Part shown: in pieces, positions 1 to 64,000 of the stretch
Layout of the letters: each line of letters opens with the position of its first letter
Position numbering within the stretch: the stretch's first letter is position 1
NCBI GenBank assembly: GCA_965219685.1
Contig: CBDCOH010000002.1
Coordinates: forward strand, 2,240,001-2,304,000
Length of the DNA stretch: 64,000 nt
Reading direction: 5' to 3'
From: Candidatus Spongiisociaceae bacterium
GTDB taxonomy: Bacteria; Actinomycetota; Acidimicrobiia; Spongiisociales; Spongiisociaceae
Made by a program: the position numbers and the translations under genes
The notes under the pieces: generated by a model
Database searches by the model: none
Seen by the model: only the letters and a program-made list of their open reading frames with translations
What the model was told of the DNA's origin: nothing

Positions 1-2
1 CG

Positions 3-101
3 AAGGTCGACGAGGCGGAGGTTCGCGCCGCCGCAACTGAGGCGACCAGGCGGTTGTTCGGCGAGGCACAACTCACCGGCCTCACCAAGGACTGGCAGTA
101 G
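3..101 (+). CDS. 3' end of a gene entering from the left, possibly an amidohydrolase
   Basis: Frame reads KVDEAEVRAAATEATRRLFGEAQLTGLTKDWQ-stop; resembles the C-terminus of the amidohydrolase at 15811-17205. Confidence 0.5.
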   Translation, partial: KVDEAEVRAAATEATRRLFGEAQLTGLTKDWQ

Positions 102-183
102 TGGCCTGTCTGCGAAATGGCAACGACAGACCACCAGCCACCACGGGCTGACCGGAAGCGTTAGAAACAAGGAGACGAAACCG

Positions 184-987
184 GTGGAGACACGCAGCGT
201 TCGACATGGCTACACGACCGGGGCTGAAGGCAACCGCCTGCACTACCTCGACTACGGCGGCGACGGAACAACCATGATCTGCATGCACGGCGTGATCGGC
301 AACGCCTGGAACTGGGATGCGGTGGCATCCGGCATAGGCGGTCGCCGAAGGGTGCTGGCGCTCGACTACCGGGGCTACGGCGAGAGTCAATGGTCGCCGT
401 CGCAGGACTACCGGACCTCCGACCACGTCGCCGACCTGGCCGCTCTCGTCGAATCGCTCGGTGACGACACCGTGGACCTCATGGGCTCCTCGTGGGGCGC
501 ACTGGTAGCCATCCAGTACGCGGCGGAGAACCCCGGCCGGGTAGGGCGGATCGTGGTAGTGGACGTGGAGGCTTCGTTCGCTCAGAGCGAGACCGACCTC
601 TTCCCGCGACCTACCAGCCATGCCGACCACGCCGAGGTGCGAACCGGGCTCGGGTTCGCCTTCCCCAACGCCCCCGAGGAGATGCTCGAACTCACCGCCC
701 TGACGAGTTTCGGGCCGGTAGACGGTGGACGCCTGGCCCCCAAGCACGATCCCTACTTCTTCGAACGCTGGCCGTTCCGCTCCGACGACCACTGGGACCG
801 CCTGGAAGGGATGGAGACCCCCGCCCTGCTGGTGCACGCAGAGGACAGCTTCGTGAACTTCGATGTCATGGCCCGGATGGCCCACCGCATGCGCAACGCC
901 ACCCTCGTGCAGGTGAAGGACAGCACCCACGTCGTACCGGTCGACAACCCGGACGGACTTGTGGAGGAACTCCTCTCGTTCTTGTAG
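184..987 (+). CDS. alpha/beta fold hydrolase
   Basis: HG oxyanion motif, LDYRGYGES, nucleophile elbow GSSWG, C-terminal His; AAGGAG RBS. Confidence 0.9.
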   Translation: METRSVRHGYTTGAEGNRLHYLDYGGDGTTMICMHGVIGNAWNWDAVASGIGGRRRVLALDYRGYGESQWSPSQDYRTSDHVADLAALVESLGDDTVDLMGSSWGALVAIQYAAENPGRVGRIVVVDVEASFAQSETDLFPRPTSHADHAEVRTGLGFAFPNAPEEMLELTALTSFGPVDGGRLAPKHDPYFFERWPFRSDDHWDRLEGMETPALLVHAEDSFVNFDVMARMAHRMRNATLVQVKDSTHVVPVDNPDGLVEELLSFL

Positions 988-1138
988 CGGTTGATGAAGA
1001 CTTGCTCACCGGAATGCCTGGTGAAACGCAGGTTTTCTTCATATAGACTGGCCACCGGCTCTAGACGGATAACCCGGCCACGGATTAGATAGTCGGCAGC
1101 GCCACACCCGTGGCGCCGTCAACGCCTGTGAGGTTCAC

Positions 1139-2377
1139 TTGACCGCGTACTCGCCCGCTTCTTCGCTCGGGTGGCTTGACTTCGATGCCGCCGCGGCAGA
1201 TCGTGTCGCGCGACTATTGCACGCCCTCCGGGAGCCCGCAACGCTCGATGTCCTGGGCCTGGGATCAGTTGTCACCACCCTCTCCAACATGCTGCATCCC
1301 GGCACTTCGTACATACACACGAACCTGCGCTACCTGATGTTCGTGCCTTGGATACTCCAGCGCCTCGAAGCGGAGCGGGTTGCTCCGGGAGACTTCTCCC
1401 GGCGCCTTCGCCACGACGAAGCCCGGCTAATCGACTGCCTGCGGCATCTGGGACCGGGTCAGGGGGTGATCGGGTACCGGGCTGGTAGAAACTTGAAGCG
1501 GATGCCCAGCAGCATCTATTGGGGATCCCTCCGGGAATGGGGATTGAGACGAGTCTCGCTCAGCCTGGGCGAGTATGCGCAGCGTGCAGCCGCGATGGGC
1601 CGGTACCGGGCTGGGCGCGATGACGACGGCAACGTGACGGACCCGGACCGTTCGATATGGGTGGCGCTTCCGCCTCCCCCAGAGGGCTTTCTCCGAGACA
1701 AGATCGACTTCGAGCTGCAACCCGAGGAAGCGCGCACCCTCGTCGACAACATCCAGCGCAAGAGTCCACCGACGCTCATCTCGTCGCTGTGCGGCAAGCC
1801 GGAGATCGCCGCCGAATGCACGTACCCGTGGGACGTGCCCCAGACCAACCTGCCGCCACAGGTCGCCGAGGTACTGCGCCATGCCCGCTGCTTCTCGGAG
1901 TTGACCACCGGCTCGCAACACGCATACAACATCCTGGTCGCGCGCCGGGCCCACCAGGAACTCGATTGGGAAACCGAGGAAGTCGAACAGGCCCAACTCG
2001 GTCACCTAAGCGAGTGGGTCGAACTGGTCGGGAGTCGCCGCGACGAACTTCGCGCATGGGTCGATGACCTCCCGTCGTTCTGGGAGGTCCTTCGCAGGAA
2101 CCGCAGGAGTTCGATAAGACATGGAACACGAAACTTTGTAGCCACGATCGCGGAACTGGCGGTCAACAATCCTGAGGGGTTCGAGCACAACGAGGACGTC
2201 CACAAGGTGATCAGCCGTCGTGAGATCCGGCTGAAGTCGAATCGGGCCCGCCTGGGGAGTCGCGCCGCGCTGGAGAACTGGCACGGATCCCCCGTCGGTG
2301 GCCGGCACACCTACCGATGGTCCGTCGCCAAGGCCTACCTCGGCGAGATCGCGGACGCGCGGCGGACCGGCGCGTAA
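1139..2377 (+). CDS. DUF6361-family protein, first gene of a three-gene defence-like operon
   Basis: LGWLDF, LDVLGLG, PGTSYIHTNLRYLMFVPW and PSSIYWGSLREWG motifs; TAATG overlap with the next gene. Confidence 0.75.
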   Translation: MTAYSPASSLGWLDFDAAAADRVARLLHALREPATLDVLGLGSVVTTLSNMLHPGTSYIHTNLRYLMFVPWILQRLEAERVAPGDFSRRLRHDEARLIDCLRHLGPGQGVIGYRAGRNLKRMPSSIYWGSLREWGLRRVSLSLGEYAQRAAAMGRYRAGRDDDGNVTDPDRSIWVALPPPPEGFLRDKIDFELQPEEARTLVDNIQRKSPPTLISSLCGKPEIAAECTYPWDVPQTNLPPQVAEVLRHARCFSELTTGSQHAYNILVARRAHQELDWETEEVEQAQLGHLSEWVELVGSRRDELRAWVDDLPSFWEVLRRNRRSSIRHGTRNFVATIAELAVNNPEGFEHNEDVHKVISRREIRLKSNRARLGSRAALENWHGSPVGGRHTYRWSVAKAYLGEIADARRTGA

Positions 2378-4215
2378 TGCTCCAACCGACGAACCGGCTA
2401 ACGCTCATCAATGCGATGCGTCCGCCGGCCGCGTTCCGGCTCGAATCAGCCATGGCGGTCACGTACACGCTCAACCTGTCGGCACTCCTCGCGGCGCCGG
2501 CCGCATTCGCAATTGCGAGCGTGGGCAACACCACGACCGATGCTGACCTCCAGACCCCTGTGGAGTTGGTCCACGCGCTCCGGACCAACGCCCACAAGCT
2601 CACCGTCTTCAGCGAGGCAGGCGAGATCAGCCTCCCACCGGCCAGCCGAGCCTTTGCCTTCCTAGAACGAGCCGTGGTACCCGTCCGCGCGCCGCGCGGA
2701 GGAATCGTCCATCCCAAGGTGTGGGTGCTGCGCTACGAGGCCTCCGCTGATCTGGAGGAGGTCAGCAAGGGTGACCACCGGCTCCGTGTGATCATCACCA
2801 GTCGCAACCTCACCTTCGATCCGAGCTGGGACACAGTACTGAGACTCGACGAGTCGGCAGATTCGCAGGGTGTAGAGCTCGGCGCGGTTGGTGAACTGTT
2901 CGAGGGACTGCTCGGCGCCGCAGTCGGTGAAATCTCCTCGGATCACTCCGATCGGGTACGTTCGCTGGCCGGAGCGCTGCGGACGGCGCGGTTCGCGCTC
3001 CCCGCCGGGGTCGATGACCTCAGGATTCACGTGTTCGGCCTCACCGCTCAGGACTCACCTCTGCCAACCGAGGTGGACCGGTCGCTGATCATCTCGCCAT
3101 TCGTGACCGACGGCTTCTTCTCCAGGCTGGGTCCACGACCGCTTGATGAACTCGTCAGCCGCCAAGGTGAGCTCGACAAGTTGGCCAAGAGCACGCTTGA
3201 TCCCATCAAGAAGGTCTGGGTCCTGGACAGTACCCTCGACGACCTCAGCGTCTCCGACACCGGCGATGCGCCTGACGACCAGGCGCGACCGCAGTACTCA
3301 CCGTCTGACCCCGGCCGGCCGCTGGTCGGGCTTCACGCCAAGGTCTTCGCCTTCGAACACGACGGTAGTGCCCGGCTGTTCGTCGGATCGGCCAATGCCA
3401 CAGGCCCTGCTTTCAATAGCAGCAACGTCGAGATCCTGGCTGAACTACGCGGGCCGCTTGCCGAGTTGGGAATCGGCCGGCTAACAGAGGGGAACGGGGA
3501 CGAGCCCGGCCTGCGCGATCTATTCGATTGTTACCGCCGCAACTGTCCGGTCCCTCCGAACGGTGACGGCTGTCACAAGCTCGATCCTGCTCGCCGCGCC
3601 ATCGCTCGCCTCCTGTTCAAGGGTTCGGCGGAGAAGAGCGGAGAGGACTGGGCCGTGACGTACTACTCGTCCGAGCCCGTCCCCAAGATCAAGGAAGTCG
3701 AGATCTGCTGCCGGCCGCTCACCAAAGCCGGGGATCGGCGCCGGATCGCACCGGCAGAGCGACTCGAGGAACGCTTCGAGACCAGCCTCGAACGCATGAG
3801 CGGCTTCCTCGCCTTCGAGCTGAGCCATCACTGCGGCGAGCAAACCGGTTTCGTGGTACCCGTGGCTCTCGAAGGTGTTCCCGAACATCGAGACCAGCAC
3901 CTGCTGAAGTTGCTCATCGGTAACGCCGAGCGCTTCCTCCGCTATCTCCTAGCCCTCCTCTACGAGGACTCGCCCCAAGTCGATATCGTCACCGTGATGC
4001 GCGCCATCGACACCGGACAATCAGCCGGTACCAGCGCGTTCAGCCTCGCAGTTCTGGAACGGCTGCTGGGAACCATGCGCCGCGACCCATCGAGGCTTCT
4101 CGGACTGCATCCACTCGTCACCGACCTCAAGGCCGACGACGCCCTTCCAGAGGGTTTCGCCAGACTCTGGGACGCGATTCACAAGGTTGCGGAAGAGGGA
4201 GCCGGTACGCGATGA
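2377..4215 (+). CDS. phospholipase D-family nuclease-like protein with two HKD-type motifs
   Basis: HPKVWVLRY...ITSRNLT and HAKVFAFE...VGSANAT; ATG at 2377 overlaps the upstream stop. Confidence 0.8.
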   Translation: MLQPTNRLTLINAMRPPAAFRLESAMAVTYTLNLSALLAAPAAFAIASVGNTTTDADLQTPVELVHALRTNAHKLTVFSEAGEISLPPASRAFAFLERAVVPVRAPRGGIVHPKVWVLRYEASADLEEVSKGDHRLRVIITSRNLTFDPSWDTVLRLDESADSQGVELGAVGELFEGLLGAAVGEISSDHSDRVRSLAGALRTARFALPAGVDDLRIHVFGLTAQDSPLPTEVDRSLIISPFVTDGFFSRLGPRPLDELVSRQGELDKLAKSTLDPIKKVWVLDSTLDDLSVSDTGDAPDDQARPQYSPSDPGRPLVGLHAKVFAFEHDGSARLFVGSANATGPAFNSSNVEILAELRGPLAELGIGRLTEGNGDEPGLRDLFDCYRRNCPVPPNGDGCHKLDPARRAIARLLFKGSAEKSGEDWAVTYYSSEPVPKIKEVEICCRPLTKAGDRRRIAPAERLEERFETSLERMSGFLAFELSHHCGEQTGFVVPVALEGVPEHRDQHLLKLLIGNAERFLRYLLALLYEDSPQVDIVTVMRAIDTGQSAGTSAFSLAVLERLLGTMRRDPSRLLGLHPLVTDLKADDALPEGFARLWDAIHKVAEEGAGTR

Positions 4216-7200
4216 CCGAGCCTCGCATCGATGTCGCCGCTACGTTGGCAGACCTGAAGGACTTCCAGCAATGCACGGCAAAGTGGGCGTTCAAGCGGAT
4301 GTTCAAGGATAACGATCCGGCGTTACGATTCCTGGTGGCGGACGAGGTCGGCCTCGGCAAGACACATGTGGCCAAGGGCGTAATCGCGCAGGTCATCGAC
4401 CATCTGGGGAGCATCGACGATGAACGCCACGACATTGTGTATGTCTGTTCGAACGGGGCGATCGCCCGACAGAACCTCAGGAAGCTCGCCCCCAAGGGCA
4501 TCAACCCCACCATCGTCGGTGTTGACCGGCTGACCATGCTCCCTCTAGTCGAACTCGACAGCGGAAGAGACGGGCAACCCGGCATCAACCTGTTGGCGAT
4601 CACCCCCGGCACGTCCTTCAAGTTCGGACTCAGCACCGGCAAGTTCACGGAACGCGCCCTCGCCTACGCGTTGTTACGCAGGGCCTGGGGCCCTGAGGTC
4701 ATGAACAAGAGAGCCCGCCACATCTTCTGGTTTGGCCTCACAAAGGGCAGTCCCGCCGACCGGGACAGGCGACTCCAGCGGTGGGGGGAGCACTTCCGCG
4801 ATCGGGTCAGAGTGTCGCGCGAGGAGTTCAATACCCGTTTGGCCCGGGTTGACAGGGAGAGGCGAGGAACCGGCAACCCACCATTGCGACAAGTGTTCGC
4901 CGAACTCGTGGACCGCCTCCGGGTTGAACCTACCTTCACCGGCCGCACCTGGTGGTTGCGGCGACATCTGATCGCGGAGGTGCGCCGGGTCATGGCGCTG
5001 GTCGGTATTGATGCGCTCCGGCCCGATCTGGTGGTACTCGACGAGTTCCAGCGTTTCAAGGACCTGATGCGACCCGATGCCGACGATCTCGCCGGAGAGC
5101 TTGCACAGGGTCTCTTCAACTACCGCGACCCCGAGACCGGGAGGCCGACTCGGACCCTGTTGCTCTCGGCCACTCCCTACCGCATGTACACGACGGCCGA
5201 CGACGCCGACGCCGACCATTACAAGGACTTCCTGGACACCTGCAAGTTCCTCTACCAGGATGCCGAGCGTGTCGAAGGACTGAGACGTCGTTTCGCCGGT
5301 CTTCGCGATGCACTCACCGCGTCGGCTGTGCTCGACGACACCGAGGCGCCGCTGGCTAACGCGGCGCGCATCTGCCACGAGATCGGGTCGGACCTGCGGC
5401 AGGTCATGGCCCGTACCGAGCGGCTGGCTGCTACCCCGGACCGGGACGGGATGCTCGAGGAGCCCACCGTTCCCGTGGCGGTCGCGCCCGACGACATCCG
5501 CTCGTACCTACGCATCGGCGACCTCGCGCAAATCGTCAGCCACCACGATCCCACCGAGTACTGGAAGTCCGCCCCGTACCTGGTGAACTTCATGGAGCAC
5601 TACAAGCTCAAGCAGGCTATAGAGGGAGCTGTCGCGGAGGGCCTATTGGTCGAGGACGGGAGGCTCGACCCGGGTCCCGGCCTGTTGAGTTGGGAGGATG
5701 TGGAGCGTTACCAGCGCGTCGACCCCCAGAACGGGCGGCTTCGATGGCTAACAGACGACCTCGAAGCCTCCCGTGCCTTCGAGCTTCTGTGGGTCCCACC
5801 ATCGATTCGCTACTACGAGACCGGATCGGTCTACGAATCTGCAGAGGCACGCCGGTTCACCAAGCGCCTGATCTTCTCCGGTTGGCGGGTCGTGCCGAAG
5901 GTCGTCTCGTCGCTGGTCAGTTTCGAAGCCGAGCGCCGTGCCTTCGCGAGCCGTGAGCACGGTTACTCGGCCCGGTACCGGCAGCGTGGCGGCCAGCGCC
6001 TCACGTTCCGAACCAGCGAGAGGACAGCCGCGGAGACTCGTGCCGGTGAGTCTTCAGCCGAGCGTCGCGCCGCCTCGATGACGACATTCCTGCTCGTGTG
6101 GCCAAGCCTCAGTCTCGCTGAGGTGGGTGACCCGCGAGCGCTGCAATCCGAACGACGGGATCGCGATTCCGTGATCGCCACAATCTCAGCGCGAGTGGAA
6201 GCGGCTCTTGAGCCACTCGCTCGCTCGGCACCCTCCGAGGGACCGGTCGATCGGCGCTGGTACTGGGCCGCCCCGCTGCTGTTTGATCACCAGCGTCACC
6301 GTACGGTTGTCGACCGGCTGCTATCCGACCGGTCGGCAGGGCTCTGGGAGGGCGATAGGGCCGACGTGAACTTCCGGGCGCATCTCGCCGAGGCCCGAGC
6401 CATGGTCGAGTACGGGCCGACAGCCCTCGGACGGCGTCCCGAGGACCTCTACGAGGTGCTGGCCGAACTGGCGCTCGGTGGGCCGGCGCAGTGTGCGCTC
6501 CGGGCGGTCAACTCGGTCGTGGGGCTTCCCGCCGCTCATGAGTCGGTGCTGTCGAGCGCGATCCGAATCGGTGAGGCCTTCAGGAGCTTCTTCAACGCCC
6601 CGGAGGTGACAGCGTTAGTCACTGCCGCTCGATCGGAGCGACCCGGCTCCGAGGGAGGCGTTGCCCGGTACTGGCGTGAGGTCGTGGGTCATTCGATCGA
6701 CGGGAACCTGCAGGCCTTGCTGGACGAGCACGCTCACATCCTGCGCGACTGGCTCGGCTACGTCAGCCTCGACGGCGCAGAGCAGCGAACCAAGGCCGCC
6801 GGTGGCATCGCCTCCACGATCGGTGATGCGCTGAGGCTCCGGACCTCTGCGCTGCGGGTGGACATCCCTCGCCGCAGCGATCACGATGACGGCATCGAAC
6901 TGGAGGATCACCGCATGCGCTCTCGCTTCGCGGTGGCTTTCGGCGATCAGGTGCTCGACGAGGGAGGCCAAGCCCGGGTGGGCGCCGTGTCGGTGGCTTT
7001 CAACTCACCCTTCTGGCCGTTCGTTTTGACCTCGACCTCGGTCGGGCAGGAAGGACTGGACTTCCACCTGTGGTGCCATGCGGTGGTGCACTGGAACCTT
7101 CCCGCCAATCCCGTCGATCTCGAGCAGCGTGAAGGCCGAGTCCATCGGTACAAGTGTCACGCGGTCCGTCGCAACATCGCTGAGAAGCTCGGATCCGATC

Positions 7201-7565
7201 TGGTGAAAGACGGGACACCGGAAAGCGATCCGTGGCAGGCGCTCTTCGAGCGGGCGGCATCCGAGAGGGAACCCGACGACGGGGAGATGGTGCCCTACTG
7301 GGTGTTCCATCAGGGCCGGGCGAAGATCGACCGCCTCGTTCCGGTGCTTCCGTTCAGCCGCGAGTCGGCGAGACTTCCCAGGTTGCGGAAGTCCCTCGCC
7401 GTCTATCGCCTCGCCTTCGGCCAGCCCCGCCAGGAGGAATTGGTCGAGTTCCTAGGCGACCGCATCAGCCCCGAGCAGTTGCAGCGCTGGCTCTCGCAAC
7501 TTCGCATCGACCTGTCGCCCCCGAACGTGCCGGAGCATTTACCAAGCGGGGTTTCAGAAGCTTGA
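4212..7565 (+). CDS. superfamily 2 helicase
   Basis: ADEVGLGKT, DEFQ, LSATP, GQEGLDFH, EQREGRVHR; ATGA overlap with the PLD gene. Confidence 0.9.
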   Translation: MTEPRIDVAATLADLKDFQQCTAKWAFKRMFKDNDPALRFLVADEVGLGKTHVAKGVIAQVIDHLGSIDDERHDIVYVCSNGAIARQNLRKLAPKGINPTIVGVDRLTMLPLVELDSGRDGQPGINLLAITPGTSFKFGLSTGKFTERALAYALLRRAWGPEVMNKRARHIFWFGLTKGSPADRDRRLQRWGEHFRDRVRVSREEFNTRLARVDRERRGTGNPPLRQVFAELVDRLRVEPTFTGRTWWLRRHLIAEVRRVMALVGIDALRPDLVVLDEFQRFKDLMRPDADDLAGELAQGLFNYRDPETGRPTRTLLLSATPYRMYTTADDADADHYKDFLDTCKFLYQDAERVEGLRRRFAGLRDALTASAVLDDTEAPLANAARICHEIGSDLRQVMARTERLAATPDRDGMLEEPTVPVAVAPDDIRSYLRIGDLAQIVSHHDPTEYWKSAPYLVNFMEHYKLKQAIEGAVAEGLLVEDGRLDPGPGLLSWEDVERYQRVDPQNGRLRWLTDDLEASRAFELLWVPPSIRYYETGSVYESAEARRFTKRLIFSGWRVVPKVVSSLVSFEAERRAFASREHGYSARYRQRGGQRLTFRTSERTAAETRAGESSAERRAASMTTFLLVWPSLSLAEVGDPRALQSERRDRDSVIATISARVEAALEPLARSAPSEGPVDRRWYWAAPLLFDHQRHRTVVDRLLSDRSAGLWEGDRADVNFRAHLAEARAMVEYGPTALGRRPEDLYEVLAELALGGPAQCALRAVNSVVGLPAAHESVLSSAIRIGEAFRSFFNAPEVTALVTAARSERPGSEGGVARYWREVVGHSIDGNLQALLDEHAHILRDWLGYVSLDGAEQRTKAAGGIASTIGDALRLRTSALRVDIPRRSDHDDGIELEDHRMRSRFAVAFGDQVLDEGGQARVGAVSVAFNSPFWPFVLTSTSVGQEGLDFHLWCHAVVHWNLPANPVDLEQREGRVHRYKCHAVRRNIAEKLGSDLVKDGTPESDPWQALFERAASEREPDDGEMVPYWVFHQGRAKIDRLVPVLPFSRESARLPRLRKSLAVYRLAFGQPRQEELVEFLGDRISPEQLQRWLSQLRIDLSPPNVPEHLPSGVSEA

Positions 7566-8855
7566 TAATGCGTGTGTTGACTCATCCGGACTGGCCCGGG
7601 TCCACAGGCGGTCTACCGGCAGGGCGATGATGCTGGCGTCTGCGCCCTTGTAGCGAATGCAGTGAGGACCCGTGTACAGCACCACACCGACCATGAACCG
7701 ATCACCGAGGGTGTCGCGCAACATGCGTAGGCCGCGCCGGTCCTTCGGGTAGATCCTCGAACCGGCCTTCACTTCGATACCGACCACCGAGCCGTCCCGA
7801 CCGTTCTCCATCACGACATCCACCTCGGCGCCGTCGTGCGTTCGCCAGTGTCCGACGTGAGGCCGGTGCTCCATCCAGGACGCCTGCTTGAGGATCTCGC
7901 CCACGACGAAAGTCTCAAGCAGATGCCCGAACTGTTGCAGGGCCGCCGGATCCAGAGCCGACAACTTGTCGGGCGGGAGGCGGAGCAACCGGGCAGCCAG
8001 ACCAGAGTCCGTGATGTGCAGTTTGGGACGCGAGCTGGTCGCCGACCGTAGCGTCCTTCCCCAGGCAGGCAGCAGGCGCACCAGGAATCCGGACTCGAAC
8101 AGCTTTACGTAGTCGGATGTGGTGCTGGCAGCCAGTCCTACCGCCCGGCCGGCGCTCGACATGTTGAGAACCTGAGCCGTCTGCGACGCCAAGCGCGCGA
8201 GTAGTTGCGCAAGCGCCGCAGGCTGCCTCACGCGACCCTCCTCCAGGAGATCACGTTCCAGGCAGAGAGCCAGGTAGTCATCGAACCAGCGAGCCCGCGC
8301 CGGCCCGGTGCGCGCCAACGCCAACGGGAACCCGCCCCTTGTGACGAGGTCCACATACTCGTCCCGTGTGGTTGCCGACGGGTCCGGTGAGACGATCGAA
8401 CCAGGATCATCCAGTAGCGCCTCGACCATATTCTCCCTCTCCCCGCCGATCTCCCCTTGGGATAGCGGAAGGATCTCCAGCCGGTGCAGGCGGCCGGTCA
8501 GCGACTGCGCAGCGAGGGGTAAGGAGTCGAAACGAGTGGAACCTGCGAGTACAAACCGGCCCGGAGACCCGTCGAGGTTCAACTCGGCCTTGATCGAGTC
8601 CAGCAGGACGGGGACATGCTGGTACTCATCGATGAACACCGGTCCGCGGCCTGCGACGAACAGCCCGGGATCGTCGCTGACCGCCGCCCGAACTGCCGGA
8701 TCGTCGAAATCCACCACACGCCCGCCGTACCGGTCAGCCAGTATCCGCAGCAGCGTGGACTTGCCGACGGAGCGCGGACCCTCGAGCAACACCACCGGCG
8801 ACTCGGCCATACGACAAACGACGATATCCTCCAGCCGCCGAGGGACCAACTCCAC
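7554..8855 (-). CDS. AAA+ ATPase with DUF4143 domain (COG1373 type)
   Basis: GPRSVGKS, IDEYQ, GGFP, PKLHITDSG, ETFV, EVD...GIEVK nuclease-like tail. Confidence 0.9.
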   Translation of the reverse strand: MELVPRRLEDIVVCRMAESPVVLLEGPRSVGKSTLLRILADRYGGRVVDFDDPAVRAAVSDDPGLFVAGRGPVFIDEYQHVPVLLDSIKAELNLDGSPGRFVLAGSTRFDSLPLAAQSLTGRLHRLEILPLSQGEIGGERENMVEALLDDPGSIVSPDPSATTRDEYVDLVTRGGFPLALARTGPARARWFDDYLALCLERDLLEEGRVRQPAALAQLLARLASQTAQVLNMSSAGRAVGLAASTTSDYVKLFESGFLVRLLPAWGRTLRSATSSRPKLHITDSGLAARLLRLPPDKLSALDPAALQQFGHLLETFVVGEILKQASWMEHRPHVGHWRTHDGAEVDVVMENGRDGSVVGIEVKAGSRIYPKDRRGLRMLRDTLGDRFMVGVVLYTGPHCIRYKGADASIIALPVDRLWTRASPDESTHALSSF

Positions 8856-8865
8856 GATCAGGCAC

Positions 8866-8990
8866 CCTTCCGTGAATCTCCCAGTTATTCTACCGTGAAA
8901 TACATGGCCTTTCTACCGGTATACTCAGGAATGATCTGCCGTGACTTCCAAGTACTCCACCGGCAAAGGTCCGAGGATTTCACCCGGTCG
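8866..8990. repeat. degenerate array with ~23-bp period, core TCTACCGTGA
   Basis: Cores start at 8866, 8889, 8912, 8935, 8956 and 8980, immediately upstream of the ATPase start. Confidence 0.7.
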
Positions 8991-9073
8991 ACCACCCGAT
9001 CCCCGAACCAGACGTGGACCTCGCTCTGGCGGCTCGTCGCGGCGCCTGTCTCAAGCGCGGCAGGGGCGCAACC

Positions 9074-10357
9074 TCACTCCCACAAGAGGGAGATCGGGGC
9101 GGCCCATATGCGATCGCTGATCTCGATGACCGGGGAGCCGGAGTAGAGGATCACACCAAGGTCGAACTTGGGGAACCACCTCCGTTGGTCGGCGTCCATC
9201 CGGTCGCGCAACCACTGCAGATGACGGGCGTCACGGCGGGTGACGGCACTCGACGCCTTGACCTCGACTGCGATCAGGCTGCGGTCACGGCGGTTCTCCA
9301 CCAACAGGTCGACCTCTCGTTTCGCTTGGTCCCGGTAGTGGTAGAGGGCGTAGTCGTGGCCGGATGCGTCCCGCTGAGCCCGTAGTTGCGACACGACGAA
9401 GGTCTCCATGAGGTTCCCGACGAGCTTGGAGTCGGCACGCACGTCTTCAGGGCCCACCCCCAGCATCGCGGCCCACATTCCCGCATCGTTGACGAACCGC
9501 TTTGACCGCTTACCGATACGGCTCGAGATCGTCCGATGCCAAGCCGGAACCTGTGAGACCACGTACGAGTTGTGCAGAGCCTGTTCGTACTTCTCGGCCG
9601 AGACCCGCGAGATGTCGGAGCGCTCTGCCAGCGTGGTCTGGTTGATCATCTCCGACGAGTTGGCAGCGTACACGTACAGGAAGTCGAGCATCTTCCGATG
9701 GTCGATGCGTCCGGTCGCGGCGTCCAGCCGCACGATGTCGCGCAGGGCGCCTTCCATCTGCTTCCGCCGGCGCGGGTGGTCCGCGACCCTCAGGTAGGCC
9801 GGATAGCCGCCCTCCAAGGCTATGTCGATGTAGTCGTACAGGCCGAGTGTTCGGGCCGGCGCGGAGGCCCGACGAATATCGGCGAGCCGATCCACGAAGG
9901 AGTGGAGCGGATTGCGGCGCTTCTCCGCCACCGTCAGCGGATGCATCTCCAGGGTGACCCCGCGGTGCACGAGCGGCCATTGATTGCTGTCATCGCGATC
10001 GTTCGGACGGATACGAGAAGAGCCGGCGATGACGAACCCCTTCATCGAGTCCTGATCGACCAGCTTCTTCACCACCCAGAGCACATCCGGGACCTGCTGC
10101 CATTCGTCGAGCAGGACGGGCTTCTTCGCGCCCCGCAAGGCAGCCTCCATGTCCAGCACGAACGCCGAGCGCTGTTGAGGCTGCGACAGGTCGATTGCGG
10201 ATTCGACCACCCGCAGGGCGGTGGTCGTCTTGCCGACGCCGCGCGGTCCGGTGATCACTACCGCCGGCCAGGTATCTAGTTCGGCGCGAAGCCTCGCGTC
10301 GATGCGCCTCGGCAGGTAGCCGGAAGGACCGGAGCGATCAGAGTGACGGCGGCGCAT
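9074..10357 (-). CDS. AAA+ ATPase with DUF4143 domain (COG1373 type)
   Basis: GPRGVGKT, LDEWQ, GGYP, ETFV, EVDLL...AVEVK. Confidence 0.9.
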   Translation of the reverse strand: MRRRHSDRSGPSGYLPRRIDARLRAELDTWPAVVITGPRGVGKTTTALRVVESAIDLSQPQQRSAFVLDMEAALRGAKKPVLLDEWQQVPDVLWVVKKLVDQDSMKGFVIAGSSRIRPNDRDDSNQWPLVHRGVTLEMHPLTVAEKRRNPLHSFVDRLADIRRASAPARTLGLYDYIDIALEGGYPAYLRVADHPRRRKQMEGALRDIVRLDAATGRIDHRKMLDFLYVYAANSSEMINQTTLAERSDISRVSAEKYEQALHNSYVVSQVPAWHRTISSRIGKRSKRFVNDAGMWAAMLGVGPEDVRADSKLVGNLMETFVVSQLRAQRDASGHDYALYHYRDQAKREVDLLVENRRDRSLIAVEVKASSAVTRRDARHLQWLRDRMDADQRRWFPKFDLGVILYSGSPVIEISDRIWAAPISLLWE

Positions 10358-10410
10358 GTGGCTTCTCTCTTCCCGGGGCAGATGCAGAGACGACGAGACC
10401 CGATTCTCAG

Positions 10411-10487
10411 CAGGACGACATCCTGATCGTATACAGATCGGACCTGATAACCTAGGCAGATTGAACTATCTATCGTATGCAGATTGT
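10411..10487. repeat. degenerate array with 23-bp period, core CAGATTG
   Basis: CAGGACG 10411, CAGATCG 10434, CAGATTG 10457 and 10480; units 1 and 3 also share ATCGTAT. Confidence 0.7.
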
Positions 10488-10694
10488 CGCGTCGAGAGAT
10501 CGCCAGGCTGCCAGGAGACCCAGACCTGAGTCCCGGGTCCGGATGATCCCGGAAAGCCGCTGCGAGGCGACCAATAGCAAACCACGTCCGGCTTCATCGG
10601 AGATCCGACCTCCCGCAGTGTCGAGGGCGGCTACGCGTTTGAAGGGGCCACGGATGCCGATGACCCGGGTCCGGTTGACAGCGAGGATCAGCGG

Positions 10695-11450
10695 CTAAGG
10701 GGAACGGCGTTTCCGCCTTGTCGGAGACCTCGGGATCGGTGACGAGATGTAGTCCGCGTCACCGGTCTGGTAGATCGTGGCGGGACGTCCTCCTCCCGCG
10801 CTCGGATCGGTGCGGCCGCCGGTTGAGCGGAGATAACCGGGAGTCCTGGTGACTTTGCGGTGGAAGTTGGCAGGCTCGAGACGGGCATTCCACACCGCTT
10901 CGTAGACCCGGCGCAACTGGCTGATGGTGAACTCAGGTGGGCAGAACTGCGCGGCGAGCGTGGTGTATTCGAGCTTGGACCGCACGCGCTCTACCGCCTC
11001 CTTGATGATCTTGGCGTGGTCGAAGGCCAACTCCAGAGCGTCGGCTTCGACCATGACGACCGGAAACAGATCCGCGTCGGCGGCGTCTCCGCCTCCCCGC
11101 GGTTCGGGGAGGTTGGCGAGGATGGCCCAGTAGGCAACGGTGACCACCCGCATCCGGGGATCGCGGTCGGGCGTGCCGTACGTACCGAGTTGCTCGAGAT
11201 ACGCCTGATCGGCCGCTATCCCGGTCTCCTCTTCCAATTCCCGCCGGGCTGCCGCCTTCAGATCCTCGTCGGGACGCACGAAACCGCCCGGCAGCGCCCA
11301 GCGCCCCTTGTAGGGATCCTGCCCGCGCCGGACCAGGAGGATCTGTAGTTGGTCGCCGACGATGGTGAACGTGACCACGTCGACAGTGACCGCGACCGGC
11401 GGGTACGCGTGGGGATCGTATCCGCCGGGGGCCTTTGTGTCACACCCCAT
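10695..11450 (-). CDS. nrtR: NrtR-type Nudix-related transcriptional regulator
   Basis: Nudix box WALPGGF...ARRELEEETG, EQLGTY..PDRDPR, LAFDH, wHTH NFHRK...GGRPA; TATGAT 7 nt before ATG (leaderless). Confidence 0.8.
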   Translation of the reverse strand: MGCDTKAPGGYDPHAYPPVAVTVDVVTFTIVGDQLQILLVRRGQDPYKGRWALPGGFVRPDEDLKAAARRELEEETGIAADQAYLEQLGTYGTPDRDPRMRVVTVAYWAILANLPEPRGGGDAADADLFPVVMVEADALELAFDHAKIIKEAVERVRSKLEYTTLAAQFCPPEFTISQLRRVYEAVWNARLEPANFHRKVTRTPGYLRSTGGRTDPSAGGGRPATIYQTGDADYISSPIPRSPTRRKRRSP

Positions 11451-11474
11451 CCTTACAATCATACCAAGTTTGTG

Positions 11475-11547
11475 TTGACAGGATAAGAACCGGCACGGAT
11501 AGTTCTTGCCAACCGGACACTAAATAGTTATTGTCATAACGGAATAA
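11475..11547 (+). promoter_or_regulatory. sigma70-type promoter and candidate NrtR operator
   Basis: TTGACA(11475)-17 bp-GATAGT; AT-rich dyads GTTATtgtcATAAC and TTATT-N10-AATAA at 11527-11547. Confidence 0.5.
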
Positions 11548-11621
11548 ACCTGTGCCTGCGGCGTTGTACCTGATACGGGGCCGTTTGCGCACCCGAGCCA
11601 CCCCTGACCGAAGGAGATACA

Positions 11622-13235
11622 TTGACTGACGCGACCGTTACCGAGCCCACCAAGCTCTGGTTCCTTCTCGACCGTTCGGGATCGATGAGCCGTCTGACCC
11701 AGGATGTGATCGGCGGGTTCAACACGTACATCGCAGAGCAGGCGCAGGAATCCGGAAGCGCGCACCTGACCCTCGTACAGTTCGACAGCCAGGCCCCGTT
11801 CGAGATCATCCACGACGCTGCGCTGATCGAGGATGTCCCGCCACTCACCACCAGGACCTACAGCCCACGAGGCTCCACCCCTCTGCTGGACGCCATCGGT
11901 GATCTGATCGAACACGCTGACCGGCGCATCGCCTCTCGATCCCGCAAGGAGCAGCCGGCCGAAGACCAGCTGGTCGTGATCTTCAGCGACGGGCTCGAGA
12001 ACGCCTCCCGCCGGTTCAACCGGGCGAGGGTCGCAGATCTGATCAGCATCCGGCAGGAAGCCGGTTGGGAGTTCGTGTTCATGGGCGCCAACCAGGACAG
12101 CTACCTAGAAGCCGGACGCATCGGAGTCTCCCGGGAGAGCATCTCCAACTTCACCGCCACCGAGGCGGGCACAGCGGCGGCGTTCCAGTCGATCTCGCGT
12201 GCCACCAGGGAGTACCGGGGTAAGACCAGGATCGAACGGACGAGAGACTCCGGAACCTTCTTTGGCGGAACCCGTGAGGCGGAGGCCGTGATGCGCAGGC
12301 GCGGCGAACGTGGCGGGGTCGTCCCGAGGCCGCGTCGGGGCATCCCGAACCTGGAGCAGGCATCGGTCGGTCGACCGATCACCCGCCTGGGCGTCTCCTT
12401 CTTCCCTGTTTACCTTCCCGGGAACGACCTCCCGGACATCGCTACCGGACGGAACGCTGGTCTGGTCATCGAGGAACTCCCCGCCTCGAGGGTCCCGTTC
12501 CTCGGCGTGACGAATCAGACGAACGTACCGGTGCTGATCCCCGAGGGAGAACAGCTGATAGGCGGCCTGCAGGACCGGGTGCTCAACACGAGCGTCCTAG
12601 TCCCGCCCTCCACCTCTATCGACATACCTGTGTCATGCCTCGAGCAGGGACGATGGGGAGATCGCCGCGGGTTCGAACGCGGCCATGCGTACGCGCCGCG
12701 ACGCACCCGGAGGGCGAAGAACGCGTCGGTGTTCGACTCGGTGCGCCGGGAAGGGTCTCGTCGGAGCGACCAGGCGGCCGTCTGGAACACGATCGACCGC
12801 GAACTCGCGCACCGGGGGGTTGACTCCCAGACGAGGGCCGCGCGGGACGCCGAGCGGTTCCTCCGCCGCGACCGGCAACGCGCCGAGACGATCCGACGCC
12901 TCGTGAGGCGGGGACCGTTACCGGGCCAGTGCGGCATTGCGGTGACCCACGGCAGGCGCGTGGTGGCAATAGAGGTGTTCGGCAACCACGACCTCCTCGT
13001 CCCCCACTGGGAAGGGTTGGTCCGCTCCTACCTGATCGAGCGACGGACCGCCAACGGCCATCCCTCGGCAACCAGGGTCCTGCACATCATCAGCCGTTTC
13101 GCCAAGTCGCAGGCTCTGCAGAACCGGGGACTCGGCCTGGGCACCGAACTGCATGTGAGCGGCCGCCGACTGGTGGGCCAGGCACTGGTCCACGAAGGCG
13201 CCGTCGTCCACGCGTCCGGATTCACGATCGGCTGA
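11622..13235 (+). CDS. vWA domain fused to an ARPP-1 (DUF6569)-like domain
   Basis: MIDAS DRSGSM, DAIG, SDGLENAS; C-terminal EGEQLIGGLQDRVLNTSVLV...IPVSCLEQGRW; AAGGAG RBS. Confidence 0.75.
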   Translation: MTDATVTEPTKLWFLLDRSGSMSRLTQDVIGGFNTYIAEQAQESGSAHLTLVQFDSQAPFEIIHDAALIEDVPPLTTRTYSPRGSTPLLDAIGDLIEHADRRIASRSRKEQPAEDQLVVIFSDGLENASRRFNRARVADLISIRQEAGWEFVFMGANQDSYLEAGRIGVSRESISNFTATEAGTAAAFQSISRATREYRGKTRIERTRDSGTFFGGTREAEAVMRRRGERGGVVPRPRRGIPNLEQASVGRPITRLGVSFFPVYLPGNDLPDIATGRNAGLVIEELPASRVPFLGVTNQTNVPVLIPEGEQLIGGLQDRVLNTSVLVPPSTSIDIPVSCLEQGRWGDRRGFERGHAYAPRRTRRAKNASVFDSVRREGSRRSDQAAVWNTIDRELAHRGVDSQTRAARDAERFLRRDRQRAETIRRLVRRGPLPGQCGIAVTHGRRVVAIEVFGNHDLLVPHWEGLVRSYLIERRTANGHPSATRVLHIISRFAKSQALQNRGLGLGTELHVSGRRLVGQALVHEGAVVHASGFTIG

Positions 13236-13296
13236 ACAGGAGGAACGAACCGGCGGGCGGTGGGTGAGTGCCTGGCTCACCGCTCGCCCGGAAGGA

Positions 13297-13893
13297 TCAG
13301 AAGGAAGGCGGGGAGGTGACCACCAGGAAGCGGCAGACCCCCTGACCCACGGCTGTCATCGTGTGAGGAGTCATGGCCGGGTACGTCAGCACGTCGCCGA
13401 CGGCCAACTCCACCGGATCCGAGCCCTCGAGCTCCATCCGCAGACAGCCCTCCAGAACGTATATCAACTCTTCGCCCTCATGGCCGGCGTTGACCGTACC
13501 GGCGCCGGGTTCGAACTGGACCTCGTTCGGCTCCATCAGGTGGGAGCCTCCCCGGGTCAGGAACCGGACCGATCCACCCTCCACGAGCTGGTAGGTCTCC
13601 CCTTCGCCGTGACGGACCAGGCTGATGTCCCACTGCTCCTCAGGTTGTAGAAGGCTGTGAGCAGTGGTTTCGAGAGCTTGGGCGACGTAGTGAAGAGCCA
13701 TGAGGCTAGGCATAGCCTTGCCGTTCTCAAGTTGGCTGAGGAAGGGCTGGGAGAGTCCGCAGCGGGAGGCGAGTTGCTGGAGTGTGAGTCCCTGCGCCTT
13801 GCGAAGTCTCCGGAGCGCGGCTCCCAGGGTGGCGGCCACCGCCTCCCCGTCCACCGGTCGGGCCTGCTTGCCAGGCGAGGTTTCACCAGTCAT
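13297..13893 (-). CDS. XRE-family regulator with cupin domain
   Basis: HTH LTLQQLASRCGLSQPFLSQLENG; cupin HEGEELIYVLEG...PH. Confidence 0.9.
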   Translation of the reverse strand: MTGETSPGKQARPVDGEAVAATLGAALRRLRKAQGLTLQQLASRCGLSQPFLSQLENGKAMPSLMALHYVAQALETTAHSLLQPEEQWDISLVRHGEGETYQLVEGGSVRFLTRGGSHLMEPNEVQFEPGAGTVNAGHEGEELIYVLEGCLRMELEGSDPVELAVGDVLTYPAMTPHTMTAVGQGVCRFLVVTSPPSF

Positions 13894-14015
13894 AGCCCGA
13901 TGCTACCGCCCGGAAGGGCTTGTCTTGAGTCGACAGCAGGCGCGCGGACCGGGACGGTGGAGCCCTAGCGCCATCGGGTAAGCCACGAGCCTGAGATAGC
14001 GGATTCGACCAAGGC

Positions 14016-15740
14016 TCACAACCCGCCGGATAGGGCATCAATTCGCCTCACGATATGCAAGGCGATCATCGCGCTTGCTCGATCTACATCCGGACTGCGG
14101 GATTCAACTTCGGAATAGTCCAAGCTGAGATCGAGATCGGGGATCGGTTTCTCGTCGATTGTCACTGTTCGAGACCAACCTTCACCTCTGAATTCCCACT
14201 TAATAGATAGAATGATACTGAACCCTGTTTTCCCGGTGCCCGTATAATCAATCAACCTGTAGTCCTGCCTCACTTCGACCTGCTGGTCGTCATTCAGCTC
14301 GAATCCTCGTGATATAATGTGATGTTCTTTTGTATTCTCCCAGTTCCTCGGTTCCAGAAGAGCCATAGAACTGGTTTGCTGATGTCGGTAGCTAATGTAG
14401 CCGGTCTGTCCAAAGGTACGAAACAGCCCCTTCGCCATATTGCTGACTGTTAGTTCCAATCCATCAAGCAACGGACGAATAAATGTATAGAAGACGTTAT
14501 CCAGTATCTCGATACCTAAGGTATCCGGCTCCGGTCCTCTACGTCTTTCGATAAACTCCGCTATCTCCCGTTCCGTGTCTAGTCGCTGAAGTAGCCCAGC
14601 TAGATCAGCCAAAGGCACTACTTCATAGTTGCTCCGCGATTGACGTGTCGTACCTCCGTAGACAACTGCCTTCATAGAGACATTTGGAACAAGGTCCGTG
14701 ACGCGATCCAGGGAACGAGAGTAGTCCGACGTGATGGTAGAACCGGACTTGACCTCAATAGCATAGATACCGTCACCGGTTTCATAGAAGAGGTCACACT
14801 CCAAGCCCTTCGAATCACGAAAAAAGGAGAGGTTGGAGTCGTAGCTTCGATTGAAACGGTACTTGAGGGCCTCAGCCACGACCGTATTCTCGAAAAGGGC
14901 GCCGCGTAGCGGATGAGTAGCTATCTGGTCGGCGTCTTCGATACCGATTAGATAGCTAGCGAGTCCGACATCATAGAAATAGAGTTTTGGTGATCTGATC
15001 AACCTCTTACGGATATTGGCGTGAAATGGTCGTAGCTGGAAGGCTATGTAACTCCTTTCCAGAACAGTCAGCCATGCTCGTGCCGTGGTGTGCGACACTC
15101 CTGCATCCGAACCCAGCGAACTGAGGTTGAGCAATTGGCCGACCCGTCCGGCGCAGAGCCGGACGAAGAGACGGAAACTCGACAGGTTACGTATCTCGCC
15201 TAGCCGGCGAACATCGCGCTCGACGTAGGTCTCGTAGTAGTCACGGAGGCTCTGGCGCGGGTCGAGTCTTCGATCATGAATCCGGGGATAGAAACCCGAG
15301 AAGAGGATATCGTCTACCGCGTTGCTCGCGCCTGTTCTTCTTCGTTCCGATAGGGAGAACGGCAACAGACGCAGGAGTGCTGTTCGACCAGCCAACGACT
15401 GGCTGACGGAGTCGGAGAGTCGGAACTGCTCGCTGCCGGTGAGTACAAACAGACCGCTTCGACCGCTCTCGTCGGCTAGGACCTGCAGATACGATAGGAG
15501 CTTCGGTACGTACTGTATCTCGTCGATGACCGCAGCCCCGTTGAACTGCGCAAGAAAGCCCCGAGGGTCGGCCTCGGCGAAGTCCCTCACGTCGGGAGCC
15601 TCCAGATTGGCGTATTCCAGATCAGGAAAGGCCGCTCTACACAGGGTTGTCTTGCCGGACTGCCTTGGCCCCGTAACTGTCACGAAGGGATATTGTCGGA
15701 ACAGCGCGGTCAGATGACCGGTGATTTCCCTCTCGATCAT
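14016..15740 (-). CDS. AAA+ ATPase with DUF4143 domain and extra C-terminal domain
   Basis: GPRQSGKT, IDEIQ, YYETYVERDV, PKLYFYDVG, AIEVKS, then ~190 further residues on lower-GC DNA. Confidence 0.9.
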   Translation of the reverse strand: MIEREITGHLTALFRQYPFVTVTGPRQSGKTTLCRAAFPDLEYANLEAPDVRDFAEADPRGFLAQFNGAAVIDEIQYVPKLLSYLQVLADESGRSGLFVLTGSEQFRLSDSVSQSLAGRTALLRLLPFSLSERRRTGASNAVDDILFSGFYPRIHDRRLDPRQSLRDYYETYVERDVRRLGEIRNLSSFRLFVRLCAGRVGQLLNLSSLGSDAGVSHTTARAWLTVLERSYIAFQLRPFHANIRKRLIRSPKLYFYDVGLASYLIGIEDADQIATHPLRGALFENTVVAEALKYRFNRSYDSNLSFFRDSKGLECDLFYETGDGIYAIEVKSGSTITSDYSRSLDRVTDLVPNVSMKAVVYGGTTRQSRSNYEVVPLADLAGLLQRLDTEREIAEFIERRRGPEPDTLGIEILDNVFYTFIRPLLDGLELTVSNMAKGLFRTFGQTGYISYRHQQTSSMALLEPRNWENTKEHHIISRGFELNDDQQVEVRQDYRLIDYTGTGKTGFSIILSIKWEFRGEGWSRTVTIDEKPIPDLDLSLDYSEVESRSPDVDRASAMIALHIVRRIDALSGGL

Positions 15741-15759
15741 GCGTACAGGCTACCAATCC

Positions 15760-15796
15760 TGGTACACATTGCAAGTAGTACTTTCAATGTGTACCA
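15760..15796. promoter_or_regulatory. 37-bp near-perfect palindrome upstream of the third ATPase
   Basis: TGGTACACATTG-C-AAGTA-G-TACTT-T-CAATGTGTACCA. Confidence 0.75.
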
Positions 15797-15810
15797 ACTA
15801 GGTCGGACTG

Positions 15811-17205
15811 CTAGACGAGTCCGATCCGTCCGAGGAGATCGCGGGCGCGGGCGCGGGCTTCGGAGATCACGTCGTCCTGGTCCACCTGGGTGCACCGCCC
15901 GTCCTCGACGATCACCTGCCCAGCGACGATGTTCATCGTCACGTCGCTTCCGCGGGCGGCGTAGACCAAGGCGGTGCGGGGATCGTGAACGGGGGTCAGA
16001 TGGGCGCGGCTCGCATCCAGGACGATGACGTCCGCAAGGGTCCCGGGAACCAAGCGACCGGTGTCTAATCCGAGCGCGTCCGCCCCGCCCGCAGTGGCGA
16101 TGCGTAGTGCCTCCGCAGCTGATGACGCCCCCGGGTCGAGTTCCGCGAGCCTGTGCATGAGGACCAGCATCTTCATGTTCTCGAAGAGGTCCTGGCGGTG
16201 GCCGCAGGTCGATCCGTCGGTCCCGAGCCCGACCGTCGCTCCGGCCTGCAGCAGTTGCCGCATGGGCATCACCCCGTAGGGCACGTACTGGTTCGACATC
16301 GGGCAGTGCACCACCGCCGTCCGCGTCGATCCGATGGCCTCGATCTCCTCCCCATCCAGCCAGGTGGCGTGCGCCAGAACAGCCTCGGGACCCAGCAAGC
16401 CCTCGTTGTGCAACCAGGTTGCGGGGCGGACCCCGTATGCCTCCCGGTACACGTCGGGATCGCCCTTCGGGGCGCTCAGGTGGGTATGCCAACCCGTCCC
16501 GTACGACCGGGCCAATTCGACCGCGGCCACCAGGAGGTTCTGAGCCGTGTAGACCGCGTTTATCGGCCCGGGCCATACCGCCACCCGGGAACCCGGAGGC
16601 CGCGCCTCGAGGCATGCCTCCGTGATGTCCAACTCCTCGGTGTCGCTGAGCGGGAATGCCCTTTCCGGCAACCCCTGACGCTCGGCCAGAGGCGTGTAGC
16701 CGCCGGCCATGCCCCTCGCCACCACCCCCCTCAGCCCAACCTCCTCGATCGCACTCGCCACAGCCAGCGTGGTGTCATAGTCGGTGCGGCCGTAATGGTG
16801 GTCGAGCAGCGCAGTGGTTCCTGCCAGTGCCGCCTCCACCGCGCCCAGGTACACCGCCGCTTTCGTCTCCTCCGGGGTGATCTCCGCGGCGTAGGGCCAC
16901 ATGAACCTGCTCAGCCACTCCCAACCAGGCAGACCCTCCCCCAGCGTGCGTCCCAGCGACTGGAAGAGGTGGTTGTGGCAGTCGACCAGCCCCGGCATCA
17001 GCAACCGGCCCCGGCACGAGATCACCCGGTCGGAGCGGTACACGGACACCTCGTCCTTCGTGCCGACGGCGACGATCCGCTCCCCCGCGATTGCCACAGA
17101 CCCGGCTTCGATCACAGGGCGGGACGGATCGAGGGTGACGAGTGTGCCCGCCTCCAGCAGCAGATCGCAGTGCTCGGGTCTATCGGCTATCGACACGCCC
17201 TCCAT
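15811..17205 (-). CDS. metal-dependent amidohydrolase (MTA/SAH deaminase, Atz/Trz type)
   Basis: PGLVDCHNH, HTHLS, LAHATW, HCPMSN, GLGTDG. Confidence 0.9.
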   Translation of the reverse strand: MEGVSIADRPEHCDLLLEAGTLVTLDPSRPVIEAGSVAIAGERIVAVGTKDEVSVYRSDRVISCRGRLLMPGLVDCHNHLFQSLGRTLGEGLPGWEWLSRFMWPYAAEITPEETKAAVYLGAVEAALAGTTALLDHHYGRTDYDTTLAVASAIEEVGLRGVVARGMAGGYTPLAERQGLPERAFPLSDTEELDITEACLEARPPGSRVAVWPGPINAVYTAQNLLVAAVELARSYGTGWHTHLSAPKGDPDVYREAYGVRPATWLHNEGLLGPEAVLAHATWLDGEEIEAIGSTRTAVVHCPMSNQYVPYGVMPMRQLLQAGATVGLGTDGSTCGHRQDLFENMKMLVLMHRLAELDPGASSAAEALRIATAGGADALGLDTGRLVPGTLADVIVLDASRAHLTPVHDPRTALVYAARGSDVTMNIVAGQVIVEDGRCTQVDQDDVISEARARARDLLGRIGLV

Positions 17206-17301
17206 CGAAACGAGGTTAGTTTCTGGCCGGGTGACGGTACGGCCCGCGCCGCCGATCTACCAGCCGACTCCGTACCCGGACGGCCCTCGGTCGGGTCAGG
17301 C

Positions 17302-17469
17302 TCAGAGCTTGACGACCGCGACGATTAGAGCACCGACCGCGACACCCGTCCCGACTATCCAACGGGTCTGCTCGGCGAACCGTTTCTCCATCTCGGCGCG
17401 CAGGTCTGCGATCTCAGCCCGGATCGTTGCCAAGGCTGCACCGAGCCGGTCCTCTGTGACACTGGACAT
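17302..17469 (-). CDS. 55-aa coiled-coil protein with C-terminal membrane anchor
   Basis: MSSVTEDRLGAALATIRAEIADLRAEMEKRFAEQTRWIVGTGVAVGALIVAVVKL; G-rich RBS; absent from the ORF track. Confidence 0.6.
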   Translation of the reverse strand: MSSVTEDRLGAALATIRAEIADLRAEMEKRFAEQTRWIVGTGVAVGALIVAVVKL

Positions 17470-17640
17470 GTTGCCCCCCTTCGCTGACCTGCTCCTACCC
17501 TATCCCGATGTTTAACACTATGACAACCGTTGTTGTCGTTCGTTGAATCCTGGACACCATCGGATTTGCCGGGCTAACTATCGCTAGACCAGCCCGATGC
17601 CGGGATATGAAGTTGACGGCTGCTACCCACTGGCCATTAG

Positions 17641-17660
17641 TGTGTACTATGTACTACACA
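17641..17660. promoter_or_regulatory. candidate operator of the XRE regulator
   Basis: TGTGTA-N8-TACACA dyad containing TACTAT and abutting the ATG. Confidence 0.5.
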
Positions 17661-18010
17661 TGACTCTAGGAGCTCACATTCGAAGAGTCCGCGAGCAGCG
17701 GCGCGCCACGGACCGGTCCTTCTCGGTGCGCCAGGTCGCGCAGCGGGTCGGCATCGAGCCTTCCTACCTGAGCAAGGTCGAGCGGGAGGTGGTACCTCCC
17801 CCGTCCGAGGCCACGATCCGGCGAATCGCCCTGGAGCTGGGGGAAGACTCCGACCTGTTGCTGGCGATGGTCGGGAAGATCTCGAGCGATCTGCGGGACA
17901 TCATCGTCGACCGCCCGATGCTCTTCACAGACCTGATCCGCAATCTCAGGAAAGCCCCGGACCATGAACTCCGCCGCATCGCCCGTGAAGTCCGTGACGG
18001 CGACTGGTGA
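17660..18010 (+). CDS. XRE-family HTH regulator
   Basis: SVRQVAQRVGIEPSYLSKVER, PPSEATI. Confidence 0.85.
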   Translation: MTLGAHIRRVREQRRATDRSFSVRQVAQRVGIEPSYLSKVEREVVPPPSEATIRRIALELGEDSDLLLAMVGKISSDLRDIIVDRPMLFTDLIRNLRKAPDHELRRIAREVRDGDW

Positions 18011-18073
18011 CGTCTGGCAACGGCACGGAACAGGGCCCCCAACTGACGGATCGAAGAGAGGAAGACAACAACA

Positions 18074-19063
18074 GTGATCGAACTGCATGACAACGACCTG
18101 AGATTCCGGTTCCCGGACGTACACCCGAAGGCCTCCTGCAGCATCAGCTTCCTGCGGACGTTGCGCATCCCCGACGACAACCGCTCGTATCCGCTACCTC
18201 CCGGCCTCTCGCCGTTCCCGCTCGATCATGTCGATGACTACGCCGGGCGGGTCCCCGAGGATTGGCGCCGCCACGGAGGGGTCTTCCTGCCGATGCACCA
18301 AGCCGAGGCAATGTGGATCAACTTCGAGTCCAGCTACCCGATGGCGGTGAAAATAGCCGCCGGCAAGATCAACGCGGTTAACGGCGAGGAGTGGCGCAAC
18401 GCCCTGTCCGATGACCCCTCGCAGGACTATGTGGTGCTTCCCGATCAACCCTGGCTGGATGGATTCTACGCCGGCGAAGGCCTGATCCGTCAGTTCGTGG
18501 CCATGCCGCTGGGAGAGGGATTCACAGCGGAGGAACAGCTCACCGGAGCAGCCGAGCACGGGGGCATCCAGATCGTCGTGTACCCGCTGAAGGCCTCCGT
18601 GTACGAGCGCATTCGAGGTCGTAGGCCCCAGATGGCACACGAGGACTACTTGGCGCCTCAGGTATACGCCATGTGCTCGATGGGCCTGGCGCCCGGCGGA
18701 TTGATGAAACAGGACATCTACGAAGACGGGCACGGGATCGACGCGTGGGAGACCTCCACGAGATCGCGATGCTTCGTGCACCTCCTCAACAGCCTGCAGT
18801 ACCTCCATGTGACTGGTTCCGAACCCCCCACCCGACCCCCCTCCGCTCGCGAGTACACGGAAGCGGGCCTTCCCTGGTTCGAGTACTACGCCGCCGACCG
18901 CAAGACCCTGAAGAACGCCGGAAAGCTCTTGGGCCTCGACAGCATCGCGGCGAAGAAGGTCAAGCAAGGAAAGGGCGTATTGGAAGGCAACGAACCGGTG
19001 AATCCCACCAACGTGAAGATGGTGAGCGCCGGAGGGACCACCGTCCGGGAGGGTGACTTCTGA
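18074..19063 (+). CDS. conserved uncharacterised protein (RTLRIPDD...YPLPPGL family)
   Basis: Motifs FLRTLRIPDD, PMHQAEAMWINF, QPWLDG, RQFVAMPLG, MGLAPGG..KQDIYED, AGLPWF. Confidence 0.8.
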   Translation: MIELHDNDLRFRFPDVHPKASCSISFLRTLRIPDDNRSYPLPPGLSPFPLDHVDDYAGRVPEDWRRHGGVFLPMHQAEAMWINFESSYPMAVKIAAGKINAVNGEEWRNALSDDPSQDYVVLPDQPWLDGFYAGEGLIRQFVAMPLGEGFTAEEQLTGAAEHGGIQIVVYPLKASVYERIRGRRPQMAHEDYLAPQVYAMCSMGLAPGGLMKQDIYEDGHGIDAWETSTRSRCFVHLLNSLQYLHVTGSEPPTRPPSAREYTEAGLPWFEYYAADRKTLKNAGKLLGLDSIAAKKVKQGKGVLEGNEPVNPTNVKMVSAGGTTVREGDF

Positions 19064-19241
19064 GACCTCGCCTCCGGCTTACCGGTCAACTGTGCCAGAC
19101 CGATAAGCGTGGCCCGCCCTCCGTATGCAGTCTATGGGGAAGTCACCCGTTGACACTCGACCCGCTGCTCGGAGCAGGAAACGGGAATAGCGCACCGCAG
19201 TTTTTGTTATACTGACATAAGTATGGAGGGAGCACACGCAA

Positions 19242-20483
19242 ATGTCGATCCAACCCATTGACGAAGACCCGAGCCCCGAAGCGCCTGAGCCAAACTGGTA
19301 CCGCCAGTTGAAATCCATCGGCGCGAAGGTCGCCAAGGCTCCACAAGGAGCTGCCTCCGTGGTGCGTGAAACGCCCCGTGTGGCCTTTGGCTACACCAGC
19401 AGCACGGTGCGTCATCTCAAGAAGGCCGACCTGCGTTTTCACACCTATCCAGTCGACCTGGCACAAGCGATTACGGCTTCCGCGCAGGCAACGATCACGG
19501 ACCTCGCCGGAACAGCGGCAATCCAAATGGGAAACGCCGGCAGCAAAGCCGGAGACCTCGCCGGGAATGCAGCAGCCCAAATCGGAAACGTCACGGGTAC
19601 AGCAGCCACCGTGCTTCTCGAACAGGGCCGGACCTTCCGGGAGAAGTGCAGTGAGCCCCTCAAACCCCTGAACCCGGGTGCGAAGAGGGTCGAAGACAAC
19701 GCAGAGGCATGGGCACAAGCAGCCGCGACAGCGGCCGGCGGCGCTCTCATAAACTTGCAGAAAGCAGTTCCATCGTTCAACGACCTTTCTCCCACACTCA
19801 AGGCGAAGTTCGTGACAGCGGGCATGCACGGCTATTGGCGAACCGTCGATGCCGCGAGCGCCTTCTACGAGTCGAGCGTTCCGTCTGCGGTCAGGAACCT
19901 GGGGAAGGACGCGGTAGTGATGTTTCTCGACGGAAAGCATGCCAGTCACATCGAGGCGGTCGCTAACGCACCGGAGAGGATGATGGACGCTGCCAACATC
20001 GTGTGGGAAAGGGCCCGCGACAACCTGGCTCGTGGCGCAGCCGACATGACCCCATTGGATCTGGCGAAGGCCAACGCCCTCAACGCGGTCCAAGCTACAG
20101 GCATCGTCGTGGCCGAGGCACTGCAGACTGCTGCTGTTGCCGGGTGCATCGGCATGGCGCTTGAGGGCGTGGTCAGCGTCAGCGAGAACCTCATCTACGT
20201 CTACAAGGACGGGATGACGATCCAAGAGGCGCGCAGGAACGTCCTTAGGGACGTGCTGAAGAAAGGCAAGGTAGCAGCGATCGGCGGGGCAGGAATGACG
20301 GTGGTGGTGGCCTTAGGTGCCGGACCCGCACTCGCGACAGCCGCCCCGGTTCTTATCTCGATCGGCGGAGTCCTCTACCTCGTAAGCGCCTACAGCCGTA
20401 TCAAGATGGCCTTGGACTCGGACGAGGAGCAACCGGATCTGCTCGCTCTGGAGCCTCCCTCCCCGGCTCTGGGCACCGCCTGA
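19242..20483 (+). CDS. hypothetical membrane protein with HNH-like motif
   Basis: KHASHI...NIVWE...NLARG; hydrophobic Gly/Ala-rich C-terminal helices; GGAGG RBS. Confidence 0.65.
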   Translation: MSIQPIDEDPSPEAPEPNWYRQLKSIGAKVAKAPQGAASVVRETPRVAFGYTSSTVRHLKKADLRFHTYPVDLAQAITASAQATITDLAGTAAIQMGNAGSKAGDLAGNAAAQIGNVTGTAATVLLEQGRTFREKCSEPLKPLNPGAKRVEDNAEAWAQAAATAAGGALINLQKAVPSFNDLSPTLKAKFVTAGMHGYWRTVDAASAFYESSVPSAVRNLGKDAVVMFLDGKHASHIEAVANAPERMMDAANIVWERARDNLARGAADMTPLDLAKANALNAVQATGIVVAEALQTAAVAGCIGMALEGVVSVSENLIYVYKDGMTIQEARRNVLRDVLKKGKVAAIGGAGMTVVVALGAGPALATAAPVLISIGGVLYLVSAYSRIKMALDSDEEQPDLLALEPPSPALGTA

Positions 20484-20545
20484 TCCTCCAGCCGGTTATG
20501 GTTCAATAGTCGGGAAGCGGCCCATAGCCGTGGGGAGGTTTTTCG

Positions 20546-20764
20546 ATGCCGGTTGCGCACATCCACTTCATGTACGACTTGGTTCAGGGCGACCTTCAGG
20601 AGGCCAAGCGCAAACTCGCGGACGAGGTGGCCGAGAGCATCGCCCGAAATGTGGTACACCATCACCAGGGCTCGCCCAAGGACCTCGTGACCGTGGTCTT
20701 TCACGACATCGGCGCCGACGACTGGGCGGCTGGAGGCAAGCTCTTCAGCGACCGAACCGACTGA
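20546..20764 (+). CDS. 4-oxalocrotonate tautomerase-family protein
   Basis: Pro-1 after Met, 72 aa, C-terminal WAAGGK; GGAGG RBS. Confidence 0.8.
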   Translation: MPVAHIHFMYDLVQGDLQEAKRKLADEVAESIARNVVHHHQGSPKDLVTVVFHDIGADDWAAGGKLFSDRTD

Positions 20765-20845
20765 CACGAAGCCGATCCTGACACCGGAGCGCGATGAACC
20801 GGGATCGACGCCAGGTTGTCTGAGCCCACCGAGTTGGCAGCAGGG

Positions 20846-22072
20846 CTATCCGGTCCGCCGTAACCTGTAGTGCGGTAGTGGAACGATGACCCCGTTGAGT
20901 TCTCCGCGTACCGGACCCCAGTCCCAGTCGACCTGAACCTCCGTCCCTGGATCAGCAAAGGCCGGCCCAACATGGGCGAAACCTATCACCGACCCGACCG
21001 TGGGGGACCACGTCACGCTGGTTGTGCGCCCGACGCGAGTTCCCTCATGGAGGATCGGCAACGGCAGCCGGATCACCTGCGGCGTCACCTCGGGCGGAAT
21101 CCCGCTTTCCTCGTAGAGGGCGACTATCAGGCGATAGTCGATCCGGATTCCTACCATCGAACGCCTGGATCCGCTCTCGAACTCGCGCTTGAGAGCTTCC
21201 CTGCCCAGAAAGTCGGCGTTCGTCCCGAGGTCGACGAACCGATGCATGTTCAGCTCTAGTGGAGTGGTTCGGTTCTCGGCCGAGACCGGGAGCGGGTCGC
21301 CGAGTCGATCCATGGCGGCGGGCGTGTAGTCACCGCCCACTATCACCAAACCTGCCTCGATACGTGCCACATCCAGCGCGTGCAGCCCACCGGCACCCAA
21401 CCCTAGAGGCTCCCCGGCCTCGAACAGCGCGTCCCACACGGCAGCCCCGTCGCGGGTGGCTACCCAGAGCTCGTATCCGACCTCGCCGGTGAACCCCTGG
21501 CGAGACACAATCACCTCGGCTCCTCCGATCGCAGTTGTACGAAGCCGCGAGAACCGGAGGTCCGACCAGGTTTTCCCCGTGGATGCTTCGAGCACCGCGG
21601 TCGACTTGGGTCCCTGGAGCGCCAGCAACCCGTAGTCATGCGTTACATCCTCGATCACGACATCGTGGCTCTCGGCGTGGGACCGGAACCAGTTCATCAT
21701 CGGATCAGCCGAGAACAAGAACCTGTCTTCCTCGACCCGGGCAACCAGACCGTCCCCAACCAAGACTCCATCCTCGTTGCACCACGGGGTGTAATAGACT
21801 TGGCCTACCTCGATCCGCGTAGCGTCACGGGTGATCAGATAGTCCACCAACCGCACGGCGTCCGGTCCGGAAATGTAGTGCTTGGAGATAGGCGATTGGT
21901 CCAGAGCGGCAGCTTGTTCGCGTATCGTCGCCAACTCGGCCCGCCAGTCTGTGTACTCATCGACGATGTGATACCGATCCCAGGCATTCCACTTCTGGCG
22001 CTGATTCAACAACGAGGTACGCGGGTAGAACGCAGTTCCGCGGATCGTCAGTTCGGAGGTAATAGAAGCCAT
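20846..22072 (-). CDS. GcvT-like aminomethyltransferase / THF-dependent demethylase
   Basis: GPDA, DGLVAR, LALQGPKS, GFTGEVGYEL, ARIEAG. Confidence 0.9.
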   Translation of the reverse strand: MASITSELTIRGTAFYPRTSLLNQRQKWNAWDRYHIVDEYTDWRAELATIREQAAALDQSPISKHYISGPDAVRLVDYLITRDATRIEVGQVYYTPWCNEDGVLVGDGLVARVEEDRFLFSADPMMNWFRSHAESHDVVIEDVTHDYGLLALQGPKSTAVLEASTGKTWSDLRFSRLRTTAIGGAEVIVSRQGFTGEVGYELWVATRDGAAVWDALFEAGEPLGLGAGGLHALDVARIEAGLVIVGGDYTPAAMDRLGDPLPVSAENRTTPLELNMHRFVDLGTNADFLGREALKREFESGSRRSMVGIRIDYRLIVALYEESGIPPEVTPQVIRLPLPILHEGTRVGRTTSVTWSPTVGSVIGFAHVGPAFADPGTEVQVDWDWGPVRGELNGVIVPLPHYRLRRTG

Positions 22073-22294
22073 CCAGGTGTCTCCTTTCTCAACCAGATCC
22101 CACGCTCGGCCAGTATCTCACCGGTGCCGGCTGTTACCAGCGGGGTTTCGGCCAGGCCGGCAACCACGGCGGTTTGTATGATCACCCGGTCGTTCATGGT
22201 CTCGCCAGCCTCCTACTGATAATCCGTAGTCGAACCGGATGAGGGACTGTACATCCGCTACAAATAGGAGGATGATGGGAGAAGGGATCGCTCT

Positions 22295-23362
22295 ATGACC
22301 ATTTCCGACCGATACAGCGTGACCGAGGACGAGATACGGTTCGACCGGACCGCCGAGGAGCGGCTCTACCGGCGATTGTTCGACTTCTGGCATCCCGTCG
22401 CCTATTCCTCTCATCTGGCCGATGACAAGCCGCTGGCAGCGACCCTCCTCGACGAGGCCATCGTGGTTGTCCGTCTCGACGGCCGGGTGCGCGCCTTCCG
22501 CGACCTCTGCGTCCACCGGGGTACGGCCCTGTCGCTGGGTTGGGTGGAGGACGACTCGCTCCGGTGCGCCTACCACGGCTGGAAGTACGGGCCTGACGGC
22601 ATGTGCACCGAGATCCCCTCGCGTTTCGGTACCAGGATCCCCAAGCGGGCCCGCCTGACCCGCTATGCGGCGGCGGAGGCGGCCGGCCTGATCTGGGTGT
22701 GCATGTCGGGTGAGCCGAGGTACCCGCTGCCCGAGTTCCCCTACCGGGAAGACCCGAGGTACCGGATCATCGAGGTGCCGTCGTACGACTGGAACTGCTC
22801 GATGCCGAGGCGGATCGAGAACTACGTCGACTTCGCCCACTTCGCCTGGGTTCACGATGGGGTTCTGGGAGACCGCAACCAGCCGGAGGTTCCCGACCAT
22901 GGCATCCGCCGTGTCGGGCACGAGCTCCGCTTCGACCATCCACACATGGCCGAGCCCGCGAACTCCGGCAAGAACAAGGGTCTCGATTCCGACGGCGGAC
23001 CCGTGGACGTCCGGATCGACTACCGGCTGTTCATGCCCAACACGATCCTCCTAGACCAGCGGATCCCGGCCCTGGATCAGCGCTACCTGCTGTTCTTCTC
23101 GGTGTGCCCGACCGGGCGCAAGACATCCAGGTGTTTCACGTTCATGGGCCGCGACTACTCGATGGACGAGCAGACCGACCGGGACATGCTCGAATTCAAC
23201 GCCCTAGTGATCGGCCAGGACCTCCCGATCGTCCAGTCGCAGCGGCCGGAAGAGCTTCCGATGGACCTGTCGGCGGAGGTGCAGATCAAGGGATCCGACC
23301 GCGTGGCAGTCGAGTACCGGCGCTGGCTGAAGAAGATCGCCGACGGCACGGATATGGACTGA
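22295..23362 (+). CDS. Rieske non-heme iron oxygenase alpha subunit (VanA/NdmA-like demethylase)
   Basis: CVH...CAYHGW Rieske ligands; ENYVDFAHFAWVH iron site. Confidence 0.9.
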   Translation: MTISDRYSVTEDEIRFDRTAEERLYRRLFDFWHPVAYSSHLADDKPLAATLLDEAIVVVRLDGRVRAFRDLCVHRGTALSLGWVEDDSLRCAYHGWKYGPDGMCTEIPSRFGTRIPKRARLTRYAAAEAAGLIWVCMSGEPRYPLPEFPYREDPRYRIIEVPSYDWNCSMPRRIENYVDFAHFAWVHDGVLGDRNQPEVPDHGIRRVGHELRFDHPHMAEPANSGKNKGLDSDGGPVDVRIDYRLFMPNTILLDQRIPALDQRYLLFFSVCPTGRKTSRCFTFMGRDYSMDEQTDRDMLEFNALVIGQDLPIVQSQRPEELPMDLSAEVQIKGSDRVAVEYRRWLKKIADGTDMD

Positions 23363-23439
23363 CCCGCCTGGAACCGGGCCGCGGCAACACGTCCTACACA
23401 CCTGGCAGCCCCAGCCACCAGCGCAAGCGGCTGTCCGCC

Positions 23440-24357
23440 CTAGCCCGCCCTGGCGACCACCCCCGAGAGATCACAGCCGTGGATCTCGTGCAGCAGCCCG
23501 AGGAAGGCCAGCACCGGTGCGCTGTAGTGCTGGGCCCTCCTTACCAGCACGTGGGTCTGTAGGTACACGCGGTGTTCCTCCGCCATCCCGATGGGTGTGA
23601 GCCTGCCCATCTCGACCTCGCCGCGGATGGCGCTGCGCGGCAGGAAGGAGATACCGAGCCCGAGCGCCACCATGCGCTTGGTGGCTTCGATGCTGTCGAG
23701 CATGGTCTCGATCTGGGGAACGATCCCCGCCTCGTGGCATGCCTGATTGATGAGCAGGAAGTACGTCGAGCTCGGGTCGTAGAGGATGAGCGGCTGGCGC
23801 GCCACCTCGGAGATCCGGGCATATCCCGCCTCCGCGAACGGATGCTCCGGATAGGTCACCAGAACGATCTCCTCGTCATACAGGTAGATCGAATGAACAT
23901 CCTGATGCACCAGGCCCCGGCACAGGCCGACGTCCACCACGCCGTCGATGATCATCGCTAGGACGTCGGTGGAGCGTCCGGTGCGTATCCGCGCCGAGAC
24001 CTGGGGGTGGCGGCGTTGGAACCGGTCGAGGGTGGGCGGGAGCATATAGGTGCCGATGGTGCGGGCCGACCCGATCGTGATGGTCCCCGCCTGCTCGTCG
24101 AGGGTCTGGCGGACCGCTTCCCGGCCCTTGTCGAGGAACTCGATGACCCGCTCGGCAAAGGGCAGGAAGGCCTCCCCCGCCTCGGTCAGGCGGACCCCTC
24201 GGCCCATCCGGTGGAAGAGCGGCGTCCGGAGCTCGCGCTCCAGCGACTTGATGCGGGCGCTGAGCGATGGCTGGCTCACAAAGGACGCTCGCGCCGCCCC
24301 CCGGAAGCTACCGATCCGGGCCGCGGCCAGAAAAGAATCGAGTTCTCTGAACTCCAC
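23440..24357 (-). CDS. LysR-family regulator
   Basis: SFRGAARASFVSQPSLSARIKSLE, LTEAG. Confidence 0.95.
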   Translation of the reverse strand: MEFRELDSFLAAARIGSFRGAARASFVSQPSLSARIKSLERELRTPLFHRMGRGVRLTEAGEAFLPFAERVIEFLDKGREAVRQTLDEQAGTITIGSARTIGTYMLPPTLDRFQRRHPQVSARIRTGRSTDVLAMIIDGVVDVGLCRGLVHQDVHSIYLYDEEIVLVTYPEHPFAEAGYARISEVARQPLILYDPSSTYFLLINQACHEAGIVPQIETMLDSIEATKRMVALGLGISFLPRSAIRGEVEMGRLTPIGMAEEHRVYLQTHVLVRRAQHYSAPVLAFLGLLHEIHGCDLSGVVARAG

Positions 24358-24383
24358 GCTTCGGGTGTTCCTTCCTCTTAGGT

Positions 24384-24506
24384 CTACCGGTTGGCCCGCC
24401 GGATCAGCCAGCCCACGGCCGCGACGGTGAAACCGACAGCCGGAGCACCGCCGACCACGGCAAGCGCAAGACCGTAGATCATGGTCAGCGTTCCGAAGAT
24501 CCTCAT
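24384..24506 (-). CDS. 40-aa hydrophobic small protein upstream of the LysR gene
   Basis: MRIFGTLTMIYGLALAVVGGAPAVGFTVAAVGWLIRRANR; AAGGGG upstream. Confidence 0.4.
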   Translation of the reverse strand: MRIFGTLTMIYGLALAVVGGAPAVGFTVAAVGWLIRRANR

Positions 24507-24525
24507 CCGGGCCAGTTCCCCTTGC

Positions 24526-24542
24526 GATAGTTACAGCCTATC
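24526..24542. promoter_or_regulatory. LysR binding box
   Basis: GATAG-N7-CTATC (T-N11-A) between the divergent lysR and aceA. Confidence 0.65.
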
Positions 24543-24699
24543 ACTTTGATCGGAAGAAAGAGGCTAGCTTTATCGTTGAAAACACCGCATACTGCTCCCG
24601 TTTGCACCATGCTTCCCGGAGCGATCCCAACGCGGCGTTTCGGCGAGGCGGTGGCATCGCATGGAAAGCACTGGATCGGTATCGGAAGGGACGTGAGTC

Positions 24700-25992
24700 A
24701 TGTCGAGGACTGGCCGGGACAGGTTCCGGAGAGCTGCTGCTCTCCAAGCCCGTTGGGACCAGGAGGCAAGGTGGGAGGGCATCGAGCGCCCCTACACCGC
24801 CCTCGACGTACTGCGCCTTCGGGGCAGCCTCAGGATCGAGCACAGCATCGCCCGGGCCGGCGCCGAGCGGCTCTGGCACCTGCTGCAGACCCAACCCATG
24901 ATCCGGACCTTCGGCGCTCTGACCGGGGCCCAGGCCGTCCAGATGGTGAGAGCAGGGCTGAAGGCTCTCTACCTGAGCGGATGGCAGGTCGCCGCCGACG
25001 CCAACCTGTCGGGGCAGACCTACCCGGACCAGAGCCTGTATCCGTCCAACAGCGTGCCGAGCGCGATCAAGCGCATCAACAACGCCCTCACCCGCGCCGA
25101 CCAGATCGCTTCGATGAACGGCGAGAACGGGACCCACTGGTTCGCTCCGATCGTGGCCGACGCCGAGGCCGGATTCGGGGGCCCGGTTCACGGTTTCGAA
25201 CTCATGAAGTCGATGATCGAGGCGGGTGCGGCCGGGGTCCACTTCGAGGACCAGCTGTCCTCCGAGAAGAAGTGCGGGCACATGGGCGGAAAGGTTCTCG
25301 TTCCGACCTCCCAGTTCATCCGGACCCTGACTGCGGCCAGGTTGGCAGCCGACGTGATGGGCGTGCCGACCGTGATCATGGCGAGGACCGACGCCCGCGA
25401 CGCCAGGCTGCTGATGAGCGATGCGGACGAGGCGGATCGCCGGTTCCTGACCGGTGAGAGAACCCCTGAGGGGTACCACGGGGTCCGCAGCGGTATGGAA
25501 GCCGCCACGGAAAGGTCTCTGGCATACGCCCCCTATGCCGATCTCCTGTGGTTCGAGACCTCCCAGCCGGACGTCGAGGAAGCCGCTGCCTTCGCGGAGG
25601 CGATCCACGCGCGTTTCCCCGGCAAGCTACTGGCCTACAACTGCTCCCCGTCCTTCAACTGGAGGCACCACCTGAGCGAGGAACAGATCGCGGCGTTCCA
25701 GGATCGGATCGCCTCGCTGGGATACCGGTTCCAGTTCATCACCCTGGCCGGTTGGCACCTGCTCAACTACCACACCTTCGACTTGGCGCGGTCCTATGAC
25801 ACGAGCGGCATGGCGGCCTACAGCCGGCTGCAGCAAACCGAGATCGCCTCGGAGTCGGTCGGGTACACCGCCACCAAGCACCAGGCGGAGGTGGGTGCCG
25901 GGTACTTCGACGAGGTGGTGCAGATCACGGCCGGAGGGCGGGCTTCCACCCTCGCGCTAGTGGGTTCAACCGAAGCCAAGCAGTTCGCCTGA
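24700..25992 (+). CDS. aceA: isocitrate lyase
   Basis: [38 protein letters not shown]. Confidence 0.97.
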
Positions 25993-26055
25993 ACCCGCGT
26001 TCTTGACCTTCCCACTGTGTGGACGTACAGTGGCCGTACACACAGGAGGTCGTTC

Positions 26056-26343
26056 ATGGCCACACGCACCGAACGGCGTCGTAGCCGGCGCCTCGAGGTC
26101 CGCACAACGCCCGAGGAGCGAGCGCTGATCGACCTTGCCGTTGCCGCATCCGGTACAGACCTCACCAGTTTCGTGATAGACAACCTGACGGTGGCCGCGC
26201 GGCGCGTACTGGCGGACCGGTCCGAATTCACATTGGGTCCCGACGCCCGGCGGGCCTGGGAGGAGATCAACCGTCGACCTGCCCGAGCCCTTCCTGAACT
26301 GAGGGAGTTCTTGGAGCGACCCTCGCCCTTCGTCAAGGAGTGA
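26056..26343 (+). CDS. DUF1778-family (TacA-like) antitoxin
   Basis: RLEVRTTPEERALIDLA RHH pattern; AGGAGG RBS; overlaps the GNAT gene. Confidence 0.85.
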   Translation: MATRTERRRSRRLEVRTTPEERALIDLAVAASGTDLTSFVIDNLTVAARRVLADRSEFTLGPDARRAWEEINRRPARALPELREFLERPSPFVKE

Positions 26344-26858
26344 AAGAGCAGTATCTCCCGCCCAGACTGCTGCATCCGGACCACGAGATCGCCCACTTCT
26401 TGTGCCGATCCGACGAGCAGACCCGTTGGCTACACCACCACGCCCGCCAGGCAGGAAATGCGGGCACCGCCAAGGTCCTCGTAGTCACGCGGCGATCCAG
26501 CGTGGAGGTCGTTGCTTACTACGCGTGGTCTATGGGCAGCATCAGAGTCTCTGATGCACCAACCCGGCTACGGACAGGAGCCGGTCGGTGTCCCCAGCCC
26601 GTAGCTCTGCTTAGCCGCCTCGGGGTTTCGATCCACCACGAGCGACGCGGGCTCGGCGCCGGACTCCTCCAGGATGTGATCGCCCGAACTGCTCAACTCG
26701 GAAGCAAGATCGGATGCCGAGGTCTGCTCGTACATGCCGAGACCACCGAGGCTCGGGACTTCTACCTCCATCTCGTCCCCGCCTTCGAGCCATCCCCCAC
26801 CGATCCCCTCCATCTTGTCCTCCTGATGAAGGATATCCTCAAGGCACTCCGCACATGA
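26340..26858 (+). CDS. GNAT-family toxin
   Basis: LLSRLGV...RRGLGAGLL, LLVHA, ARDFY. Confidence 0.85.
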   Translation: MKEQYLPPRLLHPDHEIAHFLCRSDEQTRWLHHHARQAGNAGTAKVLVVTRRSSVEVVAYYAWSMGSIRVSDAPTRLRTGAGRCPQPVALLSRLGVSIHHERRGLGAGLLQDVIARTAQLGSKIGCRGLLVHAETTEARDFYLHLVPAFEPSPTDPLHLVLLMKDILKALRT

Positions 26859-27265
26859 AAGCCGGTCTGATCTCCCAGACGACCCCACGGACCCTGTCGG
26901 CCTACTGATCGGAACGGGTCGAGAACACGGCCAGAGCCACCAGGACCCATGATGTTTGGACCACCCTGTCCTGGCCGAACACGAGGGGACCGAACAGGGG
27001 CACTCGCGCATTCGCTCGCCGAACACCGGCTCGAAGGGCTTGACCGGCCGCGCGTAGATGACGGCCGACCCTGCGAAGCGGGGATCATCCGTCCCGACCT
27101 CGCCATCGCGGCGGCGATCGAAGAGGCGTTGTCAGATCTTGGCATCGGCGAGATCAGACGCGCAGCCAATCACGGCACCTTACGTGTGGGGCATGATCCC
27201 GATCCCGGATGGGAGGGCAGCCGTATGACATCCGTCCCGCCATCGAACTCGTTAGAATCGAAGTC

Positions 27266-27787
27266 ATGACAGAGTCAGGCCAGTCCGCTCTGGGCCCTCT
27301 GGACCAGCAGCTGCTGCGGCGGGCGATCGAGTTGTCCGCGGCGGCGATGGCCAAGGGCAACATGGCCTTCGGAGCGCTGCTCGCCGATCCCGACGGGAAC
27401 GTGCTCCTCGAAGCCGAGAACACCACCTTCACCGAGAGCAACGCCCTCCGGCACGCCGAGACCAACCTTGTCGAGGAGGCCGTCGCCGGCCTCACACCGG
27501 AGCAGATCGCCGGAGCCAGCCTCTACACGAGTTGCGAACCCTGCGCGATGTGCAGCGGCGCGATGTATTGGGCCGGGATCAACCGGATGGTCTACGCGAT
27601 GTCCGAACACGACCTGCTGAACATCACAGGGGTCAACGATCACTGCCCCACCATGAAAGGGGTCGGATGCCGGAACATCCTCGAGACCGGCCAGCGAAAC
27701 ATCGAGGTGAGCGGACCCCACCTCGTCGAGGAAGCCGCCGCCGTTCAGCATGACTACTTCGGCACGTCGCCTCCCGAGGGCAGCTAG
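27266..27787 (+). CDS. nucleoside/nucleobase deaminase (cytidine deaminase superfamily)
   Basis: HAE and EPCAMC; TAGAAT 7 nt before ATG. Confidence 0.9.
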   Translation: MTESGQSALGPLDQQLLRRAIELSAAAMAKGNMAFGALLADPDGNVLLEAENTTFTESNALRHAETNLVEEAVAGLTPEQIAGASLYTSCEPCAMCSGAMYWAGINRMVYAMSEHDLLNITGVNDHCPTMKGVGCRNILETGQRNIEVSGPHLVEEAAAVQHDYFGTSPPEGS

Positions 27788-27826
27788 CGACCGACCCAGG
27801 CGGATGCCGTGGTTAGCATCTGTCCG

Positions 27827-28819
27827 ATGACCGGACTCGGCACGCAGGACGAGCGCCTCCTTCGGCGCGCCATCGAGGTGTCGGCTACGTCGGCGGACCA
27901 GGGGAACATGCCCTTTGGCGCGGTCATGGCCGACCCGGAGGGCAACGTCCTGCTCGAGGCGAACAACACCACGATCACCGAGCGGAACCCTCTCAATCAC
28001 GCGGAGACCAACCTGATCAACATGGCGGTCAAGAGCCTTACGCCCGCCCAGATCACATCGGCAACCCTCTATGCCAGTTGCGAGCCCTGTGCAATGTGCA
28101 GCGGCGCGGTCCACGCCGCTGGGATCCAACGGGTGGTTTACGGCGTGAGCGGACTGCACTCCCTGGCAATCAGCGGCTCCGATCCCGGGAGCGAGGACAA
28201 GCGAGGAGTCGGTTGTCGCGACATACTCGCCCGCGGCCGGCGCCAGGTCGAGGTGAGCGGACCCCACCTGGTCGGGGAAGCCTCGGCCGTACTCATCGAC
28301 TTCTACGCGGCCGGCGGTCCAGGACAGACCACGAGCGAGTTGAGCCCGCTCGACGAACGGCTGTTGCGGAGAGCCATCGACATCGCAGCGAGATCGGTGG
28401 CCAACGGGAACCTACCCTTCGGTGCATTGCTGGCCGACCCCGACGGCAACGTCCTGCTGGAGGCGGAGAACTCCGATATCAGCGGCAAGAGCCCACTCAA
28501 CCATGCCGAGACCAACCTCATGAGGCTGGCAGTCGAGAGACTCACGGCGGATGAAATGGCCACCGCCACCCTCTACACAAGCTGCGAGCCGTGTGCCATG
28601 TGCAGCGGATCCATGTACTGGGGAGGCCTGAACCGGTTGGTGTACGGGATGAGCGAGCACCACCTCCTCGAATACACCGGCGCCAACCCTCTCAACCCGA
28701 CCATGCGCGGGGTGGGTTGCAGGGAGGTCCTCAACAGCGGCCAGCGCCACATCGAGGTGAGCGGACCCCATCTCGTCGAGGAGGCCTCGGTCATCCAACG
28801 GGACTACTGGACCAACTGA
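27827..28819 (+). CDS. deaminase with two tandem domains
   Basis: Two HAE...EPCAMC sets; TAGCAT 7 nt before ATG. Confidence 0.9.
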   Translation: MTGLGTQDERLLRRAIEVSATSADQGNMPFGAVMADPEGNVLLEANNTTITERNPLNHAETNLINMAVKSLTPAQITSATLYASCEPCAMCSGAVHAAGIQRVVYGVSGLHSLAISGSDPGSEDKRGVGCRDILARGRRQVEVSGPHLVGEASAVLIDFYAAGGPGQTTSELSPLDERLLRRAIDIAARSVANGNLPFGALLADPDGNVLLEAENSDISGKSPLNHAETNLMRLAVERLTADEMATATLYTSCEPCAMCSGSMYWGGLNRLVYGMSEHHLLEYTGANPLNPTMRGVGCREVLNSGQRHIEVSGPHLVEEASVIQRDYWTN

Positions 28820-29019
28820 CCTGCGTTTGCCTTGTTCCTCTGACTTGCGTTAATTATCTAGCTTGCGCAAATGCGCAAGACCGTGGACTGCGTCGCCGCA
28901 GGTCCTCGCTCTGACCAGCAGCTAGCATCATCACGTCGTTCGTGGTCCCCGGCCTCGCGCGGTGCCACTGATCGTGCGTGCCGGGAACAGCGCACAGGAT
29001 TCTCACAAAGGAAGCGGAC

Positions 29020-30195
29020 ATGCCCGACGTGAACACTGTTGTAGTGGTTGGGGCGGCTCGGACCGCCATCGGAACGTATGGAGGCTCGCTCAGCAAGATC
29101 GACTCCTACAAGCTCGGCGCCGTCACGATCAAGGAGTCGTTGAGCCGGGCGGGCGTCGAGCCGGGAGAGGTCGACGAGGTGGTAATGGGCCAGATCGGCC
29201 AGGTCGGTCCGGACGCCTACAACGCCCGGCGGTGCGCGCTCGAGGCGGGTCTACCTACATCGACCACGGCCATGAACGTCAACCGGCTGTGCTCCTCGGG
29301 CCTGCAGGCGATCATCACCGGCGCCCAGCAGGTCATGCTGGGCGAGGCGGACATCGTGATCGCCGGCGGCAACGAGAACATGAGCAGCCAGCCGTTCCTC
29401 GACTACCAGGCCCGCAACGGTTGGAGGCTGGGCAATCGGAAGCTTCTCGACGGCACCCTATCGCTGGTGACCGATCCCTTCGGCGGGTACTCGATGGGTG
29501 TCACCGCGGAGAAGGTGGCCGAACGCTACGGCGTGAGCCGCCAGGAGCAGGACCGTTTCGCTGCCGAGAGCCAGCACCGGGCTGCGATCGCCATCAAGGA
29601 AGGCCAGTTCGAGGACCAGATCGTGGGGGTGGACCTTCCCAAGGACGACCCCTTCCTCGTCGACGAGCATCCGAGGCCCGCCACGACCGCCGAAAGCCTC
29701 GCCCGGCTGCGTCCGGTGTTCGTCAAGGACGGCACGGTGACAGCCGGCAACTCGTCCGGGATCAACGACGGCGCCGCCTCGCTGGTCCTGATGAGCGAGA
29801 AGATGGCCGGGGCTCGGGGCAACCAACCCCGCCTGCGACTGGTGGCATGGGCGGTCAGCGGCATCGACCCGGAGGTGATGGGCTACGCCCCGGCCCTCGC
29901 CATCCCCAAGGTGCTGGGCAAGGCCGGACTGACCCTCGACGACATCGACCTGATCGAACTCAACGAGGCCTTCGCCGCCCAGGCGGTGGCCGTGATCAGG
30001 GACGCGGGCCTCGACCCCGAGAAGACCAACGTGTCCGGCGGCGCCATAGCGCTGGGTCACCCGGTCGGGGCAACCGGGACGATCCTGACCATCAAGCTCA
30101 TGCACGCCCTCGAACGCATGGGCGGACGCCGCGGCATCGTGACGATGTGCATCGGGGGCGGCCAGGGCATGGCGGCCATCTTCGAGCGCCCTTGA
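29020..30195 (+). CDS. acetyl-CoA C-acyltransferase (thiolase)
   Basis: NRLCSSG, NEAF, GHPVG, MCIGGG. Confidence 0.95.
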
Positions 30196-31079
30196 CCCTC
30201 GCGGGCGGAGTCTTCACCGGTGACATCGCCGATGTCACCGAGATGCTCGCGGGCCAGGCATATCTGGCGGACCGGGGTCTGTCGACCGCCATCTACCTGT
30301 CCCTGACCCTGCCGCAACCGCTCCTGTTGGAGGGGGAAGCGGGGGTTGGCAAGACAGAGGTCGCCAAGGCGCTGGCCGGAGGGCTGGGCGTCGACCTGGT
30401 CCGGCTCCAGTGCTACGAGGGCATCGACGCCAACCAGGCGCTCTACGAGTGGGACTACCCGCGCCAGTTGCTCTACCTGCGACAGGCCGGCGAGGCGCGG
30501 GCGGACGGTTCCGGACCCGACGAGCTCTTCGCCGAACGATTCCTGGTCGAGCGGCCCCTTCTGCGGGCGGTTAGGGGCGGAGCCGGCTGCGTGCTTCTCA
30601 TCGACGAGATCGACCGGGCCGACGACGAGTTCGAGGCGTTCCTCCTGGAGATCCTCTCCGAGTTCCAGATCACCATCCCCGAGATCGGTACCGTGCGCGC
30701 CCCGCGCCCGCCCACCGTGGTCATCACCTCCAACCGGACCCGCGAACTGCACGACGCTCTCAAGCGCCGTTGCCTGTATCACTGGATCGACTTCCCGGGC
30801 CTGGACAGGGAAGTCGAAATCGTGACCGCCCGCGCCCCGGAAGTGCCGGCAAGGCTCGCCCGGAGCGCCAGCCAGGTAGTCGGCAGGCTCCGAGGGCTGG
30901 AGTTGGTCAAGCAGCCGGGCGTCGCCGAGACGATCAACTGGGCGCGCGCATTGAACCAACTCGGTGAGGGCGGCGTAACCGAAGAGAACCTCGACCTGAG
31001 CCTGGGTTCGGTCATCAAGGACCACGACGACCTGGCCACGGTGCGGGGCCGGGCATCCGAGATCCTGGATGGGATCTGA
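30192..31079 (+). CDS. coxD: MoxR AAA+ ATPase, CoxD-like
   Basis: GEAGVGKT, LQCYEG, LIDEID, ELHDALKRRC; TTG overlaps the thiolase stop. Confidence 0.85.
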   Translation: MTLAGGVFTGDIADVTEMLAGQAYLADRGLSTAIYLSLTLPQPLLLEGEAGVGKTEVAKALAGGLGVDLVRLQCYEGIDANQALYEWDYPRQLLYLRQAGEARADGSGPDELFAERFLVERPLLRAVRGGAGCVLLIDEIDRADDEFEAFLLEILSEFQITIPEIGTVRAPRPPTVVITSNRTRELHDALKRRCLYHWIDFPGLDREVEIVTARAPEVPARLARSASQVVGRLRGLELVKQPGVAETINWARALNQLGEGGVTEENLDLSLGSVIKDHDDLATVRGRASEILDGI

Positions 31080-32211
31080 GACCGGACCGACCACCGAGTT
31101 GGTCCGGTTCGGACGGTTGCTGCGGGCCCATGGCGTCAACGTCGGTGCAGGACAGGTGGTGTCCTACACGAGGGCGGTGGCCGACCTGGACCCGGCCGGT
31201 ATCGAAGACCTGTACTGGGCCGGGCGGGTCACCCTCGTCAACCGCCACTCCGACCTGGCGATCTTCAACGCCGCCTTCGATGCTTTCTTCGTAGGCACGG
31301 AGAGCGATTCGCCACCCCCCATGTTGCCGCTGGCCGCGGCGGACGGCGACGGTGGGGAGCCCGAGTCCGTGTCCTTCGGGACCGAGCAGCAGGAAATGGA
31401 GATCCTGGACGTCGGCGACGAGGAACTCCCGGCCGCGGGAGGGCCCAGGGCATCGAGCGCCGAGATACTACGCACCAAGCACTTCGATCGTTGGACGGAG
31501 GAGGAGTTCCGTCAACTGGCCCGCCTGCTCCCCGGTCTCCGCCTTCCCCGGAAGCGCAGCCGTCGCACCCGCCCCTCCCCGAGAGGCTCGCAGATCGACC
31601 TGCGCCGGAGCGTGCGCCTATCGCTCCGCCACAGCGGTGACCTCATCCATCTCCGGCGGCGGTTGCGGGTGGAACGCCCCCGGCCGATCGTCCTCATCGT
31701 CGATGTCTCGGGATCGATGGCCGGGTTCTCACGCGCCCTCGTCCAGTTCTCCTACGGGATGAGCCGCGCTTCCCAGCGGGTGGAGGTGTTCTGCTTCGGA
31801 ACCAGGCTCACCCGCCTCACCAACGCGATGAGAGTGAGAGATCCCGACGCGGCGATCGACGAAGCGACCGAGTTGGTGGTCGACTGGGACGGGGGCACCA
31901 GGATCGGCGAGTCGCTCGGCGCCTACGTGACGAAGTGGGGCAAGTACCGCTTCAACCGCGGAGCGATGGTGATCATCTGTTCGGACGGCCTGGAGCGCGG
32001 CGAACCGGACCGCCTCGCATGGGCGATGCAGCGCCTGTCACGCCAGGCACACGCGGTGATATGGGTGAATCCCCTGGCCGGAGACCCGAAGTTCCAACCG
32101 CTGGCCCGTGGACTCGTGGCCGCCCTGCCGTACGTCGACCGGCTGATCGCGGGCCACAACATCGAGGGCTTGGAAGATCTGGCGGAAGCCCTCGCAGGCT
32201 GGGCGGCATAG
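31069..32211 (+). CDS. coxE: vWA protein, CoxE-like
   Basis: DVSGSM, FGTRLT, WDGGTRIG, SDGLERG, WVNPL. Confidence 0.85.
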   Translation: MGSETGPTTELVRFGRLLRAHGVNVGAGQVVSYTRAVADLDPAGIEDLYWAGRVTLVNRHSDLAIFNAAFDAFFVGTESDSPPPMLPLAAADGDGGEPESVSFGTEQQEMEILDVGDEELPAAGGPRASSAEILRTKHFDRWTEEEFRQLARLLPGLRLPRKRSRRTRPSPRGSQIDLRRSVRLSLRHSGDLIHLRRRLRVERPRPIVLIVDVSGSMAGFSRALVQFSYGMSRASQRVEVFCFGTRLTRLTNAMRVRDPDAAIDEATELVVDWDGGTRIGESLGAYVTKWGKYRFNRGAMVIICSDGLERGEPDRLAWAMQRLSRQAHAVIWVNPLAGDPKFQPLARGLVAALPYVDRLIAGHNIEGLEDLAEALAGWAA

Positions 32212-32213
32212 GG

Positions 32214-32234
32214 GTAGTTGGTAGTTGGTAGTTG
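32214..32234 (+). repeat. heptamer tandem repeat (GTAGTTG)x3
   Basis: Directly after the coxE stop. Confidence 0.85.
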
Positions 32235-32400
32235 GCAGAATCCTCGTTGTATAGCGCGGATCGGGACTCGCGTTCGTGCCGGGAGCGGCTTACAAAGGAC
32301 AATGCGAGGGACTCCAAGTCCAAGAACCGGACTCCCACTAGGCACGACCGTGAGTGCCGGACCGCGCGAAGGAGACCGGAAGTGACCCGATCTAACGTAA

Positions 32401-32441
32401 ACTAGCAACTAGCAACTAGCAACTAGCAACTAGCAACTAGC
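32401..32441 (-). repeat. heptamer tandem repeat (ACTAGCA)x~6
   Basis: Includes the flotillin stop codon. Confidence 0.95.
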
Positions 32442-33729
32442 CTTCCTCTCCAGACGGGCCTTCCGTGCTCCGGCGCAGGGAGTCGAGGATGTTCACGCCG
32501 GTCGCGGCCTCGATCTGCTCGGTCAACGCCACCAGGGAGGCCGGGAGCTGGGACACCAGACTCGGGATCCCCCCGCCACCGTTCGCCCGGTTCGTCCCGG
32601 TGTCCACCACTGCCACGCGGTCGATGTCGACACCTTGCACGGTGGCGACGATCTTGTCGACCAGTTCGGGGAGCATGTTGAGCACCAGCACGTGATGGCC
32701 GTCCTCGCCGGCTGCCTGGTACTGGTCGGTCAGGAGCTTGAACACCTCGACCTGGGCTCTGCCGTCCTCGATGATGCTGGCCGCCTCCGCCCGGGCCTGT
32801 AGCTGCTGAGCCTCGAGGTCGGCACGAGCCGGCACCACCACCGTGGCCTCGACCCGCCGCTTCTCCAACTCGATCCGCTGCCCTTCCAGTTCCTGGCTGG
32901 CCACCACCTTGGCGACCTCCCCGGCCACCAGGGCCTCTTCCTCTCTGGCATTGGAGACGGCTTCCAATTCGGCGGTTCGCACGCGCAATGCGTTCTGTTC
33001 CACCACGATCGCCTTGTCCGCCTCGATTCCTGCAATCTGGCCCACTTGCCGGGCCTTCGCCTCGGCCTGCTCCGCCTCGGCTCTGCGCTCCGCCTCCGCC
33101 ACGCGGGCGTCACGCACCACCTTGGCGGTCAACTGACGGCCCACGGAGGTCAGATACCCGACGTCGTCGGTGACGTTCTGGATCTTCAGTACATCCAACT
33201 CCAGACCCAGGGTCTTGATGTCGTCGTCGGCCTCGTCGATCAACTGCTGGGAGAACTTGAGCCGGTCCTCGTTCACCTCCTCGGGTGACAGCGTGGCCAA
33301 CACACCCCTCAGGTTGGCTTCCAGCGTCTCCTTGGCGATCTGGCCGATCTGGTTGTTGGTCCGACCGAGGAATCGCTCTGCAGCGTTCTCCAGCAACCCT
33401 TCACGGCTCGACACCTTCACGTTGGCGATCCCCGCCACGTTGAGTGGGATGGTCCCCTTCGAGTAGGCATTGGTCACAGCGACTTCGAGAGGGATGGTGT
33501 TGAGGTCCATCCACTGCACCCGCTCGATCACGGGAATACGTATGGTCCGTCCCCCCTGCAGCAGGCGGTAGCCAACCTCGCGTCCGTCGGCCAGCTCGCG
33601 TTTGCGGCCGGAAATGACCGCGACGCGGCTCGGCGGGCAGATCACGATCAGGGATCTGATTATCAGGATCAGAAGGATCAGCGCTAATGCCGCCGCCGCA
33701 CCGACTGCCAACGGAACCCACCACATCAT
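32437..33729 (-). CDS. flotillin/SPFH family protein
   Basis: N-terminal TM helix, AAERFLG, LEANLRGVL, Ala/Glu coiled coil. Confidence 0.92.
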   Translation of the reverse strand: MMWWVPLAVGAAAALALILLILIIRSLIVICPPSRVAVISGRKRELADGREVGYRLLQGGRTIRIPVIERVQWMDLNTIPLEVAVTNAYSKGTIPLNVAGIANVKVSSREGLLENAAERFLGRTNNQIGQIAKETLEANLRGVLATLSPEEVNEDRLKFSQQLIDEADDDIKTLGLELDVLKIQNVTDDVGYLTSVGRQLTAKVVRDARVAEAERRAEAEQAEAKARQVGQIAGIEADKAIVVEQNALRVRTAELEAVSNAREEEALVAGEVAKVVASQELEGQRIELEKRRVEATVVVPARADLEAQQLQARAEAASIIEDGRAQVEVFKLLTDQYQAAGEDGHHVLVLNMLPELVDKIVATVQGVDIDRVAVVDTGTNRANGGGGIPSLVSQLPASLVALTEQIEAATGVNILDSLRRSTEGPSGEEG

Positions 33730-34256
33730 CCACTCTCTACTTTCTCTTCTTCGTGTCTTGCTACCAGAGCCACCCCGCCATCGACCTTGCGGATCACCAC
33801 CCGGTCTCCCTTACGGAGGCGATCTGCCCGTGTGGCGGGCATGGCGCTCATCCGCATGCGCTTTCCGGCCGCTTCCACGACTATCTGGCCCCTGCGGCCG
33901 GCCGGCATGCCCAGCACGACAAGACCGGTAGCCCCTTCCAGGTCCCGCTTCCTCACCTCGCTGGACGCCTCGGTCCGTCGCAGCCAGCCGAACAGGGAAT
34001 TGTGGAACGCCACCCCGAGCGCAGCCACCAACAGCGCGATCGCCACTCCAGCGAGAGCGGAAAGGTCCACCCAGGTCGTGATCAGGCCGGATAGTCCGAA
34101 AAGGGTAGCCCCGAAGGACAGGGCGCTGATCGACACCCACGCGAACAGGCCGCTGTCCGAATCGGTCTCGACGTCGAAGTCCCACAGGCCACCGAAGGCG
34201 TTGGCCGCCAGGATGGTCACCCCGATCCCCAGCGCGAGGTAGTACAGAGCCGGTAC
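33726..34256 (-). CDS. NfeD-like flotillin partner
   Basis: Hydrophobic N-half, OB-like C-terminus; start uncertain (GTA at 34256 behind AGGAG, or GTG at 34220). Confidence 0.75.
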   Translation of the reverse strand, partial: VPALYYLALGIGVTILAANAFGGLWDFDVETDSDSGLFAWVSISALSFGATLFGLSGLITTWVDLSALAGVAIALLVAALGVAFHNSLFGWLRRTEASSEVRKRDLEGATGLVVLGMPAGRRGQIVVEAAGKRMRMSAMPATRADRLRKGDRVVIRKVDGGVALVARHEEEKVESG

Positions 34257-34395
34257 GGTCGCTCCTGACGTAGGGTTGCGCGACCCAGACTAGCGATCCG
34301 GCGATATTGCGGGCGATAGGGGAACCGGGCACCACCGCTGCGGCCGTCGCCGAGCGGTCCCGGCGGCCACACCGTCGTCGAGACCCGGCTCCAGC

Positions 34396-35682
34396 TCAGA
34401 GGATGCCGAGCAGATCCTCCAGAGCGTCCACGAGGCCGTAGCGTTCCGCCGGCGTCATCGCGGTCGACAGGCAGCCCATCCCGCGGGGGGCTAGGAAGTA
34501 ACCCCGGTTCATGAGACCGAGGTGCAGGAACTCGGTCAGCTCGGGATCGGCCCGTCCAACGGCGCCGCTATCGGTGATCGGCTCGTCGGTGGCGTGGAGG
34601 TTGAACAGGGATCCGACACAGGTCACTCCGCCCGGCAGGCCGGAGGCCTCCATGACCTTGCCTAGGCGTTCCACCAACCGACGCCCGTTCCCATTCAGTT
34701 CGTCTATTACGGGCGGCGTCAGTGCCTCCAGCGTCTCGATCCCGGCCGCGGCGCTGACCGGGTTCCCGTTGAAGGTGCCGCCCCAGCGGATGGTCCCACG
34801 GGAGGGATGGAGCAACGCCATGACATCCTCCCGGCCCCCGAATCCGCCGATCGGGAAGCCGCCGCCGATGATCTTGCCGAAGGTGGTCAGGTCCGGAGTG
34901 ACACCGTAAGTGGCCTGGGCACCTCCCTCATGCAGTCGGAAGGTGATGATCTCGTCGAGGATGAGCAGCGCGCCGGCTTCGGCCGTCGCCCGCCTCAGGA
35001 AGTCGAGAAAAACCTGATCGGCCGCTATGACCCCGCCGGCGCCCTGTACCGGCTCGACGATCACGGCGGCCAGGGAGTCGCCGACCTGTCCGATCACCTT
35101 CTCGCAGCCGGGTATGTCGTTGAACGGGAGGGTGACCACCACGTCGCCGATCACGTCCGGTATCCCCGCCCCCGGCGTGGCCGTGTAGTCGTGCGTGCCG
35201 TGGTAGCTGCCCTCGAACCGGGCCACGACCGGCCGTCCGGTGAAAGCCCTCGCCAGGCGCATCGCAGCCATCGTGGCCTCGGTTCCGGAGTTCGTGAAGC
35301 GGACCTGGTCGACGGAGGCGACCCGCTCGACAAGCACTTCGGCCAGTCGAACTTCGTGTTCGGTAGGCGACGAGAACGCGGTGCCGCGGGCGGCAACCGA
35401 CCGAGCACGGGCCACAACGTCGGGATGGGCATGGCCCAGTATGAGCGACGTGTAGTTGTTCAGGTAGTCCACCCGCCGGTTGCCGTCGACATCCACGATC
35501 TCCGATCCCTCTCCGGAGACCAGGACGGGAGGGAAAGGGGCGAAGAAGGTGGTGGTACGGGTGGTACCCCCGGGGAGCACCACCGACGCCCGCTCGGCCA
35601 TCTCCATCGATCGGGGGTTTCGCGCCAGGTACTCCTTGCTGACCCGGCGTAGCGGTTCTGTGTAGACGGATACCGGCGGCAC
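34396..35682 (-). CDS. class III PLP aminotransferase (GSA aminomutase-like)
   Basis: DVDGN, NSGTEA, YHG, DEIIT, TFGKIIGGG, GTFNGNP. Confidence 0.9.
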   Translation of the reverse strand: MPPVSVYTEPLRRVSKEYLARNPRSMEMAERASVVLPGGTTRTTTFFAPFPPVLVSGEGSEIVDVDGNRRVDYLNNYTSLILGHAHPDVVARARSVAARGTAFSSPTEHEVRLAEVLVERVASVDQVRFTNSGTEATMAAMRLARAFTGRPVVARFEGSYHGTHDYTATPGAGIPDVIGDVVVTLPFNDIPGCEKVIGQVGDSLAAVIVEPVQGAGGVIAADQVFLDFLRRATAEAGALLILDEIITFRLHEGGAQATYGVTPDLTTFGKIIGGGFPIGGFGGREDVMALLHPSRGTIRWGGTFNGNPVSAAAGIETLEALTPPVIDELNGNGRRLVERLGKVMEASGLPGGVTCVGSLFNLHATDEPITDSGAVGRADPELTEFLHLGLMNRGYFLAPRGMGCLSTAMTPAERYGLVDALEDLLGIL

Positions 35683-35723
35683 GTTTCTCCTCAGGTAAGG
35701 CTGAGACGGAGCCTACCGCGGGT

Positions 35724-35790
35724 GGTGAGTGGTGAGTGGTGAATGGTGAATGGTGAGTAGTGAGTGGTGAATGGTGAATGGTGAATGGTG
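35724..35790 (+). repeat. heptamer tandem repeat (GGTGART)x9.5
   Basis: Mixed GGTGAGT and GGTGAAT units. Confidence 0.95.
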
Positions 35791-35794
35791 CCAC

Positions 35795-35821
35795 CAACTA
35801 ACAACTAGCAACTAGCAACTA
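35795..35821 (-). repeat. heptamer tandem repeat (CAACTAG)x~4
   Basis: Includes the stop codon of the secreted nuclease gene. Confidence 0.85.
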
Positions 35822-37336
35822 TGGGAGGCTCTCGCATGCCTCCCCGTCGCCGTCGGCGTCTAGGCGGGCTACGTCGCCGTAATGCGGGAAGTAGGTGTCG
35901 AACCACTCCTGGGCCTCGGCCTGGGTGGAGAAGTCACTGCAGTTGCGGGTGTTCCCCGGATTGGGAGGCACGGTGCTCGACGGCGGGCCGGTCGAGCCGC
36001 CGGGAGCGTCGAGGGCCGGCGGATCCAGGGTGGGCGTATCGAGCACCGGGAATCCCAGTACAGGCATCCGGATGTCGAGGGTCGTCCCGGCGCACTGTCC
36101 GGCCAGCAGCCCGCGCAGGAAGTCGGATTCTCGCCGGTCCACGGTCAGGCCCCATCTGGCCTTGGTGGCGACCCACGCGCTCAGGTAGTGACAGGTGAAG
36201 TCGTCGTTGGGAGGCATCCACTCGGCTGGATCCCGAGCCCCTTTCGACCTGTTCGAGCCGGAGGTCACCACCACTAGCGCGCCCTCGTCGTTGGCGAATT
36301 CCTCCCGGCGGCCGGGGCTCCAGCTGTGGGCTCCCGAGTCCCACGCCTCCGCCAGCGGCACGAGGTGATCGATGTCCAGCGACGACGGAGCCTGCACCCA
36401 GCGGTCGTCGTAATAGGAGTACCAGAGGCCGGAGACGATCCAGCAAGTGCGGTTGGGATCCCTGACCGGCTCGACCCGCGAGTCCCTGATGAGAACCTCC
36501 CGCCGGGTGTCACAACCGTCACGGTCCAGGTCGCTCCAGTGGTCGAAGAGGTCGCGGTCGTAGCCGGAGCGACGCTCGGCCGCCACGACAAGTTCGCCGA
36601 GAACCTCGATGGCGAGGTCGGCCTCCTCCGGAGCGCCCTGCGGTGGCACATCCTCCGTCGGCGTTTCGGAACCGAGCGCGGGCGGGCTCGGTGGAAGGCC
36701 CCGCCCCGAGAGGTTGTGCCACAGTCCTATCATGTAGACAGCCATCTGGGCCCGGGTCACGCGTACCGAACTGCGGCCTTCCGTCGCGGCGGGTATCACG
36801 TTGCGAGCCTCCAGGCAGGTGACCGCCTTGTCGAGTTCGTCTTCACGATCCGGGCAGGTCTCCCCTGCCTTCTCGTACGTCCGCAGCAGGAACCTGGATA
36901 TCTGCGACGCGGTGAGCTTGGACTCCGGACCGTAGGTCGTGGTGGTGACTCCTTTGGTTATCTCGAGCCAGTAAAGACAGTCGATGTCGGCTGCGTGGAT
37001 GCTGCCGCCTGCAACGTCGGTGAACGGCGCTCGGCCCTCAGGACATCGCCGGTCGAAGACGTCCCTCCATAGACGCACCAGGAAGGAGGCCATCTGAGCG
37101 CGGGTGAGCTCCGAATCGGGCCCGTACTCCCCTTCCGCCCGTCCCAGGGACAGGCCCAGTGCCCTCATGCAACGGATGTACTCGGCCCCGTAGTCGCGGG
37201 CCTCGACATCGGTGAACTGCTCGGTGGAAGCGCTGTCACAGAGGTCACCTGTTTGGGCATCGACCTGGGCCGGGCGGTTAACGAACAGGATCGCGCCCAC
37301 AACAACGATCGCAAGTATGGATCCAGCGAGCTTCAC
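35819..37336 (-). CDS. secreted protein: SLH-like repeats, HNH (DUF1524-type) nuclease, Excalibur Ca-binding domain
   Basis: Signal peptide; FTDV...TRAQMA; DIDHLVPLAEAW...SNRSKG; NCSDF...LDADGDGEACE. Confidence 0.85.
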   Translation of the reverse strand: MKLAGSILAIVVVGAILFVNRPAQVDAQTGDLCDSASTEQFTDVEARDYGAEYIRCMRALGLSLGRAEGEYGPDSELTRAQMASFLVRLWRDVFDRRCPEGRAPFTDVAGGSIHAADIDCLYWLEITKGVTTTTYGPESKLTASQISRFLLRTYEKAGETCPDREDELDKAVTCLEARNVIPAATEGRSSVRVTRAQMAVYMIGLWHNLSGRGLPPSPPALGSETPTEDVPPQGAPEEADLAIEVLGELVVAAERRSGYDRDLFDHWSDLDRDGCDTRREVLIRDSRVEPVRDPNRTCWIVSGLWYSYYDDRWVQAPSSLDIDHLVPLAEAWDSGAHSWSPGRREEFANDEGALVVVTSGSNRSKGARDPAEWMPPNDDFTCHYLSAWVATKARWGLTVDRRESDFLRGLLAGQCAGTTLDIRMPVLGFPVLDTPTLDPPALDAPGGSTGPPSSTVPPNPGNTRNCSDFSTQAEAQEWFDTYFPHYGDVARLDADGDGEACESLP

Positions 37337-37437
37337 CGCGTCCTGGCCACCTCCCGAACACCACTCTAACCAGGGGTTTCAGCTCCTTATGCGTAGAGTT
37401 CCGGCGGACTCGACCGAGTGCAGGAGAGAGGGAAATT

Positions 37438-37478
37438 ACATAGCTATAATTGCTATGTTCAAATGGCTATTATAGCTA
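37438..37478. promoter_or_regulatory. toxin-antitoxin promoter/operator
   Basis: TAGCTATAAT...ATTATAGCTA and ACATAGC...GCTATGT dyads, containing TATAAT. Confidence 0.7.
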
Positions 37479-37511
37479 CAAATGGACCTGCCAGGTTGAA
37501 ACGGAGTACGT

Positions 37512-37844
37512 ATGCTGACCGCGAGTGTCTCACAGGTAAAGAACGGACTCAGTGCCTATCTACGCCGGGTGAAGGCAGGTGAGACCGTCCTGATAATGGA
37601 CCGCAAGACCCCGGTGGCCCGCATCGTCCCGCTGTCGGATCGGACAGGGCTGTCGTCGGCATCGAGCCTCGACGACCAGGCTCGGATCGAGCGACTGATC
37701 GCCGACGGTTTGGCTACCCGGGAACGTGACGTGGGTGCTTCGGAGGCGCTCCGCGAACTGAACGAGTCGTGGCCTGCCGGTCACGGTCTGCTCCAGGCGC
37801 TACTCGATGACCGAGATGCCGACTATCGCGAGGGCCGTCGTTGA
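37512..37844 (+). CDS. Phd/YefM-family antitoxin
   Basis: SVSQVKNGLSAYLRRVKAGETVLIMDRKTPVARIVP. Confidence 0.9.
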   Translation: MLTASVSQVKNGLSAYLRRVKAGETVLIMDRKTPVARIVPLSDRTGLSSASSLDDQARIERLIADGLATRERDVGASEALRELNESWPAGHGLLQALLDDRDADYREGRR

Positions 37845-38266
37845 GGTTCTGGGACACGTCCGGGGTGGTAGCACTGCCTTGCGACGAGGTCCACTCACCC
37901 CTCGCGCGTTCGATTCTCCTGGACGATGACCGGATGGTCGTATGGTGGGGAGCCCCTGTGGAGTTCGTGAGTGCGCTCGCACGCCAGGAACGAGCGGGCA
38001 ACCTCACGCCCAGAGAGTTGTCCGACCATCTCCGGTACCTGAGGGCGCTGTCGCGAGGATGGGTGGAGATACAGCCGAATACGGTCCTGAGAAGGCTTGC
38101 CCAGCGGCTGCTCAGATCGCATCCGCTGCAGGCGGCGGACGCGTTGCAGTTGGCAGCCGCTCTGACCGCGGCCCAGGGTGACCCCACGACCCTGGGGTTC
38201 GTCTGCTTCGACAAACGGCTCAACGAAGCCGCGCAACGCGAGGGCCTCGAAGTCCTCGCCGGGTAG
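37841..38266 (+). CDS. vapC: PIN-domain toxin
   Basis: WDTS, VEFVSAL, DALQLA, FDKRL. Confidence 0.88.
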   Translation: MRFWDTSGVVALPCDEVHSPLARSILLDDDRMVVWWGAPVEFVSALARQERAGNLTPRELSDHLRYLRALSRGWVEIQPNTVLRRLAQRLLRSHPLQAADALQLAAALTAAQGDPTTLGFVCFDKRLNEAAQREGLEVLAG

Positions 38267-38435
38267 TCGAGATCGCAGCGGACCTCGCGGACCGGAGTGT
38301 CCTGGACCGGGCGCCCTCCGGGTCGCGATTGGTCGCTCCGATCGTTAGGTTCTCCGGGGCCCGATACGGATGGCCGGACGCGGCCCCTGTAGAGTGTTCT
38401 ATCGGTCCGATCTGCTGAGGAAGGATGGTCATCCG

Positions 38436-39458
38436 ATGACCGGTGGCCGCGTGGGCATGTGTTTCCTGGATCGACCCGATCCCAGGCGACAGGTAGCGCT
38501 CTCCATCTGGATGGAAGAACTCGGTTACGACTCCGTATGGGTGTGCGAAACGCGCACCGCCAGGGATGCCGTCTCCGTCATGGGCGCCATCGCCTACGCC
38601 ACCCAGCGCATCAAGGTGGGTAGCGGTGTGGTCAACTCGTGGACCCGGCCTGCGTCACTCATGGCGCTCACATTCGCCACGCTGGACGAGTTGGCGCCGG
38701 ACCGGATGCTCCTCGGGATCGGCGCCTACTGGGACCCACTGGCCTGGAAGCAGGGAATCGACCGGCGCAGGCCTGTGAAGCAGATGCGGGAGTACATCGA
38801 GGTGACCCGCCGCCTACTGGCCCTGGAGACGGTGAATTTCGAGGGAGAGTTGGTAGCGGTGCGGGATCTCAGGTTGGACCTCGGCCATGGCGTGGCCCGC
38901 ACACCCAAGCGCGTACCGATCTACGTGGGCGCCACCGGGCCGCAGATGCTCGCTCTGTCGGGCGAGCTGGCGGACGGGGTGATGCTCAACGGCTTCACGT
39001 CCCTCACCTACCTGGCCGACGCCCTCCGGCACATCGAGCGGGGGGCCGTGAGGAGCGGACGGCGGGTGGATGACCTCGACCTTCCCCAGACCATCGTGAT
39101 CGCCATGGACGAGGACGAGGAGAAAGCCCTCGAAGTCGCCACCCGGATGACCACCATGTACCTGGGGCAGCAACCCCACATCGCCCGGGCCAGCGGGGTC
39201 GACCAGGACCTGCTGGACCGCGTCCGTGAGGCCATGGGAGGCTGGCCCCCGAGGGAGGGCGGAATCGCATCGGCGATGCAGCTGGTGCCCGCAGAAGTGG
39301 TGCGGTCCCTTACCGCGGCCGGGACGCCGGAGCAGTGTCTGGAGCAGGTCGCCGCCTACTCGATCCGACCCAACATCTCCCCTGCCCTCCTCCCGATCAC
39401 CGAGAACTACGAGGAGATCATCGAGGTGTTCGCCCCGCGCGGGTATCCCGGGTCCTAG
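38436..39458 (+). CDS. LLM-class (luciferase-like, probably F420-dependent) oxidoreductase
   Basis: GYDSVWVCE, PIYVGATGPQML.LSGELADG. Confidence 0.88.
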   Translation: MTGGRVGMCFLDRPDPRRQVALSIWMEELGYDSVWVCETRTARDAVSVMGAIAYATQRIKVGSGVVNSWTRPASLMALTFATLDELAPDRMLLGIGAYWDPLAWKQGIDRRRPVKQMREYIEVTRRLLALETVNFEGELVAVRDLRLDLGHGVARTPKRVPIYVGATGPQMLALSGELADGVMLNGFTSLTYLADALRHIERGAVRSGRRVDDLDLPQTIVIAMDEDEEKALEVATRMTTMYLGQQPHIARASGVDQDLLDRVREAMGGWPPREGGIASAMQLVPAEVVRSLTAAGTPEQCLEQVAAYSIRPNISPALLPITENYEEIIEVFAPRGYPGS

Positions 39459-39464
39459 ATGATT

Positions 39465-39492
39465 GGTTTTGGGTGCTAGGTGCTAGGTGCTT
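39465..39492 (+). repeat. heptamer tandem repeat (GGTGCTA)x~3-4
   Basis: After the LLM stop, between convergent genes. Confidence 0.7.
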
Positions 39493-39535
39493 ACTGTCGG
39501 GGTGATCGCTCCCTGCCGATCGCGATCGCTTGGGA

Positions 39536-40318
39536 TCAGCCCGCCGTCCACCCGTCCGCCAGCCACCCTCCGTCGACAACCACCGTCTCGCCGGTTATGT
39601 AGCTCGCCGAGTCTCCCGCCAGGAACAGCACCGCGTTGGCCGTCTCGGACGGGATGGCGAACCTCTTCATCACGATCTGGTCGCGGATCGACTCCAGCAG
39701 ATCACGGTTGGCCGGGTCGGTCCGGAGTTCGTGGTTCATCGAGGATTCGGTCCAGCCCGGGGCCACCGAGTTGGCCCGGATGCCGAACTCGGCCCACTCC
39801 ACCGCCATCACCTTGGTGAGCGCGATCACGCCGGCCTTGGCGGCCGAGTAGGCACCGATGCTGGCGAACGCCACCGGACCGGCGATCGAGGAGATGTTGA
39901 CGATCGAACCCGAACGCTGTTCGATCATCGAGGTGACCGCCGCCCGGGACATATAGAAGACCGACGACAGGTTGGCCTCGATCGCCACCCGCCATTCGTC
40001 CATGTCGAGGGTGTCCAGCCGGCTAAAGTTCTGGCGGCGGCCGGCGTTGTTGACCAGTATGTCGAGACCGCCGAGATCGGAACGCACCTGATCGAGGGCC
40101 GACACAGCCTGCTCGGGGTCGGTCACGTCACAGGTCACGGCCAAGTGGGTGCCGGCCTCACCCTCCAGCATGTCCACCGTACGCGCCAGGTCATCGGCGG
40201 TCCGTGCCAGGGCGGCCACCCGCGCGCCCTCCGCGGCGAACGCCTGCGCTATCCCCCGCCCGATCCCGCGGCTGGCGCCGGTAACCACCGCCACCTTGTC
40301 TCTCAGACCCAGGTCCAT
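39536..40318 (-). CDS. SDR-family oxidoreductase
   Basis: TGASRGIG, NNAG, YSAAK. Confidence 0.95.
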   Translation of the reverse strand: MDLGLRDKVAVVTGASRGIGRGIAQAFAAEGARVAALARTADDLARTVDMLEGEAGTHLAVTCDVTDPEQAVSALDQVRSDLGGLDILVNNAGRRQNFSRLDTLDMDEWRVAIEANLSSVFYMSRAAVTSMIEQRSGSIVNISSIAGPVAFASIGAYSAAKAGVIALTKVMAVEWAEFGIRANSVAPGWTESSMNHELRTDPANRDLLESIRDQIVMKRFAIPSETANAVLFLAGDSASYITGETVVVDGGWLADGWTAG

Positions 40319-40343
40319 CGGTTCGCTCCTTGCTCGGAAGTTG

Positions 40344-41180
40344 TCAGGTACTCAGTTGCCCGTACAGGTCGGGCCGGCGGTCGCGGAAGAAGCCCCAGTC
40401 GTTCCGGATGCCGGGGATGACCGACAGGTCGAGATCGGCGACCAGCACCTCGTCCTCTGTGTCACTCGCCTGCGAGATGATCCGCCCCTTGGGGTCCACC
40501 CACATCGACGATCCGTAGAAGTGCGACTCGGAACCTCCCTGGTCGACCCCGACCCGGTTGACGCCGCCCACGTAGTAGATGTTGTCCACCGCGTGGGCCT
40601 GGAGTTCGAGCTCCCACAGGTAGCGGCTCATGCCGGTGGTGGCCGTGGGCACGTAGACGATCTGGGCGCCGTTGAGGGCCAGCGTACGAGCCGCCTCGGG
40701 GAAGTGGCGGTCGTAGCAGATCAGGATCCCGATCGTCACGTCGAAGGGGGTCGGGAAGGTGATGAACCCGGTGTCGCCCGGAGCGAAGTAGTACTTCTCC
40801 ACCCCGGTCAGGGTGGGTACCGAAACGATCGGGATATGGCTCTTGCGGTAGACGCCGAGGAGGTCGCCGTCCGGTCCGATCACCGGGGCGCTGTTGTACA
40901 GGAGGCCGTCGAGCGCCTTCTCGTAGATCGGTGCGATCAGCACGATCCCCATCTCACGGGCCAGCTCGCGCATGCGTTCCATCGTGGGGCCGTCGATCGG
41001 TTCGGCCAGATCGAGATGGCGGGCGTTCATCTCGTAGGGGAAGTAAACGGTGTTGAACAACTCCTGGAGGCAGACGATCCGCGCCCCGCGGTCCGCCGCC
41101 TCACGGACCAGGTGCTCCGCCCTCTTGACGTTGCTGTCCGTGTCGTACTCCGTTCCCATCTGCACGAGTGCGGTTCTCAC
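40344..41180 (-). CDS. carbon-nitrogen hydrolase (beta-ureidopropionase/N-carbamoylase-like)
   Basis: LQELF, YRKSHIP, EKYYF, ICYDRHFPE. Confidence 0.9.
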   Translation of the reverse strand: MRTALVQMGTEYDTDSNVKRAEHLVREAADRGARIVCLQELFNTVYFPYEMNARHLDLAEPIDGPTMERMRELAREMGIVLIAPIYEKALDGLLYNSAPVIGPDGDLLGVYRKSHIPIVSVPTLTGVEKYYFAPGDTGFITFPTPFDVTIGILICYDRHFPEAARTLALNGAQIVYVPTATTGMSRYLWELELQAHAVDNIYYVGGVNRVGVDQGGSESHFYGSSMWVDPKGRIISQASDTEDEVLVADLDLSVIPGIRNDWGFFRDRRPDLYGQLST

Positions 41181-41223
41181 GATCGCGGATCTCCTTCCAT
41201 GGTGGTGTTCCTGGCCTCGCTCA

Positions 41224-42624
41224 TCAGGATACGAGGACCGAGCTGGACAGGGCGGCCGATTCGGCGCTCCTCACGAACGCCCCCACGGGACCGGCTGCCA
41301 CGTAGCGACCGTCCCGTACGATTACGCGGCCTCTCACCATCACGGCCGTGATGGCTCCCTGCAGCACGGTGCCCTCGTACGGGTTGTAGTCGCAGTTGGT
41401 GACCTGGGTCTCCAGTGAAAGGGTCGTGGTACCCGAAGGGTCGAAGACCACCAGGTCGGCGTCGGATCCGGGCGCGATCTCCCCCTTCCGGGGGTAGAGG
41501 CCGAACAGCTTCGCCGCGTTGGTGGAGGTGACCTCGACGAACCTGTTGAGCGAGATACGGCCCCCGGCGACCCCGTGGTGGTAGAGGAGGCCGACCCGCC
41601 ACTCGATGCCGGGAAGACCGTTGGGTATCTTGCTGAAGTCGTCCCTCCCCACCAGGCGCTGCTCGAAGAAGAAGGGGGCGTGGTCGGTTCCCACCGCCTG
41701 AAGGTCCCCTACCCTCAGGCCGTTCCACAGCGGATCGTGATGGTCCGACGAGCGGAGCGGCGGGGAGCAGACATAGTTGGCGCCCTGGAAGTCGGGCTCG
41801 GCGAGCTTCTCGTCGGTCAGCAGCAGGTAGTGGGGACAGGTCTCCGCATAGGCGCGCACGCCCCGGTCGCGCGCCTCGGCCATGGCCTGCACCGAACCGG
41901 CCGAGGACATGTGCACGACGTACAGAGGTACGCCGGCCATCTCGGCGAGCGCGATCCCCCGCCTGGTCGCCTCGTCCTCGGCGAGGGAAGGCCGGGTACG
42001 GGCATGGAACATCGGATCGGTGTCGCCCCTGGCCAGCGAGTCCTCGACCAGGGCATCGATGGCGTAGCCGTTCTCGCAGTGCAGCATGATGAACCCGCCG
42101 TTCTCCGCGCTGTACCGCATCGCCTTGAAGATGGCGCCGTCGTCGAGCATCCAGGCGTTGGGGTAGGCCATGAACAGCTTGAAGCTGGTGACACCCTCGT
42201 CGACCAGACCGTCGAGGGCGGGAAGCATGCGGTCGGGCAGGTCGGTGAGGATCTGGTGGAACGCGTAGTCCACGGCCGCTTTCCCCTCGGCCATCTCATG
42301 CCAGCGCATGAGCGAGGCGCGCGGGTCGGAGCCCTTCTCCTGGATCGCGAAGTCGACGATGGTCGTGGTGCCGCCCACCGCCGCTGCCCTCGTCCCCGTG
42401 TCGAAGTCATCGGATATCACCGTGCCCGCCACCGGGGTGTCGAGATGGGTGTGGGGATCGATCCCTCCCGGGAACACCAGATGGCCCGAGGCGTCGATGG
42501 TCTCGTCGGCCTCCGTACCCTCGAAGGACCCGATAGCGCGGATCCGCCCACCCTCGATGAGGATATCCGCCACGTAGTCCTGGGTGGCCGTGACGATACG
42601 GCCTGCCTCGACCAGTACAGTCAA
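41224..42624 (-). CDS. hydA: dihydropyrimidinase / hydantoinase
   Basis: PGGIDPHTH, SFKLFMAY, HCENG, ETCPHYL, GTDH. Confidence 0.93.
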   Translation of the reverse strand: MTVLVEAGRIVTATQDYVADILIEGGRIRAIGSFEGTEADETIDASGHLVFPGGIDPHTHLDTPVAGTVISDDFDTGTRAAAVGGTTTIVDFAIQEKGSDPRASLMRWHEMAEGKAAVDYAFHQILTDLPDRMLPALDGLVDEGVTSFKLFMAYPNAWMLDDGAIFKAMRYSAENGGFIMLHCENGYAIDALVEDSLARGDTDPMFHARTRPSLAEDEATRRGIALAEMAGVPLYVVHMSSAGSVQAMAEARDRGVRAYAETCPHYLLLTDEKLAEPDFQGANYVCSPPLRSSDHHDPLWNGLRVGDLQAVGTDHAPFFFEQRLVGRDDFSKIPNGLPGIEWRVGLLYHHGVAGGRISLNRFVEVTSTNAAKLFGLYPRKGEIAPGSDADLVVFDPSGTTTLSLETQVTNCDYNPYEGTVLQGAITAVMVRGRVIVRDGRYVAAGPVGAFVRSAESAALSSSVLVS

Positions 42625-42636
42625 CTCCGGTCCTCT

Positions 42637-42990
42637 CTACGCCCTCGCAATGGCAGGAACGAGCCGGCCATGAAGCGGGTCCACCGCCAAGCACAGTCCT
42701 TCCAACGTGTAAGCGCCGAGGAGAGGATCGGTGTCCTCCTCGCCGAACACCACGAGAGTCACCTCGGTGCGCCCGCCGATGGAAGCCATAGCGCGCCCCA
42801 TGTCATACTCGACAAGGCGCCCGTCCGCCAGTTCGAGTGTCACCTTCTGGGCAGGCGACACTCCTAACCCATACAACAGGTCGGCGGGCACCATCGTGAA
42901 GGAGGCGCCGGTGTCTACCAGCGCCTCGATCTCCAGGGACCGCTCACCATCCATGCTGCTGAGCCGTACAGGCCGACTGAATACTCCCAT
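42637..42990 (-). CDS. clan AA (retropepsin-like) aspartic protease
   Basis: ALVDTGA and LLGAYTLE motifs, 117 aa. Confidence 0.85.
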   Translation of the reverse strand: MGVFSRPVRLSSMDGERSLEIEALVDTGASFTMVPADLLYGLGVSPAQKVTLELADGRLVEYDMGRAMASIGGRTEVTLVVFGEEDTDPLLGAYTLEGLCLAVDPLHGRLVPAIARA

Positions 42991-43079
42991 CTCTCTTCAT
43001 CTCCCGATCTGGTCTTCTACTTGGTATCACCGCCTCGTTATGCCACAAGGCACGACGGGTTTCAATACCCTTGCAGAAG

Positions 43080-43119
43080 GCCACTAGCCACTAGCCACCA
43101 GCCATAAGCGAAGCCACTA
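43080..43119 (-). repeat. degenerate heptamer repeat (GCCACTA)x~5
   Basis: Includes the stop of the molybdopterin-subunit gene. Confidence 0.7.
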
Positions 43120-45492
43120 GCCGCCAGCCCGGTCGATCAGCGTCCACAACCGGCTCGGTGTGACCGGCGTCTGGTCCACCTCGACGCCGAGATGGGAGAG
43201 TGCGTCGGTCACCGCGTTGGCCAGCGCCGCACCCGACGGGAAGCACCCTGCCTCCCCCATCCCCTTGAATCCGCCCTCGGTGTGAGGCGACGGCGTTACC
43301 AGGTGATGTATCTCGAAGTCCGGCAGATCGGTGAACGACGGCAGCAGGTAGTCCATCAGGGTCGAGGACAGGAGCTGTCCCGTCTCGTCGTCGTAGACGA
43401 ACTCCTCGAGCATCGCCCCACCTAGGCCCTGGGCGAGAGCGCCGTGGATCTGGCCCTCGACCAGCAGCGGGTTGATGATCGTCCCGCAGTCGTCCACCAC
43501 CACGTACTTCACCCAGTCGATCTTCCCCGTGTCCGCGTCGACGTCCACCACCGCCACATGCGTGCCGAAGGCGGTGGTGAAGTTCGCCGGGTCGTAGACG
43601 TAGCTCGCCTCCAGGCCCGGCTGGTCGCCTTCCGGGATATGGTGGGCCCAGTAGGCCTGCTGGGCGACCTCCGCCAGGGTGAGGGACCGCATCTCCTCGG
43701 CGCCCTTGACCGATATCCGGCCGTCGCTGTAGGCGACATCCTCCGGATCGGCCTCGAGGAGCCCGGCTCCAAGGCGCACCGCCTTGGCCTTTATCTCCTC
43801 GATGGCCTTGATCACGGCCACGGCAGCCACGTTCGAGCGGCTCCCGGCCGAACCGAAGCCCGTGTAGGGAGTCTGGTCCGTGTCTCCCCAGACGACCCTC
43901 ACGTTGGAGATGTCGATTTCCAACTGGTCCGCCGCCACCTGGGCCAGGGTCGTCTCGGTGCCCTGTCCCATGGGAATCATCCCCGTGTAGAGGGTTGCCC
44001 TGCCGTGGGGATCGATCTTGACCGTGGAGCCCTCGTAACCACCGGTGTAGTAGTCGAGGAACCCGAGGATGGCCGACGGCCCGAATCCGGAAACATGTAT
44101 GTAGGAGGCGATCCCGATCCCGCGGAGCACGCCCTGGTCGCGGAGGTCCTGCTGGGACTCCCGCAGACCGTCGTAGTCGACTGCTTCGAGGGCCTTCTCC
44201 AGCGCCTCCGGGTAGCTACCGCTGTCGTACACGGCGCCGGCCGGACTGAAGTACGGGAACTCGTCCGCCCCGATCATGTTCCGGCGCCGGAGTTCGGCGG
44301 GGTCGATCCCGAGTTGGCGGGCGGTCTTGTCCATCATCCGCTCGATGCCGAAGATCCCCTCGGGGCCTCCGAAGCCGCGGAAGGTGCTGTTGGGCGTCTT
44401 GTTGGTGGCGACGCCCACCACGTCACAGTGGTAGTTGGCGAACTTGTACTGGTTGATGGCCGCGGCGCCGGTCACCCAAGCAGGTCCGATACCGACGCTG
44501 TGCAGGTGAGCGCCCTGATCGCTGAGCACCCGTCCCTTCACGCCGAGGATCGTCCCGTCGGCCTTGGCGGCTACCTGCCACTCCTGGAGTTGCTCCCGCC
44601 CGTGGACGGTGGCCTGTAGGGCTTCCCGGCGGTCCTCGATCCACTTGACCGGCCGGCCGAGCTTCATCGAAGCAAGAGAAACGAGTATATCCTCGGGATA
44701 CCGGTCCCACTTGTTGCCGAAGGCGCCACCGATGTTGGGCGTGAGGATCCTGACCGAAGTCTCCGGGATGCCGAGGGCCGCTGCGAGCTCCGTGCGGAGC
44801 AGGCTGGCCACCTGGCTCTCCGAGTGGAGGGTCAGGGTCTGGCGGAGGTCGTCCCATTCGGCTACCAACCCCCTGGTCTCCAGTGGGACCCCGGAGTAGC
44901 GGCCTACCTTGAGGCGTCCGGACACGATCTCGTCGGCCTCGGCGAAGGCGCCCTCGACGTCACCGGCCACCCCCAGGGCGTTGATCCCGGGGAAGGTGTA
45001 CTCGATGATCGTGTTGTCACCCATGTCCTCGTTTATGACCGGTGCGCCGTCGGCCAGGGCGGCCTCGACGTCCACAACATGGTCGAGCACGTCGTAGTCC
45101 ACGTCGATCAGGTCGAGCGCGTCCTCGGCGATGTATCGGGAGTCCGCAACCACCGCCGCCACCGGCTCCCCTACGTAGCGGGCCTTGCCGGGCGCCAGGG
45201 CGGGAGTGTTGGACTCCTTCTGCCCGGGCAGGCGCCAGATGGTCGGGAACGCCCCGATCCCTTCGAGGCTGTCAGCGGTCAGGACGCAATGGACACCGTC
45301 GAGCGCCTCCGCCGCCGAGGTGTCGATCTCGGCTATCCGGGCGTGGGCGAACGGACTGCGGAGGACGGCCATGTGAAGGGTTCCGGCCGGCTCGATGTCG
45401 GCGATGAAACGGCCCCGGCCTCGGATCAGCGGAGCGTCCTCCCGGCGCGGCGCCGAAACTCCGATCCAGCGAGTCTCCTGCGTAGTGGTCAT
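43117..45492 (-). CDS. xanthine dehydrogenase-family molybdopterin-binding subunit
   Basis: GGAFGNK, FRGFG, GQG..T, QIHG...QG, KGMGE. Confidence 0.93.
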   Translation of the reverse strand: MTTTQETRWIGVSAPRREDAPLIRGRGRFIADIEPAGTLHMAVLRSPFAHARIAEIDTSAAEALDGVHCVLTADSLEGIGAFPTIWRLPGQKESNTPALAPGKARYVGEPVAAVVADSRYIAEDALDLIDVDYDVLDHVVDVEAALADGAPVINEDMGDNTIIEYTFPGINALGVAGDVEGAFAEADEIVSGRLKVGRYSGVPLETRGLVAEWDDLRQTLTLHSESQVASLLRTELAAALGIPETSVRILTPNIGGAFGNKWDRYPEDILVSLASMKLGRPVKWIEDRREALQATVHGREQLQEWQVAAKADGTILGVKGRVLSDQGAHLHSVGIGPAWVTGAAAINQYKFANYHCDVVGVATNKTPNSTFRGFGGPEGIFGIERMMDKTARQLGIDPAELRRRNMIGADEFPYFSPAGAVYDSGSYPEALEKALEAVDYDGLRESQQDLRDQGVLRGIGIASYIHVSGFGPSAILGFLDYYTGGYEGSTVKIDPHGRATLYTGMIPMGQGTETTLAQVAADQLEIDISNVRVVWGDTDQTPYTGFGSAGSRSNVAAVAVIKAIEEIKAKAVRLGAGLLEADPEDVAYSDGRISVKGAEEMRSLTLAEVAQQAYWAHHIPEGDQPGLEASYVYDPANFTTAFGTHVAVVDVDADTGKIDWVKYVVVDDCGTIINPLLVEGQIHGALAQGLGGAMLEEFVYDDETGQLLSSTLMDYLLPSFTDLPDFEIHHLVTPSPHTEGGFKGMGEAGCFPSGAALANAVTDALSHLGVEVDQTPVTPSRLWTLIDRAGG

Positions 45493-45995
45493 GCGCCACC
45501 CCCTTCGTTGGACATCTCAGCAGCGGCAGCCTGGACCGACTCGACGATCTTCTGGTAGCCGGTGCACCGGCAGATGTTGCCGCCCATCTCCTCTCGTATC
45601 TCCTGCGGGCTGGGGTCCGGGTTCCTCGACAGCACGTCGATCCCGGCCAGGATCATCCCCGGAGTGCAGAAACCGCACTGCAGACCGTGGTACTCGGAGA
45701 AGGCCGTCTGCATCGGATGGAGGCCGTCTGCCGAGCCGATCCCCTCGATCGTGGTGATCTGGGATCCCTCGGCCTGCACGGCGAAGAGGAGACAGGACCG
45801 GACCACTTCGCCGTCGAGCAGGATGGTGCATGCCCCACACACCCCGTGCTCGCAACCGAGATGGGTACCGGTGAGTCCCAGATCCTCCCGGATCGTGTCG
45901 GCGAGGGTCTTGCGCGGCTCTACCGAGACCGCCCTGCTCGCACCGTTGACGTCGAGTACGACGCTCGTCGTTTCAGCCATTTCCGCCTCCTGCAT
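45489..45995 (-). CDS. 2Fe-2S subunit of the molybdenum hydroxylase
   Basis: CEHGVCGAC, QCGFC, CRCTGY. Confidence 0.95.
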   Translation of the reverse strand: MQEAEMAETTSVVLDVNGASRAVSVEPRKTLADTIREDLGLTGTHLGCEHGVCGACTILLDGEVVRSCLLFAVQAEGSQITTIEGIGSADGLHPMQTAFSEYHGLQCGFCTPGMILAGIDVLSRNPDPSPQEIREEMGGNICRCTGYQKIVESVQAAAAEMSNEGGGA

Positions 45996-46845
45996 TCCCG
46001 GCCGCCTCTGCGAGGGCTCGCACCGTCAGTACGTTGACCAGGTGACTCCTGTACTCGGCCGTTCCGTGCACATCCGATGTGGTCGGGAAGTCCCCGGCAG
46101 CAGCCGCTCCGGCCGCCGCGAACGCTCCATCGCCTGCCTCGGCGCCTACCAGAGCGGCTTCCGCCGCGGGGAGGCGCGTGGCATGGGTCCCACCGAACGC
46201 CCCCAGGGCCGCATGCGTGATGGTCGACCCGTCGGTGGAGATCACCGCCGCCACACCGGCCAGCGCGAAGTCGCCGTGACGGCGAGCGAACTCCTGGAAT
46301 CCGAAGCCGCTCGACGCTGGCGCCGGCGGTATGCGGATCTCGGTCAGCAGTTCGGTGTCGCCCAGGGTCGTGTCGAACAGGCGGTCCTCGATCAGGTCCT
46401 GCATCCCCACGACCCGCTCGCCGCCGGCTGACTGCGCCGTCACCTCTGCGTCGAGGGCCATCAGCAGAGCCGGGAGCTCCGCCGCCGGGTCGTTGTGGGC
46501 CAGCGAGCCGCCGACCGTCCCGCGGTTGCGGATCGCCCGGTGCCCGATGAACGAGACTGCTTTGGTGATCACGGGATGGGCGCCCGCCACCTCGGCCGAC
46601 TCGCCCACCGCCGTCAGCCGGGTCATAGCACCGATCCTCAGCGATCCGTTGGCCGAGATGTACGAGAGCGAGTCGATCCCGTTTATGTCGACGAGGTGGG
46701 CAGGCCTGGCCAATCTGAAGTTGAGCATCGGGACGAGGCTCTGGCCGCCGGCGAGGATCTTGGCCTCCGATCCATGCTCAGCCAGAACATCTAGGGCCTC
46801 GGCAAGGCTCTCCGGCGCCGAGTAGGCAAATACCGCGGGTTTCAC
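45973..46845 (-). CDS. FAD-binding subunit of the molybdenum hydroxylase
   Basis: AGGQSL, IRNRGTVGGS, RRHGDFA. Confidence 0.95.
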   Translation of the reverse strand: MKPAVFAYSAPESLAEALDVLAEHGSEAKILAGGQSLVPMLNFRLARPAHLVDINGIDSLSYISANGSLRIGAMTRLTAVGESAEVAGAHPVITKAVSFIGHRAIRNRGTVGGSLAHNDPAAELPALLMALDAEVTAQSAGGERVVGMQDLIEDRLFDTTLGDTELLTEIRIPPAPASSGFGFQEFARRHGDFALAGVAAVISTDGSTITHAALGAFGGTHATRLPAAEAALVGAEAGDGAFAAAGAAAAGDFPTTSDVHGTAEYRSHLVNVLTVRALAEAAGNAGGGNG

Positions 46846-47322
46846 TGGTCGATCACCTCCTGCACGGCGGTGTCCGACCGCGGACTCATGGCATCCCGCC
46901 GCCCACCGATACTAGACACCTGCCTGTTCGCTCGGGTGATGAGCCGGCGACTGGAGACAGTAGACACCCGTTGGACACCGCATGAGGAGCATCCCCGTCC
47001 GGGCAGACTCTGACCATCTCTTTTCGAGACCTGGGCGTTCAATTCCTGGTCTTTAGTTGGTAGTTGTTTGTCGGAGATCGATGGTGGGCATCAGATCGCA
47101 TCGGTTTCCGCTTTGGAAGGGGTTGTCCGAGTTCACGCGGCGCTGAGAGGGGTACCTCGCCGACCGAAAAGATCGGGGACCCCTCGGAAACAGAGCAGCC
47201 ATACTCGGGTTACGGCTGTCTTGGCATCGTTGTGTAGCGGTGATTCAGTGCGATTCGCTTCGGTCGGATGGCTCGGGACTACTCGTCTAGAGTCCCCACT
47301 AGGACGGAATCACGGAAACAGC

Positions 47323-48780
47323 ATGACCCCAACGCTGAGAGATCAATCCACTCCTGACGGACTGCTCGTGGTGGTCAAGGAGGACTGCGAGACCTGCCAT
47401 CTCGTGTTACCGGTCCTCGACGAATTGGCGGCGTCCCGCCGGAGCCTCACGCTGGTTTCCCAGGATCGACCGGACTTCCCGCCGGGCTTCGGAGTGATCC
47501 ACGACCGTGATCTGGACATTTCATGGTCGCTCGGAACCGAGACCACCCCCACGGTGTACCGGATCGAACAGGGGGAGGTGGTCGACCAGGAGGCAGGGTG
47601 GCTGAGGTCCGGATGGGAGAGGGTCACCGGCATCCCGGATCTGGCGCCCGGCCTTCCCGACCAGCGGCCGGGATGCGGTTCGGACACCCAGTTGCCCGAA
47701 GTCCGCCAGAGACTCCTCGCCCGGCACTCAGCACACCTGCTTTCCTCCCGCCGGGTGGAATTGGGCGACTCCGAGGACCCCATCGAAGCTGCCTTCGCGC
47801 GCGGATGGACGGACGGGTTGCCGGTCGTACCTCCCACCGAGGAACGCGTGGCCAGGATGCTGGAGGGAACCGGTCGCGCCCCCGACGAGGTGATTTGCAT
47901 CCTCCCGCCGGACCTGGCGGAATGCACCGTGGAGAAGGTGGCGGTCAACGCGGTGATGGCCGGCTGCCTGCCCGAGTATCTGCCGGTGGTCCTGGCGGCG
48001 GTCGAGACAGCGGCCGGGCGCCGGTTCAACATCCACGGTATTTCCGCAACGACCTACTTCACGGGTCCGGTCCTCGTCGTGAACGGCCCGATCAGGGAAC
48101 GGATCGGCATGAACTCGGGCATCAACGTCCTGGGCCAGGGCAACCGGGCGAACTCGACCATCGGGCGGGCCTTCAACCTGGTGGTGCGCAACGTCGGGGG
48201 CGCCCTCCCCGGCGGGGTGGACCAGGCCACGCTGGGAAGCCCCGGCAAACTCTCCTTCTGCTTCCCAGAAGACGAGGAGGGATCACCCTGGGAGTCCCTG
48301 GCCGTGGAGCGGGGCTTCACCAGCGAGGACTCCACCGTCACCCTTTTCGCGGGTCACGGGCCGATCGAGATCATCGACCAGAAGGCTCGCGATCCGGAGT
48401 CGCTTGCCGGAACGTACGCGTTGCAACTCCGCATGATCGGCCACCCCAAGCTGGCCCGCATGGCGGCTGCGATCGTGGTGGTCTCCCCCGAGCACGCCGG
48501 GATATTCCACCGAGCCGGATGGTCGAAGGCCCGCCTGCGGGAGGAGGTCTCGTCGCTTCTCACCATCCCCGCGGACTCGATGGTGGCCGGAGCCGGCGGG
48601 GTCGCCGAGGGTATTCCTCCCTCGGTGGCCGCCAAGACGCGGACAGTGTCGAAGTTTGCCCCCGATAGCCTGTGGTTCGTCCATGCCGGGGGCGACGCCG
48701 GGATGTTCTCGGCGATAATCTCGGGATGGATCGGCGGAGCGGCCAGCTCGCAGATGACGACGACCCGAATCGAGACCTAG
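47323..48780 (+). CDS. thioredoxin-like CxxC domain fused to the conserved UGSC-partner domain
   Basis: KEDCETC, RPGCGS, GWTDGLPVVPPT, NAVMAGC, RANSTIGRA. Confidence 0.8.
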   Translation: MTPTLRDQSTPDGLLVVVKEDCETCHLVLPVLDELAASRRSLTLVSQDRPDFPPGFGVIHDRDLDISWSLGTETTPTVYRIEQGEVVDQEAGWLRSGWERVTGIPDLAPGLPDQRPGCGSDTQLPEVRQRLLARHSAHLLSSRRVELGDSEDPIEAAFARGWTDGLPVVPPTEERVARMLEGTGRAPDEVICILPPDLAECTVEKVAVNAVMAGCLPEYLPVVLAAVETAAGRRFNIHGISATTYFTGPVLVVNGPIRERIGMNSGINVLGQGNRANSTIGRAFNLVVRNVGGALPGGVDQATLGSPGKLSFCFPEDEEGSPWESLAVERGFTSEDSTVTLFAGHGPIEIIDQKARDPESLAGTYALQLRMIGHPKLARMAAAIVVVSPEHAGIFHRAGWSKARLREEVSSLLTIPADSMVAGAGGVAEGIPPSVAAKTRTVSKFAPDSLWFVHAGGDAGMFSAIISGWIGGAASSQMTTTRIET

Positions 48781-48801
48781 GCGACCACCGGAGAGGTACA
48801 G

Positions 48802-49320
48802 ATGACCATCTTGTTGGATCCGACCAGCGAACGAGCCGTGTCGGAGCGGCGACTGAGTCCTAGACTGCCCGACCTCGCCAACTCGACGATTGCCCTGCTG
48901 GACATCTCCAAACCCAGGGGGGATGTGTTCATCGGACGGTTGGAACAGTTGCTCGTGGAACGGGGAGCGATCCTCAGGCACTACCGCAAGCCCACCTTCT
49001 CGAAACCGGCGCCTCGCGACCTCCGCCGGCAGATCGCCGCCGAGTGCGGAGCCGTCATCGAAGCCCTCGCCGACTGAGGATCGTGCGCGTCGTGCAGTGT
49101 GCACGACATCGTCGACCTGGAGGACCGGGGCGTGCCGGGGGTGTTCGTGGCCTCCGACCGATTCGCCCAAGCAGCCGACGCCCAGGGCGAGTCCCTGGGG
49201 ATGCACCCGCACCGCGTCCTGACCTCTCACCCCATCCAGGACCGCACCGACGAGGAGATGCGAGCCCTGGCCGAGGCCGCCTTCCCAGACATTCTCGCCG
49301 CCCTTACGCCTGAGGATTAG
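48802..49320 (+). CDS. UGSC-family selenoprotein (in-frame TGA at 49075-49077)
   Basis: Two in-frame ORFs joined as EALAD-U-GSCASCSVHD; hairpin follows the TGA. Confidence 0.85.
49078..49107 (+). promoter_or_regulatory. candidate bacterial SECIS element
   Basis: GTCGTGCA-GTG-TGCACGAC stem-loop beginning after an 11-nt gap from the TGA. Confidence 0.7.
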
Positions 49321-49326
49321 TTGCTC

Positions 49327-49361
49327 GGTGTCAGGTGTCAGGTGTCAGGTGTCAGGTGTCA
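49327..49361 (+). repeat. heptamer tandem repeat (GGTGTCA)x5
   Basis: Starts 6 nt after the selenoprotein stop. Confidence 0.95.
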
Positions 49362-49462
49362 GGTTAGGTAATTTTCAGTGTTTAACGTCAACGTGGATAC
49401 TTTGTCGTTCTCAGTGGTGCTGGCCACGCCCTACCTCGACTACTCATCCGGCTAGACCGCGG

Positions 49463-50092
49463 TCACTCCGGTCCGAGGGCAAGGAGGTTCGTGGGGAGCT
49501 GCACCCGACCGGCTAGAGCCATCAACAGATCCTGGGCCCGTCCCGATTGCACCGCGATCTCGGTCGACAGGCCCAGCGCAATCGACAAGGCCGGCTCGGG
49601 CACCCGGACGAACCCGCCCACCGCCGCGGCGAGGTCGAGGGTATGCACCACCAACTCGAAAGTCCTAGTCGGCAGGTAATCGGCGAGGCGCATCTCGCCC
49701 ACCGGCGTACCAACCGGGTGATCGTCGGGCAGCGCATCCACGAAGCGGCACACACCATCCACGATTCCGGCCACAGCGGAGGGCGGATCGTCGCCCAGCG
49801 CGGCGGCCGCGTCCGTGCCGCGTTCGGCGATGGCGTCGTGGATGCTCCCGTCCCTCAACACCTCGCGGAAGTACTCCGCCGGCCCTACCAGCCGATCCGG
49901 GGCGCCGTCGCCACCGTCCGCGTTGTTCTGCACGGTGAGGAGAGCGCGGCAGGTGTGGCCTACCAACTCACGGACGCTCCACACCCCCAGCCCCGGACCG
50001 TCCAGCGCATCCGGCGGCACCCGGCGCACCGTATCGACGAAGACGGCCCCGGCCTCGCGGAAGGCTCTTCGATTCTGATCGATTTCCAACAT
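49463..50092 (-). CDS. mycothiol-dependent maleylpyruvate isomerase N-terminal (DinB superfamily) protein
   Basis: WSVRELVGH and ELVVHTLDL. Confidence 0.8.
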   Translation of the reverse strand: MLEIDQNRRAFREAGAVFVDTVRRVPPDALDGPGLGVWSVRELVGHTCRALLTVQNNADGGDGAPDRLVGPAEYFREVLRDGSIHDAIAERGTDAAAALGDDPPSAVAGIVDGVCRFVDALPDDHPVGTPVGEMRLADYLPTRTFELVVHTLDLAAAVGGFVRVPEPALSIALGLSTEIAVQSGRAQDLLMALAGRVQLPTNLLALGPE

Positions 50093-50130
50093 GGAACCCC
50101 TCCGACGCCATCATAATCGGGGCGTACCGG

Positions 50131-51018
50131 TCACCCGCTGATCGTGGTCAGGATCACTCCTAGAACCGTAAGCACAGCTCCCAAGACGATCTTCCACGTC
50201 AAAAGCTCCAGGTCGCGGAGGAAGAGGGCGGAAAGCACCACCACGGCGAGCGGTTGGGCCATGATGATCGGTCCCACCACCGACACGTCTCCCGATCCCA
50301 GCGCCCGGAACGCCGACAGCACTCCCAGACCTGCCAGCACGCCGGTCACCAGGAACCACGGCCATCCCGGACCTGGCCTGGCAAGATTCCGGATCCGCGG
50401 TACCGACACGATGACAAGAGCCCAGACCATGATGATCGTCACGTTCCCGACCAGAGCGCCGAAGGCCGCGTGCGGGACCTCGACCAGACCCAGCTTGCGC
50501 ACGATGTCGGAGGTGGCGAAGGCGACACCACCGGAGACGGGCAGCAGGTACACCCACCGGCTGCCACGAGTTCCCGAACCTGCGGAGCCCGCGACTGCGG
50601 GCGGGCCTTCACCCCCGACCAATGCCCAGATGCCGGCCACGATCAACGCCGCCCCTAGGACACGCAGTGCGGTAACGGTCTCGGAGAACAGGAACACACC
50701 ACCCACGAGGGCCAGCACCGGGTAGGAGGCCGTCTGGATCGGAGTCGCCGTCGACGGACCGATACGCTGCACCGCCAGGATGAACGACGTGCGTCCCACA
50801 CCTTCACCGATGAACCCGGCCAACATGAACAGGCCCACTCCCCTGGGCGATACCGACTCCGGCAGGTCGAACACCGCGAACCCCAGCATCACCAGCGCCC
50901 CGACCGGCAGGGACATGATCAGCGCGGTGACGATGCTGTTGTGCTGCATTCCCCGCTTCGCGGTGATTCCTACCGCGGCGAAGAAGCAGGCCGCGGCCAG
51001 GGCGAAGAAGACTGACAT
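50131..51018 (-). CDS. DMT/EamA transporter
   Basis: About ten hydrophobic helices in two EamA repeats. Confidence 0.88.
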   Translation of the reverse strand: MSVFFALAAACFFAAVGITAKRGMQHNSIVTALIMSLPVGALVMLGFAVFDLPESVSPRGVGLFMLAGFIGEGVGRTSFILAVQRIGPSTATPIQTASYPVLALVGGVFLFSETVTALRVLGAALIVAGIWALVGGEGPPAVAGSAGSGTRGSRWVYLLPVSGGVAFATSDIVRKLGLVEVPHAAFGALVGNVTIIMVWALVIVSVPRIRNLARPGPGWPWFLVTGVLAGLGVLSAFRALGSGDVSVVGPIIMAQPLAVVVLSALFLRDLELLTWKIVLGAVLTVLGVILTTISG

Positions 51019-51024
51019 CGCTAC

Positions 51025-52008
51025 CTACTCCTGCCCGCGCCCGTGGCGCAGGGTGGCGAGCGCGTCGAGGGTCTCCGCGTCGAACGGAGGAGGCCAGTCG
51101 AACACCACCTGCGCGACCCCGGCGTCGGCGTAACGGGCCAGGGTCTCGGCAACCTGCCCGAGCGGGCCCACCACTCCCGACTCCGCGACCGTTATGCGAG
51201 CCCCATCGAGCGGCATCCCGTGCCCGACCAGTGTGGCCATGAGCGTGTCCACCGCCTCGGACCTGCTCTCCCTCACTAGAGGCGGCGGAAGACCGACGGT
51301 TCGGAGGATCTCGGACGGATTCCTTCCCGCTGCCCGGCACAGCCGGTCGATGGAGGCGTTCTTGCGGGCAATCTCGCCGGGCGTCCCCTCCCCGTTCCAC
51401 CAGTCCGCGTATCGAGCCACCACCGGCAGCGTACGGCGCTCCCCGCTTCCCCCTACCAGCAGCGGGAGGCGGTGCTGGAGGGGAGCCGGATCGTTGCGGG
51501 CGGACAGCATACTGACCCAGCGGCCATCCATCGTCACAGTTTCGCCGTCCAGGAGGCGCCTCACCGCGATGACGGTCTCCTCCATGCGGTCCAGCCTCCC
51601 GACCACCGGCGGGTACTCGTAGCCGAAGCCGATGTGATCCCGTTCGTACCATCCCGCTCCGAGCCCAAGCACCAACCTTCCTCCGGATGCATGGTCGAGA
51701 GTCGACGCCATCTTGACCAGGAGTCCCGGATTGCGGTAACCCGCAGACGACACCATACATCCGAGCCTGATCATCCGGGTGCGTGCCACGAACCCGGCCA
51801 GGGTCATCCAGCCCTCGAAGATCGGACCGTCGAGACGCGGGTTGACATCTAACTCGTAGCCGGCGATCGGAAAGAAGTGATCGTTGCTCCATAGGCTGTC
51901 GAAGCCCCGCTCTTCGATGGCTGCGGCCGCGTCCATGAGGTCCCCCCAGGCGACATTCTGCGCCCACACCTGGAACCCGATCTGGAGTGAGGCCTCCCGT
52001 CCGGACAT
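51025..52008 (-). CDS. LLM-class F420-dependent oxidoreductase
   Basis: FDSLWSNDHF, LDHASGGRLVLGLGAGW, GGSGERRT; TGATG overlap with the upstream gene. Confidence 0.88.
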   Translation of the reverse strand: MSGREASLQIGFQVWAQNVAWGDLMDAAAAIEERGFDSLWSNDHFFPIAGYELDVNPRLDGPIFEGWMTLAGFVARTRMIRLGCMVSSAGYRNPGLLVKMASTLDHASGGRLVLGLGAGWYERDHIGFGYEYPPVVGRLDRMEETVIAVRRLLDGETVTMDGRWVSMLSARNDPAPLQHRLPLLVGGSGERRTLPVVARYADWWNGEGTPGEIARKNASIDRLCRAAGRNPSEILRTVGLPPPLVRESRSEAVDTLMATLVGHGMPLDGARITVAESGVVGPLGQVAETLARYADAGVAQVVFDWPPPFDAETLDALATLRHGRGQE

Positions 52009-53234
52009 CAGAGGTGCCGGCTCGCCACGGCTCCGATCCGCTCCGCCAGACGCCGCGCATCGTTCTCGCCGGCTTTCATTCCGAGTCCCAGGGGCGCCAG
52101 ATTCGGATCGACCACCCCGATCCCGATGCTCATCGACCGCCCAAGGAGGGCGTCGGTGCGCGGTAGCATCCCCTGCCGGTACGGGACCGGCCGGTCGTCG
52201 GTGCCGGAACACTCGAACGGGCAGCCCGCTCCGGTAACGGTCCGGGCCTCCAGGAGATGCTCCATGTGCGTGTACACATGCCATCCGGACTCGGCGAGCG
52301 TGATGGAACCGAGCTCAGCAGCCACCCGCGTTGCCACCTCGGAGGAAGGGAAGACGACCACCAGGTGCGTCGCCAGGTCGCCCTCGGGATCGGGCCGGTC
52401 GCCGAAGCCGACTCCCGGGATCGCGCCGAGTATCTCGCTGACCACATCCCGGTTCCGTCGGAGATGGGCGACGATGCGGTCCAGCCTGCGGAGTTGGGCC
52501 ACCAGCACCGCTCCCTGTAGCTCGACCATCCGGAAGTTGAGCCCGAGCAGGGGCCTCCTACCCACCTCGACCCCGGTCCGATGAGGGCTATGGCCCTGAT
52601 CATGCATCGCGAAGCAACGTCGGTACAGCGCCTCGTCGTCGGTGACGAGCATGCCGCCGTCTCCGCAGGTGATGGTCTTGTAGATGTTGAAGCTGAACGC
52701 TCCCACCCTCCCATGGCCCCCAAGCCACCTTCCCTCGTAGCTGGCGCCGAACGCCTGGGCGGCGTCCTCGATCAGGGCCACGCCATGACGGTCGGCCACC
52801 TCTTTCAACTCCCGCAGTCGGGCGGGGTTCCCGAGCATGTGCACCGCGACGATGGCCCTGGTCCGGGGGCCGATCCGGGACTCGACATCGGCCGGATCCA
52901 GGTTGAAACTCCGGTCGACCTCGGCCGGCACGGGACGCGCCCTGGCATAGACCACCGCCGACATGGAGGCTACGAACGTGAATCCCGGGACTATCACGTC
53001 GTCCCCGGGTCCCACCCCGAGACCGACCAAGGCCAGGTACAGCGCGCTCGTACCCGAGTTCACACCAAGGGCATACCTGACACCGACCCGCTCCGCCACC
53101 CGCCGCTCGAAGAGACGGACCTTGGCCGGGAACCCCTCGTCCGGGCCGTACCGGGCCAGTTGCCTGCTCTCTAGGACCTCCCGAATCTCGGCGAGTTCCG
53201 CCTCGCCCACCAGTTCGAGCCCGGGGCCCGGCAT
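52008..53234 (-). CDS. DegT/DnrJ/EryC1/StrS aminotransferase
   Basis: NSGTSAL, EDAAQA, FSFNIYKTITCGDGG; GGAGG RBS. Confidence 0.92.
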   Translation of the reverse strand: MPGPGLELVGEAELAEIREVLESRQLARYGPDEGFPAKVRLFERRVAERVGVRYALGVNSGTSALYLALVGLGVGPGDDVIVPGFTFVASMSAVVYARARPVPAEVDRSFNLDPADVESRIGPRTRAIVAVHMLGNPARLRELKEVADRHGVALIEDAAQAFGASYEGRWLGGHGRVGAFSFNIYKTITCGDGGMLVTDDEALYRRCFAMHDQGHSPHRTGVEVGRRPLLGLNFRMVELQGAVLVAQLRRLDRIVAHLRRNRDVVSEILGAIPGVGFGDRPDPEGDLATHLVVVFPSSEVATRVAAELGSITLAESGWHVYTHMEHLLEARTVTGAGCPFECSGTDDRPVPYRQGMLPRTDALLGRSMSIGIGVVDPNLAPLGLGMKAGENDARRLAERIGAVASRHL

Positions 53235-53359
53235 ACTCAACCTCCCTCAGCACCCTGCAAGACCGGTCCCGTCAACACCGGCCGCGGCCCAACTCCGACC
53301 GCCGCGGGCGTCGCGGGCGCGCCCTTCACACGCCCATCCGGCCTCTCCCCGCAAGGGGG

Positions 53360-53388
53360 TTGACGATGTCACACCGCTACTGCATAGT
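53360..53388 (+). promoter_or_regulatory. sigma70-type promoter with no clear downstream ORF
   Basis: TTGACG-17 bp-CATAGT. Confidence 0.4.
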
Positions 53389-53759
53389 ACGTGTTGTCAA
53401 ACACCCGCGCGGTGCTGGATCAGACGTCATCCGACCGCCAGAGGGATCATGCTTCGGAAACCGCGCCTCCAGGGGGCGAGATGGCGCATGTCTCCGACCC
53501 AAGGCAGGTGGTGGCGGGGGTGGGCCCGACGGGCGGACCAGATGCGGGCAGTTTTCGCGACCTCGTAGCGGCGGACCGGATGACAGCAGCGGTCACGCCG
53601 GCTGCACTGTCGCTCTCCTGTGGTACGTTCCCGGCCATCTGGCCGAGGCGGGCGTCAGGACCGCGCAGGGGGCTCTCGATCTTCCCCTATTCGCAGGAGC
53701 GTTCGGCTTTGACTGCCGGCGGACCCTGCACGGCTCGGACTTGGCATGCGGGCGCTGTC

Positions 53760-56645
53760 TCAGTTGCCCGATGCCTCCACCAATTGCCCCAGCCTCCCGA
53801 CCAGGCGTGTGGCTTCGTCGACCTTGGCCTGGTAGCCACCCAGATCCCCGGATCGGAGAGCTCCGTTTGCCTCGTCCAACAGACGGTCGATCTCAACGAT
53901 CAGCGATGCCAGATCATCGCTCGGCTCGACCCGCGGCCGATCCGTCTCGTCCGGAGCGACATCGGGAACCGTCGGCGCAGCGGACTCGCCGAATATCTCG
54001 GCCAGTGCCGCGTCGAGGGTCTCCCGCATGATCGGCGGCGTCACCTCACCGAACACCACGACTACGCGTTTGAACTCCGGCAGTAGCACCCCCTCGCCCC
54101 TCAGGTAGATGGGCTGGATGAAGAGCAGGGACTCCTCGACGGGCACCACCAGCAGGTTGCCGCGGATGATCTCGGAGCCCTGCTGCCCGAGAAGGGTGAA
54201 CTGCTGCGAGATGACCGGATCCTGGTCGATCCGCGCGCTGATCTGATTCAGGCCGTTTATGAGTTCGCCCCTGGGCAACCGGTAGTCCACGATCTTGCCG
54301 TACTCGTCCGGACCGCTCTTCGCCACCATGAAGGCCGTCATGTTCTCCCGGCTGGCAGGATTGAAGCTCTGGAGGATCAGGTAGGAAAGGGCGTCCTCAC
54401 CTGGGAGCTTCATCAGCAGGTAGTAGGGCAGGCTGGGCCTCGTATCGAGCCGCAGGTTCCCGAACTGATCGACCGTGTCGCCTCGCACCAGCCCGCGGTC
54501 GGACGTGGAGGGATCCCGCGGGACCTCCCACTTGTCCTCGTCCTGGAAGAAGTCCTGCGGATCCAACTGGTGGTAGGTCGCATACATCTCGGACTGCACC
54601 CGGAACATGTCCTCGGGGTAACGGATGTGGCTCCGCACCTCCTCGTCCATCTCGGAGGCGTCGCTGAACACGTCGGGGAAGATCTTGCGGTAGGCCTGGG
54701 TGAGCGGATCCGTCCCGTCGAGCACGTACAGTTTCATCGTTCCGTCCTCGGCGTCCACCACCGCCTTGACCGAGTTGCGGATGTAGTTGAAGTCACGGGG
54801 TAGGGGCGAGCGGAGCCCGAGGCGGTCGTCGATGACCGGTTCGGAGTACGGGTAACGGTTGGTGGTCGCATAGAGATCCACGATCCACACGAGGCGACCG
54901 CCGATCAGGGCCAGGTAGGGATCGTCATCGGCATACAGGAACGGGGCCACCTGGCTGAGCCGATCGACGACGTTCCTCACCATCAGGACCTTGGACTCCG
55001 GCGTCAGTTCGGGCGAGATCAACGTGTTGAGGTCGCCGAACCTGAGCGCCATGGCCGCCCGGATCGCCAGGTTCGCCAACTGCACGCCACCCTGACCGGC
55101 GTAGGTGTTGCGGACCACCGTGTCATCCTCGCCCGACGGGAAGTCGACCTCCTGCTGTTTGGTGCCGACGATCACGTAGCTGCCCGTCTCGGCTGCCTCG
55201 CCGTAATAGATCCGCGGCTGGGCCGTCTCCAACTCGTCCACCACGGATCTGGGTGGAACATCCCTCACCAGGAAGGCCGGTTCGCCGGTGGTGGGATTGA
55301 CGTCATTGGCTCTGGAGATGACCTCGCCGAAGCCGTGGGTGTAAACGAGCTTCTCGTTCACCCACCCTTCCGCCGGGAGGTCATCCGAGTCCAGTTCGCG
55401 GGCTGCCATCATCACCTGGGTCAACGCCCCCTCGATCACGTAGCGGTCCGTGTCGACGTTGGAAATCTGGTAGTAGGGCCTTATCGCCTGGAGCTGGGAG
55501 TAGGCCGGGGCCAGAACACCCGGGTCCCAGAGCCGGACGTTGCTGATGGTGGCCTGGTTCCCTGCTATGTCCGCGGCGGTCAGATCGGGTGAAGCCGCGA
55601 AGTCCCGGATCTCCACCCGGCCTTCACCCATCCCGTAGGCGTCGAGCGTGAAATCGATGTGGTGCCTGATGTACTGGCGTTCCTTGTTGAACTGGTCGGG
55701 CTGGACCTGGAAGCGCTCGATAGCCGCCGGGATGATGCCGCCCACCACCACCGAAACCACCAACCACAATCCCGCCGCGATCGCGGGCAGCGTCCATCCC
55801 CTCCGGCGGATATTCCACAGCAGCAGTGCGGCACCGAACAGGGAGATGGCGCTCAGCAACGTGAGGGCCGGGCGGTGGGCCACGACATCGGTGTACGAGG
55901 CGCCGAAGATCGCTCCCCTGGTGGAGTACAGCAACTCGTAGCTGTCCAGCCGGTATGCGATCGCTTTGAGGATGGCGAGCGCGGCCAGCAACACGGACAG
56001 GTGGGACTTCACCTCGCCCCCGACCTCCGGCAGCCGATTCGACTGCCAGCGGATCCCTCCGTAGAGGTAGTGAAGAGCGGCGCACACCAGGATCGTCATG
56101 ACAACCAACTGGAACAGCCAACTGATCACGTCGCGGTAGACCGGAAGGTGGAACACGTAGAAGCCGATGTCACGACCGAAGACCGGATCTACTTGGCCGA
56201 ACTCGACCTCATTCAGGTAGAGGAGCACATCCTGCCACCAGGCGGAGGCACCCGCTCCCACGAGGAGCCCGAGCAGGGCGGATACGCCGATGCGAAACCA
56301 CATACGGCGGCTCGTCACCCACTGCTGGAACCGCTCGATTACCTCGTCCCCGGGACCGCCCAGCAGGAGCCGGCCGGTCGAGATGCGGTCGACCACCACC
56401 AAGTTGAGCCAGACCACCGCGCCCGCTGCGACGAAGCCGACCAATCCGAGTAGCACCTGTGAGAGCAGCACCGTGGTCCAGACGGATGTGGCCTGCACCG
56501 AGGCGTACCACAGGTAGTCGGTCCAAGCCGTGGCCACGCCGCGAAGCGCCAGGAGCAACGCCAGGACCGCCGCTATCACGAAGCCGACCAGGCGGCGGGG
56601 GCGGCGGCGGGAAGGACCGAATGATCCGGGCTCCATTCTTATCAT
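53760..56645 (-). CDS. UPF0182 family membrane protein
   Basis: DYLWY, DPVFGRDIGFYVF, GASYTDV, YTHG, NYIRNSVK. Confidence 0.95.
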   Translation of the reverse strand: MIRMEPGSFGPSRRRPRRLVGFVIAAVLALLLALRGVATAWTDYLWYASVQATSVWTTVLLSQVLLGLVGFVAAGAVVWLNLVVVDRISTGRLLLGGPGDEVIERFQQWVTSRRMWFRIGVSALLGLLVGAGASAWWQDVLLYLNEVEFGQVDPVFGRDIGFYVFHLPVYRDVISWLFQLVVMTILVCAALHYLYGGIRWQSNRLPEVGGEVKSHLSVLLAALAILKAIAYRLDSYELLYSTRGAIFGASYTDVVAHRPALTLLSAISLFGAALLLWNIRRRGWTLPAIAAGLWLVVSVVVGGIIPAAIERFQVQPDQFNKERQYIRHHIDFTLDAYGMGEGRVEIRDFAASPDLTAADIAGNQATISNVRLWDPGVLAPAYSQLQAIRPYYQISNVDTDRYVIEGALTQVMMAARELDSDDLPAEGWVNEKLVYTHGFGEVISRANDVNPTTGEPAFLVRDVPPRSVVDELETAQPRIYYGEAAETGSYVIVGTKQQEVDFPSGEDDTVVRNTYAGQGGVQLANLAIRAAMALRFGDLNTLISPELTPESKVLMVRNVVDRLSQVAPFLYADDDPYLALIGGRLVWIVDLYATTNRYPYSEPVIDDRLGLRSPLPRDFNYIRNSVKAVVDAEDGTMKLYVLDGTDPLTQAYRKIFPDVFSDASEMDEEVRSHIRYPEDMFRVQSEMYATYHQLDPQDFFQDEDKWEVPRDPSTSDRGLVRGDTVDQFGNLRLDTRPSLPYYLLMKLPGEDALSYLILQSFNPASRENMTAFMVAKSGPDEYGKIVDYRLPRGELINGLNQISARIDQDPVISQQFTLLGQQGSEIIRGNLLVVPVEESLLFIQPIYLRGEGVLLPEFKRVVVVFGEVTPPIMRETLDAALAEIFGESAAPTVPDVAPDETDRPRVEPSDDLASLIVEIDRLLDEANGALRSGDLGGYQAKVDEATRLVGRLGQLVEASGN

Positions 56646-56863
56646 TGTCTACAGGTCTCCATGGGGCGGGCCATCATGCGCCTCCCAACCACAGGGCCAG
56701 AAAGTCGCTGCGTACGGGGAGGGGTATCCCCAGCAGGAGGATAGTGCCTCAGCCGATGGACGCCCGTGGTGGTGGACACGGACCTAACGCTACTCGTCCT
56801 CTGCACCGTACGGGAGCCTTCGGAGCCGACAGGAGCGGCATCCAGCCGGAAGGACCTACCAGA

Positions 56864-58744
56864 TCAAGCCGGAACGACCATGCAGCGGCAATCGGTGTCC
56901 GCCGGGACGAGCGGGACTCCATCCGCAGCGAAGACCTCCTGCGCCAGAGCGGAGCACTCCCTACAACTCCCGTTGACCTCCACACGGTACCGTCCGACCC
57001 CGGCCGAGCTCAGGCCCTCGACCAGACCCCGGTGGTAGGAGCGCCCGGCCAAGAACCGCAAGCGGCGTTCCGCCTCATCCGTCCGCCATACCCGGTAGAC
57101 ACGGGAAAGGGCCTTGGCGACCTCCCCCTCCGGACGGCCGCCGCTCCGCGCTTCATCAACCGCCCTTGTCACGTCTTCGAGCAACCCGGCGACAAATGAC
57201 TCGATACCTTGCCCTTCAACCTCCTCACGTGGGTACGGAAGCCGGACACCCGTCAGTTCCATGGCCGACGTGTGGCCTCTTTCGAAGGCCTCTCGCTCCA
57301 TGACGGTCAGCACATGGACGAGGGGGTGGCTGAGTTCGGACACCTCCGGCGCCCAGCCCTGCAAACTTCCCTCCAGGCTCTTCAGTTGGTCGTTCTCGAT
57401 ATCGATGAGCCGGCGTTTGACTGCTCTCAAGGCCCGATTGGCAACCGGGAGGAGTTTGCGGTCATACACCTCGAGAGGGGAGCGAGTTCTCCGGGCCATT
57501 GAGTCCCCGACGCCGTCGTCGGTTGCGGCCGCCTTGTCCATACGGAGTTCCCGGAACAGCGCAGCCAGATCGTCGGGCCTTCCTTCATCCAACGTCCCGA
57601 CCGGAGCAGCCGTGACCGCCGGACTCTCGGCAGCCAATCGCCGGGACGGTCCCCCTGCCGCCACACCGACCAAGCGGACCTCGCCGGAACCCGATCCCTT
57701 CGTATCCTGCGGGACCTCACCCTCAGGAGAGTTCACGCCGTCGCCGCCCCGGCGGTTCAGCCTCGCTACCTCATCGGCCAATTCCAAGGCGTCGACCTCG
57801 ACCCTCGCCCTGACCGCCGGTGTCTCCACCAGGCGAACACTCTCCGTGCCGTCAGCCCAACCGACGGTCCGTCCCCTCCCGGCGGTCTCACTCCCGCTCA
57901 CGCCGCGACCTCCGCCGACGACCGGAATCTCGAAGGCACCGCCGAGTTCGTCCTCCTCGGGATCTGCTTCCGGCGGGGGAATGATGCGCACCGTCGAAGT
58001 CTGGCTGGGACCGTTACCCCCGACCGGACCCTCCAGCTTGGCCGAGAAGGCCTCCGCCTCGCGACGCAACTCCTCGTGGCGCTTCTCCATGGCCGAGACG
58101 TGATCATTGACGGTCTCCGCCCGGTCCTCAGCCGCCCGGAGGATCTCTCTTCCCTTGGCGCGCGCCAAGCCGAGAAGACGATCGCTCTCCGCACTCGCCG
58201 TCTGGATGGCGGTCTCGCTGTCGCGTCGAGCCACCACCAGCTTGCGGTGTGCCTTCCGTTCGGCGTCTCCTATTATCTCCAGTGCCTCGCGTTCCGCCGC
58301 GGTGCGGAGGCGAGCCGACTCGGCCTTCATCGACTCCAACGCCTCCGTCGAGGCATCCCAAGCCGACTTCCTGAGAGCAAAGGCATCCGACTCCGCCGTC
58401 GCCAGCATCTTCCGTACCTGCTCGGCCGCTTCCTCCAGCATCACTGCTGCCTCATTCTCGGCCCGCTCGCGAACCTTGCGGTAGGACCCCCTAGCCGCTT
58501 CCAGCACCTCCGCGATGTCACCGACGACCGAGTCGATGACCACGCCTATGCTCGCTTCATCCATGGCGCCGTTGCCGGAGAGGATGGAGTCCTGCTGTGC
58601 CTGGAGGAGTTCCACCTGCTCGTTCATCTGCGCGACGAACGCGCGCACCTCCATGGGGTCATATCCGAAAAGCGACCGGCTGAAGGCCAAATCCTCGCCC
58701 GGCGCGGGCGGTGTTTCCTCATTCAGCAGTGTTTCTTCACTCAT
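56864..58744 (-). CDS. DivIVA-domain coiled-coil protein with Cys-rich C-terminus
   Basis: FSRSLFGYDPMEV N-terminal motif, long Ala/Glu coiled coil, CxxC...CRC tail. Confidence 0.7.
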   Translation of the reverse strand: MSEETLLNEETPPAPGEDLAFSRSLFGYDPMEVRAFVAQMNEQVELLQAQQDSILSGNGAMDEASIGVVIDSVVGDIAEVLEAARGSYRKVRERAENEAAVMLEEAAEQVRKMLATAESDAFALRKSAWDASTEALESMKAESARLRTAAEREALEIIGDAERKAHRKLVVARRDSETAIQTASAESDRLLGLARAKGREILRAAEDRAETVNDHVSAMEKRHEELRREAEAFSAKLEGPVGGNGPSQTSTVRIIPPPEADPEEDELGGAFEIPVVGGGRGVSGSETAGRGRTVGWADGTESVRLVETPAVRARVEVDALELADEVARLNRRGGDGVNSPEGEVPQDTKGSGSGEVRLVGVAAGGPSRRLAAESPAVTAAPVGTLDEGRPDDLAALFRELRMDKAAATDDGVGDSMARRTRSPLEVYDRKLLPVANRALRAVKRRLIDIENDQLKSLEGSLQGWAPEVSELSHPLVHVLTVMEREAFERGHTSAMELTGVRLPYPREEVEGQGIESFVAGLLEDVTRAVDEARSGGRPEGEVAKALSRVYRVWRTDEAERRLRFLAGRSYHRGLVEGLSSAGVGRYRVEVNGSCRECSALAQEVFAADGVPLVPADTDCRCMVVPA

Positions 58745-58745
58745 A

Positions 58746-58798
58746 TGTGGATAACTCTACCCTGCAGGGAACGAGATTTACACAAGAACTGTGGACAA
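58746..58798. promoter_or_regulatory. cluster of three DnaA boxes
   Basis: TGTGGATAA 58746, ATTTACACA 58776 (1 mismatch), TGTGGACAA 58790. Confidence 0.7.
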
Positions 58799-58930
58799 CT
58801 CTGAAATCTCGCTCGCAGCCCCGGCAAACCGGCACCGTTACTTCGCTCGTGTTTCCGTACGGGAAGGAGCGGCCGGATGCTCGGATCCGCGCTTCGCCGT
58901 CGTGCGGAGACGCGCGGCGGAGAGCGTCCT

Positions 58931-60016
58931 TTAGGTCGCTGGAATCTCCCTGAGTATGTCGACCGCTTCGGTGATCGACGCAACCGCGTGGATCTCCACG
59001 TCGTCGCGCTTCACACTCAACGCGTCCTGGTAGTTCGGCTCGGGAACCAGGACGTGTAGGGCCCCGGCGTTCTGGGCGGCCACCACCTTCTGGCGAACCC
59101 CACCGATCGGTCCCACCCGGCCGTCGCGCGAGATGGTCCCCGTACCGGCGACGATGTTGCCTGCCACCAGATCGTCGGCTGTGAAGAGGTCGATCAGGGT
59201 GAGGGCGTACATCACCCCCGCCGATGGCCCGCCCGTACCCTCGGTGTGGATGTCGATCTCGAACGGTAGGTCCAGGGTGCGGTTGTACGTGTCGGGTACG
59301 AAACCCACCATCGGTTGTCCCGGGTTGTCGCTGTGCTCCACCAGGGTCACCGCAACGTCGATCAACTCGTCGCCGCGGCGGACCGCCAGGGTGATCGTGT
59401 CGCCCACCTTCTTGGACAGGATCGCCTCTACCGCCTCGTCGCTCATCGTTACCGCCGTGTCCGCGACCTCGACTATCACATCTCCCACCTCGAGCAGGCC
59501 GTCGGCCGGCGCCCCCTCGGCCACCGACGCCACGAGCACACCCTCCCCCGAGTACGCGACGGGAATCCCCAGGTAGTCCATCGCAACCACGATCGCCGTC
59601 AGCTTGGAGTCGTCCATCTGTCGGAGATTCTTCTTGCGGTGTTCCTCAGGAGTCACCCCCTCGGGGCGGATCTGTTCGCGGGGCACCAGGTCCACCTCCG
59701 AGTCGATCCAACCCTGGGCGAACTCGAAGGCGTTCACCTCCTGGAGGGAAACGGTGAGCATGTAGACGTCGCCGTTCAACTCGTACGTGGGTGGACCACC
59801 CTCGATGTGGACCAGGTCTGACACCTCCTCGACCGGACCCGGCCAGAGGGCGTAGTAGGGAACCCTCAGAGATCCCAACGAGAGGGATAGACCGGCGAGC
59901 AGCACCAACCCCGCCGCGGCCCACAGTGGCCCCCACACTCGCCGGATCCGGAAGGAAGGCCGCGAACGGTCCTCTCCGGACGTCGGCTCCATGGGCTCCG
60001 TCGAGGGTGTGTCCAT
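58931..60016 (-). CDS. YlbL-like PDZ / Lon-type S16 protease
   Basis: GGPSAG, AGTGTI, IGGVRQK, PDZ segment. Confidence 0.92.
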   Translation of the reverse strand: MDTPSTEPMEPTSGEDRSRPSFRIRRVWGPLWAAAGLVLLAGLSLSLGSLRVPYYALWPGPVEEVSDLVHIEGGPPTYELNGDVYMLTVSLQEVNAFEFAQGWIDSEVDLVPREQIRPEGVTPEEHRKKNLRQMDDSKLTAIVVAMDYLGIPVAYSGEGVLVASVAEGAPADGLLEVGDVIVEVADTAVTMSDEAVEAILSKKVGDTITLAVRRGDELIDVAVTLVEHSDNPGQPMVGFVPDTYNRTLDLPFEIDIHTEGTGGPSAGVMYALTLIDLFTADDLVAGNIVAGTGTISRDGRVGPIGGVRQKVVAAQNAGALHVLVPEPNYQDALSVKRDDVEIHAVASITEAVDILREIPAT

Positions 60017-60171
60017 TAGGATCCGGTTGTGGCTTTCCAGGTCGGCACGGCACACCGAGAATACCCATGGGCGGGCACAATGCTGACCGGCCGGCATCGT
60101 TGAGTCCGAGCCGACGGAAACCTAACCAACCCGATCGGGGTCCAAGAGCAAACACCAACCAGGAGGTCCAA

Positions 60172-60759
60172 TTGACGTATGCACCACCGGTCCTATCAGG
60201 CAGGATCCTGCCGCTGAAGCGGATCGACCAGCGAGTCGCCACCGCAGCTCTCGTAGTGGGTTTCGCCCTGCTCACGGCGGCATGTGCGCAGATAAGGATC
60301 CCACTCGGGTTCACGCCCGTTCCGATTACCGGGCAGACCTTCGCAGTCTTGCTGACGGGCGCCGTACTGGGTTCGCGCGCCGGGGCCGCCAGCCAATTCC
60401 TCTACGTTGCGCTGGGTGCAGTCGGCCTACCGTTCTATGCGGGCGGGACCGGGGGATGGGAAACGGCCACAGGCGCCACCGCCGGCTACCTCGTGGGGTT
60501 CATCGTCGCTGCCTACGCGGTCGGGTACCTGGCAGAGAACCGTCAGGATCGCCGGTTCGCCACGTCCATAGGGGCGTTCCTCACCGGAAACCTGATCATC
60601 TACGTCCTCGGCGTTGCATGGCTGATGTCCCAATTCTCTTGGGACCTGGCAACCGGCGTCGAGAAGGGCATGGCGCCTTTCATCATCGGTGACACCATCA
60701 AGATTCTCCTGGCCGCAGGCGTAATGCCGACCGCCTGGAAGCTCGTCGGAGACCGGTAG
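60172..60759 (+). CDS. bioY: biotin transporter
   Basis: PVPITGQTFAV, GLPFYAGG, GYLVGF, PFIIGDTIK; AGGAGG RBS before TTG. Confidence 0.93.
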   Translation: MTYAPPVLSGRILPLKRIDQRVATAALVVGFALLTAACAQIRIPLGFTPVPITGQTFAVLLTGAVLGSRAGAASQFLYVALGAVGLPFYAGGTGGWETATGATAGYLVGFIVAAYAVGYLAENRQDRRFATSIGAFLTGNLIIYVLGVAWLMSQFSWDLATGVEKGMAPFIIGDTIKILLAAGVMPTAWKLVGDR

Positions 60760-60763
60760 GGTG

Positions 60764-60797
60764 GGTGTTTGGTATTAGGTGTTAGGTGTTAGGTGCG
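60764..60797 (+). repeat. heptamer tandem repeat (GGTGTTA)x~4.5
   Basis: After the bioY stop. Confidence 0.8.
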
Positions 60798-60810
60798 TAT
60801 AGCAGCAAGC

Positions 60811-60880
60811 CACCACTCACCACTCACCACTCACCACTCACCACTCACCACTCACCACTCACCACTCACCACTCACCACC
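60811..60880 (-). repeat. heptamer tandem repeat (CACCACT)x10
   Basis: Abuts the moaE stop. Confidence 0.97.
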
Positions 60881-61326
60881 TAAGCGCCGGGTGACCACTC
60901 CCCGCCGCCGGGCCAGCACTCCTTCTTCCAGATGGGAGCGCGTGCCTTGAGTTCGTCGATCAGGTAGCGGGCAGCCGCGAACGCCTCGGCGCGGTGGGCG
61001 CAGGCGACGGCAACCGCCACCGACGCCTCGGTGAGTTCCACCCTCCCCACACGGTGTTCTACGACCACTTTGTCGATCGGCCAGCGCCGGGTCGCCTCGT
61101 CCACTATCTCGTCGATCTTGGCCTCCACATGACCCTCGTAGGCTTCGTACTCGAGGTGGGTGATGCCCTCTTTTCCCGGCGAGTGGTCCCGGACCGTACC
61201 AAGGAAGAGGGCAATGGCGCCGGTCGCCGGTCCGGATATCTCCCGGATCAGCATCCCGGCGTCGATCGGCTCGCCGGAAACGCGGATCCGGCGGAGGTCG
61301 GGTGCAGGTATGTCCGGCATCTCCAT
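60880..61326 (-). CDS. moaE: molybdopterin synthase catalytic subunit
   Basis: FLGTVRD, LEYEAY, HRVG, AHR, PIWKKE. Confidence 0.95.
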   Translation of the reverse strand: MEMPDIPAPDLRRIRVSGEPIDAGMLIREISGPATGAIALFLGTVRDHSPGKEGITHLEYEAYEGHVEAKIDEIVDEATRRWPIDKVVVEHRVGRVELTEASVAVAVACAHRAEAFAAARYLIDELKARAPIWKKECWPGGGEWSPGA

Positions 61327-61340
61327 AGAATACGCAGTCT

Positions 61341-62594
61341 ATGGATGGCATCGATCAGCCGTCGCCTTCACCTTCCGGCGCAGACAGCGGCGACCCGTCA
61401 CAACGCCGGACCCGGGACACGGGACATTCCCATACCGCGCTCGCGATCGGTTCCGCGTTGCTGGCAGCCGTCGCCACGACCACCGCCCTATGGCTGGCAG
61501 GTTCGTTCGACCGGGAAGTGGTGCAGATCACAGAGATCGTCGAGGTAAGGGAGTTCGCCGGGGCCCCGGAACCCCAGGAGACGTCCCCCCGGCTTCCGGA
61601 CACCACCGCTTCGAGCGTACCCGGACCATCGCCCGCTCCCGCAGATTCGACGGTAGCCACCACTGTTCCGGTGTTCGCGCCCACCGACCTGGTGGCCATG
61701 GTGGCCTCGCGAGCGATTCCCTCGATCGTCACCGTCCAGAACCTCGACGGGGAGTTCGGCCAGGCCGGGTCCGGAAGCGGGGTGGTAGTCCGTTCCGATG
61801 GATTCATCGTCACCAACCACCACGTGATCGATGGGGCCGACACCCTCAAGGTGATCATGTCAGACGGCCTCTCCTACCCGGCCGAGTTGGTCGGCTCAGA
61901 CCCCCTCATGGATATCGCCGTGCTGAAGGTCGGGGCCGACGACCTCCCGCATATCCGGTTCGGCTCGATGGAACGCCTACGCACCGGCGAACCCGCCATC
62001 GCCGTCGGCAACCCGTTGGGGCTCGATGGAGGCCCATCCGTTACTGCGGGCGTGATCTCGGCCTTCGACCGGAGCCTGGTGACCAACCCCCTCACCGGCG
62101 AGAGCTTGTACGGACTGCTGCAGACCGACGCTCCCATCACCCGGGGATCGAGTGGCGGCGCTCTGCTGGATGTGCACGGTCGCCTGCTCGGTATCACAAC
62201 GGCTATCGGCCTGAGCGACGTGGGCGCCGAGGGGCTGGGCTTCGCCGTTCCGGCCAACCTGGTCGAGAGAATCGTCAACGACCTCATGTCTGAAGGCGAG
62301 GTTCGCCATGCATTCCTGGGGATCAGGGGCAGTTCAGCATTCAGCGAACTCACGGACGGAGTGGAATCCCCGCTCGGGGTCGAGGTGAACCTCCTGGAAG
62401 AGTCGGCGATAGGGCGGGCGGGCGCACAGGACGGTGACGTGATCGTCGCCCTAGACGGTGTGCCCGTTAGATCAATGCCGTTGCTGGTGGCCAGGTTGCG
62501 GAGCTACCGGGCGGGTGACTCGATAACTGTGACCGTGCAAAGAGAAGACGAGACCCTCGACCTCGACATGACACTGGATCGATACCCTTCGTGA
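61341..62594 (+). CDS. HtrA-family serine protease with PDZ domain
   Basis: TM helix, TNHHV, DIAVL, QTDAPITRGSSGG, PDZ. Confidence 0.93.
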   Translation: MDGIDQPSPSPSGADSGDPSQRRTRDTGHSHTALAIGSALLAAVATTTALWLAGSFDREVVQITEIVEVREFAGAPEPQETSPRLPDTTASSVPGPSPAPADSTVATTVPVFAPTDLVAMVASRAIPSIVTVQNLDGEFGQAGSGSGVVVRSDGFIVTNHHVIDGADTLKVIMSDGLSYPAELVGSDPLMDIAVLKVGADDLPHIRFGSMERLRTGEPAIAVGNPLGLDGGPSVTAGVISAFDRSLVTNPLTGESLYGLLQTDAPITRGSSGGALLDVHGRLLGITTAIGLSDVGAEGLGFAVPANLVERIVNDLMSEGEVRHAFLGIRGSSAFSELTDGVESPLGVEVNLLEESAIGRAGAQDGDVIVALDGVPVRSMPLLVARLRSYRAGDSITVTVQREDETLDLDMTLDRYPS

Positions 62595-62647
62595 TGCGAT
62601 CGGAGTGCCGGTCGAATAGGCTCACCTCAGCCTGACGGGAACCAAGG

Positions 62648-63745
62648 ATGCAGGACCGAAACATTCTCGAGGAGTTCATGAAGCTCCTGAACCAACCGGG
62701 ACCCGTCAACTGGGCCTTGGCCACCCAGTTGGCCGATCATCTGGCCGGCCCACCCGAGCCACTCGACCCCTGGCTTGCGGAGGAGTACCTCGAATTGGCC
62801 CGCTACGCCCGCCTGCGATTCACCCAAGCGACCGGTGTCCCGTCAGATCCGATGGCCGACGCCGTCCTGGTGGATCGTAAGGGATGGACGCAACACAACC
62901 TCAAATCGTTTTCCTACATCGCCGAGCCGTTGGCCGCCAAGCTGGCCGGATCGGCGGGTCCCGGTCCGCTGGACGCGGTTCTCAGGCAACTGGGACCGGC
63001 CCTCCTGGGCATGCAGGTGGGCGCGATGGTGGGAATGATGAGCGAGGGAGCACTCGGTCTGTTCGATGCCGGCCTTCCTACCGCCCAACCATCGGGGATC
63101 GTCTTTCTGGTTCCGAACATCGAGACCTTCGCCGGCGAGTCCGGGCTCGATGCCCGGCAGGTCCGCCTGTGGTCAGCACTCCACGAGGTGGTTCATGACG
63201 CCTTGGCCGGCCATGCCTGGGTCCGGCCTCATGTGGTCGGGCTGTTCAAGGAACTGACCGCATCGGTGGAACTCGATCCCGAGACCTTGAGCGGTTGGCA
63301 AGAGCACCTGACCGATCCGGCCAAGCTGGAGGCAAGCCTTTCCCAGGGCGGCGGGTTCCCCGCCCTGTTCGGCGGCCCCCTCCAGGACGACCGCCTGGAG
63401 GACCTTCGGAGGTTCATCACGGTCATGGACGGCTACGGCTCGTATCTCGTCGAACGTGCTTCGGCCGGACTGCTGCCCGAGCTTGGCTCGATCAGGAGGG
63501 CCATGTCGTCGCGCGGGCGTGACCGTAGCGGTCACGCCCTACTAGGTGGAATGTTCAGGTTGGAGACAACTGCGGGCACGCATGGCCCGGCCGCGGCGTT
63601 CTGCACGGAAGTGGAGAAGAGGTGGGGCGATGCGGCGGTCCGAAGGGTATGGGAGCGACCGGAGAACCTGCCGGTAGCGGAAGAACTCAACGACGTGACC
63701 GGGTGGGCGGCGCGGGTCTTGCTGGACGACCCGTTCACCCTGTAG
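62648..63745 (+). CDS. zinc-dependent metalloprotease-like protein (DUF2342)
   Basis: GPVNW, LHEVVH, VWERPENLP. Confidence 0.85.
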   Translation: MQDRNILEEFMKLLNQPGPVNWALATQLADHLAGPPEPLDPWLAEEYLELARYARLRFTQATGVPSDPMADAVLVDRKGWTQHNLKSFSYIAEPLAAKLAGSAGPGPLDAVLRQLGPALLGMQVGAMVGMMSEGALGLFDAGLPTAQPSGIVFLVPNIETFAGESGLDARQVRLWSALHEVVHDALAGHAWVRPHVVGLFKELTASVELDPETLSGWQEHLTDPAKLEASLSQGGGFPALFGGPLQDDRLEDLRRFITVMDGYGSYLVERASAGLLPELGSIRRAMSSRGRDRSGHALLGGMFRLETTAGTHGPAAAFCTEVEKRWGDAAVRRVWERPENLPVAEELNDVTGWAARVLLDDPFTL

Positions 63746-63772
63746 GGAGGGTCTCCCGGACAGCTAGATCAT

Positions 63773-63807
63773 TGGTTCCTAGTCGGTAGTCTCTAGTTGC
63801 TAGTTGG
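63773..63807 (+). repeat. degenerate heptamer repeat (TAGTYNS)x4-5
   Basis: TAGTCGG TAGTCTC TAGTTGC TAGTTGG after the last gene. Confidence 0.65.
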
Positions 63808-64000
63808 AAACCAGTGGTTAACGTTAAAGTAGAGCGATCACTGGTTACGATCGCTTGTTGGTCAGATCCCCTGGAACTGCTCCTCTCGGCCGGCCGCACC
63901 ATGTGTACGTAGCGGACTTCCGGCGAACGCGTTGCCAGATGAACGGTAGAGCGCCAGACGGCCAACCGACAACGGCCGCTGTCTGCTCAAAGCCGGGGCC

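Follow-up and report, generated by a model that had tools for sequence, protein, structure and literature searches.

Phased and palindromic upstream elements as candidate autoregulatory operators of PDC-S01 ATPase-nuclease genes

Results

Three paralogous ATPase-nuclease genes in a defence island

The window analysed here is a stretch of 64,000 nt from Candidatus Spongiisociaceae bacterium (assembly GCA_965219685.1, contig CBDCOH010000002.1, positions 2,240,001-2,304,000 of the forward strand). Three minus-strand genes, g1 to g3, adjoin an Azaca defence system in this window. The first, g1 (7554..8855; 433 aa, GTG start), encodes an AAA_14 ATPase, a wHTH, and a PD-(D/E)xK (DUF4143) nuclease, with Pfam E-values of 5e-19 for AAA_14 and 3e-38 for DUF4143. 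The corresponding values were 3e-14 and 1e-36 for g2 (9074..10357; 427 aa, ATG at 10357), and 2e-24 and 2e-48 for g3, whose open reading frame spans 14016..15740 (574 aa, ATG at 15740) and carries the ATPase-nuclease core in its first 390 residues (14571..15740). All of these matches exceed the curated cut-offs, and the three proteins share 28-30% pairwise identity. Each also matched PADLOC PDC-S01 (E 1e-139, 2e-94, and 3e-92 for g1, g2, and g3), with end-to-end coverage of model PDLC04790 (1-420, 13-427, and 1-379, respectively). By sequence, g1, g2, and g3 are intact AAA_14-DUF4143 ATPase-nucleases of the PADLOC candidate PDC-S01.

The g3 core is 72-79% identical to its orthologs L016, L052, and L033, which lack the C-terminal extension of about 185 aa encoded by low-GC DNA at 14016..14570 (GC 0.50 at 14001-15000). 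Nucleotide homology to the orthologs (blastn) stops at position 1131 of the gene, the extension has no Pfam match, and no homolog of similar length was found.

The original prediction had assigned these proteins an AAA+ domain, a wHTH middle, and a PD-(D/E)xK-like tail, and this picture held at the level of both residues and modelled fold. Among 54 sequences (g1 numbering), Walker A residues G26, G31, and K32 and Walker B residue D76 were invariant and E77 was at least 90% conserved, while all Walker residues were invariant in 16 paralogs from the same genome. The predicted nuclease residues follow an E...D...ExK pattern in which E344 was invariant and D346, E361, and K363 were at least 90% conserved. 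An AF2 model of g1 (pLDDT 94.2) placed a winged helix between ATPase and nuclease (wHTH residues 232-281) and a beta-sheet nuclease core at residues 333-362. Foldseek neighbours included Orc1/Cdc6 and STAND NTPases, with the best matches (TM 0.40-0.50 by target) to the archaeal AAA+ ATPases SSO1545 (2fna) and PABY2304 (2qen), which are themselves uncharacterised.

In one published account, PDC-S01 ranks fourth by abundance among predicted prokaryotic defence systems, with about 39,000 instances, a quarter of them archaeal, and, like most such candidates, it awaits experimental validation and has no mechanism (PMC12988326). The architecture given there and in a second source is an ATPase fused to a PD-(D/E)xK nuclease (PMC12988326; PMC3424549). 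Genomes of this genus contain 12-33 family matches each, the chromosome studied here carries 18 such genes, and relatives are also present on viral contigs. The Azaca-adjacent setting is suggestive of an anti-phage role for g1 to g3.

Each gene has its own upstream element

The element upstream of g1 (8866..8944, minus strand) is a run of four direct repeats whose period is exactly 23 bp. The cores TCACGGCAGA, TACCGGTAGA, TCACGGTAGA, and TCACGGAAGG occupy 8935-8944, 8912-8921, 8889-8898, and 8866-8875, so that their minus-strand starts (8944, 8921, 8898, and 8875) are 23, 23, and 23 nt apart, and the array ends 11 nt from the GTG at 8855. Self-match at lag 23 was 58%, compared with 54% at the 99.9th percentile of random windows. 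Orthologs L019 (80% protein identity) and L035 retain the core, for which the ortholog consensus is TTTCACGGTAGAA, and the exact 12-mer has a single genomic copy.

The g2 array consists of three 23-bp units (10418..10486, minus strand) that begin with CAATCTG, CAATCTG, and CGATCTG at 10486, 10463, and 10440, again 23 and 23 nt apart, and its core reads CAATCTGC(A/C)TA(C/G)G. A 15-mer, CA/GATCTG.ATACGAT, recurs in units 1 and 3, which creates a 46-bp super-period; it is unique in the genome. Self-match at lag 23 was 58%, and ortholog L021 (74%) retains units 1 and 2. At 72 nt from the ATG, this array is more distant than most.

In place of an array, g3 has an 18+1+18 operator-like palindrome (15760..15796) 20 nt upstream of its ATG, with arms at 15760-15777 and 15779-15796 that are complementary at 17 of 18 positions (94%). 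It scored 15 where the 99th percentile of 300 random windows was 9. The half-site ATTGAAAGTA occurs at the same position in orthologs L052 and L016, and related palindromes lie at about -50 to -65 across the g3 subfamily, 30 of whose 74 members beat all 40 shuffles; none of the 74 has a lag-23 array. The proposal that each paralog carries its own structured element, with g1 and g2 sharing a period but not a core, is thus confirmed in the reading of all three.

The 23-bp period is a hallmark of the family

Thresholds for self-match at lag 23 were set from 3000 random windows (99th percentile 50%, 99.9th percentile 54%). Along the whole 4.39-Mb contig only three regions reached 70% lag-23 self-match, and all three are upstream of DUF4143 genes. 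Tandem Repeats Finder (TRF) at score 30 did not detect the g1 or g2 array because only the cores repeat. Half of the paralogs in this genome (9/18) exceeded the 99th percentile at lag 23, while none of the 18 did so at lags 19, 20, 25, or 26. The same threshold was passed at lag 23 by 38 of 77 genes from six related genomes, compared with five at lag 22, three at lag 20, and at most one at any other lag from 10 to 40. In one subfamily, drawn from more than 10 phyla and one archaeon, it was exceeded by 71 of 79 relatives, compared with 5 of 79 for a coding-region control. Relatives on viral contigs did so without exception (19/19), as did 9 of 18 relatives of g1 and 8 of 10 more distant relatives of g2. 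Of the 76 genes tested in the six genomes, 26 lacked both an array and a strong palindrome. Autocorrelation upstream of homologs, proposed at the outset as a check, was therefore positive, with 23 bp the one lag that peaked sharply, and the period is a specific hallmark of this family.

A period that is fixed across phyla whatever the core points to a geometric constraint, such as that of an oligomer. This raises the possibility that the protein binds the array chiefly as a platform, on which the ATPase-nuclease would nucleate or be parked, or be held inactive in a defence switch until competing foreign DNA or damage releases or activates it; alternatively, the array might serve as a self tag. 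The wHTH belongs to the effector itself and not to a separate regulator, all paralogs conserve the ATPase and nuclease residues, the surroundings are those of a defence island, and a few arrays are far larger than an operator needs (14 units in L067, 7 in L250). However, arrays of 73 relatives have 3-7 units and 64 of them have only 3-4, too few for protein storage, the elements are placed exactly at the putative promoter, and the whole g3 subfamily uses a simple palindrome typical of dimeric regulators. We consider a platform or tag unlikely to be the main role.

Cores are private to ortholog groups and travel with the gene

At least nine distinct cores occur in this one genome. Motif similarity was high only in the 13 pairs whose proteins are 70% or more identical (mean 10.3, compared with 5.4-5.8 in lower bins). 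Across species the cores are fixed while the spacers drift, such that conservation is confined to the cores rather than extending over whole units. Bipartite units occur in groups C, F, and I. Long cores of 12-15 nt were found solely at their own promoter; shorter cores were no commoner elsewhere in the genome than expected by chance, and counts allowing one mismatch did not exceed the base-composition expectation. The idea that each gene has its own site is supported in that orthologs have a core in common, the cores of paralogs are unrelated, and each is unique genome-wide.

Among non-syntenic orthologs, nucleotide homology runs from the element to near the stop codon, beginning at -70 for g1, at -65/-55 for g3 (the outer edge of the palindrome), and at -75 for the paralog own_2055653. 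Such a block of element plus gene within differing flanks is what would be expected if the elements were recombination or mobility sites of a one-gene cassette with the nuclease as homing or insertion enzyme, as would the family's copy number within the genus, its presence on viral contigs, and its conserved nuclease. However, the element is at one end only, with no inverted or direct copy 3' of the genes in a repeat search of 7000-16500, and core searches returned promoter copies only. Several ortholog groups are also syntenic (for example, the L009 group) and no target duplications were seen, making a mobility site improbable.

Several arrays overlap putative promoters

Arrays ended a median of about 30 nt from the start codon. 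Among low-GC relatives, 25 of 46 had a recognisable promoter, with the -35 box within the last unit in 13, just past the array in 5, and in earlier units in 7. A consensus scan, a method that is unreliable in high-GC genomes, gave no promoter in 60 of 92 arrays and no promoter-like site upstream of g2 or g3. Within the g1 array, the scan matched a promoter-like site at 8887..8915 (minus strand; a pattern match at 9/12 positions) with a putative -35 box TAGAAA in unit 2 (8915-8910), a 17-nt spacer, and a putative -10 box TAGAAT in unit 3 (8892-8887).

In g1, then, one repeated hexamer forms both putative boxes, and 23 bp is the start-to-start distance between -35 and -10 hexamers (6+17). The phase of the -35 box also matched that of the unit in 10 of the 25 relatives, compared with about 3.3 expected by chance. 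These observations would fit arrays that are bound by another factor, such as a host factor or RNA polymerase, or that arose merely by tandem duplication of promoter DNA. However, units do not in general resemble TTGACA, with a median best match of 3.4/6 compared with 3.33 for permuted targets, and no neighbouring gene is common to the paralogs. Because the genome has at least nine unrelated, ortholog-group-specific cores, one external factor cannot account for them all, and we regard this explanation as very improbable.

The repeats could alternatively act as RNA, either as a repetitive leader or as an antitoxin RNA processed by the nuclease. In the type III toxin-antitoxin system ToxIN, a tandem-repeat RNA is encoded upstream of the toxin gene, and the arrays resemble it as direct repeats immediately 5' of a nuclease gene; some even reach the ribosome-binding site. 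They differ from ToxIN in period and family, and in 18 of the 25 low-GC relatives the recognisable promoter coincides with the last unit or follows it, which would leave most units untranscribed. Nine arrays folded no better than shuffles (z +0.83 to -2.2), Rfam gave no match, conservation is limited to the cores, and no terminator-like site was found between element and gene (8856-9073, 10358-10694, and 15741-15810). An RNA role is the least probable of the explanations considered.

Discussion

Each element is best explained as the predicted operator of its own gene's product, mediating autoregulation and probably repression, a reading to which we assign a probability of roughly 0.6. Overlap with the putative promoters favours regulation over self-marking or mobility, and the modelled position of the wHTH, a DNA-binding module in a suitable place in the protein, also counts for an operator. 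The wHTH, which lies between the ATPase and nuclease domains, would read the unit core; on the phased units several protomers would align in register, and on the palindrome a dimer would sit. The unit nearest the promoter would overlap the -35/-10 region, and its filling would then set the gene's own transcription, most likely by repression, and operator and gene would be inherited and transferred as a single block. Cognate binding and its cooperativity, like any part played by ATP and the direction of the regulation, are features that we infer.

The original prediction had called this a candidate undescribed system, a label that does not fit the protein family, already listed as PDC-S01, but may apply to the cis element. 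Our literature search found no description of 23-bp arrays or palindromes upstream of PDC-S01 genes. Although the three proteins match the PDC-S01 models end to end and share the same ATPase-nuclease architecture, the available part of the system's description defines it by protein alone and does not include such elements.

Several known systems offer partial parallels. Theta-plasmid iterons are direct repeats of about 17-22 bp, often beside a rep gene that they autoregulate. The arrays resemble them in having 3-7 head-to-tail repeats of lineage-specific sequence, spaced roughly two helical turns apart, beside a gene for a winged-helix protein. Unlike iterons, they accompany an AAA+ ATPase-nuclease rather than a Rep protein, there are 18-20 copies per chromosome, and the 23-bp period is kept across phyla. 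A replication origin at each array is ruled out by the presence of 18 such genes, nine with arrays, on one chromosome.

Orc1/Cdc6 and DnaA, which bind origin recognition boxes and DnaA boxes, share the domain order of an AAA+ module, a helical lid, and a winged helix. Foldseek matched 1fnn and the Orc1-DNA complex 2v1u with probability 0.99, although TM-scores were low (0.23-0.25). The bipartite units are as expected for a two-point contact, but the proteins studied here have an extra nuclease domain and their sites are at their own promoter rather than at an origin. Autoregulatory operators of defence and toxin-antitoxin loci lie at the system's own promoter, and here too a sequence-specific site, unique in the genome, would overlap the gene's promoter. 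In contrast to those operators, the effector itself carries the DNA-binding module, and a set of phased direct repeats usually takes the place of a single palindrome.

The 23-bp cis element provides a first concrete handle on the PDC-S01 family: it predicts that these proteins are sequence-specific DNA binders and names the exact candidate sites, and the arrays suggest the number of aligned protomers. Private elements could explain how dozens of paralogs coexist in a genome without cross-talk, and may supply synthetic biology with many naturally occurring protein-operator pairs that are probably orthogonal. For annotators, 23-bp arrays belong to the DUF4143 gene. A bolder view, which we offer speculatively and would not bet on, is that array and gene form a self-contained, horizontally mobile operator-nuclease module in which the 23-bp phasing templates an ATP-dependent, initiator-like oligomer, and assembly at the protein's own promoter is the sensing and firing switch of this very common bacterial and archaeal candidate defence family, not merely a repressor site. 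If so, the hundreds of lineage-specific cores would amount to a naturally occurring library of protein-DNA pairs orthogonal to one another.

Covariation between HTH and motif was weak (rho 0.11), with HTH windows ranking only 9th-11th of about 100 sliding windows and those at residues 393 and 21 correlating better, and rho was about 0 in the genus set. Anecdotally, proteins whose recognition helix starts with NRTT had the core GTAGG in 6/6 cases, and those starting with ARST[IL]R had AAAGYGGAG in 5/5.

Three PDC-S01 paralogs, each behind its own upstream element

Three genes on the minus strand, g1 (7554-8855), g2 (9074-10357), and g3 (14016-15740), encode AAA_14 + DUF4143 proteins, with Pfam matches to both domains above curated cut-offs in all three. 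PADLOC models for PDC-S01 cover the proteins end to end (E = 1e-139, 2e-94, and 3e-92, respectively), and on these model matches all three are PDC-S01 members. PMC12988326 ranks PDC-S01 fourth in frequency among prokaryotic defence candidates, with validation pending, and in PMC3424549 DUF4143 appears among the PD-(D/E)xK families as one with no known function. Pairwise identity among the three proteins is only 28-30%; despite this, all three retain the Walker A (G26, G31, and K32) and Walker B (D76 and E77) residues as well as nuclease residues E344, D346, E361, and K363. No useful NCBIfam model was found for these genes.

An AlphaFold2 model of g1, built with 54 homologs, had a mean pLDDT of 94.2 and a pTM of 0.93. 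The model predicts an ATPase core and helical lid, a winged helix-turn-helix whose helices span 232-238 and 243-255 and whose wing strands span 259-262 and 278-281, and a nuclease core made of a beta-sheet. It bears out the AAA+, winged-helix, and PD-(D/E)xK-like layout put forward in the original prediction. The closest PDB neighbours found by Foldseek were 2fna and 2qen, uncharacterised archaeal AAA+ ATPases, followed by STAND NTPases (CED-4, plant NLRs, and Avs4), RuvB, and Cdc6/Orc1, the last including the Orc1-DNA complex 2v1u. Searching the PDB with the family sequence profile returned nothing beyond generic P-loop matches. A two-copy complex prediction for g1 scored 0.00, which counts for neither side.

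Upstream of g1, the minus-strand cores TCACGGCAGA, TACCGGTAGA, TCACGGTAGA, and TCACGGAAGG start at 8944, 8921, 8898, and 8875, a spacing of exactly 23 bp, and the GTG of the gene (8855) lies 11 nt past the end of the array. The g2 array consists of CAATCTG, CAATCTG, and CGATCTG at 10486, 10463, and 10440, with a 15-mer common to units 1 and 3. The element of g3 is a palindrome at 15760-15796 (18+1+18, with 17 of 18 positions complementary), with the ATG 20 nt further. TRF with a minimum score of 30 reported neither the g1 nor the g2 array, because their repetition is confined to the cores; arrays were therefore detected by a lag score, the self-match of upstream DNA shifted by a given number of bp. 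At lag 23 both g1 and g2 scored 58%, compared to 54% for the 99.9th percentile of 3000 random windows, and across the 4.39-Mb contig only three regions reached at least 70% self-match, all three upstream of DUF4143 genes. The g1 and g2 arrays are not due to chance. Coordinates and chance controls thus bear out the claim of three paralogs with a structured element each: a common 23-bp period with unrelated cores, exact over four units in g1 and three in g2, and a 37-bp palindrome before g3.

These genes had been proposed as an undescribed system. The proteins belong to the known PDC-S01; the repeats are the better candidate for that description, since they went unmentioned in the titles, abstract openings, and passages covered for the family (DUF4143, COG1373, PF13635/PF13173, and PDC-S01).

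The 23-bp period recurs across the family

The window's genome contains 20 DUF4143 matches in 4.4 Mb, treated as 18 places after counting a split gene once and dropping one sub-threshold match. At lag 23, nine of the 18 scored above the 99th percentile of random windows, and at lags 19, 20, 25, and 26 none did; the arrays in this genome all differ in sequence from one another. DUF4143 genes are heavily expanded in the genus, with 12-33 matches per genome in seven congeners (G001-G007). Outside the genus, in the same family or order, 9 of 13 genomes searched had no match and the other four had 1-14.

From five related genomes we added another 60 loci, leaving out G005 (a near-duplicate of G006), the fragmented G001, G003, and G007, and two regions of G009, and counted only genes with a Walker A motif (n = 77). 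Lag 23 was above threshold in 38 of these, lag 22 in five, lag 20 in three, and any of the remaining lags between 10 and 40 in one at most. Units number 3-6 per array in the genus, and the distance from array end to start codon is usually 5-60 nt.

Beyond the genus, we took one subfamily, the relatives of five of the genome's own paralogs (n = 79), whose record titles place them in Acidimicrobiia, Solirubrobacterales, Chloroflexi, Gamma- and Deltaproteobacteria, Gemmatimonadota, Bacteroidota, Spirochaetes, Firmicutes, Lentisphaerae, and one Methanomassiliicoccaceae archaeon. Here, lag 23 surpassed the 99th percentile of each sequence's own shuffles in 71/79, compared to 2-11 for other lags and 5/79 for coding regions of the same subfamily. 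Arrays could be called in 73/79, with three units in 43, four in 21, five in 7, and six and seven in one each. All 19 relatives on viral contigs with upstream sequence had an array, and so did 9/18 relatives of g1 and 8/10 of g2 from other parts of the phylum, at 36-58% identity; this count excludes two loci whose genomes are flagged as unpublished. The autocorrelation check suggested for homologs returned a sharp 23-bp peak, above shuffles and the coding control, and the lag-23 array is a hallmark of the family, no local oddity.

Certain arrays are amplified: the DUF4143 gene L067 (G010:C1:804584-806945) is preceded by 14 units of 24 bp that are nearly identical, L075 (G009) has six near-perfect 23-bp units, and L250, from a viral contig, has seven. 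The number of units per array is evidently not stable. Two unit types alternate as A/B at 10418-10486 of the window and in L023, L057, L074, and L139, giving a 46-bp super-period, a hint that two protomers may together form the functional unit. In L002 (G000:C2:1353651-1355846), a 22-bp periodic repeat with 73% self-match overlaps the assigned start codon; translation probably begins further downstream, and this gene is probably one of the array-bearing class.

Palindromes instead of arrays in the g3 subfamily

Of 80 metagenome relatives of g3, 74 had usable upstream sequence. None of these reached a lag-23 score of 0.54, and in 30 of the 74 a palindrome at about -50 to -65, with a common half-site of the form GCAAWTTGAAAGT, outscored every one of 40 shuffles. 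Three genus orthologs of g3 keep the half-site ATTGAAAGTA, with L052 and L016 carrying it at the same position. Among array-less genes of the six-genome set, 7/33 had a palindrome score of at least 10 (control 99th percentile, 9). Because the g3 subfamily is without arrays and has palindromes, the family has two candidate operator architectures.

The g3 protein also has a C-terminal extension of ~185 aa (14016-14570, minus strand), encoded in DNA with a GC content of 0.50 compared to ~0.64-0.66 around it. Its orthologs are 389-402 aa and do not have the extension, which had no Pfam match and no homolog among those of similar length. A 577-aa open frame is also present in a same-genus genome.

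Array cores are private to each gene and its orthologs

At least nine unrelated cores occur within one genome, and therefore no common host factor reads them all. Among 703 array pairs, motif similarity averaged 10.3 in the 13 with at least 70% protein identity and 5.4-5.8 in every lower identity bin; by this measure, array cores track orthology. When units were aligned, cores were constant and spacers drifted. The core of g1 and its orthologs is TTTCACGGTAGAA; further examples are AAAGTGGAGT, TGTAGGA, CAGAACGCGCG, and the bipartite AGCGAAA...CACTAGAC, and two g2 units are retained in the ortholog of g2. In a genome-wide search, cores of 12-15 nt were absent from the rest of the genome, while those of 9-10 nt, and likewise one-mismatch counts, were at or below the base-composition expectation. 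Their uniqueness marks them as private sites, not regulons. Orthologs in different flanks showed nucleotide homology from the element to near the gene end, beginning at -70 (g1), -65/-55 (g3), and -75 (a further pair); judged from these homology blocks, the inherited unit is the candidate operator plus its gene.

Taken as sequence evidence, the cores, their orthology, their uniqueness, and the homology block point to the adjacent gene's own product as the reader of each array. The idea that every paralog has its own site is upheld by cores that are kept among orthologs, unrelated among paralogs, and private in the genome.

A match between recognition helix and motif was less distinct. In the genus set, identity of the HTH segment bore no relation to motif similarity outside orthologs (rho ~0), and in a subfamily set of 88 proteins the HTH-motif rho was 0.11, a value that many other windows matched or exceeded. 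Within the latter set, pairs with at least 6/8 recognition-helix residues in common had a motif similarity of 7.15 compared to 5.86; HTH windows ranked 9th-11th of about 100 sliding windows, behind those at residues 393 and 21. All 6/6 proteins whose helix begins with NRTT had GTAGG cores, and 5/5 with ARST[IL]R had AAAGYGGAG, suggestive pairings that are both confounded by descent.

Array position is consistent with an operator

A single promoter-like site lies near g1 on the gene's strand, with a -35-like TAGAAA in unit 2 and a -10-like TAGAAT in unit 3. Boxes can fall in successive units since a 6-nt box and a 17-nt spacer add up to 23. We surveyed 46 arrays from low-GC relatives, where sigma-70 promoters are recognisable, and found a promoter-like site in 25 (clear examples are L133, L145, L124, and L148). 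The -35 box was in the last unit in 13 of these, just past the array in five, and in earlier units in seven, and the -10 box mostly ended 4-33 nt from the start codon. In 10/25 cases the -35 box was in phase with the units, compared to 3.3 expected by chance. That units are generally -35-like was rejected, with a median best match to TTGACA of 3.4/6 compared to 3.33 for permuted hexamers (maximum, 3.71). In L133, L145, L146, L236, and L139, the -10 box ends 4-6 nt from the start codon, so these mRNAs are probably leaderless or nearly so.

From the -35 placement in low-GC relatives, most units would be untranscribed DNA, at and upstream of the -35 box. Nine arrays folded as RNA were no more stable than shuffles (z, +0.83 to -2.2), Rfam gave no match at E up to 1 in 7000-17000 of the window, and a search for a terminator-like site between array and gene found none. 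A ToxI-like RNA was rejected for these elements. A general upstream activating array with its promoter downstream is unlikely, because the median distance between array end and start codon is 30 nt, which leaves little room. Unit placement fits an operator that would occlude RNA polymerase, with recruitment less probable.

We favour, at roughly 60% probability, a reading in which each gene carries a predicted operator of its own, bound by its own product, for autoregulation that is probably repression. The product would bind the element at its own promoter, cooperatively and with a role for ATP, and occlusion of RNA polymerase would repress the gene; we infer the sign of regulation. The main rival, which makes the array a component of the actual defence switch, seems improbable to us. 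Like iterons and operators, these elements are phased direct repeats beside a gene for a winged-helix protein; unlike origin iterons, they number many per chromosome, which rules out that identity. The original interpretation is supported in part, for the period, the own site per gene, and the domain layout; the binding, oligomerisation, and functional roles it proposed are putative. Autoregulation by the gene's own product would attach operator or iteron logic to a very abundant, uncharacterised ATPase-nuclease family.

Genomic neighbourhood

A complete Azaca operon occupies 1139-7565 on the plus strand (ZacA, 1139-2377; ZacB, 2317-4215; ZacC, 4212-7565), and ZacC and g1 converge tail to tail with a 12-nt overlap of their 3' ends (7554-7565). 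According to the preprint, Azaca is anti-phage, and ZacA, ZacB, and ZacC jointly cleave phage DNA in vitro (bioRxiv 10.1101/2025.07.10.664194).

The g1-g3 region is a defence or conflict island. Three genes separate g2 from g3, beginning with an NrtR-like Nudix + winged-helix regulator (10695-11462, minus strand) that has a weak PADLOC match to PDC-S07. Divergent from it is a VWA + ARPP-1 protein gene (11622-13235, plus strand), with three promoter-like sites in the 11415-11534 gap, and together the two resemble a candidate conflict module linked to NAD/ADP-ribose. The third gene, encoding an HTH_31 + cupin regulator (13297-13893, minus strand) matched by PADLOC HTH and CapH-like regulator models, is flanked by the ARPP-1 gene on one side and by the 3' end of g3 on the other.
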